DNA from: an uncultured Holophagales bacterium
GTDB taxonomy: Bacteria > Acidobacteriota > Thermoanaerobaculia > Multivoradales > UBA5704
Direction of reading: 5' to 3'
Length of the DNA: 64,000 bases
Assembly: GCA_963842525.1 (NCBI GenBank)
Contig: CAWJGT010000009.1
Span: 192,001 to 256,000, forward strand
Part shown: piece by piece, positions 1 to 64,000 of the stretch
How the letters are laid out: every line of letters begins with the position of its first letter
Position numbering within the stretch: position 1 is the first letter of the stretch
The notes under the pieces: model-generated
Seen by the model: the letters and a program-made list of their open reading frames with translations, nothing else
What the model was told of the DNA's origin: nothing
Databases searched by the model: none
Made by a program: the position numbers and the translations under genes

Positions 1-147
1 ACCGTTCGGAAGTACCTCAGAAACGTTCGGAAGTACCGGAGAAAACTTCTGAAGTCCTGCAGAATTCTTCAGAAGTGCTCTAGAATCCTCCCGGAGCTCC
101 TGAGAACGGCACGGAAGCCCCGGAGAATCGTCCCCAGGCACGCCAAA
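1..147. repeat. Degenerate 21-bp-period tandem array (cut by the window edge)
   Basis: GAAGT/GGAGC/GAAGC motif at 9, 30, 51, 72, 93 and 114; units such as ACCGTTCGGAAGTACCTCAGA and AACGTTCGGAAGTACCGGAGA. Confidence 0.8.
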
Positions 148-164
148 ACCCTCTCCGATCGCCC

Positions 165-320
165 CTGAAACCCGACCCCGCCATCGAGGAGATCCGCGCC
201 GTACGCCACCGGATCTCAGAGGAGCTCGGTCACGACACACAAGCCCTTCTCGACCACTATCGCGAGTTGGAGAAGTTCCATCCCAACAGAGTCCTGCGAC
301 CGTCCGACCATGCCGCTCGT
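165..320 (+). pseudogene. Small hypothetical protein remnant (KPDPAIEEIRAVRHRISEELGHD...)
   Basis: Manual translation resembles the common small DPxxEEIRxxR...GHD proteins; no ATG; runs into the convergent antitoxin gene. Confidence 0.35.
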
Positions 321-574
321 CAGGATAGAACCTCTCTCCTCATCTCTTCGAGGGTCAAGCTCTTGCCCCTCTCAATCTCCGCCCGCGCTTTTTCGATGAG
401 CTCTTGAAACACGCCGCTGGTACTCAAGGCCCAGGACTCAGGATCAACATCCTTCAGCGACACGATGGCAGCAACAGGCTTGCCGGCTGCTGTAAGCACC
501 AGGATCTCATCGTCCAATTCGTCGGCATATGACGACAGCGGGCGGGAGGCTGTCGCAAGCTCGATCTTTTTCAT
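320..574 (-). CDS. Phd/YefM-like antitoxin
   Basis: ILVLTAAGKPVAAIV beta motif; start overlaps the toxin stop. Confidence 0.75.
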   Translation of the reverse strand: MKKIELATASRPLSSYADELDDEILVLTAAGKPVAAIVSLKDVDPESWALSTSGVFQELIEKARAEIERGKSLTLEEMRREVLS

Positions 575-867
575 AACTGCACCTCCTCGCCGTCGATCCA
601 CACGCTGTTCCCCTTCTTCTGCCCGACAGCCAAGACGCGGACTTCCTTCTCTTGTGTCTCTACATCATAGAATACTCTCAGATCACCAACGCGCAGCTCC
701 CACGGTGCGAGAGGGTTGGGCCGCAGGAGCTTGCGGTTCCTCGTTTCGACCGTAGGCTCATGCGACAACTGCTGCTCGATCGTGTCGAGAAGCAGTGCAC
801 GCTGCCGAGCCTCGAGCTGACGGAGTTGCCTCTTCACAGACTCGGCAAAGCGAATTCCGTAGGCCAT
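571..867 (-). CDS. RelE/ParE family toxin
   Basis: WELRVGDLRVFYDV...VLAVGQK signature; 98 aa. Confidence 0.85.
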   Translation of the reverse strand: MAYGIRFAESVKRQLRQLEARQRALLLDTIEQQLSHEPTVETRNRKLLRPNPLAPWELRVGDLRVFYDVETQEKEVRVLAVGQKKGNSVWIDGEEVQL

Positions 868-1124
868 AGCGCCTTCAGAGAGTATCTAGTCGTCTCTCGC
901 CATGGCCACCGAGCTCAAGTGTAGGCGACCGCCGCCAGACGGTCAATCATGGCGCACGGCGCGGCGGGCCTTCTCGCCTGGACCACGGCCGTCCCCTTCC
1001 CCGTCGCCGGCATCGCCTCGGTCCCTTCGGCATCTTTCCGGGAGGACACCAAAGGACCGAACCGTGCGGGTGTACGGGTGTAGGCCCCGTTGACCGTACA
1101 TAGGATTTATGCGACGCTGTATGC

Positions 1125-1331
1125 ATGAGTACGACGCTCGAGATCGACCGGGATCTTCTCGAAGAAGCGGTGCGGGTCACCGGTGCACCCACAAAATCGG
1201 TCGCCGTTCGGCTGGGACTGAAAGCGCTCGTGGATGAGGCTGCCCGACGGAGGTTGGCGGCGCTCCGTGGGAAGATCCCCGAGGTCGAGGTCGCTTCGCG
1301 GCGGCGTCCGATCCGGGATGACGCCCAGTGA
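1125..1331 (+). CDS. vapB: VapB antitoxin
   Basis: MSTTLEIDRDLLEEA...TKS RHH motif; GTGA overlap with the PIN gene. Confidence 0.85.
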   Translation: MSTTLEIDRDLLEEAVRVTGAPTKSVAVRLGLKALVDEAARRRLAALRGKIPEVEVASRRRPIRDDAQ

Positions 1332-1720
1332 TCCTGGTCGACACGTCGGTCTGGGTCGATTTCTTTCGCGGTACAGAACGCGCGGCGGATCTCGCCGAGC
1401 ATCTCGAATCCAACCTGGTCCTGCTTCATCCCTGGGTTCTCGGGGAGCTCATCCTGGGCGGCCTCGGCCCGCGACGGAAATCAGTGATCGCGGACCTGAA
1501 GCGGCTTCCTGCCGCGCCACTTGTCCCAGATGAAGAGGTGCTTGAGCTGATTCTTGTGCGCCAGCTCAGCGGAAGGAGTGTCGGCTGGGTCGATGTTCAC
1601 TTGCTGGCGACTGCACTGGTGGCTGAATGCGGGCTCTGGACGTTCGATGGGAAACTTGGTGCAGTGGCTCGTGGAGCCCCTCCTCCTCCAGGTGCTGTCA
1701 GCGCGGGTTACGAGCTTTGA
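1328..1720 (+). CDS. vapC: VapC PIN-domain toxin
   Basis: MILVDTSVWVDF, GEL, VDVHLLA and LWTFD PIN motifs. Confidence 0.88.
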   Translation: MILVDTSVWVDFFRGTERAADLAEHLESNLVLLHPWVLGELILGGLGPRRKSVIADLKRLPAAPLVPDEEVLELILVRQLSGRSVGWVDVHLLATALVAECGLWTFDGKLGAVARGAPPPPGAVSAGYEL

Positions 1721-1787
1721 ACCTCTGGGGGCCGGCTTCCGGCTGGCCCCGTCATCCCTGAGATGCCGGCCAAAACAGGATTGCTTC

Positions 1788-2042
1788 TTACTCCCCCGGC
1801 TCGCCAAGGTCTTCGAGCCGCAGCCCTCCCCTCTCTTGGAGGCTTTGGCGTGACGCCGCGATATGCTGGAGGAACCTCGGGTCGTGCTCCAACTCATAGT
1901 CCGACCACTCTTCCTCCGATCCGAAGCCGATGAGGATTCCGGCTGGCTTCCCTTCACGGGTGATGACGACCTCCTCTTCCTCCGCCTGACGCAGATATTC
2001 CGCGAAATGTCCTTCGACCTCAGTCAGTGCTACCTTCTTCAT
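1788..2042 (-). CDS. Phd/YefM antitoxin
   Basis: EEEEVVITREGKPAGILIG motif. Confidence 0.85.
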   Translation of the reverse strand: MKKVALTEVEGHFAEYLRQAEEEEVVITREGKPAGILIGFGSEEEWSDYELEHDPRFLQHIAASRQSLQERGGLRLEDLGEPGE

Positions 2043-2275
2043 AGATGCCTGCCTCTCGGAGCCAATGCTCCGCAGAACACGCGAAGCTCGCCGACTCGAA
2101 GACGGTATTGAGGCTGGGTCATTCCCCGGAGCCTCTTGATCCGGCTCTTGCTGAGCTTCATCGGCTCAAAGCGGAGATGAGTCTCCATCGCGTCCCGAAC
2201 CGCCGCCCGATCGTGTGCCTTGAGTCGGCGAAGATCGGCGACTGCCACATGGGAGAGAATGATCTCGTAGCGCAT
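2039..2275 (-). pseudogene. RelE/ParE toxin, apparently deleted near the C-terminus
   Basis: PQYRLRVGELRVF is followed by an atypical short tail lacking the YDV...ILAI strands. Confidence 0.65.
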
Positions 2276-2463
2276 CTCCGGTCCAGCATATCGGGATGAG
2301 AGGAAGACCGGCAAGGTCTGGACAGCCGGCCCCCACCCTCTCCGGAATCCTCCCGAGTTTCGGGGGCGGGCCGGCTCAGGTTTCAACCGGCCGGCTTCAA
2401 CCTTTCAACTGGACGACTTCCAAGGTTGCAATCAGCCGGCTCCGAACCTTACAATCAGACGGC

Positions 2464-3711
2464 ATGGCTGAGGCTTCGCTCTACCCGCGCTTCGTGCAGC
2501 CTCGTCTCGAGGAGGCGCTCGCCGACACGCCGGTGGTGCTGATCCACGGTCCGCGCCAGTGCGGGAAGACGACGCTCGCGCGCCATGTGGGCCTCGGCGA
2601 GGGATATGCCTACATCAGCTTCGACGACGACGTGGCGCTGGCGGCGGCTCAGGCCGATCCAGTGGGCTTCGTGGCCGATTTGTCAGGCCGGACGGTCCTC
2701 GATGAGGTGCAGCGAGCCCCCTGGCTCTTCACTGCCCTCAAGACAGCCGTCGACCGGCAGCGGACGCCGGGCCGATTCATCCTGACGGGCTCGGCGAATG
2801 TCCTCCTCGTGCCGCAACTCGCCGATTCGCTGGCGGGGCGAATGGAGATCTTGCGCCTGCACCCACTGGCGCAGTGCGAGCTCGCCTCCTCGCCTCCGCG
2901 CTTCCTGGACGCATTGTTCGCGCGCGACTTCCCGACCCGGACCAGCTCGCGGCTCGGCCGGGAGCTGGCCGAGCGGATCGTCGCCGGTGGCTATCCCCCG
3001 GCGCTCGCGCGGCCGGCGGCACGGCGGCGCGCGGCGTGGTACCGCGACTACATCGAGACCCTGGTCCAGCGCGACGTGCGTGATCTGGCCCGTATCAGCT
3101 CGCTCGATGCGCTGCCACGGCTCCTGACCCTGGCCGCCGGACAGACGGCCCGGCTCCTGAACGTGTCCGATCTGGCTGCTCCGTTCCAGCTCAGCCGGCC
3201 GACGATCCGCGACTACGTGACGCTCCTCGAACGAGTCTTCCTCCTGGAATCGGTGGCGCCATGGCACAGCAACCGGCTGAGCCGTCTGATCAAGACCCCC
3301 AAGCTGCATCTCGGCGATACAGGATTGGCGGCGGCGCTGCTCGGCGTGGACGCCGAGGCGCTGTCCAAAGATCGGGGATTGCTCGGTCAGCTCCTTGAAA
3401 CCTTCGTCTTTCAGGAGCTGCGCCGCCAAGCGAGCTGGGTCGACATCCCGATCGACTTCTATCATTTCCGTGACAAGGACGGCGCCGAGGTCGATATCGT
3501 GCTGGAGCAGGGCGCGCGCAGGCTGGCGGGCGTGGAGGTGAAGGTGGCAGCCTCCGTGGCCACCGCCGATTTCCGCGGGCTGCGCCAGCTCAAAGACGCC
3601 ACGGGCGAGCGCTTCGCCGCTGGCGTGGTGCTCTATGACGGCGAGGTCACCGCAAGCTTCGGAGATGGGCTCTATGCGGTTCCCATCCGGGCGCTATGGG
3701 AAACAGTATGA
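2464..3711 (+). CDS. AAA_14 ATPase with DUF4143 domain
   Basis: Walker A GPRQCGKTT, LDEVQ, LTGS, GGYP, KTPK and EVD...EVK motifs. Confidence 0.9.
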   Translation: MAEASLYPRFVQPRLEEALADTPVVLIHGPRQCGKTTLARHVGLGEGYAYISFDDDVALAAAQADPVGFVADLSGRTVLDEVQRAPWLFTALKTAVDRQRTPGRFILTGSANVLLVPQLADSLAGRMEILRLHPLAQCELASSPPRFLDALFARDFPTRTSSRLGRELAERIVAGGYPPALARPAARRRAAWYRDYIETLVQRDVRDLARISSLDALPRLLTLAAGQTARLLNVSDLAAPFQLSRPTIRDYVTLLERVFLLESVAPWHSNRLSRLIKTPKLHLGDTGLAAALLGVDAEALSKDRGLLGQLLETFVFQELRRQASWVDIPIDFYHFRDKDGAEVDIVLEQGARRLAGVEVKVAASVATADFRGLRQLKDATGERFAAGVVLYDGEVTASFGDGLYAVPIRALWETV

Positions 3712-3762
3712 GCTCCCTCGGCGGCGAGAATCGAGGGGCTCGAGTGATAGGATGACGAGCCC

Positions 3763-5334
3763 ATGCCGCTGACCCAGTACACGGAGAGTCCGCGCTACCT
3801 GCGTCTGCACGAGGCCGACAACGTGGCCGTCATCGTCAACGACGGAGGCGTTTCGGCTGGCACGGCGTTCGGCGACGGCCTGCGCGTTCGCGACTCGATT
3901 CCGCAATCCCACAAGGTGGCGCTCCGTGCGATCGCCGAGGGCGCGGCAGTGCTGCGTTACGGGCAGGTCATCGGCGCGGCGCGGCGCGCCATCCCCGAAG
4001 GGAGCTGGGTCCAGGAGAGCGACCTCGTCATGCCGACGCCGCCGGCGCTCGACTCGCTGCCGCGGTGCACCGACGTGCCGCCCGACGCTCCGCCCCTCGA
4101 GGGGTACACCTTCGAGGGCTACAAGAACGCCGACGGGAGCGTCGGCACCCGCAACCTCCTCGGCATCACGACGACCGTGCAGTGCGTTACGGGTGTGCTG
4201 GACCACGCCGTCAAGAGGATCCGCGACGAGGTCCTGCCGCGGTACCCGAACGTCGACGACGTGGTCGCCCTGAGCCACGACTTCGGCTGTGGGGTCGCGT
4301 TCGACACGCCCGACGTCGAGATCCCGGTCCGCACGGTGCGCAACCTCGCTCGCAACCCGAACCTGGGCGGCCAAGCCCTGGTCGTCGGCCTGGGATGCGA
4401 GATGTTGCAGCCCGCGCAGATCATCGCCGATACCGCCGAGCAAGATGCTGGAGGTAGCGGCCTCGATCTTCAGGAACCCTGGCTCTACCGGCTTCAGGAT
4501 TCCCACCACGGCTTCCGCGAGATGATCGAGCAGATCATGGCACTGGCCGAGCGGCGCCTGCAGGAGCTCGACCAGCGGCGGCGCGAGACCTGCCCGGCCT
4601 CCGCCCTGGTACTGGGAATGCAATGTGGTGGCAGCGATGCCTTCTCCGGCATCACGGCGAACCCGGCCCTCGGCTTCGCCTCCGACTTGCTGGTGCGCGC
4701 CGGCGCGACAGTGATGTTCTCCGAGGTCACCGAGGTCCGCGACGCCGTGCACCTGCTCAGCGCCCGCGCCAAGGATGAGGAGGTGGCGCAGGCCCTGATC
4801 CGCGAGATGGACTGGTACGACCGCTACCTGGAGCGTGGCCACAGTGACCGCAGCGCGAACACCTCGCCGGGCAATAAGGCCGGCGGCCTGTCCAACATCG
4901 TGGAGAAGGCACTCGGCGCCACCGCCAAGTCCGGCCGATCGGCGATCAGCGGCGTGATCGGCCCGGGCGAACGCGCACAGAGGAAGGGTCTACTGTTCTG
5001 CGCCACCCCGGCCGGCGACTTCGTCTGCGGCACGCTGCAACTGGCTGCCGGCATGAACCTCCACGTGTTCACCACCGGGCGTGGCACGCCCTACGGACTG
5101 GCGATGGCGCCGGTGATCAAGGTCAGCACTCGCACCGAGCTCGCCCAGCGCTGGCCCGACCTGATCGACGTCGACGCGGGCCGGATCGCCAGCGGCCGCA
5201 GCACCGTCGAGGAGATCGGCTGGGAGCTGTTCCATTACTACCTCGACGTCGCTAGCGGGCGGAAGAAGACCTGGACCGAAGTGCACCGGATCCACAACGC
5301 CCTGGCGCTCTTCAACCCGGCGCCGCTTACCTGA
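3763..5334 (+). CDS. garD: Galactarate dehydratase (UxaA/GarD family)
   Basis: N-terminal SAF domain; [28 protein letters not shown] and [10 protein letters not shown] motifs; ends FNPAPLT. Confidence 0.92.
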
Positions 5335-5535
5335 GTCTCGCTCGACCTTTCCCGCCGACCAGGGCGAGACGGCGGTCGATCACCTCCCCGATGGGTCCAA
5401 AGAGTGGGATGATGAAGTCCTGGCTGTTCTTCGGGTCGGCCACCTTCCAGACCCTCTCGCCGTTCAATGAGATGACATCCTCGGCGCGGATTCCCGAGGC
5501 TTCCCCCGGTCGGCACATCGAGGCCAGTATCGGGG
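5327..5535 (-). pseudogene. Tyrosine recombinase/integrase fragment
   Basis: [19 protein letters not shown] (box I Arg motif) followed by PKN...IIPL (Lys hairpin); rest of the gene is absent. Confidence 0.55.
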
Positions 5536-5552
5536 AGTAGACGTCTGCAGCC

Positions 5553-5688
5553 TGCTATGCCAGAAGATGTAGCGCAGGATCTCGCCCTCGTTGCCCTGCT
5601 GGCCGGTGGCGACTCCTGCCACGACGATGCTCTGGGCGTCGATCATCTTTCCCATGACGCCGCCGCTGCTGTTGCGAAGAGGACATTC
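5553..5688 (-). pseudogene. Diverged fragment of the L-lactate permease 3' region
   Basis: [21 protein letters not shown]...EGEILRY matches 11623-11744, with substitutions and an internal deletion. Confidence 0.8.
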
Positions 5689-5755
5689 AGCTTGGCCTTC
5701 TGCATCGAGTAGAATGTCGAGAACCTGAGGGCCTGGCCCAGGAAGGAGCGCAGCT

Positions 5756-5920
5756 ATGAAGAAGATCGTCAAGAAGCTGACCCTAAATCGCGAGACCGTC
5801 CGCCAGCTCAATCTCAGGGAGGTGACCAGGATTGCCGGCGGCGCTGATCAGACGAATGAGCCCTTCTGCGTCTCGAACGCCGTGACCTGTGGCGAGGTCC
5901 AGTGCCTCGCGGGCGAATAG
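5756..5920 (+). CDS. Lanthipeptide-like RiPP precursor (54 aa, not in the ORF track)
   Basis: [29 protein letters not shown]|[25 protein letters not shown]; AAGGAG RBS; KKLxLxxET leader, double Gly, 3 Cys and 3 Ser/Thr in the core. Confidence 0.75.
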
Positions 5921-6128
5921 GTGGCCGGGGAATAGGTGCTATTTCTTCATATGGCGCCGGAACCACTCGATCGCCTGCGCGTCGCGTTCCGCCAGCCAGC
6001 CGGATAGGTGGTGATCGGCTCCCTGTAATCGGGCCAGATCGTTACGGCCGCCTGGGCGAACCTCCCGGGGGGCAGGTGCCAGCCACTTATTCGGCGCGGG
6101 TCTACCCGATTCAATCCCAGCGCCGGGC

Positions 6129-6461
6129 TCATTGCGCGATCTCTAGGCGGTCGATCTTCTTGCCTTGGAGGACAAAAGCGTAGCGCAGGTTGATGGGGCT
6201 GCCCGGGAAGTTGCCCGAGACCCGGCCCGTGACAATCGTCTTACCGTCCCTCTCTGCGACGTCGAGGATATCGACGATGGGACGATACTTTGCGCTCACT
6301 TCCTCCACCCAGTCGCGGATCGCAGCGATGCCATGCCTTTCCCGCCCTTCGTCCCGAACAACGGCGTCTTCGTTGAAGCAAGCCGCCACGGCATGGGCGT
6401 CTTGGGCATTCGCCCCATCGACATAGGCTGCGACGGGTCCAGGTAGTTTCGTGGTCGACAT
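6129..6461 (-). CDS. SnoaL/NTF2-like protein
   Basis: FNEDAVVRDEG...GIAAIRDW...VSGNFPGSP motif. Confidence 0.85.
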   Translation of the reverse strand: MSTTKLPGPVAAYVDGANAQDAHAVAACFNEDAVVRDEGRERHGIAAIRDWVEEVSAKYRPIVDILDVAERDGKTIVTGRVSGNFPGSPINLRYAFVLQGKKIDRLEIAQ

Positions 6462-7043
6462 ATTGTTTCCTCCCGGTCGTTCGGAGCGGAAGTGCGCTCC
6501 GTTGCATAGACCGAAGGATGGCGCTAAGCTGAAGAAATGACAAGAACGCACGAAAAAGTAAGGTACCCACCTGAAGGTAAGCCTGAAGCGCTGACGCCGG
6601 TGACCGCGGCGGCCGGCGTCGAGCAGGCATTCAAGATGCTGGAGGGACGCTGGAAACTGCTGATCCTGTTCCACCTGTTTGGCGGCAAGGTGTTGCGGTT
6701 CTCGGAGTTGGAGCGCGCCCTACCTGCGATTTCGCAGAAGATGCTCATCCAGCAACTGCGCCAGATGGAGTCAGACGGAATCGTGCGGCGTATAGTTCAT
6801 CACCAGGTGCCGCCGAAGGTGGAATACGGTCTGACTGATTGGGGCCAAGCCTTGTGCCCGGCGCTGGACGCCTTGCTGAAGTGGGCAGCGATGCGCGAGT
6901 GAGGTCTGGCGTGGGACGGCATGGGTAATGTGACGAAATAAAATTATAGCAGCATCACTTATTGCAACGCCATCGCCGGGATCATCCACGGGAAGACATA
7001 GGCCTGAAGGAAGACGAGGACGCCGACCAGGCAGGCGAGCGCG
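6412..7043. repeat. About 630-bp direct repeat, copy 1 (copy 2 at 10989-11621)
   Basis: Near-identical sequence covering the snoaL 5' end, the HxlR gene and the lactate permease 3' end. Confidence 0.9.
6537..6902 (+). CDS. HxlR-family winged-helix regulator (copy 1)
   Basis: [19 protein letters not shown] and PPKVEYGLT motifs. Confidence 0.92.
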   Translation: MTRTHEKVRYPPEGKPEALTPVTAAAGVEQAFKMLEGRWKLLILFHLFGGKVLRFSELERALPAISQKMLIQQLRQMESDGIVRRIVHHQVPPKVEYGLTDWGQALCPALDALLKWAAMRE

Positions 7044-7045
7044 TC

Positions 7046-7453
7046 TCATCCTTGGCGCGGGCGCTGAGCAGGTGCACGGCGTCGCGGCTGCGTGAGACAA
7101 CAGACGTCGCATCGTCTCGGGCTCACGCTCAATCGCTTGAAGCAACGCGCGAGCGGTGCATCGGGAGTGCTGCGACGCTGTTCCCAATCCCGCAGGGTGC
7201 TGATGGGCAGCCTGAAGGCTTCAGCGAACTCGGCCTGTGTCATGCCGAGGCGCTGCCGCAACGCCTTCACGGGGGAGACCCGGCGCATCTTCGCCAACGT
7301 CTCCGGATCGAGCGGCTGGGCATCGGGATCGGAGAGGGCCGCCGCCAGCACCTCCTCGTCCGTCATTGCGTTCACTCGTATCCAGTCGGTCTCGCCGCGA
7401 GGCAGCGCCTCACCAAGCTTCACGGTCACCCGCGTAGTACCGGTCTTGCTCAT
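7046..7453 (-). CDS. BrnA-like/XRE HTH antitoxin, frameshifted near the C-terminus
   Basis: TDW..MTDEE..AAALSDPDAQP, then HTH LGMTQAEFAEAFRLPISTLRDWEQ; the tail ARALLQAIEREPE is in another frame. Confidence 0.8.
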   Translation of the reverse strand: MSKTGTTRVTVKLGEALPRGETDWIRVNAMTDEEVLAAALSDPDAQPLDPETLAKMRRVSPVKALRQRLGMTQAEFAEAFRLPISTLRDWEQRRSTPDAPLARCFKRLSVSPRRCDVCCLTQPRRRAPAQRPRQG

Positions 7454-7680
7454 GTCGTGTAGCCCTCCGGGCGGAGATGATGCGGCACGTCCTGTCACCG
7501 CGCAGAGTCGTGACGACGAACAGGATATTGCCAGCCGCCATACCGATGATCCGTATCCGCTCTTCTCCGTACTCAAACCGAGTGTCGATCTCTTCGAGCC
7601 GGTTTGGGTCCTCAATCGCTGCGATGGAGTCCACGAAGTCGATGCCGTGCCTGCGTCGATTCTCGGCAGCCTTCGCGGCA
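7410..7680 (-). pseudogene. BrnT family toxin lacking its N-terminus, joined in frame to an ATPase fragment
   Basis: KAAENRRRHGIDF...EERIRIIG...RIISARRAT motif. Confidence 0.75.
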
Positions 7681-8330
7681 AATTTTGGAGAAAACGGGAT
7701 GAAGTGGAGGCCCGGCTCGCCGGCCAGTGCGCCGTCGGCCGTGTTGTCCACCAACTCCAGGATCCCTCCTGCGCCCGCGGCTTGGCCACCTGCGAAGCGC
7801 ACCACGCGCACGACGATGGTCTGCCGCACATCTCCGGTTTTTTCTTCGATCGCTTTCAGATTGGAGCCGGCCTCGCGGATGTGCCCGCAGTAGTTGCTCT
7901 TCAAGAAACGCTCCTGATCGAAGGACAGGAGCGCATCCGCCATCGAGAGGAGCCCATACTGCTCGGCCGGCTGGCCCTTCTCCTCCACGGCGATGAAGAT
8001 GCTGGTGACTTTTTCGGCCGTAAGCATGTCGATGATCCCTGGGACGAAGATCTGCTCGCGCGCACACAGAGGGAATCTCGATGAGAGCTGGTCTAGGCTG
8101 TTGAACAAGAGCGTGACCTTCGCGTTGGGGTCGCCATGCTTCATCCGGTGGATGCTCATGAAGACGCGATGGAAAAACTCTTCGGCGGTAATGTACCCTG
8201 GGGGATAAAACAAGATTTCCAGCCTATCCTTGTCCTCTGGCTGCCGCAGACTGCCGTCGAATTTAAGCTCTTGGCCGCGCTCGACGAAGCGGTAGTCGTA
8301 GGTCAGGCTCACCCGCCGGTCGTGGTAGTC
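7681..8330 (-). pseudogene. C-terminal fragment of a RecA/KaiC-like ATPase
   Basis: VTLLFNSLDQL...VTSIFI...LLSMADALLSF...IVVRVVR resembles a KaiC/RAD55 C-terminal half; no Walker A. Confidence 0.45.
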
Positions 8331-8696
8331 GCTCAGGGCGGCGAGACGCGGTTCGAACGGGTGGGTGCCCCAGGACGACGACCGCGGAGTCGACGTCGCC
8401 CGGCCCGAACCACCCGCCGCCCAGCGGCCGGTGAAGGACCGCCGTGTCGAGGCCATCGAGATGCCGCGCAACGCCGGCTTCCAGGTCGGCGGCCTGGACA
8501 CGTCGGCACCAACCCCGCGACGCGCTCCTCGGTGGTCACGGCCGCGAGGGAGAGGGCTGCCAGGAGCAGCAGGCTGACCGCCAGGCCGCGCCGCTGCCTC
8601 CGATTTCGCCAGTCGAGGATCCAGATCATGGAGGAATCATAGACCAGAGGAGAGGGGGCCGGGATTGATAGACTGATCCCACCGAGAGGAGGGACT

Positions 8697-9302
8697 ATGA
8701 GCCGAGAGGACCAGGTCAGGGCGGAGTTGGGCGTCCTCATGGACGAGTACAAGGCCCTGAAGAGCGAGATCGGCACAACGCTGACCACCTCTCGGCAGAT
8801 GATGAGTCTGACCCTGACGGCGGCGGCTGCCCTTCTCGCGGCCACTCCCGCCATCGTCGACCAGGAAAGGTTCGAGATCTTCCTTTTCGCGCCCCTGGTC
8901 TTCTGCGGGCTTGCGCTGACGCAGCTCAGATACGTCTTTCTCGTCCTCGACATGGGTGAGTACCTGCGCCGTTCCCTTGCACCGGAGATTCGCCGGGCGC
9001 TGGGAGATCTCGCCGCGGAGAACCGTGACTTCGAGCACATCCTGGCTTGGGAATCGAAGGGGCCGAGCCTGCTCTTCCGTCAAAGGCGAGCCGTCAGGCT
9101 GCTGTTCTTACCGCTGGCGGGAGCCAACTTCGGGCTTCCGCTCCTCGCAGGTGTGCTGTCCCTCACCGCCTATTTCTATTTCTACTTCGCGCACGAGAGC
9201 GGCAGGCCGCCGGGGTGGATCGTCTGGACGGTCGCCGGGGCGGTCCTCCTTGCGCTCCTGAGCTGTCTCGTGCTGGGCTTCGTAGCGGAAAGAGAACGGT
9301 GA
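8697..9302 (+). CDS. Hypothetical membrane protein (about 4 TM segments)
   Basis: GAGG RBS; EYKALKSEI helix followed by hydrophobic segments. Confidence 0.7.
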   Translation: MSREDQVRAELGVLMDEYKALKSEIGTTLTTSRQMMSLTLTAAAALLAATPAIVDQERFEIFLFAPLVFCGLALTQLRYVFLVLDMGEYLRRSLAPEIRRALGDLAAENRDFEHILAWESKGPSLLFRQRRAVRLLFLPLAGANFGLPLLAGVLSLTAYFYFYFAHESGRPPGWIVWTVAGAVLLALLSCLVLGFVAERER

Positions 9303-9315
9303 GCGCCTTTGACAC

Positions 9316-9360
9316 TTATCGCACCGGCAGTGCTGGGATCATCCATGGAAAGGCATGGCC
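9316..9360 (-). pseudogene. Short remnant of a lactate permease C-terminus
   Basis: Reads AFPWMIPALPVR*, versus [12 protein letters not shown] at 11537. Confidence 0.55.
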
Positions 9361-9409
9361 TCCGAGCCAGCCCAGGAGCGTGATATTCTCAAGCGACGAG
9401 AGAGTTGAT

Positions 9410-9612
9410 GCCTGCCCGCGCGGATGGCCGCGAAGGCCCGAGAGGATATCCGAGCCGGAAGAACCAGGGACCTCGAGATCGACGAGCTGTGAAGTCTCGC
9501 GTCACGGAAGACTTCCTGGCTTTATTTGCGAAGTTTCCCATTGACGTCCGGGCAAGAGCACGCAAGAACTATCGTCTCTGGCAGCAGGACCCGGCACATC
9601 CCAGTCTTCATT
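9410..9612 (+). pseudogene. TA remnant: antitoxin C-terminus plus truncated RelE/HigB-like toxin
   Basis: ARMAAKAREDIRAGRTRDLEIDEL* overlaps VKSRVTEDFLALFAKFP...YRLWQQDPAHPSLH, then similarity ends. Confidence 0.6.
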
Positions 9613-9871
9613 CATTCCCCTCCTCAGTCTCGTCCAGACCTTCCCCACGCCGCGGGGGCATCTCGTTCCTCTCCTCTCCGCGGTTCAGCACACGCGCTGG
9701 GTCCACGGTGCGCGAGGCCGGCAGGGGTCCGTGGTCCGGAGGTAGCTTGCGGCGCGGTGGGGCTTCCGCTCCCGGGCGCTCCCCAAAGGTGGTTACGCGG
9801 GTAACAGTCTCTACGGGGGCTCCGCTCGTTGGGACCTTTACTTCCTTGCACGGCTCTTTCGGATTGGGCAT
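9608..9871 (-). CDS. Small disordered hypothetical protein
   Basis: Strong SD AAGGAGGTG before ATG 9871; 87 aa. Confidence 0.45.
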   Translation of the reverse strand: MPNPKEPCKEVKVPTSGAPVETVTRVTTFGERPGAEAPPRRKLPPDHGPLPASRTVDPARVLNRGEERNEMPPRRGEGLDETEEGNE

Positions 9872-10102
9872 GCCGGAGTCACCTCCTTGCGGTAGGAGTA
9901 TAGCGATCCAGTCCGACTGCGTGCGAACCACGTGCCCAGGAGCCGCTCCTACGTCACGCGTGCCCAGCGCGTCGCCCAGGTGTCCGGCCGGGCCCCCGCG
10001 AGCTCCTGGACGGTCCAGAAGCTGTGGTCGTCGGAGGGATCGACCTGCGTGGCGCTGTAGTCCCCCCAGCGGTTCTTCGTGCCCCCGAAGGTCTTGAAGT
10101 AA

Positions 10103-10872
10103 GGGCTCGTCACGAAATAAGTGTCTCATCTGCGGGCTCTCTCGCCCCGGGAAGTCAACGCCGTCTGACGACTGCACCAAAGGTACGGCGCGACGCTAGG
10201 AGCGCCAGCGTCTCGCCGGCATCATCAAGACAGCGGGCCGAAAGCCCGGCCTTCTGGGAAGAACGGCGGGAAGCGAGGTGGGGGTTCGGGCTGGCTGCGG
10301 AGGCCCATCGCCGGTCGCCGTAGCCGCGGGGACTGTGGGCCGGCGGGACGCCGGCGCTCCCAGTGGGCGATGGCTCGGCCCTTGCGCGAGTTCGAACCGC
10401 TGCCGCGGCGGCGACAACGCCCACCGCGGGACCAGCTACAGCCACCGCAGGGAGTCGAACCGCTGCCGCGGCGGCGACAACGCCCGCCGCGGGACCAGCT
10501 ACAGCCACCGCGGGGAGTCGAACCGCTGCCGCGGCGGCGACAACGCCCACCGCGGGACCAGCTACAGCCACCGCGGGAAGTCGAACCGCTGCCGCGGCGG
10601 CGACAACGCCCGCCGCGGGACCAGCTACAGCCACCGCGGGAAGTCGAACCGCTGCCGCGGCGGCGGCAACGCCCACCGCGGCAGCAGCTCCATCCACCGC
10701 GGGGAGTCGAACCAGTCCGCGGGACCAGCAGGACTGCCGGCTTCCCGCCCTAGATCCTACACTCCCGTTCAGCATGACACGATAGACCGGGCTCTGCGGT
10801 GAGAACCTTCCTGGATCGCTGGCGAGCTTCTTTGGAAGACCGAAACTGCGACACTTATTTCGTGACGAGCCC
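10103..10872. mobile_element. Non-autonomous TIR element (MITE, IS5/PIF-like TAA target)
   Basis: Perfect 23-bp TIRs GGGCTCGTCACGAAATAAGTGTC / GACACTTATTTCGTGACGAGCCC; TAA duplication at 10100-10102 and 10873-10875; no transposase. Confidence 0.85.
10392..10722. repeat. 5 x 63-bp tandem repeat built from 21-bp subunits carrying CCGCGG
   Basis: TCGAACC starts at 10392, 10455, 10518, 10581, 10644 and 10707. Confidence 0.95.
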
Positions 10873-11114
10873 TAAGAGTTTTGTCCTGCCGCATAGAGCT
10901 GGATCGAACGGAGGGTGCCCGGTGTGTCCGCCGCCTCGCGGTATGCATAGCCGCCGCTCCCGAACTGGTTCGGCGTGAAGTGGGCGAAGCCCCATCGACA
11001 TAGGCTGCGACGGGTCCAGGTAGTTTCGTGGTCGACATGTTGTTTCCTCCCGGTCGTTCGGAGCGGAAGTGCGCTCCGTTGCATAGACCGAAGGATGGGC
11101 GCTAAGCTGAAGAA

Positions 11115-11480
11115 ATGACAAGAACGCACGAAAAAGTAAGGTACCCACCTGAAGGTAAGCCTGAAGCGCTGACGCCGGTGACCGCGGCGGCCGGCGTCGA
11201 GCAGGCATTCAAGATGCTGGAGGGACGCTGGAAACTGCTGATCCTGTTCCACCTGTTTGGCGGCAAGGTGTTGCGGTTCTCGGAGTTGGAGCGCGCCCTA
11301 CCTGCGATTTCGCAGAAGATGCTCATCCAGCAACTGCGCCAGATGGAGTCAGACGGAATCGTGCGGCGTATAGTTCATCACCAGGTGCCGCCGAAGGTGG
11401 AATACGGTCTGACTGATTGGGGCCAAGCCTTGTGCCCGGCGCTGGACGCCTTGCTGAAGTGGGCAGCGATGCGCGAGTGA
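11115..11480 (+). CDS. HxlR-family regulator (copy 2)
   Basis: Protein identical to 6537-6902. Confidence 0.9.
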
Positions 11481-11536
11481 GGTCTGGCGTGGGACGGCAT
11501 GGGTAATGTGACGAAATAAAATTATAGCAGCATCAC

Positions 11537-13237
11537 TTATTGCAACGCCATCGCCGGGATCATCCACGGGAAGACATAGGCCTGAAGGAAGACGAGGACG
11601 CCGACCAGGGCGGCGAGCGCGATGCTGTGCCAGAAGACGTAGCGCAGGATCTCGCCCTCTTTGCCGTGCTGGCCGGTGGCGACGCCTGCCACGACGATGC
11701 TCTGGGCGTCGATCATCTTTCCCATGACGCCGCCGGTGCTGTTGGCGGCACAGGCCAGGATGGGGCTCAGACCCCAGCCGTTCGGCGCTGATCCGCTGGA
11801 GGCCCCCGAAGAGGACATTCGATGAGGTGTCGCTGCCGGTGAGCGCCACCCCGAGCCAGCCCAGCAGCGGCGAGAAGAACGGGAAGAGCACTCCGGTCGA
11901 CGCAAAGGCGAGCCCCATCGTCGCGTCCAGGCCGGCATAGCGGGTCGCGAATCCCAGGGCCAGCATGGCGGCAATCGTCAAGAGCGACCACTGCACCCGC
12001 CAGAGCGTCCGTCCGAGGATCTTCCCGAGCTCGGCGAGCGAGAACCCGAGGAGGAGACCGCTCACGATTCCGGTCAGCAGGAGGCCCGTCCCCGTGGCGG
12101 AGAGCCAGTTGAAGGTGTAGACCGCGGCCTCCGGCGTCGGCTCCTTGACCACCGGCGGCATCTTCACGACCGCTTTGTCGAGCCCGGGGACGGGGATGTC
12201 GAGGACCGAGATCCCGTGCAGGAAGTTCTCATGCCCCTCGGCGCCGCCGTTCAAAAAGCTCTTGACGCCGGGTAGCCCCAGAGGAAGACGAAGACGGAGA
12301 GGAGGAGCCAGGGCATCGAGGGCCTTGAACGCCGTCTTCGGGCTGTGCTCGGGCCGCGCCGCCGCCTCGGCCGCGCGCTCCTCGACCGACTCGTGCGCGA
12401 AGCTCCACGTCGTCTTCGGCTGCCAGAAGCGAAGGAGGACGAGCAGCGACAGGATCGAGACGATCGCGCCCGCGATGTCGACCAGCCAGGGGCCGTGAAT
12501 AGTTGCTGACGAGGAACTGGGTGACGCCGAAGGTGACGCCGGCCGTGAGGCAGGCGGGCCACACCTCGCGCATCGCCTTGCCGTCCGGCCATCGCCCAGA
12601 CCATCCAGAACGGGACGAGGACCGAGAAGAACGGAAGCTGCCGCCCGGCCATCGCGCTGAGAGCGCGTCGTCCGGGAGGCCGGTGACCTGCGCGAGCGTG
12701 ATGATCGGCGTGCCGAGCGCGCCGAAGGCGACCGGCGCCGTGTTGCCGATCAGCGCGAGCCCCGCCGCCTGGAGCGGCTTGAAGCCGAGCCCGATGAGCA
12801 TCGCGCCGCAGATGGCGACCGGCGTGCCGAAGCCGGCCGCGCCCTCGATGAACGCGCCGAAGCTGAAGCGCGATCAGCAGCAGCCTGGATGCGCCGGTCG
12901 CTCGCGAGGCCCGCGATCGTCTGCTTCAGGACCTCGAACTCGCCCGACTTGACGGTGACGTCGTAGACGAAGATCGCGCTCGAGCGACGATCCAGCCGAT
13001 CGGCAGGAGGCCGAAGGCGGCGCCGTCGGCAGCGGCGGCGAGCGCGAGCTGCGCCGGCATGCCGTAGACGAGGATGGCGATCGCGAGCGCCGTGGCGAGC
13101 CCGAGGAGCGCGGCCCAGTGCGCCCGCACGTGGAAGAAAGCGAGGAGCCCGAGGAGGACGACGACGGGAATGGCGGCAACCAGCGCCGACGCGAGAAGGC
13201 TGCCGTTGACGGGCGAGTACACCTGCGTCCAGATCAT
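11537..13237 (-). CDS. lctP: L-lactate permease (multiple frameshifts)
   Basis: [37 protein letters not shown] and [13 protein letters not shown] distributed across frames. Confidence 0.85.
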
Positions 13238-13403
13238 TGCGCTGTTCTCGTCGAGCTTCCAGTCCAGGCCGATTCTAGATCGATTGGGGCACGTACCGCC
13301 TGGTCGAGAGCTCGAAAGCGACGTCGGCGAGGGGGATCGGCTAAATCTTCTTCGCGCCGGTCCCTTCCTCGAAAGCATGATGGACCTCCCGCAAACAGCG
13401 TAT

Positions 13404-15517
13404 TCAGTTCAAGCTGATCATAAACCAGGTATAAGGCGCCTCGACGGGCCCGATGCCGCCCGGTCCGCGGTTGATCCAGATGAACAGGTCGCCGTTCGGC
13501 TGCTCGGCCACGTGGAAGTTCGAGATCTCGATGTCGATCGGGTCGAAGCTGTTCCGCTCGTCGAGGAGCGTGAGGCTCGACCTGACCACCGCGTGGGTTA
13601 CCGGGTTGAGCTCGCCGATGAACAGCTTGTGGCGCGGGAAGTTCCCGACCGTGGCCACGCCTTCGGAGCTGATTGTCCCGATCCAGTAGAACTTCTCCGT
13701 CTTCGTCGACTTGAAGATCCAGGAAGGCGCCGTCGCCGACTCGATCGGCGTGCCGTCGTCGTAGGCGAGCTTCATGGCCGGCCCGAAGTTCCGGCAGTAG
13801 TCGTTCGAGATGGCATACCAATGGTAGCTATGCTCGAAGGCGACCGACAGGCCGTGGGAGTTCGACCCTCTCGCGACCATCATGCACTTTCCGGCCGTGT
13901 CGAGATCGACGAGGGTCGCTTCCTCGAGGCCTCTCGTCGACTGGCTCTCGGGAACGGTGACGAAGTTCGAACGCGACCCAGTCGACGTCGGTCCCGTCCG
14001 CCTTCCAGGCCCCGACCACCGCGGCCACCTCGCCGTAGGAGGTCACGGAATACTCCGGCGTGAAGGGCGCGTCACCGGCTGCATTGAGCGGCCAGCGGCT
14101 CACGGGCAGCAGGATCTCGCCACGGTGGTTGAGGTTGAGCCGGTTGAGCCCCGGGTAGGCCCCGCCGTTGATCGCGGAGCGGATGCCCGGGATCGGCTCC
14201 GAGAGGCTTCCTCCCTGGACGACCAGGGGCTTGTACCCGAACATTCGGGAGTCGTAGCCCAGGAAGCTCGCGCCGCCGTCGATCGAGACGCGATACCAGA
14301 TCTGCATGGTCTTCGCCACGCTCGTCCCGTCGCAGCCCTCGATCTGCCCGGACGGAAGGTCGGGGACGCACTTCGATGCGATCGCCATCTGCACGAGCTG
14401 GTTGGGATCGGCGGGGTTCCTGACGATGTTCGCACCGCCGTTCGTGGTCGTCAGCACGTACTCCTTCTCCGGAAGGCCGGGGTACTGGTAGTGCGCGTTC
14501 GCGCCCGTGTTCATGCCGGCGAACGATGGATAGACGGAGTACCAATACTGGCACCAGATCGGGTCCGAGCTTGTTCCGTGCTCCTTGAGGAGCACCTGGA
14601 TCGGAGGAGGCGTGTCGGCCGTCTGGAACTGATAATCCTTGGAGTACCAGGAGCCCGCTCGCCTCGACCAGAGCCGGACGAAGATTGTCGTGCCGAGAGG
14701 GAGGCCGGAAACGGTTCTCGATCCGCCCGAAGCCGATCCGACCGTCTCGTGGAAGAGGTCGCCGTAGGGATCGCCGTCCAGCGAGGCCGCTGTCGTCCCG
14801 ATGCCGAGCCAGTAGTTGTCGACCGCGCTGTCGCCGACCCAGGAGAAGGTCGCCGTCGAGCCGAGCACGTGACCACGGAGCGGGAAGCTCAGCTCCGCGG
14901 GCCTGACCGCGCTGACGAAGCTTCGGTTCTCGGAGAACCAGTTGCCCTCGACCTGGTACCGAGAAGCTCCAGCGTGACCGCATTGCCGTCGTTCGGCAGG
15001 TGATTCACCGTGACCGAGCGCGCCGAGGCCGGCAGACTTGCTGGGAGAAGATCGGAGCGTTCTGGTTTGCGGGGTGCCGGAGGTTCACGAAGTAGGCCTG
15101 CGCTTCCGGAACCGCGCTCCAGTGGATCGTGACCGTGGAGCCCTCGACCGTGGCTCCCGGGGCCGGGCTGGTCAGGAAGGACCTGCTGCTGACGAAGCCG
15201 ATCACCTCGTACTCCCAGGCGCCGCCGACCAGGTACCAGAAGTCCGCCACGAGCTGGCTGTCGTCGTTCGGCATCCCCGAGACGTCGACCGAGAGGGCGG
15301 ATGCCGGGATCTGCTGCGAGAAGTAGAGGAGGTCGGGGTTGTCCTGGCGCCTGACGTTCAGGAAGTACGCCTGGGCCCCCGGCACCGCGTTCCAGCGGAA
15401 GGTGACGGGATCGTCGGCGACCAAGGCCCCGGAGGATGGCTGGGTCAGGAATCCTCCCGCGAGCGCGCTCTGGGCCTGGGCAAAGAAAAACAGGGCAATC
15501 AGCATCAATTTCTGCAT
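13404..15517 (-). CDS. Secreted protein with repeated beta-sandwich modules and a BNR/Asp-box domain (frameshifted)
   Basis: Signal peptide MQKLMLIAL...ALA; repeated LTxP..G...VTxxWxAVPxAQAYFxN modules; YRVSIDGGASF Asp-box-like motif; ORFs 15005-15517, 13828-14868 and 13404-13883 abut. Confidence 0.55.
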
Positions 15518-15621
15518 ACGTTCCTCCGCTGTGCGATCGAGGTGTTCTCAACGAGGCTCTTGGCGTCCTGGCCGGCGCTCGCATCTTCCGGGAGCCCGGT
15601 GACCTTGGCGAGAGTGATGAT

Positions 15622-15703
15622 CGACGACGACGGGAATCGCGGCAACGAGCGCCGAGGCGAGAAGGCTGCCGTTGACGGGAGAGTACACCTGCGTCCAAGT
15701 CAT
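15622..15703 (-). pseudogene. Diverged copy of the lactate permease 5' end
   Basis: [27 protein letters not shown] versus [27 protein letters not shown] at 13237. Confidence 0.8.
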
Positions 15704-16412
15704 TGCACTGTTCTCGCCGACTTGAATTCCACCGTCACAAACCGCGCCCGGTCTTTGGCTGTGTTCGTCAGCGTGTGCGTGTAGCCGCCGGGCAGCCACT
15801 TGACGTCGCCGGATTTGAATGTGCCGGGCATCGGACCCTGCCCTTCGACGTCGCTGCGGAGCTCGAGGCCGCTCACTGCCACCAGCAGGTGCGGACCGTC
15901 GTGATGGTGGTTGGGCACCGTGGCTCCCGGTTCGAGCTCGACGGCCGAGACGCGGGCGCCGTCCCGGACGAAGAGCACCTTGATCCATCCACCCGGAAAT
16001 TCCTGGTCGCCGCCCTCCGGCCAGGGAGACGGTGCCTCGCGAAGCTTTTCATCCTGCATCAGCTCGACGGTCACGTTGCGGAACGGCTGGTCGGCGAGGT
16101 TCCTGGCCACGTGCGCGAAGTTGCCGGGCGTGAAACGGGTCTCCCCGTCCGAGAGCTTCAGCTCGACCGGCGGCTTGCCGAGCACCTCGTTCGAGACGTG
16201 GGCCTCTCCCAGCGTGACGAAGAGATAGTCGTGCCCGTGGCTGTGCAGCAGCGTGGAAGCCTGCGGCGCCACCTCGACCTGGAAGACGCGGACCTGTTCG
16301 TTGGCAAGAGCCAGGTGATGCGAGGGCTCGGCGGTGATCTCGACGGCCTCCGTCGAGGGAGAAGCAGGCAGAGCAGGGACAAAGCGAAGGATCCGGTCAT
16401 CCTCATCGTCAT
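15700..16412 (-). CDS. Secreted tandem cupin-domain protein (frameshifted)
   Basis: LHSHGHDY and NHHHDGPH cupin motifs; the signal-like N-terminus is in an adjacent frame. Confidence 0.7.
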
Positions 16413-16591
16413 GCCTCCATGGAAGATGGGGTGACGATATCAGGGGACAGGGGTCCTGGGGGGCCGTTCCCGGCGGGGGAGAAGGAGGAGGCGAACGCGT
16501 CCCTCAGCTACGAGCTTGAGTCCAGGTGGGGCCTTGCCAGCCGAGGGAACTAGTCATATAACTAGTCTGTTGGGTCATCAGGGAGGTGCCT

Positions 16592-16867
16592 ATGGCTGTA
16601 GATCAGTCCGCAAAGCGGTGGCCGGTACAGGACGCGAAGGCGCGCTTCAGCGAGTTGCTGGAGGCGAGCCTCAACGAAGGTCCGCAGATCGTCACCCGGC
16701 GAGGTGTAGAGACCGCTGTTCTGGTTCCCTTCGAGGAGTGGAGCCGGCTCCAGAGCTCGGCGCGGCCAACGCTCAAGGAGCTCCTCCTCGCCGAGGCGCC
16801 GCGAGCCGAGATCCCGGTCCCCCCGCGCCGCCGGTGGCGTCGGCGGACGCCCGCGGCGCTCGAGTAG
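16592..16867 (+). CDS. Phd/YefM antitoxin
   Basis: WPVQDAKARFSELL...GPQIVTRRG; GGAGG RBS. Confidence 0.88.
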   Translation: MAVDQSAKRWPVQDAKARFSELLEASLNEGPQIVTRRGVETAVLVPFEEWSRLQSSARPTLKELLLAEAPRAEIPVPPRRRWRRRTPAALE

Positions 16868-16872
16868 GGCTC

Positions 16873-17049
16873 ATGTATCTCCTCGACACCAACGTCATCT
16901 CGGAGCTGAGGCGACCCCGGCCCCACGGAGCCGTGGTCGCCTGGCTTGAAGGAGTTGCGGACAACGACCTTCACCTGTCCGCCGTCACCTTGGGCGAGCT
17001 ACAGGCCGGGGTCGAGATCACCCGTGAACGGGACCCGGAGAAGGCCTAG
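16873..17049 (+). pseudogene. vapC: Truncated VapC toxin
   Basis: MYLLDTNVISEL...TLGELQAG stops after 58 aa. Confidence 0.8.
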
Positions 17050-17212
17050 GCGCGTCTGCTCGCTCCCTCGTGAGCGCCGGGAGCCGCGAACGCCGCAGGG
17101 CCGTCACAGAAGGGACTGCAACTTGTCACCGCGAAACGCGGCGGGAAGGCGCTTTTCCGCTTTCTCTCCACGGCCGGACCGGGTAAGATCCCACCTGGAA
17201 GGGAAGGAATTC

Positions 17213-17879
17213 ATGGAACGACATCTGGATCACGACCTCGATCGCATCCGGCAGATGCTGCTCAAGATGGGTGGCATGGTCGAGGGTATGGTCGCCAAGG
17301 CGACCCAGTCCCTGCTCGACCGTGAACAATGCGCTGTGCACCGAGGTGATCGACGGCGACCGCGAGATCGACCAGCTCGAGATCGAGATCGACGAAGCCT
17401 GCCACAGCATCCTCGGCCGCAAGCAGCCGACGGCGGTCGACCTGCGCTTCCTGGTCGCGGTGATGAAGATCAACAGCGACCTCGAACGGATCGGCGACTC
17501 GGCCGTCAACATCGCCCAGTCGGCCGAGCAGCTCAACGAGCAGCCGATTCTCAAGCCCTATATCGACCTGCCGCACATGTCAACGCTGGTGCAGGGCATG
17601 GTGCGCCGGAGCCTCGACGCCTTCGTGCAGCGGGACGCCAAGATGGCGGTCGAGGTCTGCCAGGGCGACGACGAGGTGGACGGTCTCTACAAGCAGCTCT
17701 TCCGCGAGCTGCTGACCTACATGATCGAAGATCCCAAGACGGTCAGCCGGGCGCTCCACCTCCTGCTCATCTCGCGCAACCTGGAGCGTATCGCGGACCA
17801 CGCGACCAACATCGCCGAGGACGTCATCTTCTATGTCGAAGGGAGAGACATCCGCCACTCCCTGGGCGTGGCGAGCTGA
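17213..17879 (+). CDS. phoU: Phosphate regulator PhoU (one frameshift near 17325)
   Basis: QPTAVDLR, DLERIGD and NLERIADHATNIAE motifs. Confidence 0.92.
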
Positions 17880-18370
17880 CGGAGTTGAAGGTCCTCACCC
17901 TTTGCACGGGCAACTCGGCGCGCAGCATCCTCGCCGAGCACCTCCTGCGCAAGGCTGGCAGCAGGCGCTTCGAGACCTGGAGCGCCGGCTCCCAGCCCAA
18001 GGGCGAGGTCCACCCCGTGACCTTGCAGGTGCTCCGGGACTACAAGATGGATGCGAGCGACGCCCGCAGCAAGTCCTGGGAGGAGCTCAGGGACGTCGAT
18101 TTCGACTTCGTGATCACGGTCTGTGACAACGCCCGCGAGAGCTGTCCCCTCTGGCTGGGGAAAGGCCATCCCATCATGGCTCACTGGGGCGTGCCCGACC
18201 CGGCCGCCGTGGACGGCTCGCCGGAGGAGCAGCTCCAGGCCTTCCGGCAGGCCGCCCGCATCCTCAGCCGTCGCATCGAGCTCTTCTGCAACCTGCCCTT
18301 CGACAAGCTGGACCGCCTGCGCCTGGAGGAGTCCCTCCACGACATCGGCAGCCGCGGCGCCGATCTCTAG
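17876..18370 (+). CDS. arsC: Arsenate reductase, LMW-PTPase family
   Basis: CTGNSARS P-loop, VCDNARESCP redox Cys pair, HWGVPDP; start (CTG/TTG) uncertain. Confidence 0.82.
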   Translation: MTELKVLTLCTGNSARSILAEHLLRKAGSRRFETWSAGSQPKGEVHPVTLQVLRDYKMDASDARSKSWEELRDVDFDFVITVCDNARESCPLWLGKGHPIMAHWGVPDPAAVDGSPEEQLQAFRQAARILSRRIELFCNLPFDKLDRLRLEESLHDIGSRGADL

Positions 18371-18459
18371 CACAGCCGCTCCGCCCAGGCTGGGGGGATC
18401 TGCGGCTCAAAATGCCGAGCCGGCCGATGTATGCGGCGAATGGCGCTATACTGCCGCTC

Positions 18460-18831
18460 ATGAGAGCTCAGGAGCACGAGCAGGAAACCCGCCGCATCGC
18501 CGAGCATCTCCATGAGCTGATCCGGATTCAGAAACGCTCGCAACGCTCCATCGAGCAGGAGCTCGGGCTGGGAAGCGCCATCCTGAGCAAGATGCTCAAC
18601 GGCACGATCCGCCTCCAGTTCAGTCATGTCCTGATGATCCTGTCCGCCCTCGGGGTTCCGCCGGGCCAGTTCTTCCGCACCGTCTTCCCGCAGAAGGGGC
18701 ATGACCATCCGTCTCTGATCAAGCTGCGCGAGCTGCATGGCGAGGTCCAGGAGCAGGATTCGCCGGAGTTCGACGACCGGGTTCGGCGTTCGCTGCTCCG
18801 CCTTCTCGGAGAGCTACGGGACGAAGCGTAG
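18460..18831 (+). CDS. XRE-like HTH regulator
   Basis: SQRSIEQELGLGSAILSKMLNG...ILSALGVPPGQFF; paralog of 21696-22028. Confidence 0.8.
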   Translation: MRAQEHEQETRRIAEHLHELIRIQKRSQRSIEQELGLGSAILSKMLNGTIRLQFSHVLMILSALGVPPGQFFRTVFPQKGHDHPSLIKLRELHGEVQEQDSPEFDDRVRRSLLRLLGELRDEA

Positions 18832-20190
18832 CCCGGGCTGGTTCTCCAGCCGCTTCAGAAAGGACACGATCTGCCGGACCAGCTCCGCCGTCGCCGCCCG
18901 TTGACGACAGGCGTCGCGCAGGTAGCGGACCGCCCGCAGCGCTTCGCGCTCCACTCCGAGATCGCGGAAGATTTCCAAGGCCTCTTCGGCCAGGGTCTCG
19001 ACTTCCGCGGCCTTACCCCGTCGGAGCAGGACGGCCGCCAGCTCCAGGCCGAGCATCGCTGCGAGATATTCTCGATCACGAGCGAGGAATTCCTTTTTGA
19101 CCTCGGAGAAGACTTCCTCGGCGCGGCGAAGCTTGCCCAGGCCGGCGAAGATCTTTCCCTCCACCCCGCGCAGCTTCAGAAGGTTCAGAGGATCTCCCGC
19201 GAATGCCTGGCGCAGGCCGCTCTCGAGGAGGAGTCGACGTGCCTCGCGATAATCCCCGGAGTCTACAAGGGCATGCAGCAGCGCTTCCTGGCTGGTCGCA
19301 ACCAGCTTGGGATCCCGCTGCGGGTTGATCGCCTCAAGTCCCTGAAGGAGCACCTCCACCGCTTCCTGGGGCCGGCCATCGCGGTGGAGCGCAATGCCCT
19401 TCTTGATGAGAGCACGGCCGGCGAGGTGGGTCTCGCCCAGTGCGAGGTAATGGCGGTGTAGCTGGCCGAGGAGATCGAGCGTGTCGCTGAGCTTGCGCTC
19501 ATCCATCCGCAGGGACGCTTCGACGTCGAGGAGGCGCCCCAGGATCATCGGGTCGCGGGTGCCCTGTTCCAGCACCTCGGCAGCCTCGGCGAGAGCGTTC
19601 TCGGCCTCCTTGTATTGGTGGATGAGCCGCTCTGCATTGGCCAGCTCGATCAGGGTCCGGGCGTGCAGGTCGGCCCACTGCGCCGGCGTGTGGTGTCCCC
19701 GATCCATCTCCTCCTCTCTACCGATGCGTTGGACCGCCGAGCTGGCCGCCCAGACAAGGAACCGCATCCGTTCGGGATCGCGGTAGCGAAGCTCGAAGCT
19801 CAGCGCCAGGATCGCTTCGATCCATGCCCAGCCGTGGACCTCCTCGGCGAGGTCGTCGAAGATCTCCACCGAGCCTTCGAATGGCCTCTCCCGCGCCCGT
19901 GCCATCAGCCGCTCGAGATCGGCCTTGTCCTCGGCCCACTGCGTCGCATGACGCTCCAAGCCAGCCAGGGCCCGGTCGAGCACCGCGTCATATTCGTCTG
20001 CAACCTCGGCGGGAGCATCCGGAGGCACGGGCTCGTCCTCATCGAGCATCGGCCCGTATGGCGCGAGCTTCCGCCGGCACTCGGCACAGCGGCTCAGGAT
20101 CTGCCGGAGGAAATCCTGGAACGCCGGGCCCTCCAGCCGGCCCGAGACGAAGAGACGGACATCGGAGTCGGTCACATGGGTATGCGGCAT
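18814..20190 (-). CDS. TPR-like protein with an N-terminal CxxC (Zn-finger-like) motif
   Basis: LSRCAECRRKL followed by TPR-like helical repeats; paralog of 46336-47646. Confidence 0.8.
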   Translation of the reverse strand: MPHTHVTDSDVRLFVSGRLEGPAFQDFLRQILSRCAECRRKLAPYGPMLDEDEPVPPDAPAEVADEYDAVLDRALAGLERHATQWAEDKADLERLMARARERPFEGSVEIFDDLAEEVHGWAWIEAILALSFELRYRDPERMRFLVWAASSAVQRIGREEEMDRGHHTPAQWADLHARTLIELANAERLIHQYKEAENALAEAAEVLEQGTRDPMILGRLLDVEASLRMDERKLSDTLDLLGQLHRHYLALGETHLAGRALIKKGIALHRDGRPQEAVEVLLQGLEAINPQRDPKLVATSQEALLHALVDSGDYREARRLLLESGLRQAFAGDPLNLLKLRGVEGKIFAGLGKLRRAEEVFSEVKKEFLARDREYLAAMLGLELAAVLLRRGKAAEVETLAEEALEIFRDLGVEREALRAVRYLRDACRQRAATAELVRQIVSFLKRLENQPGLRFVP

Positions 20191-20313
20191 GCGCGGATCT
20201 CCCTCCCTTGGATTCCATCGAGTGCTTCGGTATTGTCTCACACCTTTCGGAGTAATGTTGCTGGAAAAGAGCACCCGGAGGCCGGTTGTACGCCTCCGGG
20301 CTGGGTGCGAAGG

Positions 20314-20694
20314 TCAGCCGTTGGGGTCGATCATGCCGCACTGGTCCGAGCTGGCCGAGGTCCCTGTTATGCAGCGGCCGTCGGGGTCGATCGATAAGCA
20401 TTGGTCCGAGCTGCCCGAGGTCCCTGCGATGCAGCGGCCGTCAGGGTCGATCGATGAGCACTGGTCTGAGTTGGCCGAGGCCCCTGCGATGCAGCGGCCG
20501 TCGGGGTCGATCATGCCGCATTGGTCCGAGCTGGCCGAGTCCGTCGGCTGCCAAGCCAGGACCGCTGTGAGCCATTCCCAGATGCGGCCGAAGCCGGTCG
20601 AGCCCCGCTCGGCCGCGTAGGCAGGTGTCACCGGGCCGGCGAGCGCCAACCCGAAAGCCAGAGCCGCCGCGAGCCATGTTCCTCTCCGAATCAT
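20314..20694 (-). CDS. Secreted multi-core DPxG peptide precursor
   Basis: AAGGAGG RBS; signal peptide ending AYA; four SDQCxxIDP[DN]G cores on 60-bp repeats. Confidence 0.8.
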   Translation of the reverse strand: MIRRGTWLAAALAFGLALAGPVTPAYAAERGSTGFGRIWEWLTAVLAWQPTDSASSDQCGMIDPDGRCIAGASANSDQCSSIDPDGRCIAGTSGSSDQCLSIDPDGRCITGTSASSDQCGMIDPNG

Positions 20695-21024
20695 CGTGCC
20701 CTCCTTCAGACCACGGAGCCCGCCAGGCCGGCATTGGCCGGGACGGTCCGCGGTCCCTACGAGCGATGCCTCCAAGTTTGGACCGGCTTGCCGCAGTTTC
20801 GTCGCCAGTTGGTGAAATTTCTCCGGGTCCACTCTCCGCAATGGAGGTGGCGCTCCGAAGCAATCTAGGTACGTCCAGAAGCGATTGCAAATTCCGCCGC
20901 GGACCGCGGCAAAGCAGGAACCTGTGCAAGGTTTCGCCGCAGCGGCCGCGCGCTTTGCCGTAGAAACTGCGGATTTTCGAATTCTGCTTGACAGCCCCAT
21001 TTTCGCGGCGTAGCCTGCCGCATC

Positions 21025-21436
21025 ATGACTGGCCACGGTCAAGGCGGATCACTTAGCCGTTCCTTCACGAGAGACCACTATCGGCGCCTCGCTTTCCGAA
21101 TTGCGGAACAGAGACAGGCGCGCGGCTGGAAGCAGCGGGAAGCTCAGTCAGCGGTCCGGGATCGAGCCCGACCGGCTCTCCCGGCTGGAGCGGGGAGCCC
21201 GAATCCGGATCGACGAGCTGGTCAACCTCAGCCGTGCGTTCGGGTTGGGAGTCGACGAGCTTCTCTTCGAGACCGCATCTTCCAGCGGCGACGAGGTCGT
21301 GGGGCTGGCGCGCGAGATCCGGAGCGTCGTCTCGCCGGAGGACCTGGCCGCGGTGAGCCGGGTCTTCCGTGCGTTGCTGGCGGGCTTTCTATCTCTTCAT
21401 GCGTCGCAGGACGCCGCATCGGGAGGTCGCGAGTGA
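21025..21436 (+). CDS. XRE HTH regulator (frameshift near 21140)
   Basis: RQARGWKQRE joins LSQRSGIEPDRLSRLERG...FGLGVDELL. Confidence 0.7.
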
Positions 21437-21699
21437 GCCGCAGGCCTTCGGACGTCCTGGCGCCGGACGAGCTCGAAGAGCTGACGCGGTTGCTCGCTGA
21501 GCTGCGGGGGCTCCGCGCGCGGTGGGAAGGGCTCCTGGCTCGACTGCACCGGGCCAGGAGATCTTCGGTGCGCGCCCTGGTCCGAGACCGCCTGCTGTGC
21601 GTTCTCCACGACTGCATTGCGCCGGCCCTTCGAGACGTCGACTCGATCGAAGCGGCGGCTCATTTCCGCGCTCCCCAGAGTGACGAGGAAACGATATGA
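21433..21699 (+). CDS. Small helical hypothetical protein
   Basis: GTGA/ATGA overlaps with both neighbouring HTH genes; LLCVLHDC motif. Confidence 0.6.
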   Translation: MSRRPSDVLAPDELEELTRLLAELRGLRARWEGLLARLHRARRSSVRALVRDRLLCVLHDCIAPALRDVDSIEAAAHFRAPQSDEETI

Positions 21700-22028
21700 A
21701 TATCGAAGACGAGGTGCGTCGGGCCGCCCGGCTGCTCGAGACCGTGATGCAGGCGGCCGGGCTCACCCGCAAAGACCTCGAACAGCGTCTGGATGCCGGT
21801 CCCGGCTATGTCAGCCAGGTCCTCACAGGGAGAATCGAGCTGAAGCTCCGCCACATCCTCGCCGTTTTGCGGGCGCTCGACGTAGAGCCTGCAATCTTTT
21901 TTCAGGCGCTCTATCCAGATGCAGGGGTTGCGAGCCGCCCGGCGCGCCTTCTCCTCTCACGAGAGGATCTGGAGAGTCTGCTCCGCAGGGCTGTCCGCGA
22001 GGTGCTTGCGGAGCGCAGACTTTTCTAG
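21696..22028 (+). CDS. XRE-like HTH regulator
   Basis: LTRKDLEQRLDAGPGYVSQVLTGRIELK...LDVEPAIFF. Confidence 0.8.
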   Translation: MNIEDEVRRAARLLETVMQAAGLTRKDLEQRLDAGPGYVSQVLTGRIELKLRHILAVLRALDVEPAIFFQALYPDAGVASRPARLLLSREDLESLLRRAVREVLAERRLF

Positions 22029-22045
22029 CGCGATCAGATCCAACC

Positions 22046-22075
22046 AAAAAAAGAGGCCGCTGTCGCCAGCGGCCT
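22046..22075 (-). terminator. Intrinsic terminator after the porin gene
   Basis: AGGCCGCTG/CAGCGGCCT stem with a T-run on the minus strand. Confidence 0.7.
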
Positions 22076-22101
22076 GCAGGACTCCGGGGCTGATCGCAGC
22101 C

Positions 22102-23452
22102 CTAGAAGATGATCTGGTACTGGAGGCGGGCCTCCTTGTCGGTGGTCCGCGTCGCGATGTTTTCGAGCTTCCCGGTAGTCGGCCTGGAGCTTGTGGTTGT
22201 GCTTGTTGAAGAAGTAGCCCAGGGCGAGGCCGCGCTCCTCGCGCTCGTTGTCGTCCACGTCGCTGTTGGGGTCGAGCTCGCCGAACCGGAGTGCGATTTC
22301 GAGCTTCTGCGGGATGACGAAGTAGCCGGCCTGTATGTTGAAACCCTCGTCGTCGAAATCGGAGAGGTTGTTGCTGCGGTCGTGCTCGCGCTGGAAGATC
22401 TCGCCGAAGACGGAGAACCGCTTGAATTTGAAGACCACGTCGCCGCCTACGATGGTGCGGTCGTCGGCATGGGCGGGTGTCGAGCCGGCGGCGGCGACCG
22501 GGAACTCGTTCGACTCGTACTGGCCGGCGATGGCGAAGAGCGGCTTCCCGGTGCTGTCGAAATCGCCCTCCGAATACTTCACATCGCCGAACGGCTGCCA
22601 GGTGACGCGGGCGTTCATCTGCAGGTCGTCGTTGTCGTTGCGCGACACGGTCCGGCCGTTGCCGTTGAACACGCCGACGCGCCAGTCGAGCTTGCTGCTG
22701 TTGGGGGTTCCCCAGAGCTGGATGCCGATGTCGCGTCCGCGGGCGAAGGTGTCGGAGACGGTCGAGCGGTCGACGAACTGCTGGCTGCCGGACGAGGTGA
22801 GCTGCTGGCGTCCGAACGGCACTTTGTACTGACCCGCCTTGAGCATGAAGGTCTTTTTGCCCTTGGTGAAGTCGTAGTTGACGGCGGCGTCTTCGAGCGG
22901 GTTGGCGGTGTCGGGCCAGTTGAGCTGCAGCTCGTAGGTGAGATCCTTGGTGTAGGCCCAGCCCTCGAACTTGGTCTTCATGCGGCGGATGCGGAAGGAG
23001 CTGCGGTCCGGATCGTTCGCCGGCTCGACCTCGCGGTTCTCTTGGGTGAAGCGGAACTGCAGCCGGTTGGAGATGATGAGCTCGGCCTGCTTCGAGGCGA
23101 TGGTGGTCTTGCCGTCCTTCCAGCCGACCGTGAAGGCCGGCGTGGTGCTCGGCGTGGGCCGGTCATAGCCGGGCAGGTTGTGCTTGAAGAAGTAGAGGTC
23201 GGCGGCCGTCTCGTTCTCGGCCACGACGGTCTCGCCGTTGGCTCCCTGGCCGACCAGGGTGAGGGAGATGCCCATGTCCCCGCTCTGCGACCAGAGCTTG
23301 TACTTCTCGGGGGTGTTGAACACGTAGATGCGGCCGTCCTTCTCGACCTCCTGGTAATACAAACCCGTCACCTGTGCCAGAGCGACGGAGCTGGCCAGCA
23401 GCGCGAGCATGAGCACGAGCAGGCCGGCTCTCAGCGTAGTGGATCTGCGCAT
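22102..23452 (-). CDS. Phosphate-selective porin (OprO/OprP-like), C-terminal frameshift
   Basis: Signal peptide; FRIRR, GQYKVPFG and GRDIG motifs; corrected end ARLQYQIIF*; divergent from pstS. Confidence 0.85.
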
Positions 23453-23540
23453 TCCAAGCTCTCCTTTGATTGCAGTTTGGTGATGCACTGTTCGAGTCGA
23501 AGTCAGGATAGGAGGGCCAGCCTGCAACGCTGCGACGGGT

Positions 23541-23611
23541 CTGTGACAGCCCTGCGACAGCGACCTCTCTTCCGGGAACAAAAGGCCCTTGTCACATCGC
23601 TGTCACAGCAC
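23541..23611. promoter_or_regulatory. Divergent Pho-box-like 11-bp direct repeats
   Basis: TGTCACATCGC-TGTCACAGCAC on + (23590-23611) and CTGTCGCAGGG-CTGTCACAG on - (23541-23560), between the porin gene and pstS. Confidence 0.65.
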
Positions 23612-23718
23612 GGTAGACGCGCTGCCAAACCCCTCTGCCAGAGTCTCCTCGACCGGAACGGAGAGACGCTCCGTCCGCCCCCTTTGAAAGCTCGTCAACT
23701 CAAGATAAGGAGATCGAG

Positions 23719-24708
23719 ATGAGGCAGAGTCTCAAGAGTCTCAAGTGTCTCAAGATTACTCCGCTCGTCGTGGCGGCAGTTCTGTGTGCGACCAGCTCCT
23801 TCGCCCAGGCCGTCAAGGTCGATGCGGCGATTCCGGCGTACAGCAAGACCAGCGGCGTGTCCGGCAACGTGAGCTCGGTCGGCTCGGACACGCTCAACAA
23901 CCTGATGACGCTGTGGGCGGAGGGCTACAAGAAGGAGTACCCCAACGTCCGCATCCAGATCGAGGGCAAAGGCTCCACGACGGCGCCGCCGGCGCTGATC
24001 CAGGGCACCTCGCAGCTCGGTCCCATGAGCCGTCCGATGAAGGCGGAGGAGATCGACGCGTTCGAGAAGAAATATGGCTACAAGCCGACGGCCATCCGTG
24101 TCGCCGTGGACGGCCTCGCGGTGTTCGTCAACAAGGACAACCCGATCAAGGGACTGACGGTCCAGCAGGTGGACGGGATCTTCTCGAAGGGCCGCTCCTG
24201 CGGCGGCAAGGCGATCGCTACCTGGGGCCAGCTCGGCGTGACCGACCCCGCGTGGGCGAAGCAGCCGATCAGCCTCTACGGCCGCAACTCGGCCTCCGGA
24301 ACCTACGGCTACTTCAAGGAGCATGCGCTCTGCAAGGGCGACTACAAGGACACCGTCAAGGAGCAGCCGGGCTCGGCTTCGGTGGTGCAGGGGATCAGCG
24401 AGGACAAGTTCTCCATTGGTTACAGCGGCGTGGGCTACAAGACCTCGGGTGTGCGGGCGGTGCCACTGGCCAAGGCGGGAGCGCAGTTCATCGACGATTC
24501 CCCGGAGAACATCCTTTCCGGCAAGTACCCGATTGCGCGCTTCCTCTACGTCTACGTCAACAAGGCCCCCAACCGGCCGCTGGACCCGCTGGTGCGGGAG
24601 CTCGTCAAGTATGTGCTCTCGCAGCAGGGCCAGCAGACCGTGGTCAAGGACGGCTTCATTCCGCTGCCTGCGAAGATCGTGCGGGAAGAGCTGGCCAAGC
24701 TCCAGTAA
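23719..24708 (+). CDS. pstS: Phosphate ABC transporter substrate-binding protein
   Basis: GSDT, GKGS, MSR, RNSASGT and YPIAR motifs. Confidence 0.93.
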
Positions 24709-24709
24709 G

Positions 24710-26947
24710 ATGGGGAACATGACGGCTGCAAGCGGGCCGCGCCGAGCCCATGATCAGACTCCGAAACGGCGCCTGATCGCGGACCGCGTGGCCCGCTGGG
24801 TCGTCTCCGCGGGCGGCATCGCCATCATCGCCAGTGTCCTCGGCATTCTCCTCTTCATCTTGCTCGAGGTCCTGCCGCTGACCTATTCCGCCGAGGTCGG
24901 CCCGGCGCGCCGCAGGACGATTGCCGGGACGGGCACCATCGGCGCCGTGCTGTCCGACGAGCACCGTTCGCACGTGGCGACTCTGGACGATCACGGGCAG
25001 GTGCGCATCGTCCGCCTGGACGACGGCAAGGTGGTCTACTCGGCCGGGTTGATCCCTCTCTCCCCGGCCCTCTCCCCTCCGACACTGACCGGCGTGAGCC
25101 TGCCGCCGGAGGGCCGTGCTTTCGCCGCCGCCACCCGGGACGGCCGCGTGATCTTGAAAAGCATGGGGTTCAGCGTGGGTTTCGAGGGCCAGCAGCGGGT
25201 GGTGACGCCGGACACCCAGCCGCCGATCTCCCTCGAGCTCGATCCGCAGCATGGGCCTCTGGGCGCCTTCGCCGCGCAACTCGGCGAAGACGGCGGCGCC
25301 ATCGCGGCGGCAATCCTTGCCAATCGTCGTCTGGCAATCGTCCGGCGCGCCGTGGAGACGAACGAGATGACCGGCGAGACGACGGAGTCGCTCTCCCGGG
25401 TCGAGGTGGATGCTCCGGGCCGGGTGACGGCGCTGGTGATCGATTTCGACCAGCGGAACCTCTATGGCGGCACGGCGGGCGGCGAGGTGCTCTGGTGGCC
25501 CCTGCAGGACGGCCAGCCGGGAGCGCTCCAGAGGGAGAGCGCCGGCGCGCCCGTTACGGCCCTGAGCCTGCTGCTCGGCGGGCGGTCCCTCGTCGTCGGC
25601 CAGCAGAACGGCGCCCTGTCGATCTGGTTCGCGGTGCGCCAGCGCGACGACTCCAAGCGGATGCAGCGGATCCGCGACTTCCCGCGCCTGCCGGACGCGG
25701 TGGCCGGCATCGCTCCGTCCCAGCGCGACAAGGGCTTCCTGGCGGTGGGCGGCGGCCGGATGGGCCTCTATTACTCCACATCGCACCGCACCCTGTGGAT
25801 CGGCCCCGCGCCGCTCCAGGGCCTGGCGCTCTTCTACACCCCGAAGGCGGACGGTGCCTTCATCGGCGGTGCCGGGCAGGTGGCCGAGGTGGCCATTCAC
25901 AACCCGCATCCCGAAGTGACGCCGCGCGCCCTCTTCGGCAAGGTCTGGTACGAGGGAGACGACAGGCCCGCGTACGTCTGGCAGTCGACCGGCGGGACCG
26001 ATGACTTCGAATCCAAGCTCTCGCTCACCCCATTGCTGGCGGGTACGCTCAAGGGGACGTTCTATTCGCTGCTGCTGGCCATCCCCCTGGGCATCCTCGG
26101 AGCGATGTACACCTCCCAGTTCATGCATCCGGTCTACAAGCGGTACCTCAAGCCGATGATCGAGATCATGGCCTCGTTGCCCAGCGTCGTCCTCGGCTTC
26201 CTGGCCGGGCTCTGGCTGGCGCCGCGCATCGAGCAGGCAGTCCCCGCGCTGGCCCTGATGGTCATCGTCCTGCCTTTCCTGATCCTGCTGGCCGGCTGGC
26301 TCTGGACCCGGCTGCCGCGCACGTTCCGCGGCCGCTTCCCGGTCGGTACCGAGGCCATTCTTTTCGTTTTTGTGCTGGCGGCGGGCATCGGCCTCTGTTT
26401 CCAGCTCTCGCCGCCCTTCGAGCGCCTCGCCTTCGGGGGCAATTTCCAAGCCTGGCTCCTGCAGGCGACCGGCCTCGGCTATGACCAGAGGAACGCCGTC
26501 GTCGTGGGGCTCGCGATGGGCTTTGCCGTCATCCCGATCATCTTCGCAATTGCCGAGGACGCCTTTTCCAACGTGCCCGGCAACCTGGTGGCCGGCTCGC
26601 TGGCACTGGGAGCCGACCGCTGGCAGACCGTGACCCGGGTGGTCCTGCCGACCGCGTCGCCCGGCATCTTCTCGGCCGTCATGGTCGGCTTCGGCCGCGC
26701 GGTGGGCGAGACGATGATCGTGCTCATGGCGACGGGCAACACGCCAATCATGTCGTGGAACCCCTTCAACGGCTTCCGGACATTGTCGGCCAATATCGCC
26801 GTGGAGATCCCGGAAGCCCCGCACGCCGGGACCCTCTATCGGACCCTGTTCCTGGCCGGTCTGCTCCTGTTCATCATCACCTTCGTCGTCAACACGGTGG
26901 CGGAGCTCGTGCGGCAGCGGCTGCGCGTACGGTACTCTCAACTCTGA
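24710..26947 (+). CDS. pstC: Phosphate ABC permease, long form with a large beta-rich domain
   Basis: IEIMASLPSVVLG, GSLALGA and GRAVGETM motifs. Confidence 0.9.
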   Translation: MGNMTAASGPRRAHDQTPKRRLIADRVARWVVSAGGIAIIASVLGILLFILLEVLPLTYSAEVGPARRRTIAGTGTIGAVLSDEHRSHVATLDDHGQVRIVRLDDGKVVYSAGLIPLSPALSPPTLTGVSLPPEGRAFAAATRDGRVILKSMGFSVGFEGQQRVVTPDTQPPISLELDPQHGPLGAFAAQLGEDGGAIAAAILANRRLAIVRRAVETNEMTGETTESLSRVEVDAPGRVTALVIDFDQRNLYGGTAGGEVLWWPLQDGQPGALQRESAGAPVTALSLLLGGRSLVVGQQNGALSIWFAVRQRDDSKRMQRIRDFPRLPDAVAGIAPSQRDKGFLAVGGGRMGLYYSTSHRTLWIGPAPLQGLALFYTPKADGAFIGGAGQVAEVAIHNPHPEVTPRALFGKVWYEGDDRPAYVWQSTGGTDDFESKLSLTPLLAGTLKGTFYSLLLAIPLGILGAMYTSQFMHPVYKRYLKPMIEIMASLPSVVLGFLAGLWLAPRIEQAVPALALMVIVLPFLILLAGWLWTRLPRTFRGRFPVGTEAILFVFVLAAGIGLCFQLSPPFERLAFGGNFQAWLLQATGLGYDQRNAVVVGLAMGFAVIPIIFAIAEDAFSNVPGNLVAGSLALGADRWQTVTRVVLPTASPGIFSAVMVGFGRAVGETMIVLMATGNTPIMSWNPFNGFRTLSANIAVEIPEAPHAGTLYRTLFLAGLLLFIITFVVNTVAELVRQRLRVRYSQL

Positions 26948-26948
26948 C

Positions 26949-28703
26949 GTGGAGCCGGACGATATGAATGCCCCGTCTTCGCAGGCCTCGTCAGAGGAGG
27001 CCGCCCAGGGCGCCTCCCGGTCGACGACGCGAGCCGTGGCCGACCGGCAGGCGCGGGACGTCTCCCTCTTCGGCGGCTACCGCCGGCGGTCCGGCGCCAT
27101 CGGGCAGGCCCTGACCTGGCTGTGTGGCGGAGCGCTCGCCTTCAACCTCCTGTTGGTCATTGCCATCCTGACCCTGCTGGCCGTCAACGGCCTGAGCTAC
27201 TTCTGGCAGAAGGACCTCGTGCTCCTCTCCCTGAAGGATGGCCGCAAGGTCCTGGGCGAGGTCTGGGAGGTGGAGAAGGTGCCCATCGAGGACGGCGCGG
27301 CCGCCATCGACCGCATGCGCCTGAAGATCGGCAACCGGGACGTCAGCGGGCTCGACTTCGTCTGGATCGACGAGAAGGACGTCGCCAGACGTTCCCGGCC
27401 TCGCGACGCGATGATGCTGGAGCGCCTCGAGTGGGGAAACTTCTACGGCAACATGGCCGAGCTGCGCCGGGGAAGCCAGGTGCTCGCCTCGGGCCAGGAT
27501 GCGGTCCTGCAAGCCTTCACCCCGCTCCACGCGCAGAAGGTCCGGGAGCTGGAGCAGATCGAGGACCTGGAGAAGGGCGGGATCGGCGACCTCAACTACG
27601 AGATCGAGCGCCTGCGGCTCGCGGAGAGGCGCCTGGAGCTGGAGCACGTGCCGGAGGCCGAGCGCCAGCGACGCAAAGCCGAGCTGGAGAAGGAGATCGC
27701 GAGCCGTCAGGCGGAATATGAGCAATTGGCCGCCCGGCTCACGCAGATGCGCGAGCGCTTGCAGGCCGAGACGCTGGTGATGCGCACGGCCGAGGGCGAG
27801 ACCAAGGAGATGCCGGTCGGGGCCGTGGTCCGGGCCTTCCAGCCCAACGAGATGGACACGCTGGCCCGGCTGCGGCTCTACGGCTCACGGAGCTGGGAGT
27901 TCGTCAGTGCCGATCCGCGCGAGTCCAATACCGAGGGAGGGATCTTTCCCGCCATCTTCGGCACGGTGATGATGGTCTTCCTCATGTCCTTCGCCGTGGC
28001 GCCGCTCGGCGTGCTGGCCGCGCTCTACCTGCGTGAATACGCCAAGCAGGGGCTCCTGGTCCGCATCGTGCGGATCGCGGTCAACAACCTGGCGGGGGTG
28101 CCGTCGATCGTCTTCGGCATGTTCGGGCTCGGCTTCTTCGTCTACCTGATCGGCGGCTCGATCGATCGCATTTTCTATCCGGAGGCCCTGCCGACGCCGA
28201 CCTTCGGCACCGGCGGCATCTTCTGGGCGGCCCTGACGCTGGCGCTGCTGACGGTGCCGGTGGTGATCGTGGCCGCGGAAGAGGGGTTGGCGGCGGTGCC
28301 GCGGATCGTGCGCGAGGGCTCGCTGGCTCTGGGGGCCACCAAATTCGAGACCATCCGGCGGGTGGTCATCCCCGCCGCGGCGCCGGGCATCCTGACGGGG
28401 ATGATCCTGGCCATGGCGCGCGCCGCGGGCGAGGTGGCGCCGCTGATGATCGTCGGCATGGTGAAGCTGGCTCCCACCCTGCCCGTGGACGGCAAGCCGC
28501 CGTTCGTCCACTTCGAGCGCAAGTTCATGCACCTGGGCTTCCACATTTTCGACGTCGGCTTCCAGAGCCCCAACGTGGAAGCCACGACGCCGCTGGTGTT
28601 CGCCACCGCGCTGCTGCTGATCATGGTGGTGACGGTGATGAACCTGCTGGCCATCTCGCTGCGCAACCACCTGCGCCGCAAATATGCCGGAAGCGCGGTT
28701 TGA
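26949..28703 (+). CDS. pstA: Phosphate ABC permease, long form
   Basis: [21 protein letters not shown] and ARAAGEVAP motifs. Confidence 0.92.
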
Positions 28704-29569
28704 GCTCCGTGGAGACCAAGATGGTGAATCCTGATACGTCGCGCACCCACGCGATCCCGGAGGGAGCCGTCGCCGCCGGACGGGAGCGCGATCCGGCCCT
28801 GCAGCCCGACATCAAGGACCCGATTCTGCGGATCGAGTCGCTGGCGCTCTGGTACGGGCAGAAGCAGGCCCTGCACGGGATCTCGATGGAGATCCCGGAA
28901 AAACAGATCACGGCCTTCATCGGCCCTTCGGGCTGTGGCAAATCGACTCTGCTGCGCTGCATCAACCGGCTGAACGATCTGATCGACGGTGTGCGCACCG
29001 AGGGAGACATCCTGTTCAACGGCGCCAGCATCTTCGACCCGCGGATCGACATCAATGCCTTACGCAAGCGGATCGGCATGGTGTTCCAGAAGTCGAATCC
29101 GTTCCCGAAGTCGATCTACGAGAATGTGGCCTATGGCAGCCGCATCCAGGGGATCAACCGCAAGCGGGACCTGGACGAGGTCGTGGAGCGCAGCCTGCGC
29201 CGTGCGGCCCTCTGGGACGAGGTCAAGGACCGGCTCGACGACAGCGCCCTCGGCCTCTCGGGCGGCCAGCAGCAGCGCCTGTGCATCGCGAGAGCGATCG
29301 CCGTCGAGCCGGAGGTGATCCTCTTCGACGAGCCCTGCTCGGCCCTCGACCCGATCGCCACGGCGCGCATCGAGGAGCTGATGCAGGACCTGAAGACCCA
29401 ATACACCCAGGTCATCGTCACCCACAACATGCAGCAGGCCTCGCGCGTCTCCGACTACACCGCCTTCCTCTACCTTGGCGAGCTCGTCGAGTACGGCCCG
29501 ACCGAGCGGATCTTCATCAAGCCCGTGAAGTCGCAGACCGAGGACTACATCACCGGCCGCTTCGGGTGA
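28700..29569 (+). CDS. pstB: Phosphate ABC transporter ATPase
   Basis: [26 protein letters not shown]; ends YITGRFG. Confidence 0.96.
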
Positions 29570-29591
29570 ACCGATGATATAGTCGTCCCTC

Positions 29592-29989
29592 GTGCCGAAA
29601 GCCCTGTTGCACCTCGTCAAGTGCCTTTTCCTGACTGTCTTCGCGGCAGCCGTGTGCGGAGTCTTCTTCGGCTGGCCCCCCCGTCTCAATCAGGTCCTTC
29701 GCGGGCTCGCAGATCCGCCGGCGTGGAGGTCGGGGTCGCGTCTGCCTGGGTCAGTTGGCGCCAGCGTAGGGCGACAACTGTCCGGCGTGCCGCGTTATGG
29801 GGTGCGCTCTGTGGTCTCGGCATCGGAGCCCTCGGTGCGTTGGTAGGCTGCGTTGTTGCGGGGATGCCTCCCTCTGAGTCGCTTTCAATCCTTGCCTGCT
29901 GGGCGGTCATGTCTGTGTTCATGGCACCGTACGTGGCACTCTGGCTAGCTGCCTTCTGCGCCTGGGAGAGGTGGCGCAGTGCCAGTTGA
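29592..29989 (+). CDS. Hypothetical membrane protein (probably frameshifted)
   Basis: Hydrophobic segments split between two overlapping ORFs. Confidence 0.35.
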
Positions 29990-30097
29990 GGCTCCACAGC
30001 AGGCTTGAGAGAGCGCCCTTGAGAAAGTGCCGCCAGTGCGGCAATCGTACGTGGCAGAAGGTCCGAAGACCGAGAGCGAGCTCGACGCGGAACCCTC

Positions 30098-30605
30098 GTG
30101 AGCATAGGCAATCTCATCGATTGGCTTGTTAAGGACAAGCAGAAAGACCTCTTCGAGGTCGTTGTCGCGCTGGTTCTGAACATCCTTTTCCTCGCACTGA
30201 TCGCACTGCTGCTCTGGCCTCTTGACCGACTCATGCTGGCGTTTGGTCTCGCGAAGGGCTATGGCATCTTCTGGATCGTCGTCTTTGTGACCGCTTTATT
30301 GGTAAGCGCTTCACCATCTTTGTTCCGGGTAAATCTGTATGACCACTCCAACGCTTTTGTGATCTCGAATCTTGCGGTCAGTTGCCTCTTGCAGTTGGGC
30401 TGGGCGGCTTTTGCCGCCCTGACGGTTCACAGCTTTCGTGACCGGCTTGCCTGCCTGGGTTGTGGTGCTCCTGTATCTCGTCGGGGTGCTTTCGTGCTTC
30501 ATCGCTTTCTTTGCAGTCTCGGCTTTCTACCAGGGGCATCTTTATAAATTCGTCAGCCTGCCCCTTGCCCTGGTCAGCTTCGTCGTGTTCAGCCTATTGC
30601 TCTAG
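30098..30605 (+). CDS. Hypothetical membrane protein (frameshifted)
   Basis: Consecutive hydrophobic segments; lower GC. Confidence 0.5.
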
Positions 30606-32035
30606 ATCCGTACCCGCAGGAACGCCATCCAGGACAGCGGCCGGTCGCCATAGTCCACCTCGAGCTCGCTCGGGATCAGGGCAAGGCTGCCGAGCAGTCC
30701 TACGCCCCCCTTCCAGCCGTCGCCGAGGACCGCATCGTAGATGTAGCCGAGGGAGAGCTTGCCGACGTTAAGACGTCGCCGATGTGCACGCCGTTTTTTT
30801 CGTGGCTCTCGTCCGCCACGAAGCCGTGGCCGAAGAGCTCGTCGTTCTGCTTGCCGTTCGAGCCGGCCGAAGAGGGTGTGCCGCTGTGCGAAGGTGGCCG
30901 CCGATTCGAGCAGCCAGGTGTCCGTGGTGGACCCCGGATCCTTGGCGTTGCGTCCCCAGGCCAGGGTGGTCTGCCAGTTGCCGTCCGCCAGCGGGCGGTT
31001 GTAGATCGCCGAAAGCGTCGAGCGGTCGGTGTCCACCTCCGGCTCGAGCTGCTCGGGGCTGTTCAGGTGCCCGAAGCTCGCCTGGAGCGCCCAGTTGACG
31101 GTCGGCTGCCAGGAGGCGCGAAGGGACCAGGAGTCCATCTTCGGCTCTTCGATGTCGGTGCGCTCCTCGTCCGGCTCGCGGCCGGTGAACACCGAGCCCT
31201 CCAGCTTGAACGGACCCCGCACCCAGCCGAGCGTGGCGACGCCGAAGGTGATGTGGGTCGAGTCCAGCCAGTGGTGCGCCAGGGGGGCCTCGGGGTTCTC
31301 CAATCCCGAGAAGCGGTGCATGAAGGCGGGCGGACCCAGTGCCGGCTCGCCGGGCAGGCCCAGATAGAGGAAGACTGAGTCGTCGGTCCCCATGGGCACG
31401 CTGTAGGTGGCCGCGAGCTCCATGAACAGGTCGTGCGGGTGCTGCCGGTCGATCAGGGGATCGACGCCATTGGCGGTCTCGCCGGTCTGGAGGAGGAGCG
31501 GATAGCCCTCGTCGCCGATGGTCCAGGGCTCGGCCGAGAGCATGGCCCGCAGGCCCAGCCGGCCGGAGCCGAGGGGCCGCGTCGCCATGCCCATCAGCAT
31601 GTTCTGGCTGAAGGTCTTTTCATCCCCTCGTGGCCCGTCCTGGTCGTCGTAGATGAGGCTGGCGAAGCCGTGGGCCATCAGCTCCCAGTCGCCCCGGGTC
31701 CGATGAAGCCCGGTGTGGGGAGCCGACTCGGGCTGCCAGGCCGTGCCCGAGGCCTCGCGGCTCATCGGATAGGGGCCGAGCATCCCTGGCATGGCGTGCC
31801 CAGTTTCGTGCTGGTCATGCATGTCCTGGCCCGGCGTCCCTTGCGGTGCGGGCTCGTGTCCTTCGTGCTCGGCCGGTGGCACCGGCCGGAGGGGTTTCGG
31901 CTGGCGGCTCAGCGCCGTGCTTGTGGGCGGCATGGGCGGCGGCGGCTGCTGCTGGGGCGGCGGCGGTTGATGGTGCTCGTGTTGGGCCAGGGCCGGCGAG
32001 CCAGCCAGCAGAGCGATCGCTAGAAACTTCCACAT
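30602..32035 (-). CDS. Outer-membrane beta-barrel protein with a His/Met-rich N-terminus, probably metal-related
   Basis: Signal peptide; QHEHH...HAMPGM; REASGTAWQP, DRQHPHD and HHWLDSTHI motifs; alternating C-terminal strand. Confidence 0.7.
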   Translation of the reverse strand: MWKFLAIALLAGSPALAQHEHHQPPPPQQQPPPPMPPTSTALSRQPKPLRPVPPAEHEGHEPAPQGTPGQDMHDQHETGHAMPGMLGPYPMSREASGTAWQPESAPHTGLHRTRGDWELMAHGFASLIYDDQDGPRGDEKTFSQNMLMGMATRPLGSGRLGLRAMLSAEPWTIGDEGYPLLLQTGETANGVDPLIDRQHPHDLFMELAATYSVPMGTDDSVFLYLGLPGEPALGPPAFMHRFSGLENPEAPLAHHWLDSTHITFGVATLGWVRGPFKLEGSVFTGREPDEERTDIEEPKMDSWSLRASWQPTVNWALQASFGHLNSPEQLEPEVDTDRSTLSAIYNRPLADGNWQTTLAWGRNAKDPGSTTDTWLLESAATFAQRHTLFGRLERQAERRALRPRLRGGREPRKKRRAHRRRLNVGKLSLGYIYDAVLGDGWKGGVGLLGSLALIPSELEVDYGDRPLSWMAFLRVRI

Positions 32036-32137
32036 CGGACATCTCCCTTGTTCGCGAGGGTTCGACAGAGCCCGGACACACGGGACGCGCCAACGGCGCG
32101 ACTCCCAGGCCGGACGGGTACGACGTCTGTCGTCCGG

Positions 32138-32480
32138 CTACGTCAAGGGGATATGGTCGATCGAGAAGACGAACGGCGGCGGGACGTGGTCCCCGCGATC
32201 GAGGGCCAGCTCCTGGACGGTCCGCATGCCGTCCAAAGAGGGTCTGGTCCCGAGCACGGCGCTGGCCTGGCAGGCCTTCTGGCACAGGTCGTGGCCGCCC
32301 CGCGGGTCGCAGCAGTCGTCGCTGGAAGGAGCCGGCGCGGGCTTTTCCGCCTCATGGCAGGAGCCGTGCTCCATGATGGGCTGGCTTGGCTTCTCCTGGG
32401 CCCGGCAGGGATGGGGTCCCGACAGCCAGACCGAGGACCAGCGCGAGCAGGAGGAGCCAGATGGTGGAGCGTGCTTCCAT
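32138..32480 (-). CDS. Small Cys/His-rich membrane-anchored protein (DUF2946-like, frameshifted)
   Basis: SCH...DCC...LCQKACQ...IDHIP; lies directly upstream of the His-rich OM gene. Confidence 0.55.
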
Positions 32481-32603
32481 GGCGTGAGGCGGCCCCGGGG
32501 AGAAATCCCGGGGGGAGAGTCAGTCTACCACGGCATTGTGCGGGCAGAACCTTCGCAAGTGCGCGCCACGACCGAGGATAGCTCTGGTCCGTGGTCATCT
32601 CGG

Positions 32604-32708
32604 CCGCCCGGGCATGAATGCCCGGGCTAGGAACAGCGCCGGGTGAACCCGGCTTCGAGCCCCATTCATGGGGCGCTGTTGCTAGCCCGGCGATTCATCG
32701 CCGGGCGG
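32604..32708. repeat. REPIN-like nested palindrome
   Basis: GCCCGGGCATGAATGCCCGGGC ... GCCCGGCGATTCATCGCCGGGC in inverted arrangement. Confidence 0.65.
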
Positions 32709-32939
32709 GCCTACGCCTCGACGGGCACCACCCCCTTGCTATACGCTCAGATGCCTGCGCCCCTTCGGGGCTCAGGAGAATTTTGGGGGGCGCAAACCTG
32801 GCGCTGAAGCGCCAGGCTTTATGCCCGACCCCCTTCGGGGCTCTTCCCGCGCCGCCCTCTCGAAATGGGTTCACGCTTTGGACTACGTGCCATCTTCCCC
32901 TCCGGGGAGCTCGTACCCTGGTCGATTAGAACCTCCACG

Positions 32940-33128
32940 CTACGAGGAGCTACGCGCTACGTGGTCGAGCACTGCCTCCGCCTGCTCTCGGACAACGCCC
33001 AGCCTTGCGCCGGACTCGAGATTTTCGAACAGCGCCTTGACAGGCACTCGCGTGCCGCGGAAGACCCAGGCGCCGCTCACACGGTCCGGGTAGCGCTCGA
33101 CAGCGGGGCATTGAGACCAGTCCAGCAT
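32940..33128 (-). pseudogene. DUF433 antitoxin-like protein, internally deleted
   Basis: VSGAWVFRGTRVPVKALFENLESGA, lacking the usual following helix; no partner gene. Confidence 0.7.
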
Positions 33129-33289
33129 CGAAGTCATCTTAACAAAGATCGGCCGACAATGTGGTGGTCGAGGTAGTAGGAGGGGAGGAGGCTGGAACCC
33201 CGAAGGGGGACCGGGCGTAAAGCCTGGCGCTTCAGCGCCAGGTAGCTCGTCCCCACAGATTCCAAGCCCTGAAAGGGCGTAGGCGTGCC

Positions 33290-33741
33290 TCAACCGAGCA
33301 GATATTGATCGTCGTACGGAATCCCCTGTCTTTCAAGAAGCTCGATGAGCTCCTCGCGGAAAGATACTCGCCGATGATGCTCCTCCTGGTTCCGGATGTA
33401 ACGCCGGACCTTCTCGGCCAAGGAGGCACTGACGGAGAAGGCGCCATACCCGTCCTGCCAATCAAAAGACCCAGATGAGTCTGGCCTCTCATTGAGCCAT
33501 TTTGACGACTTGCCCTTGATCTTCTGCACCGCCAGGGCGACTGCCATGGCTGGCTTGAGCTTGACAAGAAGGTGGACATGGTCCGGCATGCCACCAATCT
33601 CCAACAGAATCCCCCCTTCTCCGCGGAGAATGCCGCCCATGTATTGGTACAAGGGCTCTCTGGTTTCGGGCTTAATCAGGGGAAAGCGATTCTTCGTCGA
33701 GAACACGATATGAAAGAGGAGGTTGGCAAAGGTCGAGGCAT
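33290..33741 (-). CDS. tnpA: IS200/IS605-type Y1 (HUH) transposase, REP-associated
   Basis: HIVFSTKNR, DHVHLL, WQDGYGAFSVS and YIRNQEEHH; the ATG at 33741 is one base out of frame. Confidence 0.9.
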
Positions 33742-33883
33742 AGTTTTGAGTGATCTCCAAAATTATTGGCAAGCCCGAGAGCACGCCTACGCCCTTTCAG
33801 GGCTTGAGGGATTGGTGGCTGCCACCCTGGCGCTGAAGCGCCAGGCTTTACGCCCGGGCCCCTTCGGGGCCTTGTTTCCCGGC

Positions 33884-35566
33884 TCAGGCCTCGACCGGCA
33901 CCGCGCCTCCGCGCTCCCCCCGCAGCTTGAGCAGCGCCGAGAGCGCCAGATAAATGGCGAGCAGGATCAGCAGCAGGGCCGCCACGCCGTTGAGCAGCTC
34001 GATGTCGAAGCCCTTGGAGGCGTGGAGGTTGGCCCAGGTCAGCTTGCCCAGGGCCCAGAGGGTGATGGTGAGCACGAAGAGCATGGGGTAGAGGGTGAAG
34101 GCGATCCGCTTGCGGGCCTGGTGGAGCCAGACGGTGATGGAGAGCAGCGTCAGCGCCGCCAGGAGCTGGTTCGAGGCCCCGAAAAGGGTCCAGAATTTCT
34201 GCCACATCCCCTCGCCGGCAAAGGAGAGGAGGAGCGCCGGCGCGATCACCGTCACCGCCGTGGCCGCCACCGCGCCGGTCTTGCCCCGCCAGCCGAGAAG
34301 CTCCTGCAGGAGATAGCGGCCGAGCCGTGTCGAGACGTCCAGCGTGTCGAAGACGAAGGTGGAGAAGGCCATGGCGCCGAAGGTGATGGCGAAAGCCAGG
34401 TTCTCCCTGCCGACGAGCAAGGTCAGGAACTGCCCGATGCCGTTGCCGTAGATGGTGCCGGGCGTCAGGCCCTGGAGCTGGTCCTTGGTCATGATCATCA
34501 CGGTCACCAGGGCGATCAGGGCGACGAAACCCTCGGCGAGCATGGCGCCGTAGCCCACCGGACGGATGTGCGACTCCTTGTCGACCTGTTTGGAGGTGGT
34601 CCCCGAGCAGACCAGGCCGTGGAAGCCCGAGCAGGCGCCGCAGGCGATGGTCACGAAGAGGAAGGGGAAGAGGGTGCCGGTCATCCCGCCGACGTCCCAG
34701 CTCTTGAACGCCGGCTGCTGCACCTGGTAGCCGCCGAAGAAGATCCCGATCACCCCCAGGGCCAGGGCCGAGTAGAGGATGAACCCGCCCAGATAGCCGC
34801 GCGGCTGGAGGAGAATCCAGACCGGGATCATGGAAGCGATGCCGCAGTAGACGAGGATCAGGAGGCTCCAGCCCTTGACGTCGAGGAGGAGAAGGTCCGA
34901 GAGGTAGACCCCGGCCCAGGAGCAGGCGAAGCTCGCCGGCACGAAGATGAGGGTGACCAGCCAGAGCGGCGGCTTCCAGAGCTTCTGGACGACGCCCAGC
35001 ACGAAGGCCAGCAGGAGATAGAGGACGCTCGCCGCGGCCACGGCGCCGCCGGGGTGGAAGGAGACGCCTCCCGCGGCCTGCAGCTCCTCGGTGCCCACCA
35101 CGAAGCTGCGCGCGGTGATGTCGACGAAGGCCACGATCACGTAGATCAGGGCGATCCAGATGAAGGCCATCATGGCGAGCCCCGCCTTGCGCCCCAGGTG
35201 CTCGCCGGTGATCTCGGCGATCGAGCTGGCGCCGTGGCGCACCGAGGCGGTCAGGCTGGAGAAGTCGTGCACCGCGCCGATGAATACCACGCCGAGGCCG
35301 ACCCAGAGCAGGCAGGGGAGCCATCCGAAGGCCTGGCAGGCGATGATCGGGCCGGCGATCGGGCCGGCCGCGGCGATCGCCGAGAAGTGCTGGGCGAAGA
35401 GGTAGAAGGGAGCGGTGGGGACGAAGTCGACCCCGTCGTTGACCTTGTGCGCCGGCGTCACCCGGCTGTCATCGAGCGCGAACTGCCGCGCCACCCACCC
35501 GCCGTAGATCCGGTAGGCGGCGAACAGCAGGACCAGGAAACCGGTCGCGAGCAGGGGCAGATTCAT
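33884..35566 (-). CDS. cstA: Carbon starvation CstA family transporter
   Basis: DGVDFVP, HFSAIAAAGPIAGP, IACGACSGFH and FGASNQLLA motifs. Confidence 0.92.
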   Translation of the reverse strand: MNLPLLATGFLVLLFAAYRIYGGWVARQFALDDSRVTPAHKVNDGVDFVPTAPFYLFAQHFSAIAAAGPIAGPIIACQAFGWLPCLLWVGLGVVFIGAVHDFSSLTASVRHGASSIAEITGEHLGRKAGLAMMAFIWIALIYVIVAFVDITARSFVVGTEELQAAGGVSFHPGGAVAAASVLYLLLAFVLGVVQKLWKPPLWLVTLIFVPASFACSWAGVYLSDLLLLDVKGWSLLILVYCGIASMIPVWILLQPRGYLGGFILYSALALGVIGIFFGGYQVQQPAFKSWDVGGMTGTLFPFLFVTIACGACSGFHGLVCSGTTSKQVDKESHIRPVGYGAMLAEGFVALIALVTVMIMTKDQLQGLTPGTIYGNGIGQFLTLLVGRENLAFAITFGAMAFSTFVFDTLDVSTRLGRYLLQELLGWRGKTGAVAATAVTVIAPALLLSFAGEGMWQKFWTLFGASNQLLAALTLLSITVWLHQARKRIAFTLYPMLFVLTITLWALGKLTWANLHASKGFDIELLNGVAALLLILLAIYLALSALLKLRGERGGAVPVEA

Positions 35567-37458
35567 GGCGGGGCGACCGCGGCTTCGCTGCGCCTTCCCA
35601 GCCAGAGGACGCCGCCGATGATGATCGCCGTGCCGAGCACCAGCGAGATCCAGGGAGAAAGGCCGTAGGCGGTGGGGATGTCGCCCACCAGCATGCCCAG
35701 GAGCCCGATGCTCAGGGCGTAGGGGAGCTGTGTGCGGACGTGGGCGATGTGGTCACACCCTGAGGCCATGCTGGAGAGGATGGTGGTATCCGAGATGGGG
35801 GAGCAGTGGTCGCCCCAGACGCTGCCCGCCAGCACCGAGGAGATGGTGCCCAGGAGCAGGACATAGTAGACCTCGCTCCCCACTGGATGGCCGCCGTCGA
35901 GCGAGAGCCCGTGGGAGATCGGGATGACCAGGGGCATGAGGATGCCCATGGTGCCCCAGGAGGTGCCGGTGGCGAAGGAGACCGCTGCCGAGACCAGGAA
36001 CACCAGCACCGGCAGGAAGTGCGGCGAGACCACCCCCCGCGTGAGGCTCACCACGTAGTCGGCGGTGTGGAGCTCGGTGCAGACGCCGCTGATGGACCAG
36101 GCGAGGGTGAGGACCACCACCGCGAGCAGCATGGCCTTGAAGCCTTCGAGCAGGGCCGCCACGGCCTCCTTGACGTCGATCAGGCGTTGCGAGAGAGGCA
36201 GGATGAGCGCGGCCAGCACCCCCGAGAGGCTCGCCCAGAGAAGGACGTCGAGCGACGACGCCTCCGAAAAGACGGCGCGGATCCAGGCGGTGAAGCTTGC
36301 GAAGCGCGCCCGGTCTAGGCCCGCCGCACCGGAGACGTAGAGGCCCACGATGGTCACCACGATAACGGTGAAGATGGGCAGGAGGGCGTTGCGCGACCGG
36401 TGGGGGATGCCGGCCCGGGGCGCCAGCCCGGAGCCGGAGAAGTCGCCGAGCGCCACGTGCTCGTCGGCGAGCACCTTGCCGGTGGCCGCGGCGCGCCGCT
36501 CGGCCGCCAGCATGGGGCCGAAGTCGCGGCCGCTCGCCGCGATGGCGAGGCCCAGCACGAGCGCAAACAGAGGATAGAAACGGAAGACGATGGAGCCGAT
36601 GAAGGCGCCGAACGCGTCATAGGGCAGCGACAGGGCCGAGAAGGCGGCGGTGATCAGCCCCACCTCGAAGCCGACCCAGGTCGACAGCGGCACGATGCTC
36701 GCCACCGGCGCCGCGGTGGAGTCGACGATGTAGGCGAGCTTCTCGCGGCTGATCCGCAGGCGGTCGGTGATCGGCCGCATGGTCGGCCCGACGATGAGGG
36801 TGTTGGCGTAGTCGTCGAAGAAGATCAGCAGGCCCATGAGCCAGGCGGCGAGCTGGCCCCGGCGGCTGGAGGTCGCCAGCGGGGTGAGCCTCTCGACGAT
36901 CCCCTGGCTGCCGCCGCTCCGGCTCATCACCCCGACCATCCCGCCGAGGAGGATGGTGAAGATGACGATCTTGGCGTGGTCGCCGTCTGCCAGAGCCGGC
37001 GCCACGAACTGGTCCGCCGAACGGGCGAAGGCGGTCCAGGGTACCCAGCCGTTGAGGGCGAGGGCGCCGACGAAGACGCCCGAGAAAAGCGCGATCAGGA
37101 CGTCCTTGAAGATCAGCGCCAGGCCGATCGCCACCAGCGGCGGGAGAAGAGAGATCCAGGCGGGCAGGGTGCGGATCGCGGCTTCAGCCCGGGAGCCGCC
37201 GGCCTCCAGGGCCAGGGTGTGGCGCCCCGAGGCCAGATCGGCCCCGGGCACGGCGAGGGGTTGGGTGCCGGGCACGAGGCTGACCTGGCTCACCTCGCGG
37301 CCGTCGACGAGGACGCGGCCTGCGAGCGCCTCGCCGGGAGCGAGGCCGGCGACTCCCACCTCGAGGTGGAGCGGCTGGCCCGAGAGCGAAGCGCCGTCCA
37401 GGCTCACCGTGAGCTCGGCAGCCTCCGCCCGCGAGCCGGCGGCCGCCACGAGCAGCAC
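35563..37458 (-). CDS. Na+/H+ antiporter NhaC family protein (start uncertain)
   Basis: FFDDYAN, SREKLAYIVDSTAAP, GTSWGT and GDHCSPISDTT motifs. Confidence 0.88.
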   Translation of the reverse strand: MLLVAAAGSRAEAAELTVSLDGASLSGQPLHLEVGVAGLAPGEALAGRVLVDGREVSQVSLVPGTQPLAVPGADLASGRHTLALEAGGSRAEAAIRTLPAWISLLPPLVAIGLALIFKDVLIALFSGVFVGALALNGWVPWTAFARSADQFVAPALADGDHAKIVIFTILLGGMVGVMSRSGGSQGIVERLTPLATSSRRGQLAAWLMGLLIFFDDYANTLIVGPTMRPITDRLRISREKLAYIVDSTAAPVASIVPLSTWVGFEVGLITAAFSALSLPYDAFGAFIGSIVFRFYPLFALVLGLAIAASGRDFGPMLAAERRAAATGKVLADEHVALGDFSGSGLAPRAGIPHRSRNALLPIFTVIVVTIVGLYVSGAAGLDRARFASFTAWIRAVFSEASSLDVLLWASLSGVLAALILPLSQRLIDVKEAVAALLEGFKAMLLAVVVLTLAWSISGVCTELHTADYVVSLTRGVVSPHFLPVLVFLVSAAVSFATGTSWGTMGILMPLVIPISHGLSLDGGHPVGSEVYYVLLLGTISSVLAGSVWGDHCSPISDTTILSSMASGCDHIAHVRTQLPYALSIGLLGMLVGDIPTAYGLSPWISLVLGTAIIIGGVLWLGRRSEAAVAPP

Positions 37459-37622
37459 TGCGAGCCCCAGGATCAGCGATTTCGTGCGGAAGATGCCTTG
37501 GAGCAGGGCGGGCCTCCCATCTTCAAGAGGGTTCAGATCCGGTCAAGAACGGGCGGGAGTGTGACATGGGAGGGAGGTCTGTGCAACCGGCCCGTTTTCC
37601 TCTAGCATAGGCCCCCTATTTC

Positions 37623-38916
37623 ATGGCCAAGCGCATCCCCCTGCACACGCGCATCCTGATTGGCGGCCTCCTGGGCGCGGTGGCCGGGATCGTGGCCCAT
37701 CTCGCCTTCGGGGACGACCCGGGCCTCGCGTCCTTCATCGCCTGGGTCACCGGCCCGATCGGACGGATCTTCCTCAACCTCCTCTTCATGCTGGTGATCC
37801 CGTTGCTCTTCTCGGCCCTGGTGCTGGGAGTGGCGGGCCTGGGAGACCCCCGGTCGCTGGGGCGGATCGGCCTCAAGGCCCTCGCCTATACCGTCGTCGT
37901 GTCGGCCATCGCCGTGCTGCTCGGCATCACCCTGGTCAACCTCTTCCGGCCGGGCGAGGCCATCTCCCCCGAGCTCAAGACGCGCCTGGAGGCGACAGCC
38001 GCGCAGCGCCTGGCCGGCCAGACCGCGGCGCCGGCCCCGAAAAGCGGGATCGACATGCTGGTCGACATCGTCCCGCGCAACCCCATCAAGTCCGCGGCGG
38101 ACGGCGACATGCTCGCCGTGATCTTCTTCTCCCTGTTCGTCGGCATCGGCCTGGCCCTCGTCCGCACCCCCGCCGCCCTGCGCTTCCAGGAGGCCCTCGA
38201 GGGGCTCCTCGACGTCAGCATGCGGCTGATCGGCCTGGTCATCGCCTTCGCCCCCATTGGGGTGGCCGCCCTGCTGTTCAATCTGACCGCCCAGCTCGGG
38301 TATGAGGTGCTGGGGCCGCTCGCCCGCTATGTCGGGGTCGTGCTGCTCGCCCTCGCCATCCACCAGTTCGTCGTCTACTCCCTGGCGGTCCGTTTCCTGG
38401 GCGGCATGAGCCCGCTCGCCTTCTTCCGCGGCATCCAGGAGGCGATGATCACGGCGTTCTCGACGGCGTCGAGCAACGCCACCCTGCCGACCGCCCTGCG
38501 GGTGGCCGAAGACGAGCTGCGGCTGCCGCCGAGCGTCAGCCGCTTCGTGCTGACCGTCGGGGCGACGATGAACCAGAACGGCACCGCCCTGTTCGAAGGG
38601 GTGACGGTGCTGTTCCTGGCCCAGTTCTACGGCGTCGAGCTCGAGCCTGGCGCAGCAGACCATGGTGGTGAGCATCTGCATCCTCGGCGGCGTCGGCACG
38701 GCCGGCGTCCCCGCCGGGTCGATCCCCGTGGTGGCCATGATCCTCGGCCTGGTCGGCATCCCGGCCGAGGGGATCGGCCTGATCCTCGGAGTCGACCGTT
38801 TTCTGGACATGTGCCGTACAGTCCTCAACGTCAGCGGGGACCTGGCGGCAGCAGTGGTGGTGTCGCGTGGCGAGGCAGGCACTGTGATCGCACCGGCGGT
38901 GGCGCCGGACATGTAA
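37623..38916 (+). CDS. Dicarboxylate/amino acid:cation symporter (frameshift near 38645)
   Basis: AFSTASSNATLP and GATMNQNGTA; GVDRFLDMCRT in the next frame. Confidence 0.9.
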
Positions 38917-39066
38917 AACCGGGCAGGCATGGTTCCTGCTATTACCGAGAGCGTGGTTCCCCGGTGCGCCGGGGGCTCATCCTCCTTGGATCGTGAAGGA
39001 CATGCCGGCAGGACACCGGGAACCAAATCCGGGGTGTTCCCATCTAAGTGGCGGAGAGGTGACGAC

Positions 39067-39918
39067 ATGCACAGACCGTTTTCTATTCTTCTCGCCGTAC
39101 TCCTGATCGCCCCGGCCTTGGGGGGGTGCAACAAGGTCCAGGCGCGGGTCGAGATGAAGAAGGGCAACGCGCTGTATCAGCAGGAGGCCTATATTGCAGC
39201 ACTTGATCAATTCCAGAAGGGGCTCGAGCTGGACCCGAACGCCACTTTTGCCTGGCGTTCGGTGGGGCTGACGGCGCTCGCCCTCTACCGCCCCGGGGAT
39301 CCGGGCCCCAAGAACACCGGCTACAGCAAGACCGCCATCGAAGCCTTCGAGAAGTACCTGGTCGACTATCCGGATGACGAGAAGGTCCAGGACTACCTGA
39401 TGACCATGTACGTCAACGACAAGGACTACGACGAGGCGCTGGCCTTCCTCGACAAGCAGGCGCAGAACAGCGACGACCCGAACGATCCGAAGTTCGATAC
39501 CTCGCGGGTGCGCATCCTCCTGCAGTCGAACCGGACCGATCAGGCCTGGCAGCTCGCGCAGAAGCTGCCGGCGAGCCCGGCCAAGGCGGAAACGCTCTAT
39601 TCGATCGGCGTAGCGTCCTGGGACAAGTCGTACAACGACAAGAGCCTCGATCCGGTCACCCGCGAGCAGGTGGTCGACCGGGGGCTCAAGGCGACCGAGC
39701 AGGCTCTGCAAATCAGGCCGGAATATTTTGAAGCGATGGTCTATTACAACCTGCTCTACCGCGAAAAGGCGAAGATGCAGACGGACGTGGCGAAGCGGGA
39801 GGAGTACCTAGCGCAAGCCCAGGAGTGGGTCCAGAAGGCCACTGCGCTACGCAAAAAGCAGCAGGCGGAGGAGAAGGCAAAAGCCGCGGCCGAAGCGAAG
39901 GCCGCATCGGCAACCTAA
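39067..39918 (+). CDS. TPR lipoprotein
   Basis: Lipobox LGGC; TPR helices. Confidence 0.8.
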   Translation: MHRPFSILLAVLLIAPALGGCNKVQARVEMKKGNALYQQEAYIAALDQFQKGLELDPNATFAWRSVGLTALALYRPGDPGPKNTGYSKTAIEAFEKYLVDYPDDEKVQDYLMTMYVNDKDYDEALAFLDKQAQNSDDPNDPKFDTSRVRILLQSNRTDQAWQLAQKLPASPAKAETLYSIGVASWDKSYNDKSLDPVTREQVVDRGLKATEQALQIRPEYFEAMVYYNLLYREKAKMQTDVAKREEYLAQAQEWVQKATALRKKQQAEEKAKAAAEAKAASAT

Positions 39919-39942
39919 TCGTCTCAGGGACAGGGTGAAACG

Positions 39943-40716
39943 ATGTTCGAGAGCTCACTGTACGAATTGGACAAGACACGGAAGCGCGGCATCCGCTGGT
40001 ACATCCTGCCGGTCGCCGTCTTCATCCACCTGGCGGTCGCCGGGGCCTTCCTCTTCGCCAACTATTGGGAGGTGCCCCCCGTTCCGGAGCCGCCGATCAA
40101 CGTCGTATTCTTCAGCGCGGCGGCGCCGCCGCCACCACCCCCGCCGCCTCCTCCCCCGCCGCCTCCGGCCCCGAAGGCGGTGCCCAAGGTCGAGACGCCC
40201 AAGGAGCTGCCGGTGGTGCGGCCCACCGAGCCGGTACAGCCCGTCGAGGTGCCTGACATCGTGCCCGAGGCGACCACGGAGCCCGAGGTCGGGGTCGAAG
40301 GCGGCGTCGAAGGCGGCGTCGAAGGCGGTGTCGCCGGCGGTGTCGCCGGCGGTGTGGTGGGCGGCGTCCCCGGCGGTGTCGTCGGTGGTACGCCCGGCGG
40401 CGTGCCCGGCGGCGTTGTCGACGACGCTCCGCTGCGGGTCGGCGGCGGCGTCTCCCGGCCGGAGAAGATCTCCGGCTCGCCTCCGGTGTATACCGAGGTG
40501 GCGCGCAAGGCCCGCGTCACCGGCGTGGTGATCGTGGAGGCCATCATCGACGAGAGTGGAAACGTGACCAATGCGCGGGTGCTCAAGGGGCTGCCCATGG
40601 GCCTCGACAAAGCCGCCCTGGAGGCCGTCCAGAGATGGAAGTTCAAGCCGGCCCAGTACCAGGGACGTCCTGTGAAGGTGTACTACACGCTGACCGTGAA
40701 CTTCCAGGTGCAGTGA
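39943..40716 (+). CDS. tonB: Energy transducer TonB
   Basis: TM anchor with His, poly-Pro stretch, GVxG repeats, TonB C-terminal domain. Confidence 0.9.
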   Translation: MFESSLYELDKTRKRGIRWYILPVAVFIHLAVAGAFLFANYWEVPPVPEPPINVVFFSAAAPPPPPPPPPPPPPPAPKAVPKVETPKELPVVRPTEPVQPVEVPDIVPEATTEPEVGVEGGVEGGVEGGVAGGVAGGVVGGVPGGVVGGTPGGVPGGVVDDAPLRVGGGVSRPEKISGSPPVYTEVARKARVTGVVIVEAIIDESGNVTNARVLKGLPMGLDKAALEAVQRWKFKPAQYQGRPVKVYYTLTVNFQVQ

Positions 40717-40744
40717 GCACCTGCGTCTAAAGGAGAGCCGAGTT

Positions 40745-41425
40745 ATGGATTTTAGTATCGTCGGCATGTGGGAATCGATGACCATCATCGCCAAGTTGGT
40801 CGTCATTGTCCTCCTGATCCTTTCCGTCTGGTCGCTCTACATCGCCGTGGAGCGCGTCCTGACCTTCCGCAAAGCCGAGAAGCAGTCGCTGGCCTTCGCC
40901 AAGATCGCGACCGACCACCTCAAGCACGACCGGCCGCAGGCGGTGGTCGACAGCGCCATGAAGTACCCTGCCAGCCACCTGGCCCGCGTCGTCTCCGCCG
41001 GGTTGCAGGCGTACCAGTTCGAGGCGCAGACCAGCAATCTGTCGGACGAGGAAATCATCGAGGCCGCCAACCGCGCCGTCGAGCGCGCCAGCCTGCTGAC
41101 CCTCTCCGACTTCAAGAAAGGCACCGGTAGCCTGGCGACCATCGCCACCACCGCCCCCTTCATCGGCCTGTTCGGCACCGTGATCGGCATCATCAACGCC
41201 TTCCGCGGCATGTCCATGACCGGCTCGGCCGGTATCGGCGCGGTGGCGGGCGGTATCGCCGAGGCGCTCGTCGCCACGGCGATCGGTCTGTTCGTGGCCA
41301 TTCCCGCCGCCTGGATGTTCAACTACCTCCAGGGCCGCCTCGAGCGGCTCCAGGTCGAGATGAACAACTCCGGGTCGGAGCTCGTGGACTTTTTCGTGAA
41401 GAGACAGAAAAAGAATGCGGCATAA
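40745..41425 (+). CDS. exbB: MotA/TolQ/ExbB proton channel
   Basis: TAPFIGLFGTVIGI and GIAEALVATAIGL motifs. Confidence 0.9.
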   Translation: MDFSIVGMWESMTIIAKLVVIVLLILSVWSLYIAVERVLTFRKAEKQSLAFAKIATDHLKHDRPQAVVDSAMKYPASHLARVVSAGLQAYQFEAQTSNLSDEEIIEAANRAVERASLLTLSDFKKGTGSLATIATTAPFIGLFGTVIGIINAFRGMSMTGSAGIGAVAGGIAEALVATAIGLFVAIPAAWMFNYLQGRLERLQVEMNNSGSELVDFFVKRQKKNAA

Positions 41426-41444
41426 TAAGAAAAAGCCCAACCCT

Positions 41445-41858
41445 ATGGCCGATAACTCCTTCCGAGGAGACATCAACGTCACTCCGCTGGTCGATGTCTG
41501 CCTCGTGCTCCTGATCATCTTCATGGTGGTCACCCCGATGCTGCAGAAGGGCGTCGATGTGGCCCTGCCGGAGACCGACAATCCGACGAAGATGCCGGAG
41601 AGCGAAAAGGATCTCGCGGTCTCCATCAAGCAGGACGGCAGCGTCTATGTCCAGGGCAACTGGGTCCAGGACGAGGCCCTGCCCGCCCGGCTCAAGGAGG
41701 TCCATGACCAGACCCCCGAGAAGGCCGTGGTGGTCAAGGGGGACCGCCGTCTCAAGTACAAGGACGTGCGGCGGATCATGCGGCTCATCAACGAGGCCGG
41801 TTTCACACGCGTAGGCTTGGTGACCGACCAGAAGGACAAGTCCGACGGTGGCGCCTAG
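41445..41858 (+). CDS. exbD: ExbD/TolR
   Basis: INVTPLVDVCLVLLIIFMV. Confidence 0.9.
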   Translation: MADNSFRGDINVTPLVDVCLVLLIIFMVVTPMLQKGVDVALPETDNPTKMPESEKDLAVSIKQDGSVYVQGNWVQDEALPARLKEVHDQTPEKAVVVKGDRRLKYKDVRRIMRLINEAGFTRVGLVTDQKDKSDGGA

Positions 41859-41870
41859 GAGGTAACGAAC

Positions 41871-42347
41871 ATGGCGATGAGTGTTGGGTCGTCAAGCGGC
41901 CCGAAGAGCGACATCAACATCACACCGCTGGTCGACGTGGTGCTGGTGCTCCTGATCATCTTCATGGTGATCACACCGATCATCCAGATGGGGTACGAGG
42001 TCCAGGTGCCGCCCAAGGTCGAATCGGTGGTGCCGGCCCCCTCCGATGACCAGGTGATCGTGCGCATGGACGCCGAGGGGAACCGGTTCATCAACAAGCA
42101 GATGCTCTCGGAGTCGGAATTCCCCCAGAGGCTGCGCACGGCCCTCACGGGGCGCAAGTCCAAGGTCATCTTCTTCGCGGCGGACGGCGAGCTCGAATAC
42201 GACATGGTCGCGGACTTCATGGACGTCTGCCGCGACAATGGCGCCGAGAACCTCGGCATCGTCTTCGAGGACATGAGGAGCGCACCCGCCGCCGCGTCCG
42301 GGCTCGGTACGGCTGCGCCCGCTCCCGCGGCGACCGGCGGACCCTAG
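41871..42347 (+). CDS. exbD: ExbD/TolR (second copy)
   Basis: INITPLVDVVLVLLIIFMV. Confidence 0.9.
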   Translation: MAMSVGSSSGPKSDINITPLVDVVLVLLIIFMVITPIIQMGYEVQVPPKVESVVPAPSDDQVIVRMDAEGNRFINKQMLSESEFPQRLRTALTGRKSKVIFFAADGELEYDMVADFMDVCRDNGAENLGIVFEDMRSAPAAASGLGTAAPAPAATGGP

Positions 42348-42413
42348 GTCCGGCCGCGCCTTTCATTCCCCTGGCTGGAGCAGGGGTGGCCGGGCCACAG
42401 GCCCCGGCCGCCC

Positions 42414-42881
42414 CTACTTCGCGGGCTCGAAGAGCGCTCGGAGCCTTCCCAGCAACAGATTCAGCGGATTGGAACGGGCGAGGAACCGCAGGACCGGAAA
42501 GCGCCGGATCCCGAGCTCGCGGTGCAGGGCCAGCAGCTCCAGGTTGTGCGGGTCGACCTTGAGCCCGTCGAGGATCGCACGGACCGCCTCCGTCCGTTCG
42601 TTGCCCAGAAGGCAGGTCTTCGCCAGGTTCACATAGTTGTCGGGCTCGTAGAACTGCACCTTGATCGAGTGCCGGCAGAGCTTCAGCCCCTCCTGCACCC
42701 GCCGTTGGCAGCGCGCGATCCCATAGCCCAGGTACGAGTAGAACAGCCCCGGCAGAGCCTTCGACCGGTCCGCCTCGGCCACCCGCCCCAGAAAATAGAG
42801 GCCGCCGTCCCAGTCGTCCTGGCGGCAGCATTCGACCCCCCTCCGCACCACCTCCTCCAGACTCTGGCGAGCCGCGAGCAT
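42414..42881 (-). CDS. Small TPR protein
   Basis: YSYLGYGIA...NYVNLAK...GLKVDP. Confidence 0.75.
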   Translation of the reverse strand: MLAARQSLEEVVRRGVECCRQDDWDGGLYFLGRVAEADRSKALPGLFYSYLGYGIARCQRRVQEGLKLCRHSIKVQFYEPDNYVNLAKTCLLGNERTEAVRAILDGLKVDPHNLELLALHRELGIRRFPVLRFLARSNPLNLLLGRLRALFEPAK

Positions 42882-43016
42882 GAGAGGACCTCCCCGATAG
42901 TATAGCTAAATGTACATAACAAAAGGCTCTGGAGCAAGCCCCTCCGGCCCCCTCCGAACGCGAGCCCTCTCCGGGCGTGGTATCCTTAAGCCTCTGTCCG
43001 TTTTTGAGGCCGTACC

Positions 43017-44801
43017 ATGAGCGACTCTCAGAGCTTCGCGCACGACGTCGCCGCCCTGACCGAGCTGGCGCAGCGCTTCAGCCAGACCGGCAAGCACGGC
43101 GAGGCGGCCGAGCTGTTCCTCCTCGCCCTCCGCCTGGACCCGAAGAACCTGAGCGTCAAGCTGGCTCTCGCCGAAGCCCGCAAGCTGCAGCGCGAGCAAG
43201 GGGGAGGCAACACCCCGCGGAGCCTGCGCGAGATGCTGCGCGAGAGCCTCCGCCGCGACGCCATCGACGCCGCGCATTTCCTCGGCCTGGCGCACCTGTA
43301 CGCCGAGAAGGGCGAGAACGCCCGCGCCGACGAGTGCCTGGAGGTGGCCCGGGCCAAGTCGCTGGCCAATCCGTCGTACCACAAGCTGCACGGCCGGCTC
43401 CTCTTCCGCCGCAAGGACTTCGACGGCGCGGCCGAGGAGCTCTCCCAGGCGCTGCGTTTCAACCCCTTCGACCGCGAGATCGCCGAGAGCCTGGGACGGT
43501 CCGAGTACGAGCGCAAGCAATACGAGCCCGCGCTGCGGGCCACGGTGCACGCCTTCCTGCTCTCGAACGAGGCCGACGAGGAAGGGATCAAGCGGCTGCG
43601 CCGGCGGATCCAGACCGTGAAACAGATCCTCGGCTGGGGCAACCGCGAGCTGACCCGGCTCTTCCGCGAGCGCCAGGAGCACCTGCACACGGCCTTCGAC
43701 CGGCTGGAGTGGCAGCGCGAGCGCTTCCTGGAGCAGTCCGGCCTGCCGTCGATCAGCACCTTTGCCAGCGCCCCGGCGCCGCGCCGGGAGCGGCAGATCG
43801 GCCAGCTCGAGATGGCGGCGCGCCTGCGGCGCCTGAAGCCCCTGTCGCACTTCTCCGATGAGCAGATCTTCCGCCTCACGCAGGCCGTCGAGGAGGAGGT
43901 GCTGGACGCGGGCGACCAGGTCTTCGCCCACCGTTCGCTGGGGCGCGACCTCTACATCCTGGAGCACGGGGCGATCACCTTCCAGCGCACGACCGGCTAT
44001 GGCACCTTCGTGCTGGGCTCGGTGATCCCGGGAGAGCTGTTCGGCGAGGGCGGCTTCGTCAGCCGGCACGAGCGCTCGGCCGACGCCGTGGCCACGCTGC
44101 CCGGCCAGGTGCTGCGCATCGACGCGGAGGCGCTGGAGCCGGTCCTGGAGGCGTCGCCGGACCTCGGCGTGCAGATCTACTGGACGCTCTGGCACGGCGT
44201 GGCGCGCAAGCTGCGGGCGACCAACGAGCAGCTCAAGGGCTTCTTCTCCGCCGAGGCCGGCCCGGAAGGGTTCCTCCGCCTGCGCCAGCAGCCCACCGGG
44301 GTGGCGGCCTCCGTCAAGGTGGAGGAGAACGACAAGATCCGCCTCTTCCGCGAGCAGGGGATCTCGCGCAAGGAGCTGATCACCCTGGCCGCCTTTTCGC
44401 GGGAGAAGCGCTTCGCCTCCGGCGCCTCGATCTTCCAGGAAGGCGACGCGGGCTCGGAGATGTACGTGATCCTCGAAGGGCGGGCGATGATCAGCAAATT
44501 CATCCCGGGGGCGGGGGAGGAGGCGCTGGCCATCCTGGAGCGCGGCGACTTCTTCGGCGAGATGTCGCTGATCGACGGCGAGCCGCGCTCGGCGGACGCC
44601 CGCGCCTACGGCGGCCCGCTGACCGTCCTCGCCCTGGACCAGGCCACCGTCCACGAGGTGATCGGCATGGACCCCCACGCCGCCCTCGAGTTTCTCCAGC
44701 TCCTCTGCCGCCTCATCGCCAACCGCCTGCGCGAGATCGACGAAAAAGTCATCGGCTGGCGGATCATGTCCGGCGAGAGGAACGAGAGCGCGTCGGCGTA
44801 G
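43017..44801 (+). CDS. TPR protein with tandem cyclic-nucleotide-binding domains
   Basis: N-terminal TPRs; PGELFGE...RSADA and GDFFGEMSL...PRSADA motifs. Confidence 0.88.
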   Translation: MSDSQSFAHDVAALTELAQRFSQTGKHGEAAELFLLALRLDPKNLSVKLALAEARKLQREQGGGNTPRSLREMLRESLRRDAIDAAHFLGLAHLYAEKGENARADECLEVARAKSLANPSYHKLHGRLLFRRKDFDGAAEELSQALRFNPFDREIAESLGRSEYERKQYEPALRATVHAFLLSNEADEEGIKRLRRRIQTVKQILGWGNRELTRLFRERQEHLHTAFDRLEWQRERFLEQSGLPSISTFASAPAPRRERQIGQLEMAARLRRLKPLSHFSDEQIFRLTQAVEEEVLDAGDQVFAHRSLGRDLYILEHGAITFQRTTGYGTFVLGSVIPGELFGEGGFVSRHERSADAVATLPGQVLRIDAEALEPVLEASPDLGVQIYWTLWHGVARKLRATNEQLKGFFSAEAGPEGFLRLRQQPTGVAASVKVEENDKIRLFREQGISRKELITLAAFSREKRFASGASIFQEGDAGSEMYVILEGRAMISKFIPGAGEEALAILERGDFFGEMSLIDGEPRSADARAYGGPLTVLALDQATVHEVIGMDPHAALEFLQLLCRLIANRLREIDEKVIGWRIMSGERNESASA

Positions 44802-44935
44802 CCCGCCTGGAGTACACCCCCCAGGGCCAGGACGCCTACAAGCTTCGTTTCCGCGACGGGCTCGTGACCCATGAAGCGACGGACAGGGACGAGTTCCTGG
44901 CGGTGAAGTAGGAGGGATCTCGGCTTGATCGCCGA

Positions 44936-44967
44936 TTGTGACCTCTTGCGGTAGAATGTAGTCACAA
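44936..44967 (+). promoter_or_regulatory. Probable TA autoregulatory operator overlapping a -10 element
   Basis: TTGTGAC...GTCACAA inverted repeat enclosing TAGAAT, just upstream of the antitoxin RBS. Confidence 0.55.
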
Positions 44968-44976
44968 GGAGGGCTT

Positions 44977-45252
44977 GTGGCCCAGATCACGGTCGGCATT
45001 CGCCAGTTGAAGGAGCAGCTCAGCCACTACATCGAGCAGGTCAAGACTGGCTCCACGGTCGTCATCACCGAGCGGGGGACTCCCGTCGGCCGGATCGTTC
45101 CCGAGGCGCCTTCCCTCGACGAACGTCTCCAGCAGCTTGAGCAGGCGAAGCTTCTCGCCTGGAGCGGCCGGAAGCTTTGCCCCACGGTCCCCACGGTGCG
45201 TGTGCGGGGGCCGAGGACGGTCTCCGAGCTCCTGCTCGAAGACCGGGAATGA
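44977..45252 (+). CDS. Phd/YefM antitoxin
   Basis: VGIRQLKEQLSHY...VITERGTPVGRIVP. Confidence 0.88.
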   Translation: MAQITVGIRQLKEQLSHYIEQVKTGSTVVITERGTPVGRIVPEAPSLDERLQQLEQAKLLAWSGRKLCPTVPTVRVRGPRTVSELLLEDRE

Positions 45253-45719
45253 TCCTCTACCTGGACGCGAGCGCTCTCGTCAAGCGCTATGTTGCAGAGC
45301 CGGGCTCGGAAGAAGTCCTCCGGAGCATCGGTGCGGCGAGCGCAGTCGGGACGGCCGCAGTCAGCCGGGCCGAGGTCGCTGCTGCGCTGGCGAAGTCGGC
45401 CCGCCTCGGCTTGCTCAGCCGCGAAGATGCCGAGGCAGCCCATCAGACCTTCCGTCAGGAATGGCCTGATTTCATCCGCCTCCCGGTGACCGAATTGCTG
45501 CTCGAACAGGCTGCCGGGCTTGCCTGGAACCACGGGCTCCGCGGCTATGACTCCGTGCAATTGGCAGCGGCGGTCTCCTGGCAAGAGGCCCTTGAAGCTT
45601 CCGTTGCTTTCGCCACGTTCGATCGGCACCTGTGGGAAGCCGCGAGCCATGCGGGGCTCACGTCTTTTCCAGCCGACCTGCCGGCCCTCCTGGACGCCTG
45701 GAAAAAACAGGCCCGCTGA
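45249..45719 (+). CDS. vapC: VapC PIN toxin
   Basis: YLDASALVKRY, LRGYDSVQLA and FATFD motifs. Confidence 0.9.
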   Translation: MILYLDASALVKRYVAEPGSEEVLRSIGAASAVGTAAVSRAEVAAALAKSARLGLLSREDAEAAHQTFRQEWPDFIRLPVTELLLEQAAGLAWNHGLRGYDSVQLAAAVSWQEALEASVAFATFDRHLWEAASHAGLTSFPADLPALLDAWKKQAR

Positions 45720-45849
45720 GCGGCTTGGCTGACGCCGTGCGGTCAATTCCCCGGTATGCCCGGGAGCTCTTGGCCCATCCGAAGTGTTTCTTTCTCCTTC
45801 TACCCGTCTTTTTCTCAGCCGTTGTCCTGAACACGCTCCCGGCTTTCCC

Positions 45850-45942
45850 TCACAGCGGTACCGCCCGAACGTTGGTGGCGCCATGAAGGGCGGCTAGCCG
45901 AAGGATCTCGGCCCGCCGTCCCCGCAATTCTTCGATCCTCAT
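45850..45942 (-). pseudogene. N-terminal remnant of an MNT nucleotidyltransferase antitoxin
   Basis: Manual translation MRIEELRGRRAEILRLAALHGATNVR ends before the expected VFGS motif. Confidence 0.6.
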
Positions 45943-46106
45943 ACTCCATGTCCTCCAGGCGCCGCGGTGTTGCGCCGCGACAATAGCTTATACGATGCGT
46001 CAGCATGCCCCCCATCAAGCTCATTCTCCTGCACTCTAGGAAGTAGGGCGGCTCCTCCGTCCCGTGTTGGGACGTGAGCGGATGCCTCGCCCGAAAGGAG
46101 CTCAGG

Positions 46107-46223
46107 ATGATCGGCTTGCTCGCCAGTCTGTTCGGCGGTCTGTGGGAGGCCCTTGCCAGTCTCTCCCAGGCCACAGAAGCGGGATCGGGAGACCGGGGCC
46201 AGCAGATGGATCCGGATGGGTAG
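46107..46223 (+). CDS. 38-aa single-core DPxG peptide (not in the ORF track)
   Basis: AAAGGAG RBS; MIGLLASLFGGLWEALASLSQATEAGSGDRGQQMDPDG*; same terminal motif and Trp helix as 20314-20694. Confidence 0.75.
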   Translation: MIGLLASLFGGLWEALASLSQATEAGSGDRGQQMDPDG

Positions 46224-46335
46224 GTGACATGCCTTTGGTGCCGGCGCTGCTCCCTGCGGCGCCGGCATCCCTGGTCTCCAGGGCCTCTCTTGCGGTAAAA
46301 TGTCGCCGATAGACGGCACGCGAGAGGAGAGATCG

Positions 46336-47646
46336 ATGGCGGACATCCATCTGACCCGGGAGATGCTGCGCGCCGTGCTCCGCGGCGAGTTGCCAGCGCG
46401 GATCATCTCCCAGATCGGCCTGCAACACCTGATGAGTCTCTGCCCTTCCTGCCGGCAGGAGGTCGAGGCGTTCCGGCACGAGCAGACGGCCGGGGCTCCG
46501 GCCGCCTACAGCCGGACGTTCGAAGTCCTCCCGGCCCTTCTCGAGGACCAGGTGACGCGGCTGGAGGGCGAGCAACGGCAGGCCCGGCGGGATCTCTCCG
46601 AGCTGCTCCGGCTCCCGCGCGAGCGGCGGGCCGGCCGCGTGGAGCGGGCACGAGGCCGCTTTCGCAGCGCGGCCCTCGTGCGCCTTTTGATCGAGGAAAG
46701 CCAGAAGCACATTCCCAAGGGGCCGGAGGAGGCTCTCCATCTCGCCGAGCTGGCCCGGACGGTGGCCAATGCCAATCCCCGCATGCCGGAATTCTTTGAC
46801 CTCACTGTGCTTGCGACCGCGCACATCGCGAACGCCTGCCGGGTCGGCGAGACGCCGCGCAAGGCCGAAGAGCACTTCCTTTATGCACGGCAGGTCATCC
46901 AGCAGCACGGTGTCACCGATCCCGAGGTCCTCGCCCGTGTGGACGACCTTGAAGGCTCGCTGCGCAAGGACCAGCGCCTGTTCGAGAAGGCCGAGGAGCT
47001 TCTGACGCGCGCCGCGATGCTCTACCGCCTGGTGCACGCCCGCGTCCTCATCAAGCTTGGGACGGTCTATGACCTGCGCGGCGATTTTCAGGCTGCGATC
47101 GAGACGACGCAGTCGGCTCTAGACATGCTGCCGCCGGAGAGCGAGCCACGGCTGTATCTGTGTGGCCGCTACAATCTGGCGTGCCAACTCTTCTCGGCAG
47201 GCCGACCCGAGGAGGCGGACGAGATCCTGCGGGCGGATGAGGATCTCTACCGGCGTGACCCGGACCCGTGGACGCAGATCCGGCTCACCTGGCTGCGCGG
47301 CAACCTCGCCGAGGCGCGGGGGGAGGCCGGGCCGGCCGAGCAGGCCTACCGCGGCGCGCGGGACGGCTTCATTGCCCAGGGATGCGGTTACGATGCCGCG
47401 CTCGTTTCGATGGATCTGGCGCTCCTCTCTCTGCGCCAGGGCCGCACCGACAGCGTCCGGCGGCTCGCTGAGGAGATGGTCCCGATCCTGGCGGCCCAGG
47501 ACGTGCACCGCGAGGCGCTCGCCGCCTTGGTGCTTTTCCAGGACGCCGCACGCCGGAACGAGCTCACGATCGGCAAGGTCCGCGAGATCGCGGCCTCTCT
47601 GCGGGAGAGTCGAGGGAGCCGGGCGCGGCCGGCGGTGTCATCCTGA
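46336..47646 (+). CDS. TPR-like protein with an N-terminal HxxxxCxxC motif
   Basis: QHLMSLCPSCRQEV followed by TPR-like repeats; paralog of 18814-20190. Confidence 0.82.
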   Translation: MADIHLTREMLRAVLRGELPARIISQIGLQHLMSLCPSCRQEVEAFRHEQTAGAPAAYSRTFEVLPALLEDQVTRLEGEQRQARRDLSELLRLPRERRAGRVERARGRFRSAALVRLLIEESQKHIPKGPEEALHLAELARTVANANPRMPEFFDLTVLATAHIANACRVGETPRKAEEHFLYARQVIQQHGVTDPEVLARVDDLEGSLRKDQRLFEKAEELLTRAAMLYRLVHARVLIKLGTVYDLRGDFQAAIETTQSALDMLPPESEPRLYLCGRYNLACQLFSAGRPEEADEILRADEDLYRRDPDPWTQIRLTWLRGNLAEARGEAGPAEQAYRGARDGFIAQGCGYDAALVSMDLALLSLRQGRTDSVRRLAEEMVPILAAQDVHREALAALVLFQDAARRNELTIGKVREIAASLRESRGSRARPAVSS

Positions 47647-47691
47647 GCGAAGCGTTGGGCGTGGATGCCTTCCGGGCCCCGTGGGACCGAG

Positions 47692-48005
47692 CCAGAAAAT
47701 TTGGAACCGGTCCAGAAAATTTGGTAGCCGTTCCAAATTTCCTGGAACCGCTGCGGAAAATTTGGCAGGCGTTCCAGAATCCGTGGAACCCGTCCAGAAA
47801 ATTTGGCACGCGTGCCAAATTTCGTGGAACCGATCCAGGAATTTTGGCAGGCATCCAGAAAATTTGGAACCGGTTCCAAATTTCGTGGAACCGGTCCAGA
47901 AAATTTGGCAGGCGTTGCAGGTTTCATGGCATCGATCCAGAAAATTTGGAACGCGTTGCGGATCTTTCTGGATCGGTTCAGATTTTTTTGGCACGGGTTC
48001 CAGGT
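47692..48005. repeat. Array of about 15 quasi-palindromic CCA-(A/T-rich)-TGG units with 20/21-bp period
   Basis: Unit starts at 47692, 47712, 47733, 47753, 47774, 47794, 47815, 47835, 47855, 47876, 47896, 47917 and 47937. Confidence 0.9.
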
Positions 48006-48017
48006 GACTCGGGAGGG

Positions 48018-48053
48018 AAAAAGGGGAGGGGGCGGATGGCAGTCGCCCCCTCC
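48018..48053 (-). terminator. Intrinsic terminator
   Basis: GGAGGGGGCG/CGCCCCCTCC stem with a T-run on the minus strand, after 48063. Confidence 0.6.
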
Positions 48054-48062
48054 GGAGAGGAG

Positions 48063-48482
48063 CTACTTCACGGTGTCAGGGGTGGAGGCCGGTCTCAGCG
48101 CTTCGACCAGCTCGGCTTCGGGTTCCGGCTCGGGCGTGGTCGGGGCCGGTGCAGTCGTCCGCTTCTTGCCGCGGAACGGCTCGATCCCGAACTCGATCAG
48201 CATCTCGCTGTCAGCGCCATAGTGCTCGCGGATGCCGGTGCGCACGAGGTCCGCGATGACGTTGCCGGAACGCAGGACCTCCATCAGCCTCTTCGTCGTC
48301 TCCTGCTTGCTGGCTCTGTAGGCTCCCTGCTCGTTGTAGAGGGACCGGGCCTGGCCCAGGTGCACGTCGAGCCTCGCGCAGAAGGTCCCGAGGTCCTCAA
48401 GCTCGGACTCATGGGCCTTCACGGCCGCCGAGGTCTGCTCCCATCCATTGGTGATGTTCATGTAGCGCTTGACAGAGGGCAT
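48063..48482 (-). CDS. Helical hypothetical protein with a Pro/Thr-rich tail
   Basis: AAGGAG RBS; coiled-coil-like body; YGADSEMLIEFGIEPFR motif. Confidence 0.75.
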   Translation of the reverse strand: MPSVKRYMNITNGWEQTSAAVKAHESELEDLGTFCARLDVHLGQARSLYNEQGAYRASKQETTKRLMEVLRSGNVIADLVRTGIREHYGADSEMLIEFGIEPFRGKKRTTAPAPTTPEPEPEAELVEALRPASTPDTVK

Positions 48483-48714
48483 CTTCGTCTCCTTTCTGGA
48501 GAAAACTCCGGCATCGGGATGATGCCGGAATGTCTGTATCGCGTTCGCTTCTCTCGACTCCCGTTCGTCTTCATGAGCGTGGTAGACTGTTCATATGGAC
48601 TTTGCAAGATCAACTGATGCGGATCATGCACCATAGTGTCCATGGTGTCAACCCCCGTCTCCCATCCTGTCGACCGTATTGGGATAGAATTTCTCCAAGT
48701 CCTGGCAATTGAAG

Positions 48715-49190
48715 ATGACGAAGATCCCGAGGAGCCTGGAGGAGGCGCTGCGCGACGGACGGGTGATCCCGTTCGTGGGGGCCGGCGTGTCCATGGCCGT
48801 GGAGCGCGCCGGGGGTGGACGGATCTTCCCGAGCTGTAAGCAGCTCCTGCTGGACGGCGCGGCGCGCCTGGAGCGGGAGGGCAGGAACGCCAACGTGGTG
48901 CGCGGCCTCGTCGAAGACGACCCGCCGGACTACCTGCAGGCGGCCAAGAAGCTACGCGACAAGCTCGGTCCTCTGTGGGGCGCTTTCTTGAAAGATGCGA
49001 TCGACGTCTCCCGCGCGGAGGTCTCCGACGGGAGCCTTGCGCTCGCGCAAGCGGTATGGCGCCTCGGCAGCCGCCTCGTCATCACCACCAACTACGACCG
49101 GGTCCTCCGGTGGGCCTGTCCCGATGCGTGGCGCGACGACCTCAAGAGCTGGGACGTCAACGCCCCTGCCGAGCAGGCCGAGTACCTCGT
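48715..49190 (+). pseudogene. Truncated SIR2-like (SIR2_2) domain protein
   Basis: VIPFVGAGVS and VITTNYD motifs; the HG motif and C-terminus are missing. Confidence 0.75.
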
Positions 49191-49475
49191 CCGGCTCGTC
49201 AACCTTCGGCAGAGGACGTGGCACCCAGATGAGCTGCGACCGCGCCTGGCCGCGCGCCAGCCGCACCTGTTCCTGGGGATAGGTGGCCTCCGGCTTGCCG
49301 TCGACCTCCCGGCCGGCGTAGCCGTCGAGCAGGTGGACCGAGAGCCGCGCCCGCTCAGACCGTTGCCGCAGGAGCCCCAGGCGGTGCTCCTCGACGGCCA
49401 TCCCAAGGACGAGAACGTGCTCGGCGAGGTCGAATGTTCGCCTGGCACCTATCTGGGCACGGTGGACGGCCTTCC

Positions 49476-49587
49476 CCTGGGACCGCGGGCGTCCCGCCCG
49501 CGCGGATTCCCAGCGACCGGCGAGTTGGCGTTAATCCTGGACGACCCAAGCCCAAGGAGGGTGGGCGGACGCCCGCGGTCCCAGGGA
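49476..49587. repeat. REPIN-like inverted pair
   Basis: CCCTGGGACCGCGGGCGTCC ... GGACGCCCGCGGTCCCAGGG; a related unit lies at about 10337-10363. Confidence 0.7.
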
Positions 49588-49730
49588 GAACCGACGACAA
49601 GGAGCGGCGAGGGTTGCCAGAGGTGCCGGAATGTTCCGGAATGTTCGGCTGATGATCCTCTAGAAGGCTCCTCCCTTCTGACGAGCCGCGATAGGCTCGT
49701 CGGGAGACCAATCCCTGAAAGGAGGAGCGC

Positions 49731-50747
49731 ATGGGACTTTACTGTGGAATCGACTTGCATTCAACCAACAGCTATCTCGTGGTGATGAACGAGCAACTGC
49801 AATCGGTCCTCAGCAGGCGGGTGGCCAACCGTCTGGAGGCGGTCCTGGAATCCCTGGAGCCCTTCCGAGAGCAGATCCAGGCGACCGCCGTGGAGTCCAC
49901 CTTCAACTGGTACTGGTTGGTGGATGGCCTCATGGAGGCCGGCTACGAGGTTCGCTTGGTCAACACCTCCGCTGTCCGCCAGTACGAGGGCTTGAAGTAC
50001 GTCGATGACCGCCATGACGCGCGGTGGTTGGCGCGCCTGCTCCACCTCAACATTCTGCCCACCGGCCACATCTATCCGAAAAAGGAGCGCGCGGTGCGAG
50101 ATCTACTGCGCCGCCGAACCTTTCTGGTGCGACAGCGCACCGCCAGCTTGCTGAGCGTCAAAAATGTTTTCTCTCGCTACACCGGGGTTCAAGTTTCCCT
50201 CAACGAGCTCAAGCGCATGACGGCCGAGCAGGTCGAGGAGCAGTTCACGGACCCACACATCGCCTTGACGATCACGAGCAGCCTGGCGATCGCCCGCACC
50301 CTGAAAGACCAAATCTCTGGCATCGAGAAAGCTGTCCTCAAACAAGCCAGGCTGAGGCCCGAATTCGAGCTGCTCGAGAGCATTCCCGGCATCGGTCTGA
50401 CCCTTGCCCTGACCATCATGTACGAGACGGGATCCATCGCTCGCTTTGCCGAGGCCGGCCACTTCTCCTCCTACTGCCGCTGTGTACCCAGCCAGCACCT
50501 CAGCAACGGCAAGGTCAAGGGCTCGGGTAACGTGCGCAATGGCAACCCGTACCTGTCCTGGGCGTTCACAGAGGCCTCTCACTTCGCCATCCGGTTCGAG
50601 CCTCTCGCCAAGCGTCTCTACGAGCGCAAGCGGGCCAGGACCAATGAGTTGGTCGCCCTGCGGACGATCTCGAACAAGCTGACTCGTGCCGCGTTCTACA
50701 TCCTGCGCGACCAGGTGCCGTTCCGGTCGGCGCAAGCTTTCGGTTGA
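49731..50747 (+). CDS. IS110 family DEDD recombinase/transposase
   Basis: YCGIDLH, AVEST, DDRHDA, SIPGIG and SYCRCVP...SNGK motifs. Confidence 0.93.
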   Translation: MGLYCGIDLHSTNSYLVVMNEQLQSVLSRRVANRLEAVLESLEPFREQIQATAVESTFNWYWLVDGLMEAGYEVRLVNTSAVRQYEGLKYVDDRHDARWLARLLHLNILPTGHIYPKKERAVRDLLRRRTFLVRQRTASLLSVKNVFSRYTGVQVSLNELKRMTAEQVEEQFTDPHIALTITSSLAIARTLKDQISGIEKAVLKQARLRPEFELLESIPGIGLTLALTIMYETGSIARFAEAGHFSSYCRCVPSQHLSNGKVKGSGNVRNGNPYLSWAFTEASHFAIRFEPLAKRLYERKRARTNELVALRTISNKLTRAAFYILRDQVPFRSAQAFG

Positions 50748-51190
50748 TTCAGGTGGGGGACAGGGAGCCTGCAATAGGTGCTGGGCGAAAGAACCCTCCG
50801 TGGCTGATTGGCCTCTGTCTTCCACCGTTTTTGGCTCTTTTGTCGGAGATGCGCCCAGGTCGTGAGCCCGAATGTGCTGGCACCTCTGAACCCTCCTTCG
50901 GGGGGAGGAGGTAGCCTTATTGGTTGTCCTGAACCTTGGACACGAACCTGGAACCGAAGATTTTCTGGGGGCACGCAAACCGTGCCAGGGGCGGGTCGGA
51001 GCCGTCACCGGCTCCGACCCGCCTTGATCCCGATGGGTGGCTGGTGCGGATCTCCGCACCTGAAGCACAGCGAGACTACGGGCGCGCAAACCCGACACGG
51101 GAGCACATCTTGCCGGAACGAGCCGTTCTTGAAACGAACACTCCCGGGAGGGAGACGTGTGGGTCGTTGACAAGAGCCTTCTAATGGGTG
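50748..51190 (+). ncRNA. Putative bridge/seek RNA
   Basis: Hairpin GGTGGGGGACAG...CTGTCTTCCACC with internal-loop segments AATAGGTGC and GTGGCTG matching the target; ATGGGTG matches the donor end. Confidence 0.7.
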
Positions 51191-51506
51191 TGCTGGCACC
51201 TCTGAACCCTCCTTCGGGGGGAGGAGGTAGCCTTATTGGTTGTCCTGAACCTTGGACACGAACCTGGAACCGAAGATTTTCTGGGGGCACGCAAACCGTG
51301 CCAGGGGCGGGTCGGAGCCGTCACCGGCTCCGACCCGCCTTGATCCCGATGGGTGGCTGGTGCGGATCTCCGCACCTGAAGCACAGCGAGACTACGGGCG
51401 CGCAAACCCGACACGGGAGCACATCTTGCCGGAACGAGCCGTTCTTGAAACGAACACTCCCGGGAGGGAGACGTGTGGGTCGTTGACAAGAGCCTTCTAA
51501 TGGGTG
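50875..51506. repeat. 316-bp tandem duplication (50875-51190, 51191-51506)
   Basis: Apparently identical copies, each preceded by TG and ending in ATGGGTG. Confidence 0.93.
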
Positions 51507-51517
51507 GCACCTATTCT

Positions 51518-51633
51518 CCTCGGCAGCCGCCTCGTCATCACCACCAACTATGACCAGGCCCTCAGATGGGCCTGTCCCGAAGCGGGACGCGACGACCTCA
51601 AGATCTGGGACGTCAACGCCCCTGCCGAGCAGG
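51518..51633 (+). pseudogene. Diverged 116-bp SIR2 fragment
   Basis: LGSRLVITTNYDQALRWACP; paralog of 49062-49177. Confidence 0.8.
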
Positions 51634-51701
51634 AATGTTCGGCAGGCACCTATTCGGGCAGAAGGAGCGCCGGAAGCGTGGCCGAGCATAAACCAATTGA
51701 T

Positions 51702-53519
51702 ATGCCAACCGCGAAACGAATGACCGAGGTCTCGAACGCGATCGTCGTCGCGTGCACGCCGCGAGCGGCCCACGAGGCGCTCCAACTCATGCAATCCCTG
51801 CGTGACCTCGGATACGCATTGGCGGAGGCTATCATATCCGTAGATTCCGATGCCAGCGCGTTCGATTCGATCGCCCGGAACAAGCTCATCATCGTTTGTA
51901 TTGCTGCCGACTTTGAAGCTCACGACGCGTTTCTCAACAGAATCATTGATGCGAAGAGGCCCGAGCAGCAACCAGTCTTAGTGCTGCGCGATATTTACCT
52001 TGAGCAACTGCCACCTCGCTTCCTAATTCACTGCCTCAGTAGCTACTTGGAGTGGTCGACACCGACGAGCGTCTCAGCCAATGCAGTTCCGATTCTTGAG
52101 GAGTTCGTTTCGGCATCGGGTAATCATCCTCTCGTCTCGTATGCTAAAGAGCAAGCCGCAATGCCTCTTATCGAGGTCGAGTTCACTCTCAGGCAGGTGG
52201 CCCAGGGCGACTTGAATGAACTCGGAAAGCTTGGACTAGATTTTGTTTTTGAGGGTTACCGAGATCATGACTCTCGTGAGGTCAGGGAAGCAGCGCACAG
52301 AATCCAGGAGTACGCGAAGCAACACGGAGTTGACCATCAGTTCGATCTTACCCGTGACCGGAGGTTTGCCGGAGATAAATCCCTCGCCCGTGGCAAATAT
52401 TATACCGTGGCCGAAGATCAATCTGGATCTGATCGAGGAGTGCTCGTCGCGGAGCTAATGGCCTACTACAATCCCCTGCACTCCGGGATCATCGAGATCT
52501 ACGATCTGACCGTTCCGGCCTACAAGCAGGTCTTCCAGCGTAGGTATGGGCTCGAAATTTGTCGACGGGCGGGTGTCAGCTTGCCCGAGGATGGTCTCGT
52601 GGTCGTGTATTTTCTGCCAAGCTGCAAAGCCCACCCGTTCGGGCACCTGGTCAGCAGCAACCAGACTCTGGCCTTCATTACGATACCGGTGACGGTGACG
52701 ACGCAGAGAATACCGGGGGTCCTGGACCTTCGGCAGCCCGCAGTCGCCGATTGGTTCGCAAAGCACTTTTCGTCTTTGGTCTGGAACCGGGATGGGGTCA
52801 ATGTGCCGGTGTTTCCGAATAAGGAGCCAGTTAGTAACTTCCGGGAGATCCTGCCGTCTCTCTTGACACAGCAGTTAGGGGGAGGCGGGTTCACGAAAGT
52901 TGTGGGTTGGTGGCTCCGAAGACACGGTGTGCGCGGGCTTGTGTTCCCGTCCGCACGTTATGACAGCAGCTTGAAGGCTTCAAACGGGAAGTGCGTGTCG
53001 TTCAGCGGCTGGAATTTGGTTGACTATCGGGGTTCTTCCCTGGGCGACGTCGATCTACGGATAGACGTAAGCTCAACGTGGCCGGACATCATTGAGAATT
53101 CTCCCGACGGGTTGCTGGATGCGCTAATGGGGAAGCAACCCGTTCGATACACAGACGTAGACCTGAAGTATACCAGGACAGGGGAAGCGGCTGGGAGCTG
53201 GGAGGTAACTGGATTGGTTGCCCGCCGGCTCGCCACCACACAAGTCGCCAAAGTGTTCTCGCAACTGGCTGGGCTGGAGATCTCAGACGAGAGCAAGAGA
53301 GTGCTGGGTAGCTGGTTGCTTTCGATGCAGCCGAATCAGGCCCGGACAGCACACGCAGACGTTTTGATCTGGGCATTGCTCGGCGTCGAGCAGGCGAAGG
53401 CGGATATCCTCGCCTGGAAGTCTGCGGCAGAGTCAGGCAAACATCACGAGCTGGCAGGCGCTTTTGACGATGTTGTTAAGAACTCTCGAGTGTTTCCAAG
53501 CCAATCTGGATATGAATAG
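51702..53519 (+). CDS. Lower-GC protein with a degenerate TIR-like N-terminus and RES-like domain (start uncertain)
   Basis: RF...YY...E, VLDLR and GVRGLVFPSAR resemble RES motifs; the N-terminal alpha/beta pattern resembles TIR. Confidence 0.55.
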   Translation: MPTAKRMTEVSNAIVVACTPRAAHEALQLMQSLRDLGYALAEAIISVDSDASAFDSIARNKLIIVCIAADFEAHDAFLNRIIDAKRPEQQPVLVLRDIYLEQLPPRFLIHCLSSYLEWSTPTSVSANAVPILEEFVSASGNHPLVSYAKEQAAMPLIEVEFTLRQVAQGDLNELGKLGLDFVFEGYRDHDSREVREAAHRIQEYAKQHGVDHQFDLTRDRRFAGDKSLARGKYYTVAEDQSGSDRGVLVAELMAYYNPLHSGIIEIYDLTVPAYKQVFQRRYGLEICRRAGVSLPEDGLVVVYFLPSCKAHPFGHLVSSNQTLAFITIPVTVTTQRIPGVLDLRQPAVADWFAKHFSSLVWNRDGVNVPVFPNKEPVSNFREILPSLLTQQLGGGGFTKVVGWWLRRHGVRGLVFPSARYDSSLKASNGKCVSFSGWNLVDYRGSSLGDVDLRIDVSSTWPDIIENSPDGLLDALMGKQPVRYTDVDLKYTRTGEAAGSWEVTGLVARRLATTQVAKVFSQLAGLEISDESKRVLGSWLLSMQPNQARTAHADVLIWALLGVEQAKADILAWKSAAESGKHHELAGAFDDVVKNSRVFPSQSGYE

Positions 53520-53639
53520 TAAAGGCTATCGTACGCGACGGGCTGTGTTGCCGAGAGCACGTCCGCCCGGTGCGGCTGAACGGACCATCGTCGGGGAATC
53601 TCTTGGCCTGAACCAGGCGACCGCGGGCCATCGAGGGCG

Positions 53640-53693
53640 GCATAACCAGCACGTGAGCCCGACGGGTTCGCCCGCGGGTTACGCGCATCCCGT
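53640..53693 (+). other. attC-like hairpin interrupted by the intron
   Basis: GCATAAC-N5-CGT(G)AGCCCG(A)CGGG-TTCG-CCCGCGGGTTACG-N8-GT|TGGCC. Confidence 0.45.
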
Positions 53694-54407
53694 GTGTGCC
53701 AGGCATGGCACAGAACTGAAGAGGTGAAAGCCCTCTGCCAGGTGTTCGCAGAGCCGAAGGCTAGGATAAGGCAAGGGCGTCATCGCGAGGTGGGGTCTGA
53801 AGGAAGCCTGATTCCAAAACTGCGGGGCGACGAACAGGAACCAGATATGAGGTGTGGTCCATCCGGGACGAGCTGGCACGGAACAGCGAAGTCCTCCTTC
53901 TGCGATTGGGGTGGGCTTTATAAATCTGGCGCTTATGCAGTGAAAGTTCTGTGTCTTACCCTGGGAGATCTGCTCGGTGTTCGGTGGGAGCCGAACTGAG
54001 TGGGGAGCAATCCCTTCTGACCGCCGTGCAGAAGTCAGCAGAGGGCATAGTAGAGGCGAGAGCCTTGAAGGCCTGAACGGTGCCCCGGCCAGGAGCGGGG
54101 TGAATGAGAGGAGAAGTCGCTTCGTGAGGAACCACGGCATTGCATCTGTCAAGCAGCGAAAGCTGCCTCTGGCTTGTCCAGAGGATGAAGCCGGGGTTAG
54201 GTCACGGGGAGGACACTCCGGTTTGTCCCACGAACCGGCTGGAGCGGGAGTTGGAGCCATCCAACCCAACATCAGTTCCCGCGACGGCAGTTCGCCGAAG
54301 GGCGAATGGCAAGAGGGGCCGACCAATCAGCCGAACCGCCGTGTACGTGACCCGTATGCACGGTGGTGTGGGAGGAGGGGGTCCGTGAGGGCCCCCCCTA
54401 TCCCGAT
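53694..54407 (+). ncRNA. ORF-less group IIC intron (714 nt)
   Basis: 5' GTGTGCCAGGCATGG; GAAGTCAGCAGAGGGCATAGTA; domain V GAACCGCCGTGTACGTGACCCGTATGCACGGTGGTGT; domain VI ends CCTATCCCGAT; no RT motifs. Confidence 0.88.
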
Positions 54408-54516
54408 TGGCCGTCGCAACTTGCCCGCTCCTCCTGCGGGCGGTAGGTCGTCGACCACAAACGAGCGCTTTGCCAATTCCGGATCCATCGCAACCCTCCA
54501 TGGCCTTGTCGGGGAA

Positions 54517-55107
54517 TTAGGCCGGGCCAAGGACTTTGCGCAGGAGCCGGTCGAACTCGGGAATCCGCTCCGGTGTGTCCAAGATTTGAGCGAACTCACG
54601 GACGAAAGCACGCACTCTCTCCAGATCGATACGGTCTCCATGCAGCGTGAGTAGCTGCTCAATGTCGTATCGATCCCGATCCCTCCAGGCAAGCGCTTTG
54701 TAGATCACGAGGTCTTCGGGAACCGCCACCGGGATCTTCACCCCTCCGAAGCTTACCTCGACGGCTCTCTCCAGGGCTTCCTGCTCGAAGGAGGAAAAGG
54801 CCAAGCTGATTTCCAGGGTGACCTGCGTCTTCTCATGCACGAGCAAGAGGACTTGGCTCTCCTCGGCAAACTCCAGGATGTCTGCAATCCGAGGACGAAT
54901 CGAGCACCCTGCCAGGACTTCGAGAATTTGGGAAGTATCCAGTCGAGTGGCGAGGACCGTAGCATCGATATCGACGGTCTGGCGAGCTACTCCGTGAGCG
55001 ATGACCGCGATTCCCCCGATCACCATACTAGGGGCTTCGATCCGCTGGAGAGCTTTCGTCAGGTCGGCGAGAGCCTTAAGGATCTTCTGGCTTGGCCGCT
55101 TTGCCAT
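54517..55107 (-). CDS. Nucleotidyltransferase (AbiEii/DUF6036-like)
   Basis: VIGGIAV..HG..RQTVDID and EDLVIYK...RDRDRYDI motifs. Confidence 0.8.
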   Translation of the reverse strand: MAKRPSQKILKALADLTKALQRIEAPSMVIGGIAVIAHGVARQTVDIDATVLATRLDTSQILEVLAGCSIRPRIADILEFAEESQVLLLVHEKTQVTLEISLAFSSFEQEALERAVEVSFGGVKIPVAVPEDLVIYKALAWRDRDRYDIEQLLTLHGDRIDLERVRAFVREFAQILDTPERIPEFDRLLRKVLGPA

Positions 55108-55345
55108 GGGCTTGGTAGAAGCTGCGGACACGGACCCAGCGCCTCCGCGCCAGCTCGTTGTCGCGACGGCGAGCTTCATTTTCGGGAGGAGGCCAGCCGT
55201 GCATTTTGCCGAACAGGTCCATGAGCTCCAAGGACCCCTGGACGGCCGTAGCGATATCAGGCCCCGCCTTGCGGCGTTCTTTGCGCTCTTGCGCCTCAGC
55301 AGCCTGCCACCCAGCCACCATGCGGCGCACGTCTTCCGGGTTCAT
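55076..55345 (-). CDS. Small partner protein of the nucleotidyltransferase
   Basis: 89-aa helical ORF overlapping the NTase start. Confidence 0.6.
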   Translation of the reverse strand: MNPEDVRRMVAGWQAAEAQERKERRKAGPDIATAVQGSLELMDLFGKMHGWPPPENEARRRDNELARRRWVRVRSFYQAHGKAAKPEDP

Positions 55346-55395
55346 GGGACAGAGTATACGCGCCTGCCACTCCAAGCTTCGAGCTACGAGGTAGC

Positions 55396-56310
55396 TTACA
55401 AGGAGGACGCAACCGCCGCTGCCACCCTGGCGTTGTTCCGCAGCAGCGTGAGGTTGGCGGTCTTGCTCCTCCCTGCCGTGAGCTCGGCGACGCGGGTCAG
55501 CAGGAAGGGGGTCACAGGTTTGCCGCGGAGGCCCTGGGCGGCGGCTTCGTGGACGGCCTGGGCGATGGCGGCTTCCATGTCGGCCGCGGGGATGGCGGCG
55601 TCTTCCGGGCAGGGAACGCAGAGGAGCAGACCGCTCGCGGGGCTGTGGGACCACAGCTCACGGGCGATCGCGGCCACGTCGCCGGGCGTGTCGGCCCGCG
55701 CTTCGAGGGGGAGGCCGCTCTCGCGCGAGTAGAAGGCGGGGGAGCTCATCGGTCTGGTAGCCGACGACCGGGACGCCCCAGGTCTCCAGCCATTCCAGGG
55801 TCGCGGGCAGGTCGAGGATTGCCTTGGCTCCCGCGCAGACGACGAGGACGGGGGTGCGCGCCAGCTCGGGCAGGTCGGCGGAGACGTCGGTGTGGTCGCC
55901 GCGCTCGCTGCGATGAACGCCGCCGATGCCGCCGGTGGCCATCACCCGGATTCCGGCCGCGTGGGCCGCGATCATCGTGCCGGCGACGGTCGTCGCGCCG
56001 TCCCTCTGCTGGGCGATCGCCACCGGGAGATCGCGGCGGCTGATTTTCCAGATGCCGGGCGCGCGGGCGAGGTGCTTGAGGGCGCTGTCCTCCAGGCCGA
56101 TGTGGATGCGCCCGCCGAGGAGAGCGATGGTGGCCGGCTCGGCGCCGCCGGCACGCACCTCGGCCTCCATGCCGCGCGCCAGCTCGAGGTTCTCCGGCCA
56201 GGGCAGGCCGTGCGAGATGACGGTCGATTCGAGCGCGACCACGGGGCGGCCGGCGTCCAGGGCGGCGCGCACCGCTGGATGGAGGACGAGGTTCGGGTCG
56301 GGCATTTTCC

Positions 56311-56314
<4 letters not shown>
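55396..56314 (-). CDS. psuG: Pseudouridine-5'-phosphate glycosidase (frameshift near 55740)
   Basis: [35 protein letters not shown] and GKPVTPFLL motifs. Confidence 0.92.
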
Positions 56315-57759
<1,445 letters not shown>

Positions 57760-57803
57760 GGGAAGGCTTCCTTATTTATGGTGGTGCCGGCGGCCGTGGG
57801 CCC

Positions 57804-59108
57804 TCACCCCCGGCCCCTCTCCCATCCGCACTCCCCACCCCCGGGAGAGGGGAGCCCCCCACCCGGGGAGCTCCCTGCCTTTGCATCTTCCCCCCTCTCC
57901 CGGTGAGGGCTCCGCGGCAACATCAGCCTGAAAATCGTCCCCTCCTCCGATGTCCCCAGCAGCTCCAGGTCGCCGCCGTGGTCGAGGAGGATCTTCTTGG
58001 AGATGGCCAGGCCGAGGCCCATGCCCTGGCCCAGCGGGCGGGTGGTGACGTAGGGCTCGAAGACCCGGGCGCGGATCGTGGCCGGGATGCCCGGTCCGTC
58101 GTCGGCGACGTCGAGGACCACGTCCCGGGTCGTTCCCGAGAGCCGCAGGGTGACGGTGCCGCGGCGCTCTCCAAGGGCGAGCGCGCTGTTGTCGCAGAGG
58201 TTCACCAGGGCCTGGCGCAGCATCTCGCGGTCCACGGGGACCGTGAAGTCTCCCGCCGCGGGCGGCTCGCAGCGGAGAGTCAGGTTCGGCCAGGCGCGAG
58301 CGAAGGTCTCGGCGGTCTCTTCCACGACTTGCCGCAGGTCGTGCGCCTCCAGGCGGGGCTGCGGCAGGCGGGCGAAGGAGGTGAACTGGCGGGTGAAGCG
58401 GCCGAGGCGGTCGAGCTCCTCGGCCACGCTGCCCGCCACCTGCCGGACCTCCCCGGCCGGCGGCAGCTCCTCGCCGGCCAGGAGCTCCTGGAGCCGCGAC
58501 AGCTCGAGCTGGGCGGCGCCGAGAGGGGTCCGCATCTCGTGGGCGTGGCGGCGCGCCGTCTCCTGCCAGCGCGAGAGGTTCTCCATGGCCGCGAGGCGCC
58601 GCCGGTCCCGGGCCATGAGGCGCGAGACCTCTTCCACCATGACGGCGATCCGTCCGAGCGTGTCCCGGCCGCGGTCGCCGACCTCGACCGTGTCCTGGCC
58701 CGACGAGAGGCGGACCAGGGCATCGCGCAAGCGGGCGATCCGGCGTTCCCGCCGCCCCTGCCGCACCAGGTGCGCGCCGCCCGCCGTCAGCAGGATGCCG
58801 CCGACGAGCCCGAGGAGGATCAGCTCGTAGCGGCGGAGGATCGCCCCCCGGTTGTGCTCCAGGATGCGCAGGTGCTCGAGGAGCGTCTGGGCCTCGTCGA
58901 AGCGGCGGCGGTAGCCGGCGCTCCGCTCCGGCTCCAGGCGGGCGAGCCGTTTCTGGTCGTCCCGCGACCGTTCGAGGGCGGCGATCACCTCGGGCTGGAC
59001 GCCGAGGCGAAACCAGGAGGCCGAGACCTGCCGTTCGAACAGCCAGAGGACGGCCGCCGCGGCGAGCAGGAGACCGGCGAGCGTCGCGGCGGCCGAGCGC
59101 CAGCTCAC
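57804..59108 (-). CDS. Sensor histidine kinase (NtrY-like)
   Basis: AHEMRTPL H-box; NLCDNS, DDGPGI and GMGLGLAI motifs; two TM segments. Confidence 0.9.
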   Translation of the reverse strand: MSWRSAAATLAGLLLAAAAVLWLFERQVSASWFRLGVQPEVIAALERSRDDQKRLARLEPERSAGYRRRFDEAQTLLEHLRILEHNRGAILRRYELILLGLVGGILLTAGGAHLVRQGRRERRIARLRDALVRLSSGQDTVEVGDRGRDTLGRIAVMVEEVSRLMARDRRRLAAMENLSRWQETARRHAHEMRTPLGAAQLELSRLQELLAGEELPPAGEVRQVAGSVAEELDRLGRFTRQFTSFARLPQPRLEAHDLRQVVEETAETFARAWPNLTLRCEPPAAGDFTVPVDREMLRQALVNLCDNSALALGERRGTVTLRLSGTTRDVVLDVADDGPGIPATIRARVFEPYVTTRPLGQGMGLGLAISKKILLDHGGDLELLGTSEEGTIFRLMLPRSPHRERGEDAKAGSSPGGGLPSPGGGECGWERGRG

Positions 59109-59779
59109 TGCTTCCTCCCCGTACCCGTCGCGGACGGGAAGATGAGATTCCACTCCTGCTCCAGCAGGGCCGAGCGCTGGATCGAGGTGGCCAGCAGCAG
59201 GTTGAGGACTTGGCCAAGCGTCTCCGGCTGCTCTTCCAGGGCCCGCGAGACCGCTCCGGCGCTGCCCGGCTCCTCGGCCGCGAGGGCCTGCGAGAACCAG
59301 CGCTGGGTCTCGAGCTGCTCGGACTGCGAGAAGGGGATGAGCCGCAGCCGCACCTCGACCCGCCAGGGCGGCTGGTCCGCGGCCCGCGGCAGCCGGGCCA
59401 CGTCGAGCTTCACCTCCCGCCACCATGCGGCGAGGCGCTCGAAGCTCGGGAAGCTCGTGCGGACGGCGCGGCCCGCGGCGTCGATCCGGGTCACCAGGTA
59501 CACCTCGTCCCACAGCTCGTAGCGGATGTCCACGCGGGCGCCGCCGTCCACCCGCCCGCGGCCCGGCACGGTGGCGCGCACATGGAAGGCCAGCGTCGTC
59601 GTGAGGCCGGTCGCGAGCTGTTTGCGGACCTCGGCGTCGCCCAGGAGGGGAGGGAAGCCGGTGAGGGCGGCCCAGTCGCCGGCCGAGGGCTCCAGCCGCG
59701 GGGGAGGCGGATCGGGCGCGGCGGCCAGGAGGCCCGGGAGCAGCAAAAGCAGCGCCGCCGGCAGCGCGGCGCGCCTCAC
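59105..59779 (-). CDS. Exported accessory protein (DUF4390-like)
   Basis: Signal peptide; LATGLTTT and IRYELWDEVY; translationally coupled to the kinase. Confidence 0.6.
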   Translation of the reverse strand: MRRAALPAALLLLLPGLLAAAPDPPPPRLEPSAGDWAALTGFPPLLGDAEVRKQLATGLTTTLAFHVRATVPGRGRVDGGARVDIRYELWDEVYLVTRIDAAGRAVRTSFPSFERLAAWWREVKLDVARLPRAADQPPWRVEVRLRLIPFSQSEQLETQRWFSQALAAEEPGSAGAVSRALEEQPETLGQVLNLLLATSIQRSALLEQEWNLIFPSATGTGRKQ

Positions 59780-61194
59780 GGCAGCACCTCTCCGAGGTCC
59801 AGGTAGACGAAGCCCACCCGCAGCCGGCCCCATTGGTTGCGGAAGACGAGCCCCGTCGAAACCTGGAGCCTCTCCATGGGGTTGGGGGTTTGCGCCAGGC
59901 CAAGGTCCGGCGAGGTGGTCTCCATGCCGAGCTCTACGCCGGTCTCGAAGCGCAGGTCACCGAATCCGCGGTCGCCGCGAGACCGCCAGAGGCTCACCGC
60001 ATGCCGGAAGCCGGCGGACGCTCCGAAGACGTCGAGGTCCGTCCTGGCGATGGGGCCATCGAGGGTGGGCAGGTTGTGGACGGTGGAGGTGCCGACCGAG
60101 AGCCGTCCTGTCCCGGAGATCGTCTGGCGGGGAGTGATCGACCAGTGGCGGGTGGCGGAGAAGGACGCTGCGACGTACTCGGACTCGAACGGCGGCAGCT
60201 CTTCGATCCTGAATCCCGGGGCCTCTTCCTGGAGCCGGAACCAGAGCAGCCGCTCGGACTCCAGGGTGGAGCGCTCGACTCCGGCCGTGAGTGTCAGGCC
60301 CCGGGTCGGCAGCAGCGGATCGTCGCTGGTGTCCAGGACCCACTGGATCTCGGCGCGCTCGTAGGTCACATCCGAGCCGATGCTGGTGACATCCAGGAAA
60401 GACCGGAAGTCCTGGGTTTCGAGGATCTCCCGCCGTATGGACCCGTTGCCGGTCCTGCGGCTCCATCCCATCTGGAGCGACTGGCTGGTCCGCAGCGGGA
60501 CGGCAAGGTGGAACGAGGCTTTCTCGGACTCGGTCCATTGCCAGGTGACGAACCCGGGGTCGAGCCCGAAGGGGACCGCCTCGCGGACGCAGCAGAGCCC
60601 GTTGTACGAGTAGCTGACCCCGGCCAGGATGCCGCGGCCGAAGAGGTTGTAGTGCGTGTAGCCCGCCTGGACGCCCTCCACGTTGTCGAGGCTCGCGAAG
60701 AGGACGCCGGAGCGGCCGGTGAACAGGCGGGCTCCGATCAGGCCCGGCAGGTTGTAGACGACGTCCGCACCGTCCCCGAAGCTCCCGTCGAGGTCCACCG
60801 GCTGGTCGAAGAAGAAGAGGCGGAAAGAGTGGTCGTAGAAAAACCAGCGAGCCGGCTGGGCCTGGATGACCAGCTCGTAGGCGCCGCGTGCGCTCCCCTT
60901 GCGCAGCGAGAATGTCGCGTCGAGCACGAAGGGGAGGCGGTGGACCCGGTAGACCGCCTGGCGCAGCTCGTCCTCGGTGTAGGTCTGCCCTTCCCGGAGC
61001 AGCGTCTCGGCCTTGACGATCCGCGCGGCGGCCTCGCGCGTCCCCTCGACGGAGATCTTCTCGATCAGCAGCCGCGGCGGCTCCGCGTTCACCTCCTGTG
61101 CGCGGACGGAGACCGCGGCCAGCAGGAGGAGCGCTCCGAGCAGTAGTGCCCGAGGTCGCCGGGGCCGGGGGAATCGGAATGCAGAAGCCATCAT
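59776..61194 (-). CDS. POTRA plus beta-barrel outer-membrane protein (Omp85-like)
   Basis: IEKISVEG...LREGQTY...RLPF POTRA motif; DDPLLPTRG. Confidence 0.7.
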   Translation of the reverse strand: MMASAFRFPRPRRPRALLLGALLLLAAVSVRAQEVNAEPPRLLIEKISVEGTREAAARIVKAETLLREGQTYTEDELRQAVYRVHRLPFVLDATFSLRKGSARGAYELVIQAQPARWFFYDHSFRLFFFDQPVDLDGSFGDGADVVYNLPGLIGARLFTGRSGVLFASLDNVEGVQAGYTHYNLFGRGILAGVSYSYNGLCCVREAVPFGLDPGFVTWQWTESEKASFHLAVPLRTSQSLQMGWSRRTGNGSIRREILETQDFRSFLDVTSIGSDVTYERAEIQWVLDTSDDPLLPTRGLTLTAGVERSTLESERLLWFRLQEEAPGFRIEELPPFESEYVAASFSATRHWSITPRQTISGTGRLSVGTSTVHNLPTLDGPIARTDLDVFGASAGFRHAVSLWRSRGDRGFGDLRFETGVELGMETTSPDLGLAQTPNPMERLQVSTGLVFRNQWGRLRVGFVYLDLGEVLP

Positions 61195-61596
61195 GGGCTC
61201 ACCTCTCCTCGTCCGGTCGGGGGCGGGATCGCCCGCGACGGCGGCCGCGGAAGGGGCAAGGCCGGTGCCGTCCTCGCGCCGCACCGGGAGGGAGCATGGA
61301 TCTCCCGGGAAACAAAGGTCTTCCAGGCGCGGAGGAAGCCTGTGGGAACGGCCGTCCGTCCTGCGGAATCGTATGGAGAAGCATACACCCTGTGCGGGAA
61401 ACCGTCCTGCGGGACATAAAAAAACGCGGAGGATTCCTCCGCGAAACCAAATCACAGATTTCGATCGCAACCGAACCCGCGAGGCGTGGGGCGGCAACCG
61501 GAGAGAGGGGTTCCCCGCGCCTCGCGAAGTTTTCGGGTCTCTAAGAGTGGTAGTGCTCCGGAGCGAGAAAAGCGAGCCAGGGAAACGAGGAATCCT

Positions 61597-61971
61597 CTAC
61601 CGTGAGTCCTGGGGGAGGATCAGCAGGACGAGCTGGTTCAAGTGATAGGCGATGGCCTGGGTGTGCTCGGAGACGGCCCGCAGCAGAGGCTCCCGCTCCG
61701 CCGGGAACGGTGCCGCGGCCTGCTGGGCCTCGCCGTTCTCCACGGCGACGCGCTGGTTGCGCTCCCCCCAGGCCGCCTCTTCGAGGACCTGGGGCTCGAC
61801 GCCGAGGCCCAGGGAGAGCTTGGCGAACATGTCCGCGCGCGGCATGCGGTCGCCGCCCTCATAGATGCTCCACGCGGAGGGGCTGATACCCGCGATGTCT
61901 GCGCATTCCTTCTGCGTGCGGGGGCCCCGCAACTTCTTGATCGCCCGTCCGAGGTCTTCCTTTCCGAACAT
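61597..61971 (-). CDS. XRE-family HTH regulator
   Basis: TQKECADIAGISPSAWSIYEGGDRMP. Confidence 0.85.
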   Translation of the reverse strand: MFGKEDLGRAIKKLRGPRTQKECADIAGISPSAWSIYEGGDRMPRADMFAKLSLGLGVEPQVLEEAAWGERNQRVAVENGEAQQAAAPFPAEREPLLRAVSEHTQAIAYHLNQLVLLILPQDSR

Positions 61972-62354
61972 GGGCCCATCATAGAAAGGCGGTTCTTCAA
62001 AGGCAATCCAAGTAAAGCAGAATCAAGAAGTTACGGGGAACGAGCAGAAGTGGTCGGCGGACGTTATCGAGCGCGTGTGAGGTCCATGGAGGACAACATT
62101 CCGTGATCGTTCGACCGAAATCTATTTACGCGCGGCGTAGAGCTTGGAGCGCGGAAAATGTCGCGGCAAGTAGCGCTTTCGGGCCTCTACGGGCACGGAG
62201 GGGCGTATCGCTCCTCCTTCCGGGGGTCCGGGCCCGGCCAGCCTGTTGCCTTGAAGGGGGCGGGGACATCAAGGAGGGTGATGCCCCAACTCCGGAGCCG
62301 ATCGGCAACGGTCTGTGGGGGCAGGCGGCGGAGGTGGGTAGGTAACCTCGTTGC

Positions 62355-62753
62355 TCAGACGGCCGGAAACGACACCCACGGAAGGTCGTCGATATGGCTG
62401 AAGTGGGGATCGGAGGAGATGAGATCCGCGTTGGCTTCGAACGCGTGCGCCGCAATCCAGATGTCGTTGGTCGGGATGGGCCGCCCTTTCTTCCGCAACG
62501 CGGCAGAAATCCGCCCGAACCGATCGGCGGTATCCCAGGTGACCAGTAGCAGGCGAACGTTCGGATCTTCGAGGAAAGATTTGAGCGCTCGGGCATTCTC
62601 TTCGTAGCGCGAGCCGTTCCGGAAGCCGAACAGCAGCTCGCCTACGACGACGATCGACAAGAGCACCTCTTCCGAGCTTCTCACCTGCTCGGCGACGAAT
62701 TCGTGACCCTGCCGTAAGGCCGAGTAGGCGTTGGTATCGAGAAGGACTCTCAC
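62355..62753 (-). CDS. vapC: VapC PIN toxin
   Basis: LLDTNAY, VVGEL, PTNDIWIAA and SSDPHF motifs. Confidence 0.92.
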   Translation of the reverse strand: MRVLLDTNAYSALRQGHEFVAEQVRSSEEVLLSIVVVGELLFGFRNGSRYEENARALKSFLEDPNVRLLLVTWDTADRFGRISAALRKKGRPIPTNDIWIAAHAFEANADLISSDPHFSHIDDLPWVSFPAV

Positions 62754-63031
62754 TGCCAGAAGGATTCGTCGACCTGCTCGAAGATCTCGACGGCCTTGAG
62801 GACTTCGGCTCCCTGCTCCGCCGACCAGGTGCCGATGAAGCGATCCAGAGCATGGCCGATCGCCTTGGGCGGCTCGTAGGCTCCCCGATCCTCTTGCCCT
62901 TCTTGGCGAACGAGCGTCAGGCGCACCGTCCGACCGCCAGTGCTCGTGATGACGACCTCCCGCCCAGCGGCTGCCTCCTCAATCAGCTCACCGAGATGTC
63001 CTTCCGCTTCCTTGAGGCTGACCTTGATCAT
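62750..63031 (-). CDS. Phd-like antitoxin
   Basis: EAEGHLGELIEEAAAGREVVIT; C-terminal GTWS...FEQVDESFWQ. Confidence 0.8.
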   Translation of the reverse strand: MIKVSLKEAEGHLGELIEEAAAGREVVITSTGGRTVRLTLVRQEGQEDRGAYEPPKAIGHALDRFIGTWSAEQGAEVLKAVEIFEQVDESFWQ

Positions 63032-63151
63032 GGGGAGGAGGATACCACTCCTGTCCAAGCCTGAGGCAGCCCGCAGAGGCGGGTAGTGTCCAGAGAGGGT
63101 GCCGATCCTTCCAGGATGCGGAGGGAAATGTCTTTCAGAGGGGATAGAAAA

Positions 63152-63224
63152 TGGAGCAGAAGGGATTCGAACCCTCGACCCCCACGTTGCGAACGTGGTG
63201 CTCTCCCAGCTGAGCTACTGCCCC
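63152..63224 (-). tRNA. tRNA-Ala(CGC), CCA not encoded
   Basis: Cloverleaf GGGGCAG...CTGCTCCA with G3:U70; anticodon arm CCACG-TTCGCAA-CGTGG; GTTCGAAT T-loop. Confidence 0.96.
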
Positions 63225-63368
63225 ACACAGGGAGCCGGTATTGTACTCACCGCAGGACGGCGCGGCAAGGCCGTGACGGATCCCGGCTCGCGACCCTCAA
63301 CCCGGGCCGGGCGCAGAGGAATTCCCCTCCGGCATCCGGCGCTATCATGTCCAGGATTGGATCTTCCC

Positions 63369-63716
63369 GTGGCGAACACCATCCGTCCCCGCATCCGCGT
63401 CCTCCATGGTACCGAGATCGCCCTCGGGCCGGGGAAGGTCGAGCTGCTGGAAGCCATCGAGCGCGCGGGGACTCTGGCGGAGGCGGCCCGCTCTCTCGGC
63501 ATGTCGTACATGCGGGCCTGGAAGCTCCTGCAGACCATGAACGCGTGCTTCCGCCAGCCGCTGGTCGACACGTCCCGCGGCGGTACCGGCCACGGGAAGG
63601 CCACCCTGACCGAGACCGGCCGCACGGCAGTCGCCCTCTACCGCCGCATGGAGGAGGACAGCCTCAAGGCTGTCGAGCCTGCCTGGCGGGCGCTCCTGGA
63701 GCAGCTCGCGGATTGA
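63369..63716 (+). CDS. modE: ModE N-terminal-type winged-helix regulator
   Basis: ALGPGKVELLEAI...GMSYMRAW...RGG..G.ATLT. Confidence 0.8.
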   Translation: MANTIRPRIRVLHGTEIALGPGKVELLEAIERAGTLAEAARSLGMSYMRAWKLLQTMNACFRQPLVDTSRGGTGHGKATLTETGRTAVALYRRMEEDSLKAVEPAWRALLEQLAD

Positions 63717-63732
63717 GCGCGCTCCCTCCTCC

Positions 63733-63756
63733 CGATATAGTTGACCGTAGATAACG
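63733..63756 (+). promoter_or_regulatory. ModE-box-like site
   Basis: CGATATAG...AGATAACG resembles the CGnTATATA..TATATAACG consensus; adjacent to modE. Confidence 0.45.
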
Positions 63757-63798
63757 CGGCTGCTACGCTCTCCCGGACTTCGAGGACAGGAGGGTTCT

Positions 63799-64000
63799 GT
63801 GGCGAACGCAAGAGCCCGTCGGGCAGCTGCTCTGTTCCTTGGACTCTGGGGAACGGCCACGGTCCTGCCGGCGCAGACGCTGGTCGTCGTCAAGCCTGCC
63901 GGCAAGGAGCCGATCCTGGCGGTCGGCGGATTGCTTCAGGTCCAGGCCGATGCCGGCGACCGCGGGGACAGCCGCTTCACCAACGACAACGACCGTTTCT
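63799..64000 (+). CDS. Porin-like protein, 5' part (cut by the window edge)
   Basis: AGGAGG RBS; GTG start; signal peptide; VGGLLQVQAD...DRF resembles the start of OprO/P-like porins. Confidence 0.55.
   Translation, partial: MANARARRAAALFLGLWGTATVLPAQTLVVVKPAGKEPILAVGGLLQVQADAGDRGDSRFTNDNDRF

Follow-up and report, generated by a model that had tools for sequence, protein, structure and literature searches.

A candidate peptide-sensing cassette in Acidobacteriota: an exported DPxG-repeat peptide paired with an anti-sigma-like/TPR protein and XRE regulators

Background

As outlined in the passages of the cited papers drawn on here, the circuit of plasmid pLS20 consists of a TPR anti-repressor, Rap, an exported peptide, Phr, and an Xre repressor, Rco (PMC3814332, PMC7641744), and the Rap systems of phages phi3T and phi105 have tandemly duplicated Phr propeptides (PMC11343458). 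RRNPP systems are described in these sources for Bacillota (PMC10075063, PMC11343458), with more than 25 pairs per species in Paenibacillus (PMC7425212). A five-criterion signature given for RRNPP systems comprises a propeptide of 10–100 aa by default, a Sec signal, a receptor of about 250–500 aa, matches to TPR models, and a gap of −60 to 400 bp between the two genes (PMC10075063).

In our literature search, no account of genetically encoded peptide signals in Acidobacteriota came up, nor anything on the DPxG peptide family or the anti-sigma/TPR/XRE cassette reported below. Members of this phylum are abundant in soils and sediments and barely tractable. Here we analyze a stretch of 64,000 nucleotides (the window) from a diderm member, as indicated by porin and TonB/ExbBD genes in the window. 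It carries a cassette composed of a peptide gene, a hairpin, a gene for a cytoplasmic anti-sigma-like/TPR protein and, usually, flanking XRE regulators, and is known to date chiefly from Thermoanaerobaculia and other Acidobacteriota. Its composition suggests an undescribed peptide-sensing switch.

The peptide gene and its repeats

The peptide ORF and its repeats are genuine. The gene, P0001, occupies positions 20694 to 20314 of the minus strand, stop codon included, and encodes 126 aa with 7 Cys; an earlier note on this DNA had placed it correctly at 20314..20694 and given no strand. An AGGAGG ribosome-binding site lies 6 nt before the ATG, GC3 in the peptide frame is 0.83, compared with 0.57 at codon position 1 and 0.65 at position 2, and homologues were found with a best E-value of 1e-29. 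Nothing in 17000–24000 matched Rfam, and a sigma-70 promoter scan of 18000–22200 returned none. Residues 1–27 are signal-peptide-like, with an RR n-region, an h-region of 13 hydrophobic residues and a site between AYA and AE; the signal peptide claimed in the earlier note thus agrees with the N-terminus as judged by inspection and a crude rule. A Trp-rich helix (residues 34–46) is followed by four SDQC-xx-IDP(D/N)G-RC units.

These units, each of 20 aa, read SDQCGMIDPDGRCIAGASAN, SDQCSSIDPDGRCIAGTSGS, SDQCLSIDPDGRCITGTSAS and a final SDQCGMIDPNG that runs directly into the stop codon. In the assembled DNA they are encoded by a 60-bp tandem array (20317..20539, minus strand; period 60, 3.7 copies), the single array reported by Tandem Repeats Finder (85% matches, score 323), so that the four 20-aa, 60-bp repeats described earlier are borne out by both the ORF reading and the array. 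The units have diverged from one another at the codon level, with between 2 of 11 and 8 of 20 compared codons differing. Core variation is confined to the pair of residues that follows the first Cys, together with a D to N change in the last unit. The linkers vary too, at positions 16 and 18–20, and the earlier statement that variation falls mainly on the two post-Cys residues therefore applies to the cores only. A small-x-small pattern ahead of each unit, weighed as a possible cleavage site, was rejected, being indistinguishable from the Ala/Ser/Thr-rich composition of the linkers, which are low-complexity Ala/Ser/Thr/Gly. An AlphaFold2 model of the peptide, of low confidence (mean pLDDT 63), depicts tiny hairpins along a flexible string.

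A family of DPxG peptides

The peptide family is undescribed and has no Pfam or NCBIfam model; searches of Pfam, NCBIfam and PADLOC assigned no family to the peptide, and a plasmid collection gave no match. In the ESM Atlas the peptide led to unnamed Acidobacteriota clusters and its partner protein to TPR clusters. The search of representative proteins yielded 155 sequences, 77 of them longer than 210 aa; these were excluded from every family count, and all family figures refer to the 78 small relatives of 60–201 aa. The large hits were rejected as family members since, among 12 scanned, 7 were WD40/NHL propellers, 1 carried an EB module and 4 were of no family; the large hits resembled the peptide by an SPDG-like motif alone and were treated as motif-level matches. 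WD40/PD40 propeller repeats were also rejected for the peptide itself, with a blade of about 40 aa expected against the 20-aa period and a PD40 match (E 0.042) that did not reach the cut-off. Calcium-binding repeats (DxDxDG/EF-hand-like, RTX) were discarded as well: the acidic ligand pattern is not kept, only D-P-x-G being fixed, and there is no Pfam hit.

The small relatives carry 1–5 repeats per protein, and the fixed DPxG noted earlier holds across the family, D-P-x-G being invariant over its repeats. The x residue, counted over 225 repeats, is N in 105, D in 79, S in 18, F in 9, Y in 4 and W in 3. The protein ends exactly at DPxG in 27 of the 78 small relatives; among 198 non-terminal repeats, the following residue is Arg in 109 and non-basic in 79. 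By the crude rule, 75 of 78 have an export-signal-like N-terminus. The two Cys of a loop, separated by 6–11 residues, are present or absent together: 157 of 197 internal repeats have both, 31 neither and 9 only one (Fisher p 4.5e-27, uncorrected for relatedness among members). This pairing makes it probable that the loops are disulfide-closed, as the earlier note had proposed. Its alternative suggestion of a metal-binding repeat fits poorly, since 9 of the 78 members are devoid of Cys beyond residue 25 and the x of DPxG may be F, Y, W or S.

The DPxG unit extends beyond these small proteins. Giant secreted proteins of 1530–1599 aa, packed with xxIDPNG(K/R) units, occur in Pyrinomonadaceae and in another Acidobacteriota MAG (L004 and L005; a third, L002, is fragmented), and no TPR neighbour was found beside L004 and L005, from which it follows that the unit can function within an unprocessed protein. 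Three small relatives, L010–L012, have neither a Trp helix nor a TPR neighbour.

The TPR partner

The gene that follows P0001 (18814..20190, minus strand) encodes a 458-aa protein without a signal peptide, in which an anti-sigma-like N-terminus bearing H5, C35 and C38 and a long helix (residues 61–101) precede a TPR superhelix. Pfam recognizes TPR_12 (E 1.4e-9, model positions 4–70 of 77), and the AlphaFold2 model (mean pLDDT 89.4) is a TPR superhelix. Compared with PDB structures using Foldseek, its best matches are the peptide-binding TPR superhelices of LGN/Pins and KLC1; RapF, phage Rap and NprR rank below LGN and KLC1, at TM 0.42–0.45. Sequence models of Rap, NprR, PlcR and Rgg did not match in Pfam, NCBIfam or a PDB profile search, the last of which returned designed TPRs and ChrR only. 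Membership in the RRNPPA receptor superfamily (Rap, Rgg, NprR, PlcR, PrgX, AimR) was accordingly rejected, no homology having appeared in these searches.

The match to ChrR joins the N-terminal ~75 residues to ChrR residues 5–76 with H5, C35 and C38 in register, at a marginal E of 0.012. All 46 aligned partner sequences have C35 and C38, and H5 is kept in at least 90%; relatives show an H-x4-C-x2-C spacing, at whose His site the window protein has Gln. Pfam zf-HC2 did not match the partner; NCBI gives the name zf-HC2 protein to one relative. No sigma-70 family gene was detected among the window ORFs scanned; the partner's neighbours are XRE-type HTH proteins. The partner family comprises 252 proteins at E ≤ 1e-5, several of which share one locus-tag prefix, with two copies in the 64-kb window and many Acidobacteriota clusters, and we count this expansion in favour of signalling because it is typical of paired signal–receptor families. 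Searches of plasmid and phage collections with the TPR protein gave no match. Prediction of a complex between the TPR protein and peptide residues 47–126 scored 0.00, which we take as no verdict, neither for nor against an interaction.

A conserved cassette

With a profile built from 8 close sequences, we fetched 12 genome loci containing the peptide family. A TPR homologue follows the peptide on the same strand in 6 of the 12, which are all 6 loci with the small form carrying a signal peptide and a Trp helix (blastp E 5e-170 to 9e-42, 33–58% identity). Each of the 6 TPR-linked locus peptides has the Trp-rich helix, as does the window peptide; the 3 small TPR-less relatives lack it. The genes flanking the pair in the window (porin, PhoU, cupin, Ig-like) had no match in the 6 related loci, which argues that peptide and TPR genes travel as a unit. 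In the window the two lie 123 bp apart on the same strand, and they are likewise immediate neighbours in each of the 6 related loci and within the second module described below.

Between them, beginning 12 nt past the peptide stop, lies a GC-rich hairpin (20273..20301, minus strand) followed by CUCUUUUCC, with a folding energy of −23.3 kcal/mol against a shuffle mean of −15.6 (sd 2.7). It looks like a terminator or attenuator; a terminator rule missed it because the T-run is short. Of 8 peptide–TPR intergenic regions, 7 have a comparable hairpin after the stop codon of the peptide gene.

Three XRE-type HTH genes, all on the plus strand, surround the pair in the window. The first (18412..18831, 139 aa) is convergent with the TPR gene; its homologues occur in 5 of the 6 related loci and adjoin the TPR gene in 4 of these. 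The second (21010..21436), divergent from the peptide gene, is split over two frames near 21141, an apparent frameshift or sequence error. The third (21696..22028, 110 aa) is a paralogue of the 139-aa protein. Overall, XRE genes adjoin the pair or lie within a few kb in the window and 5 of 6 loci, with none nearby in L009. No importer or processing protease is conserved beside the cassette. The cassette of L006 also contains a secreted peptide with 8 Cys.

A second module in the window

A 38/49-aa ORF and a TPR paralogue at 46107..47646 of the plus strand constitute, by sequence comparison, a second, diverged peptide–TPR pair. The mini peptide (46107..46223) has 38 aa from an ATG with an AAGGAG site, or 49 aa from a GTG at 46074; its hydrophobic segment is FGGLWEAL, and its one core ends in DRGQQMDPDG directly before the stop codon. 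It corresponds to the 38-aa protein record P0276 on the same contig (1,975,831 bp). A sequence comparison gave a match of E 0.005 over 17 aa; no homologue was found outside the source genome, and the crude rule gave no clear signal peptide. Right after its stop codon stands a GC-rich hairpin (46239..46267, plus strand; −35.9 kcal/mol against a shuffle mean of −19.6, sd 3.0), followed by the TPR paralogue (46336..47646, plus strand), which has the same H5 and CxxC N-terminus as the 458-aa partner and is 30% identical to it over 237 aa (E 5e-16).

Functional interpretation

By analogy, P0001 could be the signal, or the pro-signal, that is exported in a peptide/TPR/XRE switch working like pLS20 Rap-Phr-Rco, a reading that we favour tentatively and with appreciable doubt. 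Sec would export P0001, and once outside the cytoplasm each C-xx-IDPxG-x-C unit would form a disulfide that closes it. Either intact or cut within the small-residue linkers, the repeats would serve as the signal, with the variable pair behind the first Cys setting specificity, and the peptide would be sensed by the TPR protein, which in turn would control the XRE regulators. We count for such a switch the synteny, the second module, the hairpin, the XRE flanks, the partner's TPR fold with its peptide-binding best matches, its ChrR-like N-terminus, the export-signal-like N-termini of the relatives, the Cys pairing, the 27 of 78 proteins ending at DPxG, the three RRNPP features noted below and the precedents of duplicated Phr propeptides and of the pLS20 circuit. 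Against it we count the generic nature of the TPR scaffold, whose top structural matches are eukaryotic scaffolds and not Rap or NprR; the absence of any match to Rap, NprR, PlcR or Rgg sequence models; the lack of a conserved importer or protease in a diderm host, RRNPP systems being described for Bacillota; the loops, larger and more structured at 6–11 residues than known linear pheromones; the giant proteins and L010–L012, with no TPR neighbour; the mini peptide, with neither a clear signal peptide nor an outside homologue; the apparently frameshifted divergent XRE gene; and L009, with no XRE gene. The earlier idea that one precursor yields several signal variants is plausible as a prediction, the conserved TPR/XRE pairing lending it indirect support; release as separate peptides is the purely conjectural part of it.

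Among the alternatives, P0001 may be an unprocessed periplasmic or surface repeat protein, held to the membrane by its Trp segment, whose rigid DPxG loops bind some ligand in the envelope or outside the cell, with the TPR and XRE genes merely regulating it or sharing its operon. This main rival to the switch, on the unlikely side in our judgement, draws on the secreted 1530–1599-aa proteins of DPxG units with no TPR neighbour, on the modelled string of tiny hairpins, on Ala/Ser/Thr/Gly linkers that resemble spacer regions, and again on the want of a conserved protease or importer nearby. It leaves unexplained, however, why the Trp-helix form is constantly paired with the TPR gene across pairs diverged by 31–58% with unrelated flanks, why a 38-aa single-core version sits beside a TPR paralogue, and why so many relatives end exactly at DPxG.

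The TPR protein might instead bind the precursor before export, perhaps at the Trp-rich helix, so that export frees it to act on XRE. Secretion-coupled switches of this kind are known: TPR chaperones of T3SS also serve as co-activators (IpgC-MxiE, SicA-InvF), and exported FlgM is another case. Such a mechanism would place weight on the Trp-rich helix, which goes along with the TPR gene (FGGLWEAL in the mini peptide included), and would make re-import across two membranes unnecessary. We nevertheless consider it improbable: export of Sec substrates is usually quick, the literature search turned up no precedent, and neither repeat number nor the disulfide loops would have a role.

It is very improbable that P0001 is a multi-core RiPP precursor modified in trans, as the earlier note had offered as an alternative, for instance by an ATP-grasp enzyme encoded elsewhere that makes side-chain esters on Ser/Thr and Asp. 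The cores are indeed repeated and rich in Asp, Ser and Thr, and the closest genome locus, L001, has between its TPR and XRE genes a homologue of ATP-grasp peptide maturases (TIGR04187, E 1.2e-58, which falls short of the curated cut-off). This is, however, the only one of the 6 cassette-bearing related loci with such a gene, these loci have no conserved maturase, and immediately upstream of the L001 enzyme stands a precursor-like ORF of its own, whose leader is of the typical ..LSVEELAAVAGQG.. kind. The earlier observation that no modifying enzyme is adjacent stands for Pfam searches of 8 neighbouring proteins and 55 further window ORFs, the latter without radical SAM, YcaO, lanthipeptide or ATP-grasp enzymes. 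A Sec signal peptide, moreover, is unusual in bacterial RiPPs.

We give an equally slight chance to a multi-headed protease inhibitor or antimicrobial array, in which the loop Arg (G-R-C) would be a reactive site or the unit a Sec-dependent bacteriocin-like one. Multi-domain inhibitor precursors are known from plants, Arg follows DPxG inside a Cys-closed loop in over half of the non-terminal repeats (109/198), and some cassettes hold peptide cargo (L001 a graspetide cluster, L006 the 8-Cys peptide). Yet the Cys-free members (9/78), the non-basic residue after Gly in 79/198 and the absence of similarity to inhibitor families in Pfam and NCBIfam speak against it. Finally, the idea that P0001 is no gene, its frame being open by chance across repetitive DNA or as the complement of plus-strand ORF 20189–20620, which is open with a GC3 of 0.78, is scarcely credible given dozens of relatives of the minus-strand product with the same architecture and differing repeat numbers, the strong ribosome-binding site, the conserved synteny and the overlap of the plus-strand ORF with the TPR gene start.

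Returning to the peptide/TPR/XRE switch, its boldest form would take quorum sensing by peptides and cytoplasmic TPR receptors outside monoderm Bacillota for the first time, as a family widespread and multi-paralogous in Acidobacteriota (Thermoanaerobaculia), in which a Sec-exported precursor gives rise to several disulfide-closed IDPxG pheromones, each with its specificity in the variable pair, and an anti-sigma-like + TPR receptor acts on separate XRE regulators; so extended, the proposal is unlikely as things stand. The L001 graspetide cluster and the L006 8-Cys peptide may be nested peptide cargo under cassette control. If this is a signalling system, a diderm phylum would join those that communicate by peptides and TPR receptors, and the chemistry of such signals would newly include structured multi-copy pheromones. 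If the repeat is structural, the DPxG loop unit is an undescribed repeat family, unmodelled in Pfam and NCBIfam, that ranges from 38-aa peptides to 1600-aa proteins.

Comparison with described systems

Eukaryotic multi-copy pro-hormones, such as yeast alpha-factor and FMRFamide-type precursors, consist of a signal peptide, tandem short units and spacers. P0001 shares the tandem short units with spacers after a signal peptide, and most family units have a basic residue after Gly; it differs in belonging to another domain of life and in the absence of dibasic sites, and no processing enzymes were identified. The partner's N-terminus is like ZAS domains, for example that of Rhodobacter sphaeroides ChrR (PDB 2q1z, 2z2s), in having His5 and CxxC in register, within the marginal significance of that match (E 0.012). 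It departs from the ZAS pattern (H-x3-C-x2-C) in the H-x4-C-x2-C of its relatives and the Gln for His in the window protein, in a C-terminal part that is a cytoplasmic TPR superhelix instead of the membrane span or cupin, and in having no ECF sigma gene adjacent.

Measured against the RRNPP signature as the cited source gives it, the cassette has three of the five features: receptor length (458 aa), a TPR model match and adjacency (123 bp). P0001, at 126 aa, lies outside the propeptide range of 10–100 aa; the mini peptide has 38 aa. Like RRNPP systems, the cassette combines a receptor of 250–500 aa with TPRs and an adjoining gene for a small exported peptide, with several paralogues per genome. 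Unlike them, as the sources describe them, it has a non-homologous receptor, belongs to another phylum, places the HTH on separate proteins and has a peptide above the 100-aa default. The phi3T and phi105 Phr precursors provide, in the cited account, the same layout of one exported precursor with several copies or variants of the putative signal; theirs are short and linear and cut by extracellular proteases, whereas the cassette units have 20 aa and a Cys-closed loop.

The cassette is not a member of the pLS20 Rap-Phr-Rco family. There is no detectable sequence homology to Rap(pLS20) and the structural similarity is weak (TM 0.42–0.45); its N-terminus is anti-sigma-like, whereas that of Rap is a 3-helix bundle. 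In the pLS20 system as the cited passages present it, the Phr gene lies downstream and a 44-aa pre-pro-peptide yields a short linear peptide, whereas the cassette peptide gene lies upstream and encodes 126 aa with predicted disulfide loops; the host is a diderm Acidobacteriota member instead of one of the Bacillota. What it shares with Rap/Phr*/Rco of Bacillus subtilis pLS20, on the same accounts, is the set of parts, a small exported peptide, a TPR protein without a DNA-binding domain and an adjacent Xre-type HTH gene, with the peptide and TPR genes as direct neighbours in both.

A family of small DPxG-repeat peptides

The open reading frame singled out in the earlier note is real: it runs from 20694 to 20314 on the minus strand and encodes a peptide of 126 amino acids. 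Tandem Repeats Finder returns a single array at 20317–20539 (3.7 copies, period 60, score 323, 85% matches), and the repeat units of the peptide read SDQCGMIDPDGRCIAGASAN, SDQCSSIDPDGRCIAGTSGS, SDQCLSIDPDGRCITGTSAS and, at the terminus, SDQCGMIDPNG-stop. The proposal that variation falls mainly on the two residues after the cysteine holds within the cores, apart from a D to N change in the last unit, but the linkers vary too. With just 2 of 11 compared codons separating it from unit 1, the terminal unit (unit 4) has the look of a recent duplication, which would account for the odd total of seven cysteines in the peptide. The N-terminus carries two arginines, a hydrophobic core of 13 residues and an AYA|AE site, judged by eye to be a Sec signal, and is followed by a Trp-rich stretch, RIWEWLTAVLAW. 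In the AlphaFold2 model (mean pLDDT 63), this stretch forms a helix (residues 34–46) and the repeats form tiny hairpins along a flexible string.

No Pfam or NCBIfam model covers the peptide family, and its Atlas clusters are unnamed. A word-indexed search yielded 6 relatives, and HMMER, run in full over 1.84 billion representatives, returned 151 proteins at E≤1e-3; 78 of the 155 proteins gathered are no longer than 210 aa and share a signal-like N-terminus, a W-x-W/F-L segment and DPxG repeats. Another 77 large proteins were rejected as members and excluded from all family counts; 7 of the 12 scanned are WD40/NHL propellers matched solely via an SPDG-like motif. Copy number, which the earlier note had proposed comparing across homologues, varies from one to five DPxG repeats with a mode of 3 (n=78). 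Across an alignment of 42 sequences DPxG never varies at its Pro or Gly, and W39, D63, C68 and D83 are at least 90% conserved. Among the 225 repeats of the 78 small proteins, the residue preceding D is I in 156 and mostly L (20), V (16), A (12) or M (11) in the other 69, and x is most often N (105) or D (79), followed by S (18), F (9), Y (4) and W (3). R follows the G in 109 of 198 non-terminal repeats, and 27 of the 78 proteins stop exactly at DPxG.

Within a repeat, the two cysteines are as a rule both present or both absent: 157 of 197 internal repeats have two, 31 have none and 9 have a single one (Fisher p 4.5e-27, uncorrected for relatedness), and the Cys-closed loops span 6–11 residues. 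This joint presence or absence favors the disulfide-closed loops suggested earlier and supports the view that each repeat closes its own disulfide, which would imply an oxidising, extracytoplasmic location. Such a disulfide is nevertheless dispensable, since 9 of the 78 members lack any Cys beyond residue 25. Both cysteines are missing from 26 of 28 terminal repeats, the window peptide being one of the two exceptions.

The TPR partner and the conserved gene neighborhood

The adjoining gene (18814–20190, minus strand) encodes a 458-aa TPR protein without a signal peptide. AlphaFold2, given 46 sequences, models it with confidence (mean pLDDT 89.4): at the N-terminus, three short helices lead into a helix of 40 residues and then a TPR superhelix. 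The best PDB matches found with Foldseek are peptide-binding TPR scaffolds, LGN/Pins (TM up to 0.58) and then KLC1, with RapF, the Rap proteins of phages phi3T and phi105, and NprR ranking lower (TM 0.42–0.45). For residues 1–75, the ChrR anti-sigma domain gives an alignment (E 0.012) that keeps both His5 and the CxxC pair in register; the RslA and DdvA anti-sigma domains are within the same 8 matches, and one relative carries the NCBI name zf-HC2 protein. C35 and C38 are invariant in 46/46 sequences, the second His of the relatives is Gln in the window protein, and conserved polar residues include N185, R188, S226 and R232. The partner family is large, with at least 252 proteins at E≤1e-5 (among 8000 candidates scored) and many Acidobacteriota clusters in the Atlas. 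All taxon-bearing names among the relatives are Thermoanaerobaculia and, as some share a locus-tag prefix, several copies occur per genome.

A genome scan recovered 12 loci with peptide-family members, all in MAGs (Thermoanaerobaculia, other Acidobacteriota, Pyrinomonadaceae and Eremiobacterota). The small form with the Trp helix occurs in six of them (L001, L003, L006–L009), and in all six a TPR homologue (33–58% identity, BLASTP E 5e-170 to 9e-42) comes next on the same strand. Because the window flanks queried (porin, PhoU, cupin, Ig-like protein) have no match in these loci, the pair moves as a unit; the synteny covers six genome loci and two pairs within the window. In 5 of the 6 loci, all but L009, the TPR gene converges with a homologue of the 139-aa and 110-aa XRE-type HTH proteins (18412–18831 and 21696–22028, both plus strand). 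The XRE-type HTH gene transcribed divergently to the peptide gene (~21010–21436) has homologues in L001 and L003, and in L003 a distant paralogue of the TPR partner shares one operon with it (hhalign probability 98.4%). In the window, this divergent gene (plus strand) occupies two reading frames with a break near 21141; residues 5–48 of the L001 homologue match frame 1 and residues 33–131 frame 2, and the split is probably a frameshift or sequence error.

In 7 of 8 peptide–TPR spacers, all but that of L007, a GC-rich hairpin begins 0–20 nt beyond the stop codon of the peptide gene (−23 to −36 kcal/mol, 2.2 to 5.4 sd under shuffles), and in the window CUCUUUUCC follows it. This layout, giving an abundant short transcript with read-through to the partner, is common for precursor-peptide genes. 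Judged from sequence, the conserved unit comprises a putatively exported repeat peptide, a hairpin, a predicted cytoplasmic anti-sigma-like/TPR protein and, usually, XRE regulators. L006 also encodes a secreted 74-aa peptide with 8 Cys between its TPR and XRE genes (11896–12120, minus strand), which had no match in a family search and may be cassette cargo.

A second module and the rest of the window

In a second module, which has diverged, a TPR paralogue at 46336–47646 (plus strand) shares 30% identity over 237 aa with the 458-aa partner. Immediately 5′ is a 38-aa ORF with an AAGGAG site, which starts at ATG 46107, includes an FGGLWEAL segment and ends in DRGQQMDPDG-stop; its similarity to the main peptide extends over 17 residues only (E 0.005). 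Its protein record (P0276), on the same 1,975,831-bp contig as that of the main peptide (P0001), has no homologue elsewhere in the protein collection searched. Between the second TPR gene and a 139-aa ORF (48063–48482, minus strand) lies an AT-rich array of ~41-bp units (47692–47975) with three perfect AAATTTGG-N8-CCAAATTT palindromes versus 0 expected (100 shuffles), which may serve as an operator array or represent a small repeat element. The 139-aa protein is without known family and may also belong to the module; its homologues adjoin the cassette in L006 (8372–8752) and L007 (8669–9049) and lie ~5 kb off in L009. For a 358-aa ORF beside the module (48709–49785, plus strand), PADLOC gives weak hits to defence proteins, namely LmuA and those of SIR2 type (E 0.0025–0.008).

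Elsewhere, three minus-strand ORFs (5464–5811, 11349–12254, 12926–13378) match positions 469–504, 314–462 and 2–72 of the L-lactate permease model, and the gene looks broken or rearranged. Toxin-antitoxin-type genes are abundant (ParE/Phd, BrnT and several Phd; 320–867, 7410–8501, 16586–17049, 44977–45719, 62355–63058), with Phd genes at 320–601, 16586–16867, 44977–45252 and 62750–63058, two of which adjoin a PIN gene. IS200-like and IS110-like transposases are also present (33290–33784; 49731–50747), and this combination suggests a plastic chromosomal region.

Possible functions

Our leading, if tentative, explanation is that the peptide is exported as the signal (or pro-signal) of a switch that senses peptides and resembles Rap–Phr–Rco. 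It would be exported from the cell with its loops closed by disulfides, possibly cleaved and then re-imported, and would bind the TPR protein or the XRE proteins. A serious if somewhat unlikely alternative is a repeat protein of the envelope that stays unprocessed and is simply co-regulated. It is favored by the low-complexity linkers, the lack of a conserved protease or importer, and the existence of giant secreted proteins (1530–1599 aa) full of xxIDPNG(K/R) units in L004 (8012–12604), L005 (8045–12844) and, fragmented, L002 (7980–12612), which have no TPR neighbor at these loci and no Pfam or NCBIfam family. Their hosts are Pyrinomonadaceae and another Acidobacteriota MAG; some stretches have a 9-residue period (DPNGxGxxU), faintly RTX-like.

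A secretion-coupled switch, with the TPR protein bound to unexported precursor, is improbable, although the Trp-rich helix tracks the TPR gene across loci; L010–L012 encode small signal-peptide and repeat proteins with neither the helix nor a TPR neighbor. The multi-core RiPP modified in trans that the earlier note had entertained is very improbable. Its observation that no modifying enzyme is adjacent extends to 55 further window ORFs, none of them a maturase, and the search of homologue neighborhoods for ATP-grasp genes gave one maturase homologue, in L001, with its own precursor-like ORF, and none at other loci. That homologue (TIGR04187, E 1.2e-58, below cut-off) belongs to a separate peptide cluster (3241–5805) nested between the TPR and XRE genes, which also encodes a DUF6624 protein and whose precursor-like ORF, ending at ~4585, has a leader with LSVEELAAVAGQG and a Cys-rich tail. 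Equally implausible is a multi-headed protease inhibitor or antimicrobial array, and an artefactual ORF is scarcely credible for a frame with AGGAGG 6 nt before its ATG and a GC content of 0.83 at third versus 0.57 at first and 0.65 at second codon positions.

Comparison with known systems

Within a library holding few subscription journals, the literature gave no mention of either the motif or the cassette; we regard the peptide family as probably undescribed, within a known kind of system, the regulatory cassette that pairs a peptide with a TPR protein. The published RRNPP signature, as set out in PMC10075063, has five criteria. The receptor length (458 aa), the TPR model (TPR_12, E 1.4e-9) and the adjacency of the genes (123 bp) agree with it; the 126-aa propeptide exceeds the 100-aa default, and the N-terminus is signal-like, by eye only, with respect to the Sec criterion. 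Tandem pheromone copies in one precursor are described for phage Rap–Phr systems (PMC11343458). The nearest documented logic is that of the pLS20 switch (PMC3814332), where the Xre-type repressor Rco is opposed by the TPR anti-repressor Rap, itself turned off by Phr*, a peptide that is exported, processed and re-imported. The cassette is not a member of that family, because it lacks sequence homology to Rap–Phr–Rco, has a different N-terminal domain and gene order, and resides in a diderm phylum.

Follow-up and report, generated by a model that had tools for sequence, protein, structure and literature searches.

How many DNA-reading loops does the guide RNA of an IS1111-type insertion sequence carry? 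The question is raised by an element in a stretch of 64,000 nucleotides from an uncultured Holophagales bacterium (contig CAWJGT010000009.1, positions 192,001 to 256,000 of the forward strand), which we call the window and to which all positions below refer. A preliminary description of this DNA had proposed an IS110/IS1111-type element with a long guide (bridge) RNA encoded 3' of the recombinase gene, possibly with extra loops and aimed at a genomic repeat family. RNA-guided IS110/IS1111 recombinases are under development as programmable genome-writing tools, and to our knowledge nearly all mechanistic work concerns the two-loop IS621 type. The analysis upholds the element and the position of its RNA: the stretch is, in all likelihood, an IS110-family, IS1111-type insertion sequence with a guide RNA-directed recombinase, a target loop and a donor loop. 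The sole unusual points are a conserved third loop and a duplication that looks self-inflicted.

All strings cited in the preliminary description could be located in the window, but the limits given there for the element (49639-51516) are corrected here to 49652-51506, with one copy of the core counted. The left flank ends in GAATGTTCGGC followed by TG (49650-51, + strand), the left copy of the crossover dinucleotide, with the left target arm before it; the right copy of the TG core lies at 51505-06 (+ strand) and is followed by the right target arm, GCACCTATTC (51507-16). Joining the flanks at this core, as had been suggested, gives a site that recurs intact at 49432 (3 mismatches) and 51633 (1 mismatch), against a chance expectation of 0.00 in the window. 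Because two intact paralogous sites exist, the boundaries of the element can be regarded as fixed. Target-like units of ~27 nt stand at these two positions, a third unit is split by the element, and the units are interspersed with repeated pieces of a gene that has an ITTNYD motif. The left end (49652-49730, + strand) begins with ATGATCC and contains the left subterminal inverted repeat, TAGAAGGCTC (49661-70), and the 5' UTR. The repeat, which complements GAGCCTTCTA close to the right end (51174-83 and again 51490-99), is set in from the left end by 9 nt and from the right end by 5 nt. Its length here is 10 bp, within the 7-17 bp of the IS1111 group, and the layout is also that of the group, with 79 bp of left end and UTR and a 3' non-coding region of ~440 bp per unit.

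The genome (9.95 Mb, 67.8% G+C, 34 contigs) holds three other full copies of 1539-1540 bp, with 94.7-96.6% identity to the window copy, as well as one 5' part, one 3' part and short right-end remnants of the element. All four full copies sit between ..TTCGGC TG and GCAC.., and the 338-aa frame is intact in three of the four, the window copy among them. Compared with its three sisters, the window copy has altered target-guide bases and a tandem duplication of its last 316 bp; the target hairpins differ at about eight positions, four of them within the two guide strands.

The recombinase gene (49731-50747, + strand) is intact and encodes 338 aa. Its product has the DEDD/Transposase_20 architecture, with Pfam matches to DEDD_Tnp_IS110 (PF01548, E 2e-14) and Transposase_20 (PF02371, E 7e-18); it scores 186 bits against a cut-off of 140 for the NCBIfam model NF033542, ‘IS110 family RNA-guided transposase’, and its relatives in the PDB are the ISCro4 and IS621 transposases. 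The C-terminal serine aligns with that of ISCro4. Since the residue after this serine is N, the family motif P-x4-S-G reads S-N-G here, as it also does in 8 of the 10 homologues displayed. In a pairwise comparison, the protein is ~26% identical to an ISEc11-family protein. With these two features, a place inside IS1111 proper is only putative; by its anatomy and by the covariation described below, the element is IS1111-type, on a branch distant from tested members.

Collection scans with the recombinase returned at least 160 loci at 49-84% identity, and the nearest relatives, among the matches listed, are in Acidobacteriota metagenome-assembled genomes. Both ends were mapped, via the subterminal repeat and the conserved right end, in 102 of 161 loci (window copy counted). 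In these 102 loci the subterminal repeats measure 6-12 bp, and the dinucleotide ahead of the left end is TG in nearly all and CG in four, two of which were later excluded as mis-parsed. Removal of four mis-parsed loci left 98, which comprise 91 different RNA regions. For 75 of these loci (69 distinct RNAs), every segment was parsed; the other 23 had short flanks or an unparsed third loop, called loop 2 below. Loop segments were delimited by alignment columns, and matches between RNA strands and their own flanks were compared with those in 2000 shuffles, carried out over all loci or inside clusters of at least 70% recombinase identity (45 loci, 7 clusters).

The entire 3' region is collinear in the related elements and terminates with the subterminal repeat, ATGGG, and TG or CG; thus, the long RNA region belongs to the clade and not to this copy alone. 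The RNA is long, as had been proposed, but at ~440 nt without the duplication it has the normal length for its clade (385-633 nt in the 102 mapped loci, four of them later removed). A search of positions 49300-51900 against Rfam 15, with E up to 10, gave chance-level matches alone (best E 2.6) and no bridge-RNA family. Of the public runs listed with matches to it, none is recorded as RNA, and the share of sampled words in any run is at most 0.30.

The first hairpin (50752-50826, + strand) begins right after the stop codon, folds with -38 kcal/mol (z = -2.2) and is the equivalent of a short seekRNA. Its scaffold can be read as GAGCC, a variable strand, TGG, a small hairpin, CC(A), a variable strand ending in TG, and ATTGG. 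The first variable strand holds the 5' guide, AATAGGTGC (50773-81), the reverse complement of the right flank; the second holds the 3' guide, GTGGC plus the core TG (50800-06), which has the sequence of the left flank and core and is followed by the handshake bases AT (50807-08). The top-strand match lies 5' of the bottom-strand match, which is the guide order of the IS1111 group in the part of Siddiquee et al. (PMC11187229) from which this criterion was taken.

This hairpin had already been proposed as the target loop, and the guide-target covariation suggested at the time as a check shows it to be one, with strands that covary with both target arms. The 5' guide has a mean contiguous match of 5.89 with its own right flank, compared with 1.78 after shuffling, and the 3' guide has a mean of 3.60 with its own left flank, compared with 0.77 (75 loci); in neither case was the value reached in any of 2000 shuffles. 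An earlier set of 41 loci gave the same covariation. The result holds when shuffling is confined to the clusters of at least 70% identity, and so the strands track the insertion-site flanks even among close relatives. Pairs of guide and flank that change together include GGAGC with GCTCC, AAGTGC with GCACTT and GGTGT with ACACC. It is because related elements covary, and not from this copy by itself, that the guide matches can be said to exceed chance.

For the window copy, the fit to its own site is imperfect. GTGGCTG in the hairpin had been read as left arm plus core. The reading is right for a variant site at 6074-6092 (minus strand), where the left arm has GTGGCTG and then GCACCT, but the copy's own left arm, TCGGCTG, matches over GGCTG only. 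The 3' target guide of the three sister copies suits this left arm better than the copy's own guide does, and thus the RNA that placed the window copy may differ from the RNA that it now carries.

The idea of a genomic repeat family as the target has weak support, although target-like sites do exist. With at most 1 mismatch, the 14-mer target has 10 genomic sites; 12 shuffled patterns average 3.7, and the richest of them reaches 15. Allowing 2 mismatches raises the count to 57, compared with a shuffled mean of 69. A 13-mer variant of the target has 4 exact genomic copies, compared with a shuffled mean of 0.17. From these counts the genome-wide target family is small; an initial count of 67 target-like sites proved to be no more than chance level. 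The guides of the window copy fit a palindrome-like consensus site, AATAAGTGGC-TG-GCACCTATT, which is present unoccupied in the genome. In one soil data set, the same consensus site seems to be filled by a near-identical element, the ends of which are on separate contigs.

The donor-binding loop is a multi-branch loop at 50952-51059 (+ strand), identified by matching guides to element ends, by covariation and with RNAalifold, in which ACCG/UGGU closes the loop and two hairpins lie inside. In order, it comprises a 5' guide, GAAGATTTT (50956-64), the two hairpins, a 3' guide, ATGGGTG (51033-39), the handshake bases GC (51040-41) and a closing hairpin (51045-59). The 5' guide pairs discontinuously with the left end, with positions 2 and 7 unpaired. 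Left ends ATAATC, ATGATC, AGAATC and ATACGC are accompanied by guides GATT, GATT, GA(C/T)T and TCGT, respectively, and the cognate match of 5.66 (shuffled 5.11, sd 0.06) was reached by 0 of 2000 shuffles. The 3' strand (51031-41) contains ATGGGTG, the right end plus core. That the copy at 51033 equals the donor right end had been pointed out before, and it holds up as the right-end guide: in 75 of 94 loci the RNA and the right end have the same bases here, and the rare right ends ATGAGTG and ATGTGCG are accompanied by ATGAGTG and ATGTGTG in the RNA, with one exception. Within the window, ATGGGTG occurs at 51033, 51184, 51349 and 51500. The multi-branch loop matches both element ends around the same core and is the donor loop. 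A multi-loop is also the form that Durrant et al. give for the donor guides of many IS1111 RNAs, in the portion of that paper drawn on here (PMC11208160). The second of the four scaffolds discussed below (50864-80) was considered as the donor loop and rejected, as its strands match neither end.

The handshake bases follow the core on the 3' strand of each loop. Those of the target loop repeat the two bases that open the left end in 85 of 98 loci (AT 68, AG 14, AA 3), and those of the donor loop equal the first two right-flank bases in 80 of 90 loci (AC 40, GC 24, TC 10, CC 6). The pattern agrees with the handshake guides of IS621 as given by Hiraizumi et al. (2026) in the sections of PMC13626964 used for comparison.

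Circularisation had been predicted to create TTGACA-N17-GATGAT. At the level of sequence this is confirmed: the TTGACA of the right end (51483-88) is followed by 17 nt and then by the G of the core and ATGAT of the left end. Related elements support a junction promoter as well: 88 of 98 right ends have TTGAC within their final 40 nt, and its spacing to the hexamer that starts with the core G is 17 nt for 58 of the loci and 18 nt for a further 19. The commonest junction hexamer is GATAAT (41 loci); GATGAT is found in 17, the window copy included. That the junction would function as a promoter we infer from the family.

By analogy with IS621, ISEc11 and relatives, the element would excise as a circle, and its joined ends would form a promoter that drives the recombinase gene and the 3' non-coding region. 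RNA from this region would then guide the DEDD recombinase. The pairings themselves are shown by covariation. In the target loop they join the 5' strand to the top strand of the right arm, and the 3' strand to the bottom strand of the left arm and the TG core. In the donor loop, ~200 nt further 3', the 5' strand pairs discontinuously with the left end and the 3' strand matches the right end and core, and the two handshake bases on each 3' strand match the partner DNA after exchange.

An RNA of this kind is a seekRNA or bridge RNA as described in 2024 by Siddiquee et al. (PMC11187229) and Durrant et al. (PMC11208160), and the comparisons that follow refer to the portions of the cited papers that deal with these points. 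With the IS1111-family elements for which Siddiquee et al. describe a seekRNA (ISEc11, ISPa11, ISKpn4 and ISPst6), the element has in common a recombinase of 330-350 aa, subterminal inverted repeats and a long 3' non-coding region; a hairpin RNA of ~80 nt with the top-strand match 5' of the bottom-strand match; and a circle-junction promoter, with site-specific insertion and no duplication beyond the core. It differs from the ISEc11 type in its recombinase (only ~26% identity, with S-N-G in place of S-G or T-G), in having the target loop directly after the stop codon rather than ~110 nt further on, as in an ISEc11 copy, and in carrying an added target-loop-like loop in its ~440-nt non-coding region. 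At ~26% identity, ISEc11 is too distant for its non-coding region to be aligned with that of this element. With the IS621 bridge RNA (PMC11208160, PMC13626964), it shares two guide loops that read both strands around a common core dinucleotide, handshake dinucleotides and one donor guide that pairs discontinuously. In contrast to IS621, however, the RNA is encoded at the right end rather than the left, top- and bottom-strand guides come in the opposite order, the subterminal repeats are long, and a third loop stands between the target and donor loops.

This third loop, loop 2 (50855-50951, + strand), is an internal loop resembling the target loop, and was delimited by compensatory changes in RNAalifold and a coarse flank match. 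It has a basal stem, CCAGGTCGTG / CACGAACCTGG, a 5' strand, CGAATGTGC (50869-77), and a 3' strand, TTATTGGTTG (50917-26); its scaffold is that of the target loop, with ~10 extra bases between a core-like TG and TTGG. A GAnCC-variable-CTGG scaffold had been reported at about 50765, 50864, 50951 and 51026 and is indeed present at all four places. Each of the three loops contributes its 5' strand to this set, and the fourth member is the 3' strand of the donor loop, which leaves one extra loop and not two. The suggestion of extra loops is thus borne out for a single conserved loop, which tracks the target coarsely only. Unconserved extra scaffolds had been named as a finding that would refute the idea; RNAalifold finds compensatory changes in 8 of the 10 predicted pairs of the stem.

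In loop 2, the 5' strand ends with 3-6 bases that fit the beginning of the right flank (GTGC/GCAC, GGGT/ACCC, GGAC/G+TCC), and the 3' strand often repeats the left-arm bases adjoining the core. Over the 75 loci, the match to the element's own flank is 3.43 for the 5' strand (1.67 shuffled) and 1.51 for the 3' strand (0.66 shuffled), values reached in 0 of 2000 shuffles, and it persists inside clusters of at least 60% identity. Inside the clusters of at least 70% identity, 203 and 159 of 2000 shuffles equal the score of the 5' strand; for the 3' strand the count is 423, or a marginal 57 of 2000 when wobble pairs are included. The left arm is read further by the target loop in 53 of the 75 loci and by loop 2 in 9, with a tie in 13. 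Close relatives with a switched target retain their loop 2, as seen in loci L006, L009 and L011, in L001 compared with L004, and in L007. The stem changes and the flank statistics together mean that loop 2 is conserved and structured and follows the target class, but is not reprogrammed at each switch of target.

One reading of this behaviour gives loop 2 a structural or protein-binding role: it would be a module, perhaps derived long ago from the target loop by duplication, that pairs with no DNA and owes its likeness to the target to inheritance, each lineage retaining its target class along with its loop sequence; we give this reading slightly less than an even chance. It agrees with the failure of close relatives to show convincing target tracking, and with a clade consensus for the 3' strand, approximately A-C-A-A-G-N-N-C-T-G, that resembles the commonest left arms and not the element's own arm. 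It sits less well with the several independent lineages, with unrelated arms, that match in loop 2, and with close pairs in which loop and flank change together (L010 compared with L028, L081 with L006, and L095 with L098).

A second reading, which we consider possible but unlikely, is that loop 2 is a working second DNA-reading loop that pairs, to either side of the core, with 3-6 bases of the target. It might then be a low-specificity target loop covalently joined to the donor loop, with hairpin 1 released as a short seekRNA, or, alternatively, it might read the flanks during excision. Several observations are in its favor: the scaffold is the same as that of the target loop (GAGCC and TGG around a variable strand, then a hairpin, CC, a second variable strand that closes with TG, and TTGG), the own-flank match beats all 2000 shuffles over the 75 loci and also stands in the clusters of at least 60% identity, and separate lineages with left arms GTAC, ATTG, ATCG, CGCG and GACT share those bases in loop 2. 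In two loci, L081 and L153, loop 2 even outreaches the target loop on the left arm. However, there is no convincing excess over shuffles in the clusters of at least 70% identity, the target switchers named above left loop 2 unaltered, and it is the target loop that reads the left arm further in most loci (53 of 75, compared with the 9 for loop 2). No description of a second or third target-binding loop in IS1111 RNAs was found in the article texts searched, structural work on IS1111 included; the supplementary folds of PMC11187229 and PMC11208160 may already show one.

Loop 2 is also where the duplication of the window copy begins. The duplication, overlooked in the preliminary description, is perfect, with a period of 316, and repeats the distal part of the RNA together with the right end. 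Its first unit (50873-51188, + strand), present as a single unit in the three other full copies, takes in the 3' part of loop 2, then the donor loop and the distal non-coding region, and after these a TTGACA (51167-72), the right subterminal repeat (51174-83) and the ATGGG of the right end. The second, identical unit (51189-51504, + strand) has its TTGACA, repeat and ATGGG at 51483-88, 51490-99 and 51500-04. All three boundaries are at TG: CCCGAA-TG-TGCTGG, AATGGG-TG-TGCTGG and AATGGG-TG-GCACC. One end of the duplicated block is exactly the crossover point of the element, and the other is a TG in the 5' strand of loop 2.

The duplication was probably made by the element's own recombinase at the TG inside loop 2. 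It would be the expected product of an exchange between the right-end junction and this internal TG, and equally of an insertion of the element into itself with a later homologous deletion. As a source we rejected a crossover at the TG in GC-TG-GCACC, a target-like string of loop 2, as the junction that it predicts would not have 5 nt that are actually present. In the crossover register, the internal start site neither resembles the target nor matches the target or donor guides. It lies close to a second break, in that a separate fragment of the element in the genome breaks 8-10 bp further on, in the same strand of loop 2.

It is conceivable, although we think it rather improbable, that the recombinase was not involved and that the duplication arose by slippage during replication or by an unequal exchange, at a microhomology of 2 bp, or through an error in the assembly. 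The boundaries have TG alone in common, and the internal site fits neither set of guides in that register; in the contigs of four runs, each with at most 0.30 of the sampled words, nothing turned up that crosses the duplication junction, nor anything across a circle junction. On the other hand, one boundary coincides with the right-end crossover point, within the 2-bp ambiguity, and the fragment just mentioned breaks 8-10 bp away inside the same strand. There is also a precedent in ISPpu9, the recombinase of which acts at alternative boxes that resemble ends and lie inside the element or next to it (Pares-Guillen et al. 2025, PMC12288879): according to the portion of that report used here, alternative circles are made from internal boxes, and circles and chromosomal arrangements hold part of the element, including the RNA gene 3' of the recombinase gene. 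Unlike the ISPpu9 products described there, the present case is a static tandem duplication, with no circles seen, and its internal boundary is no recognisable copy of an end.

If the recombinase did make the duplication, the event can be combined with the DNA-reading interpretation of loop 2 into a three-loop bridge RNA, in which loop 2 would pair with the few bases flanking the crossover, the highly specific hairpin 1 would be a separable module for specificity, and the element's own recombinase would cut in the DNA of loop 2. We offer this combination tentatively and do not expect it to be right. If true, loop 2, being in one domain with the donor loop, would bridge donor and target or recognise the flanks for excision, and cutting in the loop-2 DNA would explain both the duplication in the window and the truncation elsewhere in the genome.

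For the host genome, the locus is one of four full and several broken copies of an element that has been placed in short palindrome-like repeats, and the window copy appears to have rearranged its own RNA gene. For the family, the clade supplies ~90 natural sets of guide, target and donor, from which the guides of both kinds and the handshake bases can be read off directly, and its conserved extra loop poses the question of whether IS1111-type complexes contain a third module, one that would read DNA or bind protein.

In the window, the IS110-family, IS1111-type element (IS, 49652-51506) is inserted in a ~27-nt target-like unit, GAATGTTCGNC-NG-GCACCTATYY..GGCA, which is present in three copies inside 400 bp, counted with the IS taken out. 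The first copy lies at 49432-49458, the second is split by the IS (49629-49651 and 51507-51520), and the third lies at 51633-51660. In the interval between the first and second copies is a stretch of 186 bp whose inverted repeat, perfect over 20 bp, has its arms at 49475-94 and 49567-86. Because its two ends are alike, in inverse orientation, this stretch may be a small non-autonomous element. The open reading frames on either side of the IS (48709-49785 and 51504-53519) have in common the segment LGSRLVITTNYD..LRWACP..RDDLK.WDVNAPAEQ, which we take to be a SIR2-like motif; no Pfam match was obtained at E 0.001. The gene flanking the IS seems to be partly duplicated around the ~27-nt units.

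Other copies in the same genome were also inspected. At contig C9 1078375-1079925, the right flank of the IS copy is formed by four 13-nt units (GCACTCATTTCGG-like) in a row, beyond which lies a second target-like site, unoccupied. One copy is split over two contigs, its 5' and 3' parts being found at C9:824534-824758 and C3:1636199-1637215; each adjoins the end of another repeated element (ends ..GGCGACAATTAGAACTGCGGG), and in the 3' part the break also falls within loop 2, the target-loop-like loop between the target and donor loops of the guide RNA, directly past GCTGGCA. Solo right-end remnants of 119 bp (C3:1291377-1291495), 66 bp (C3:337231-337296) and ~12 bp (C1:628237) each precede a GCACCT.. 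right arm that is still in place.

Among related elements, the right-end core can be CG rather than TG with TG retained in the donor guide; in 9 of 94 loci, ATGGGCG goes with guide ATGGGTG. The CG core is seen at the right end of L009, L030, L036, L048, L059, L060, L128, L144, L158 and others, and might have been left by insertion at sites whose core was CG. At residues about 246-262 of the recombinase (window 50466-50516) lies a clade-wide motif, YCRCV-x4/5-S-N-G-K-K-K-G, in place of the P-x4-S/T-G described for IS110/IS1111 proteins.

L161, the ISEc11 copy used for comparison, comes from an E. coli plasmid. Its 3' non-coding region has a string of 11 nt at 1765-1775, ~35 nt past the stop codon; the published target hairpin lies downstream of this string. 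The string is identical to the element's own left flank, a hint that additional target-like segments are present in other IS1111 RNAs as well.
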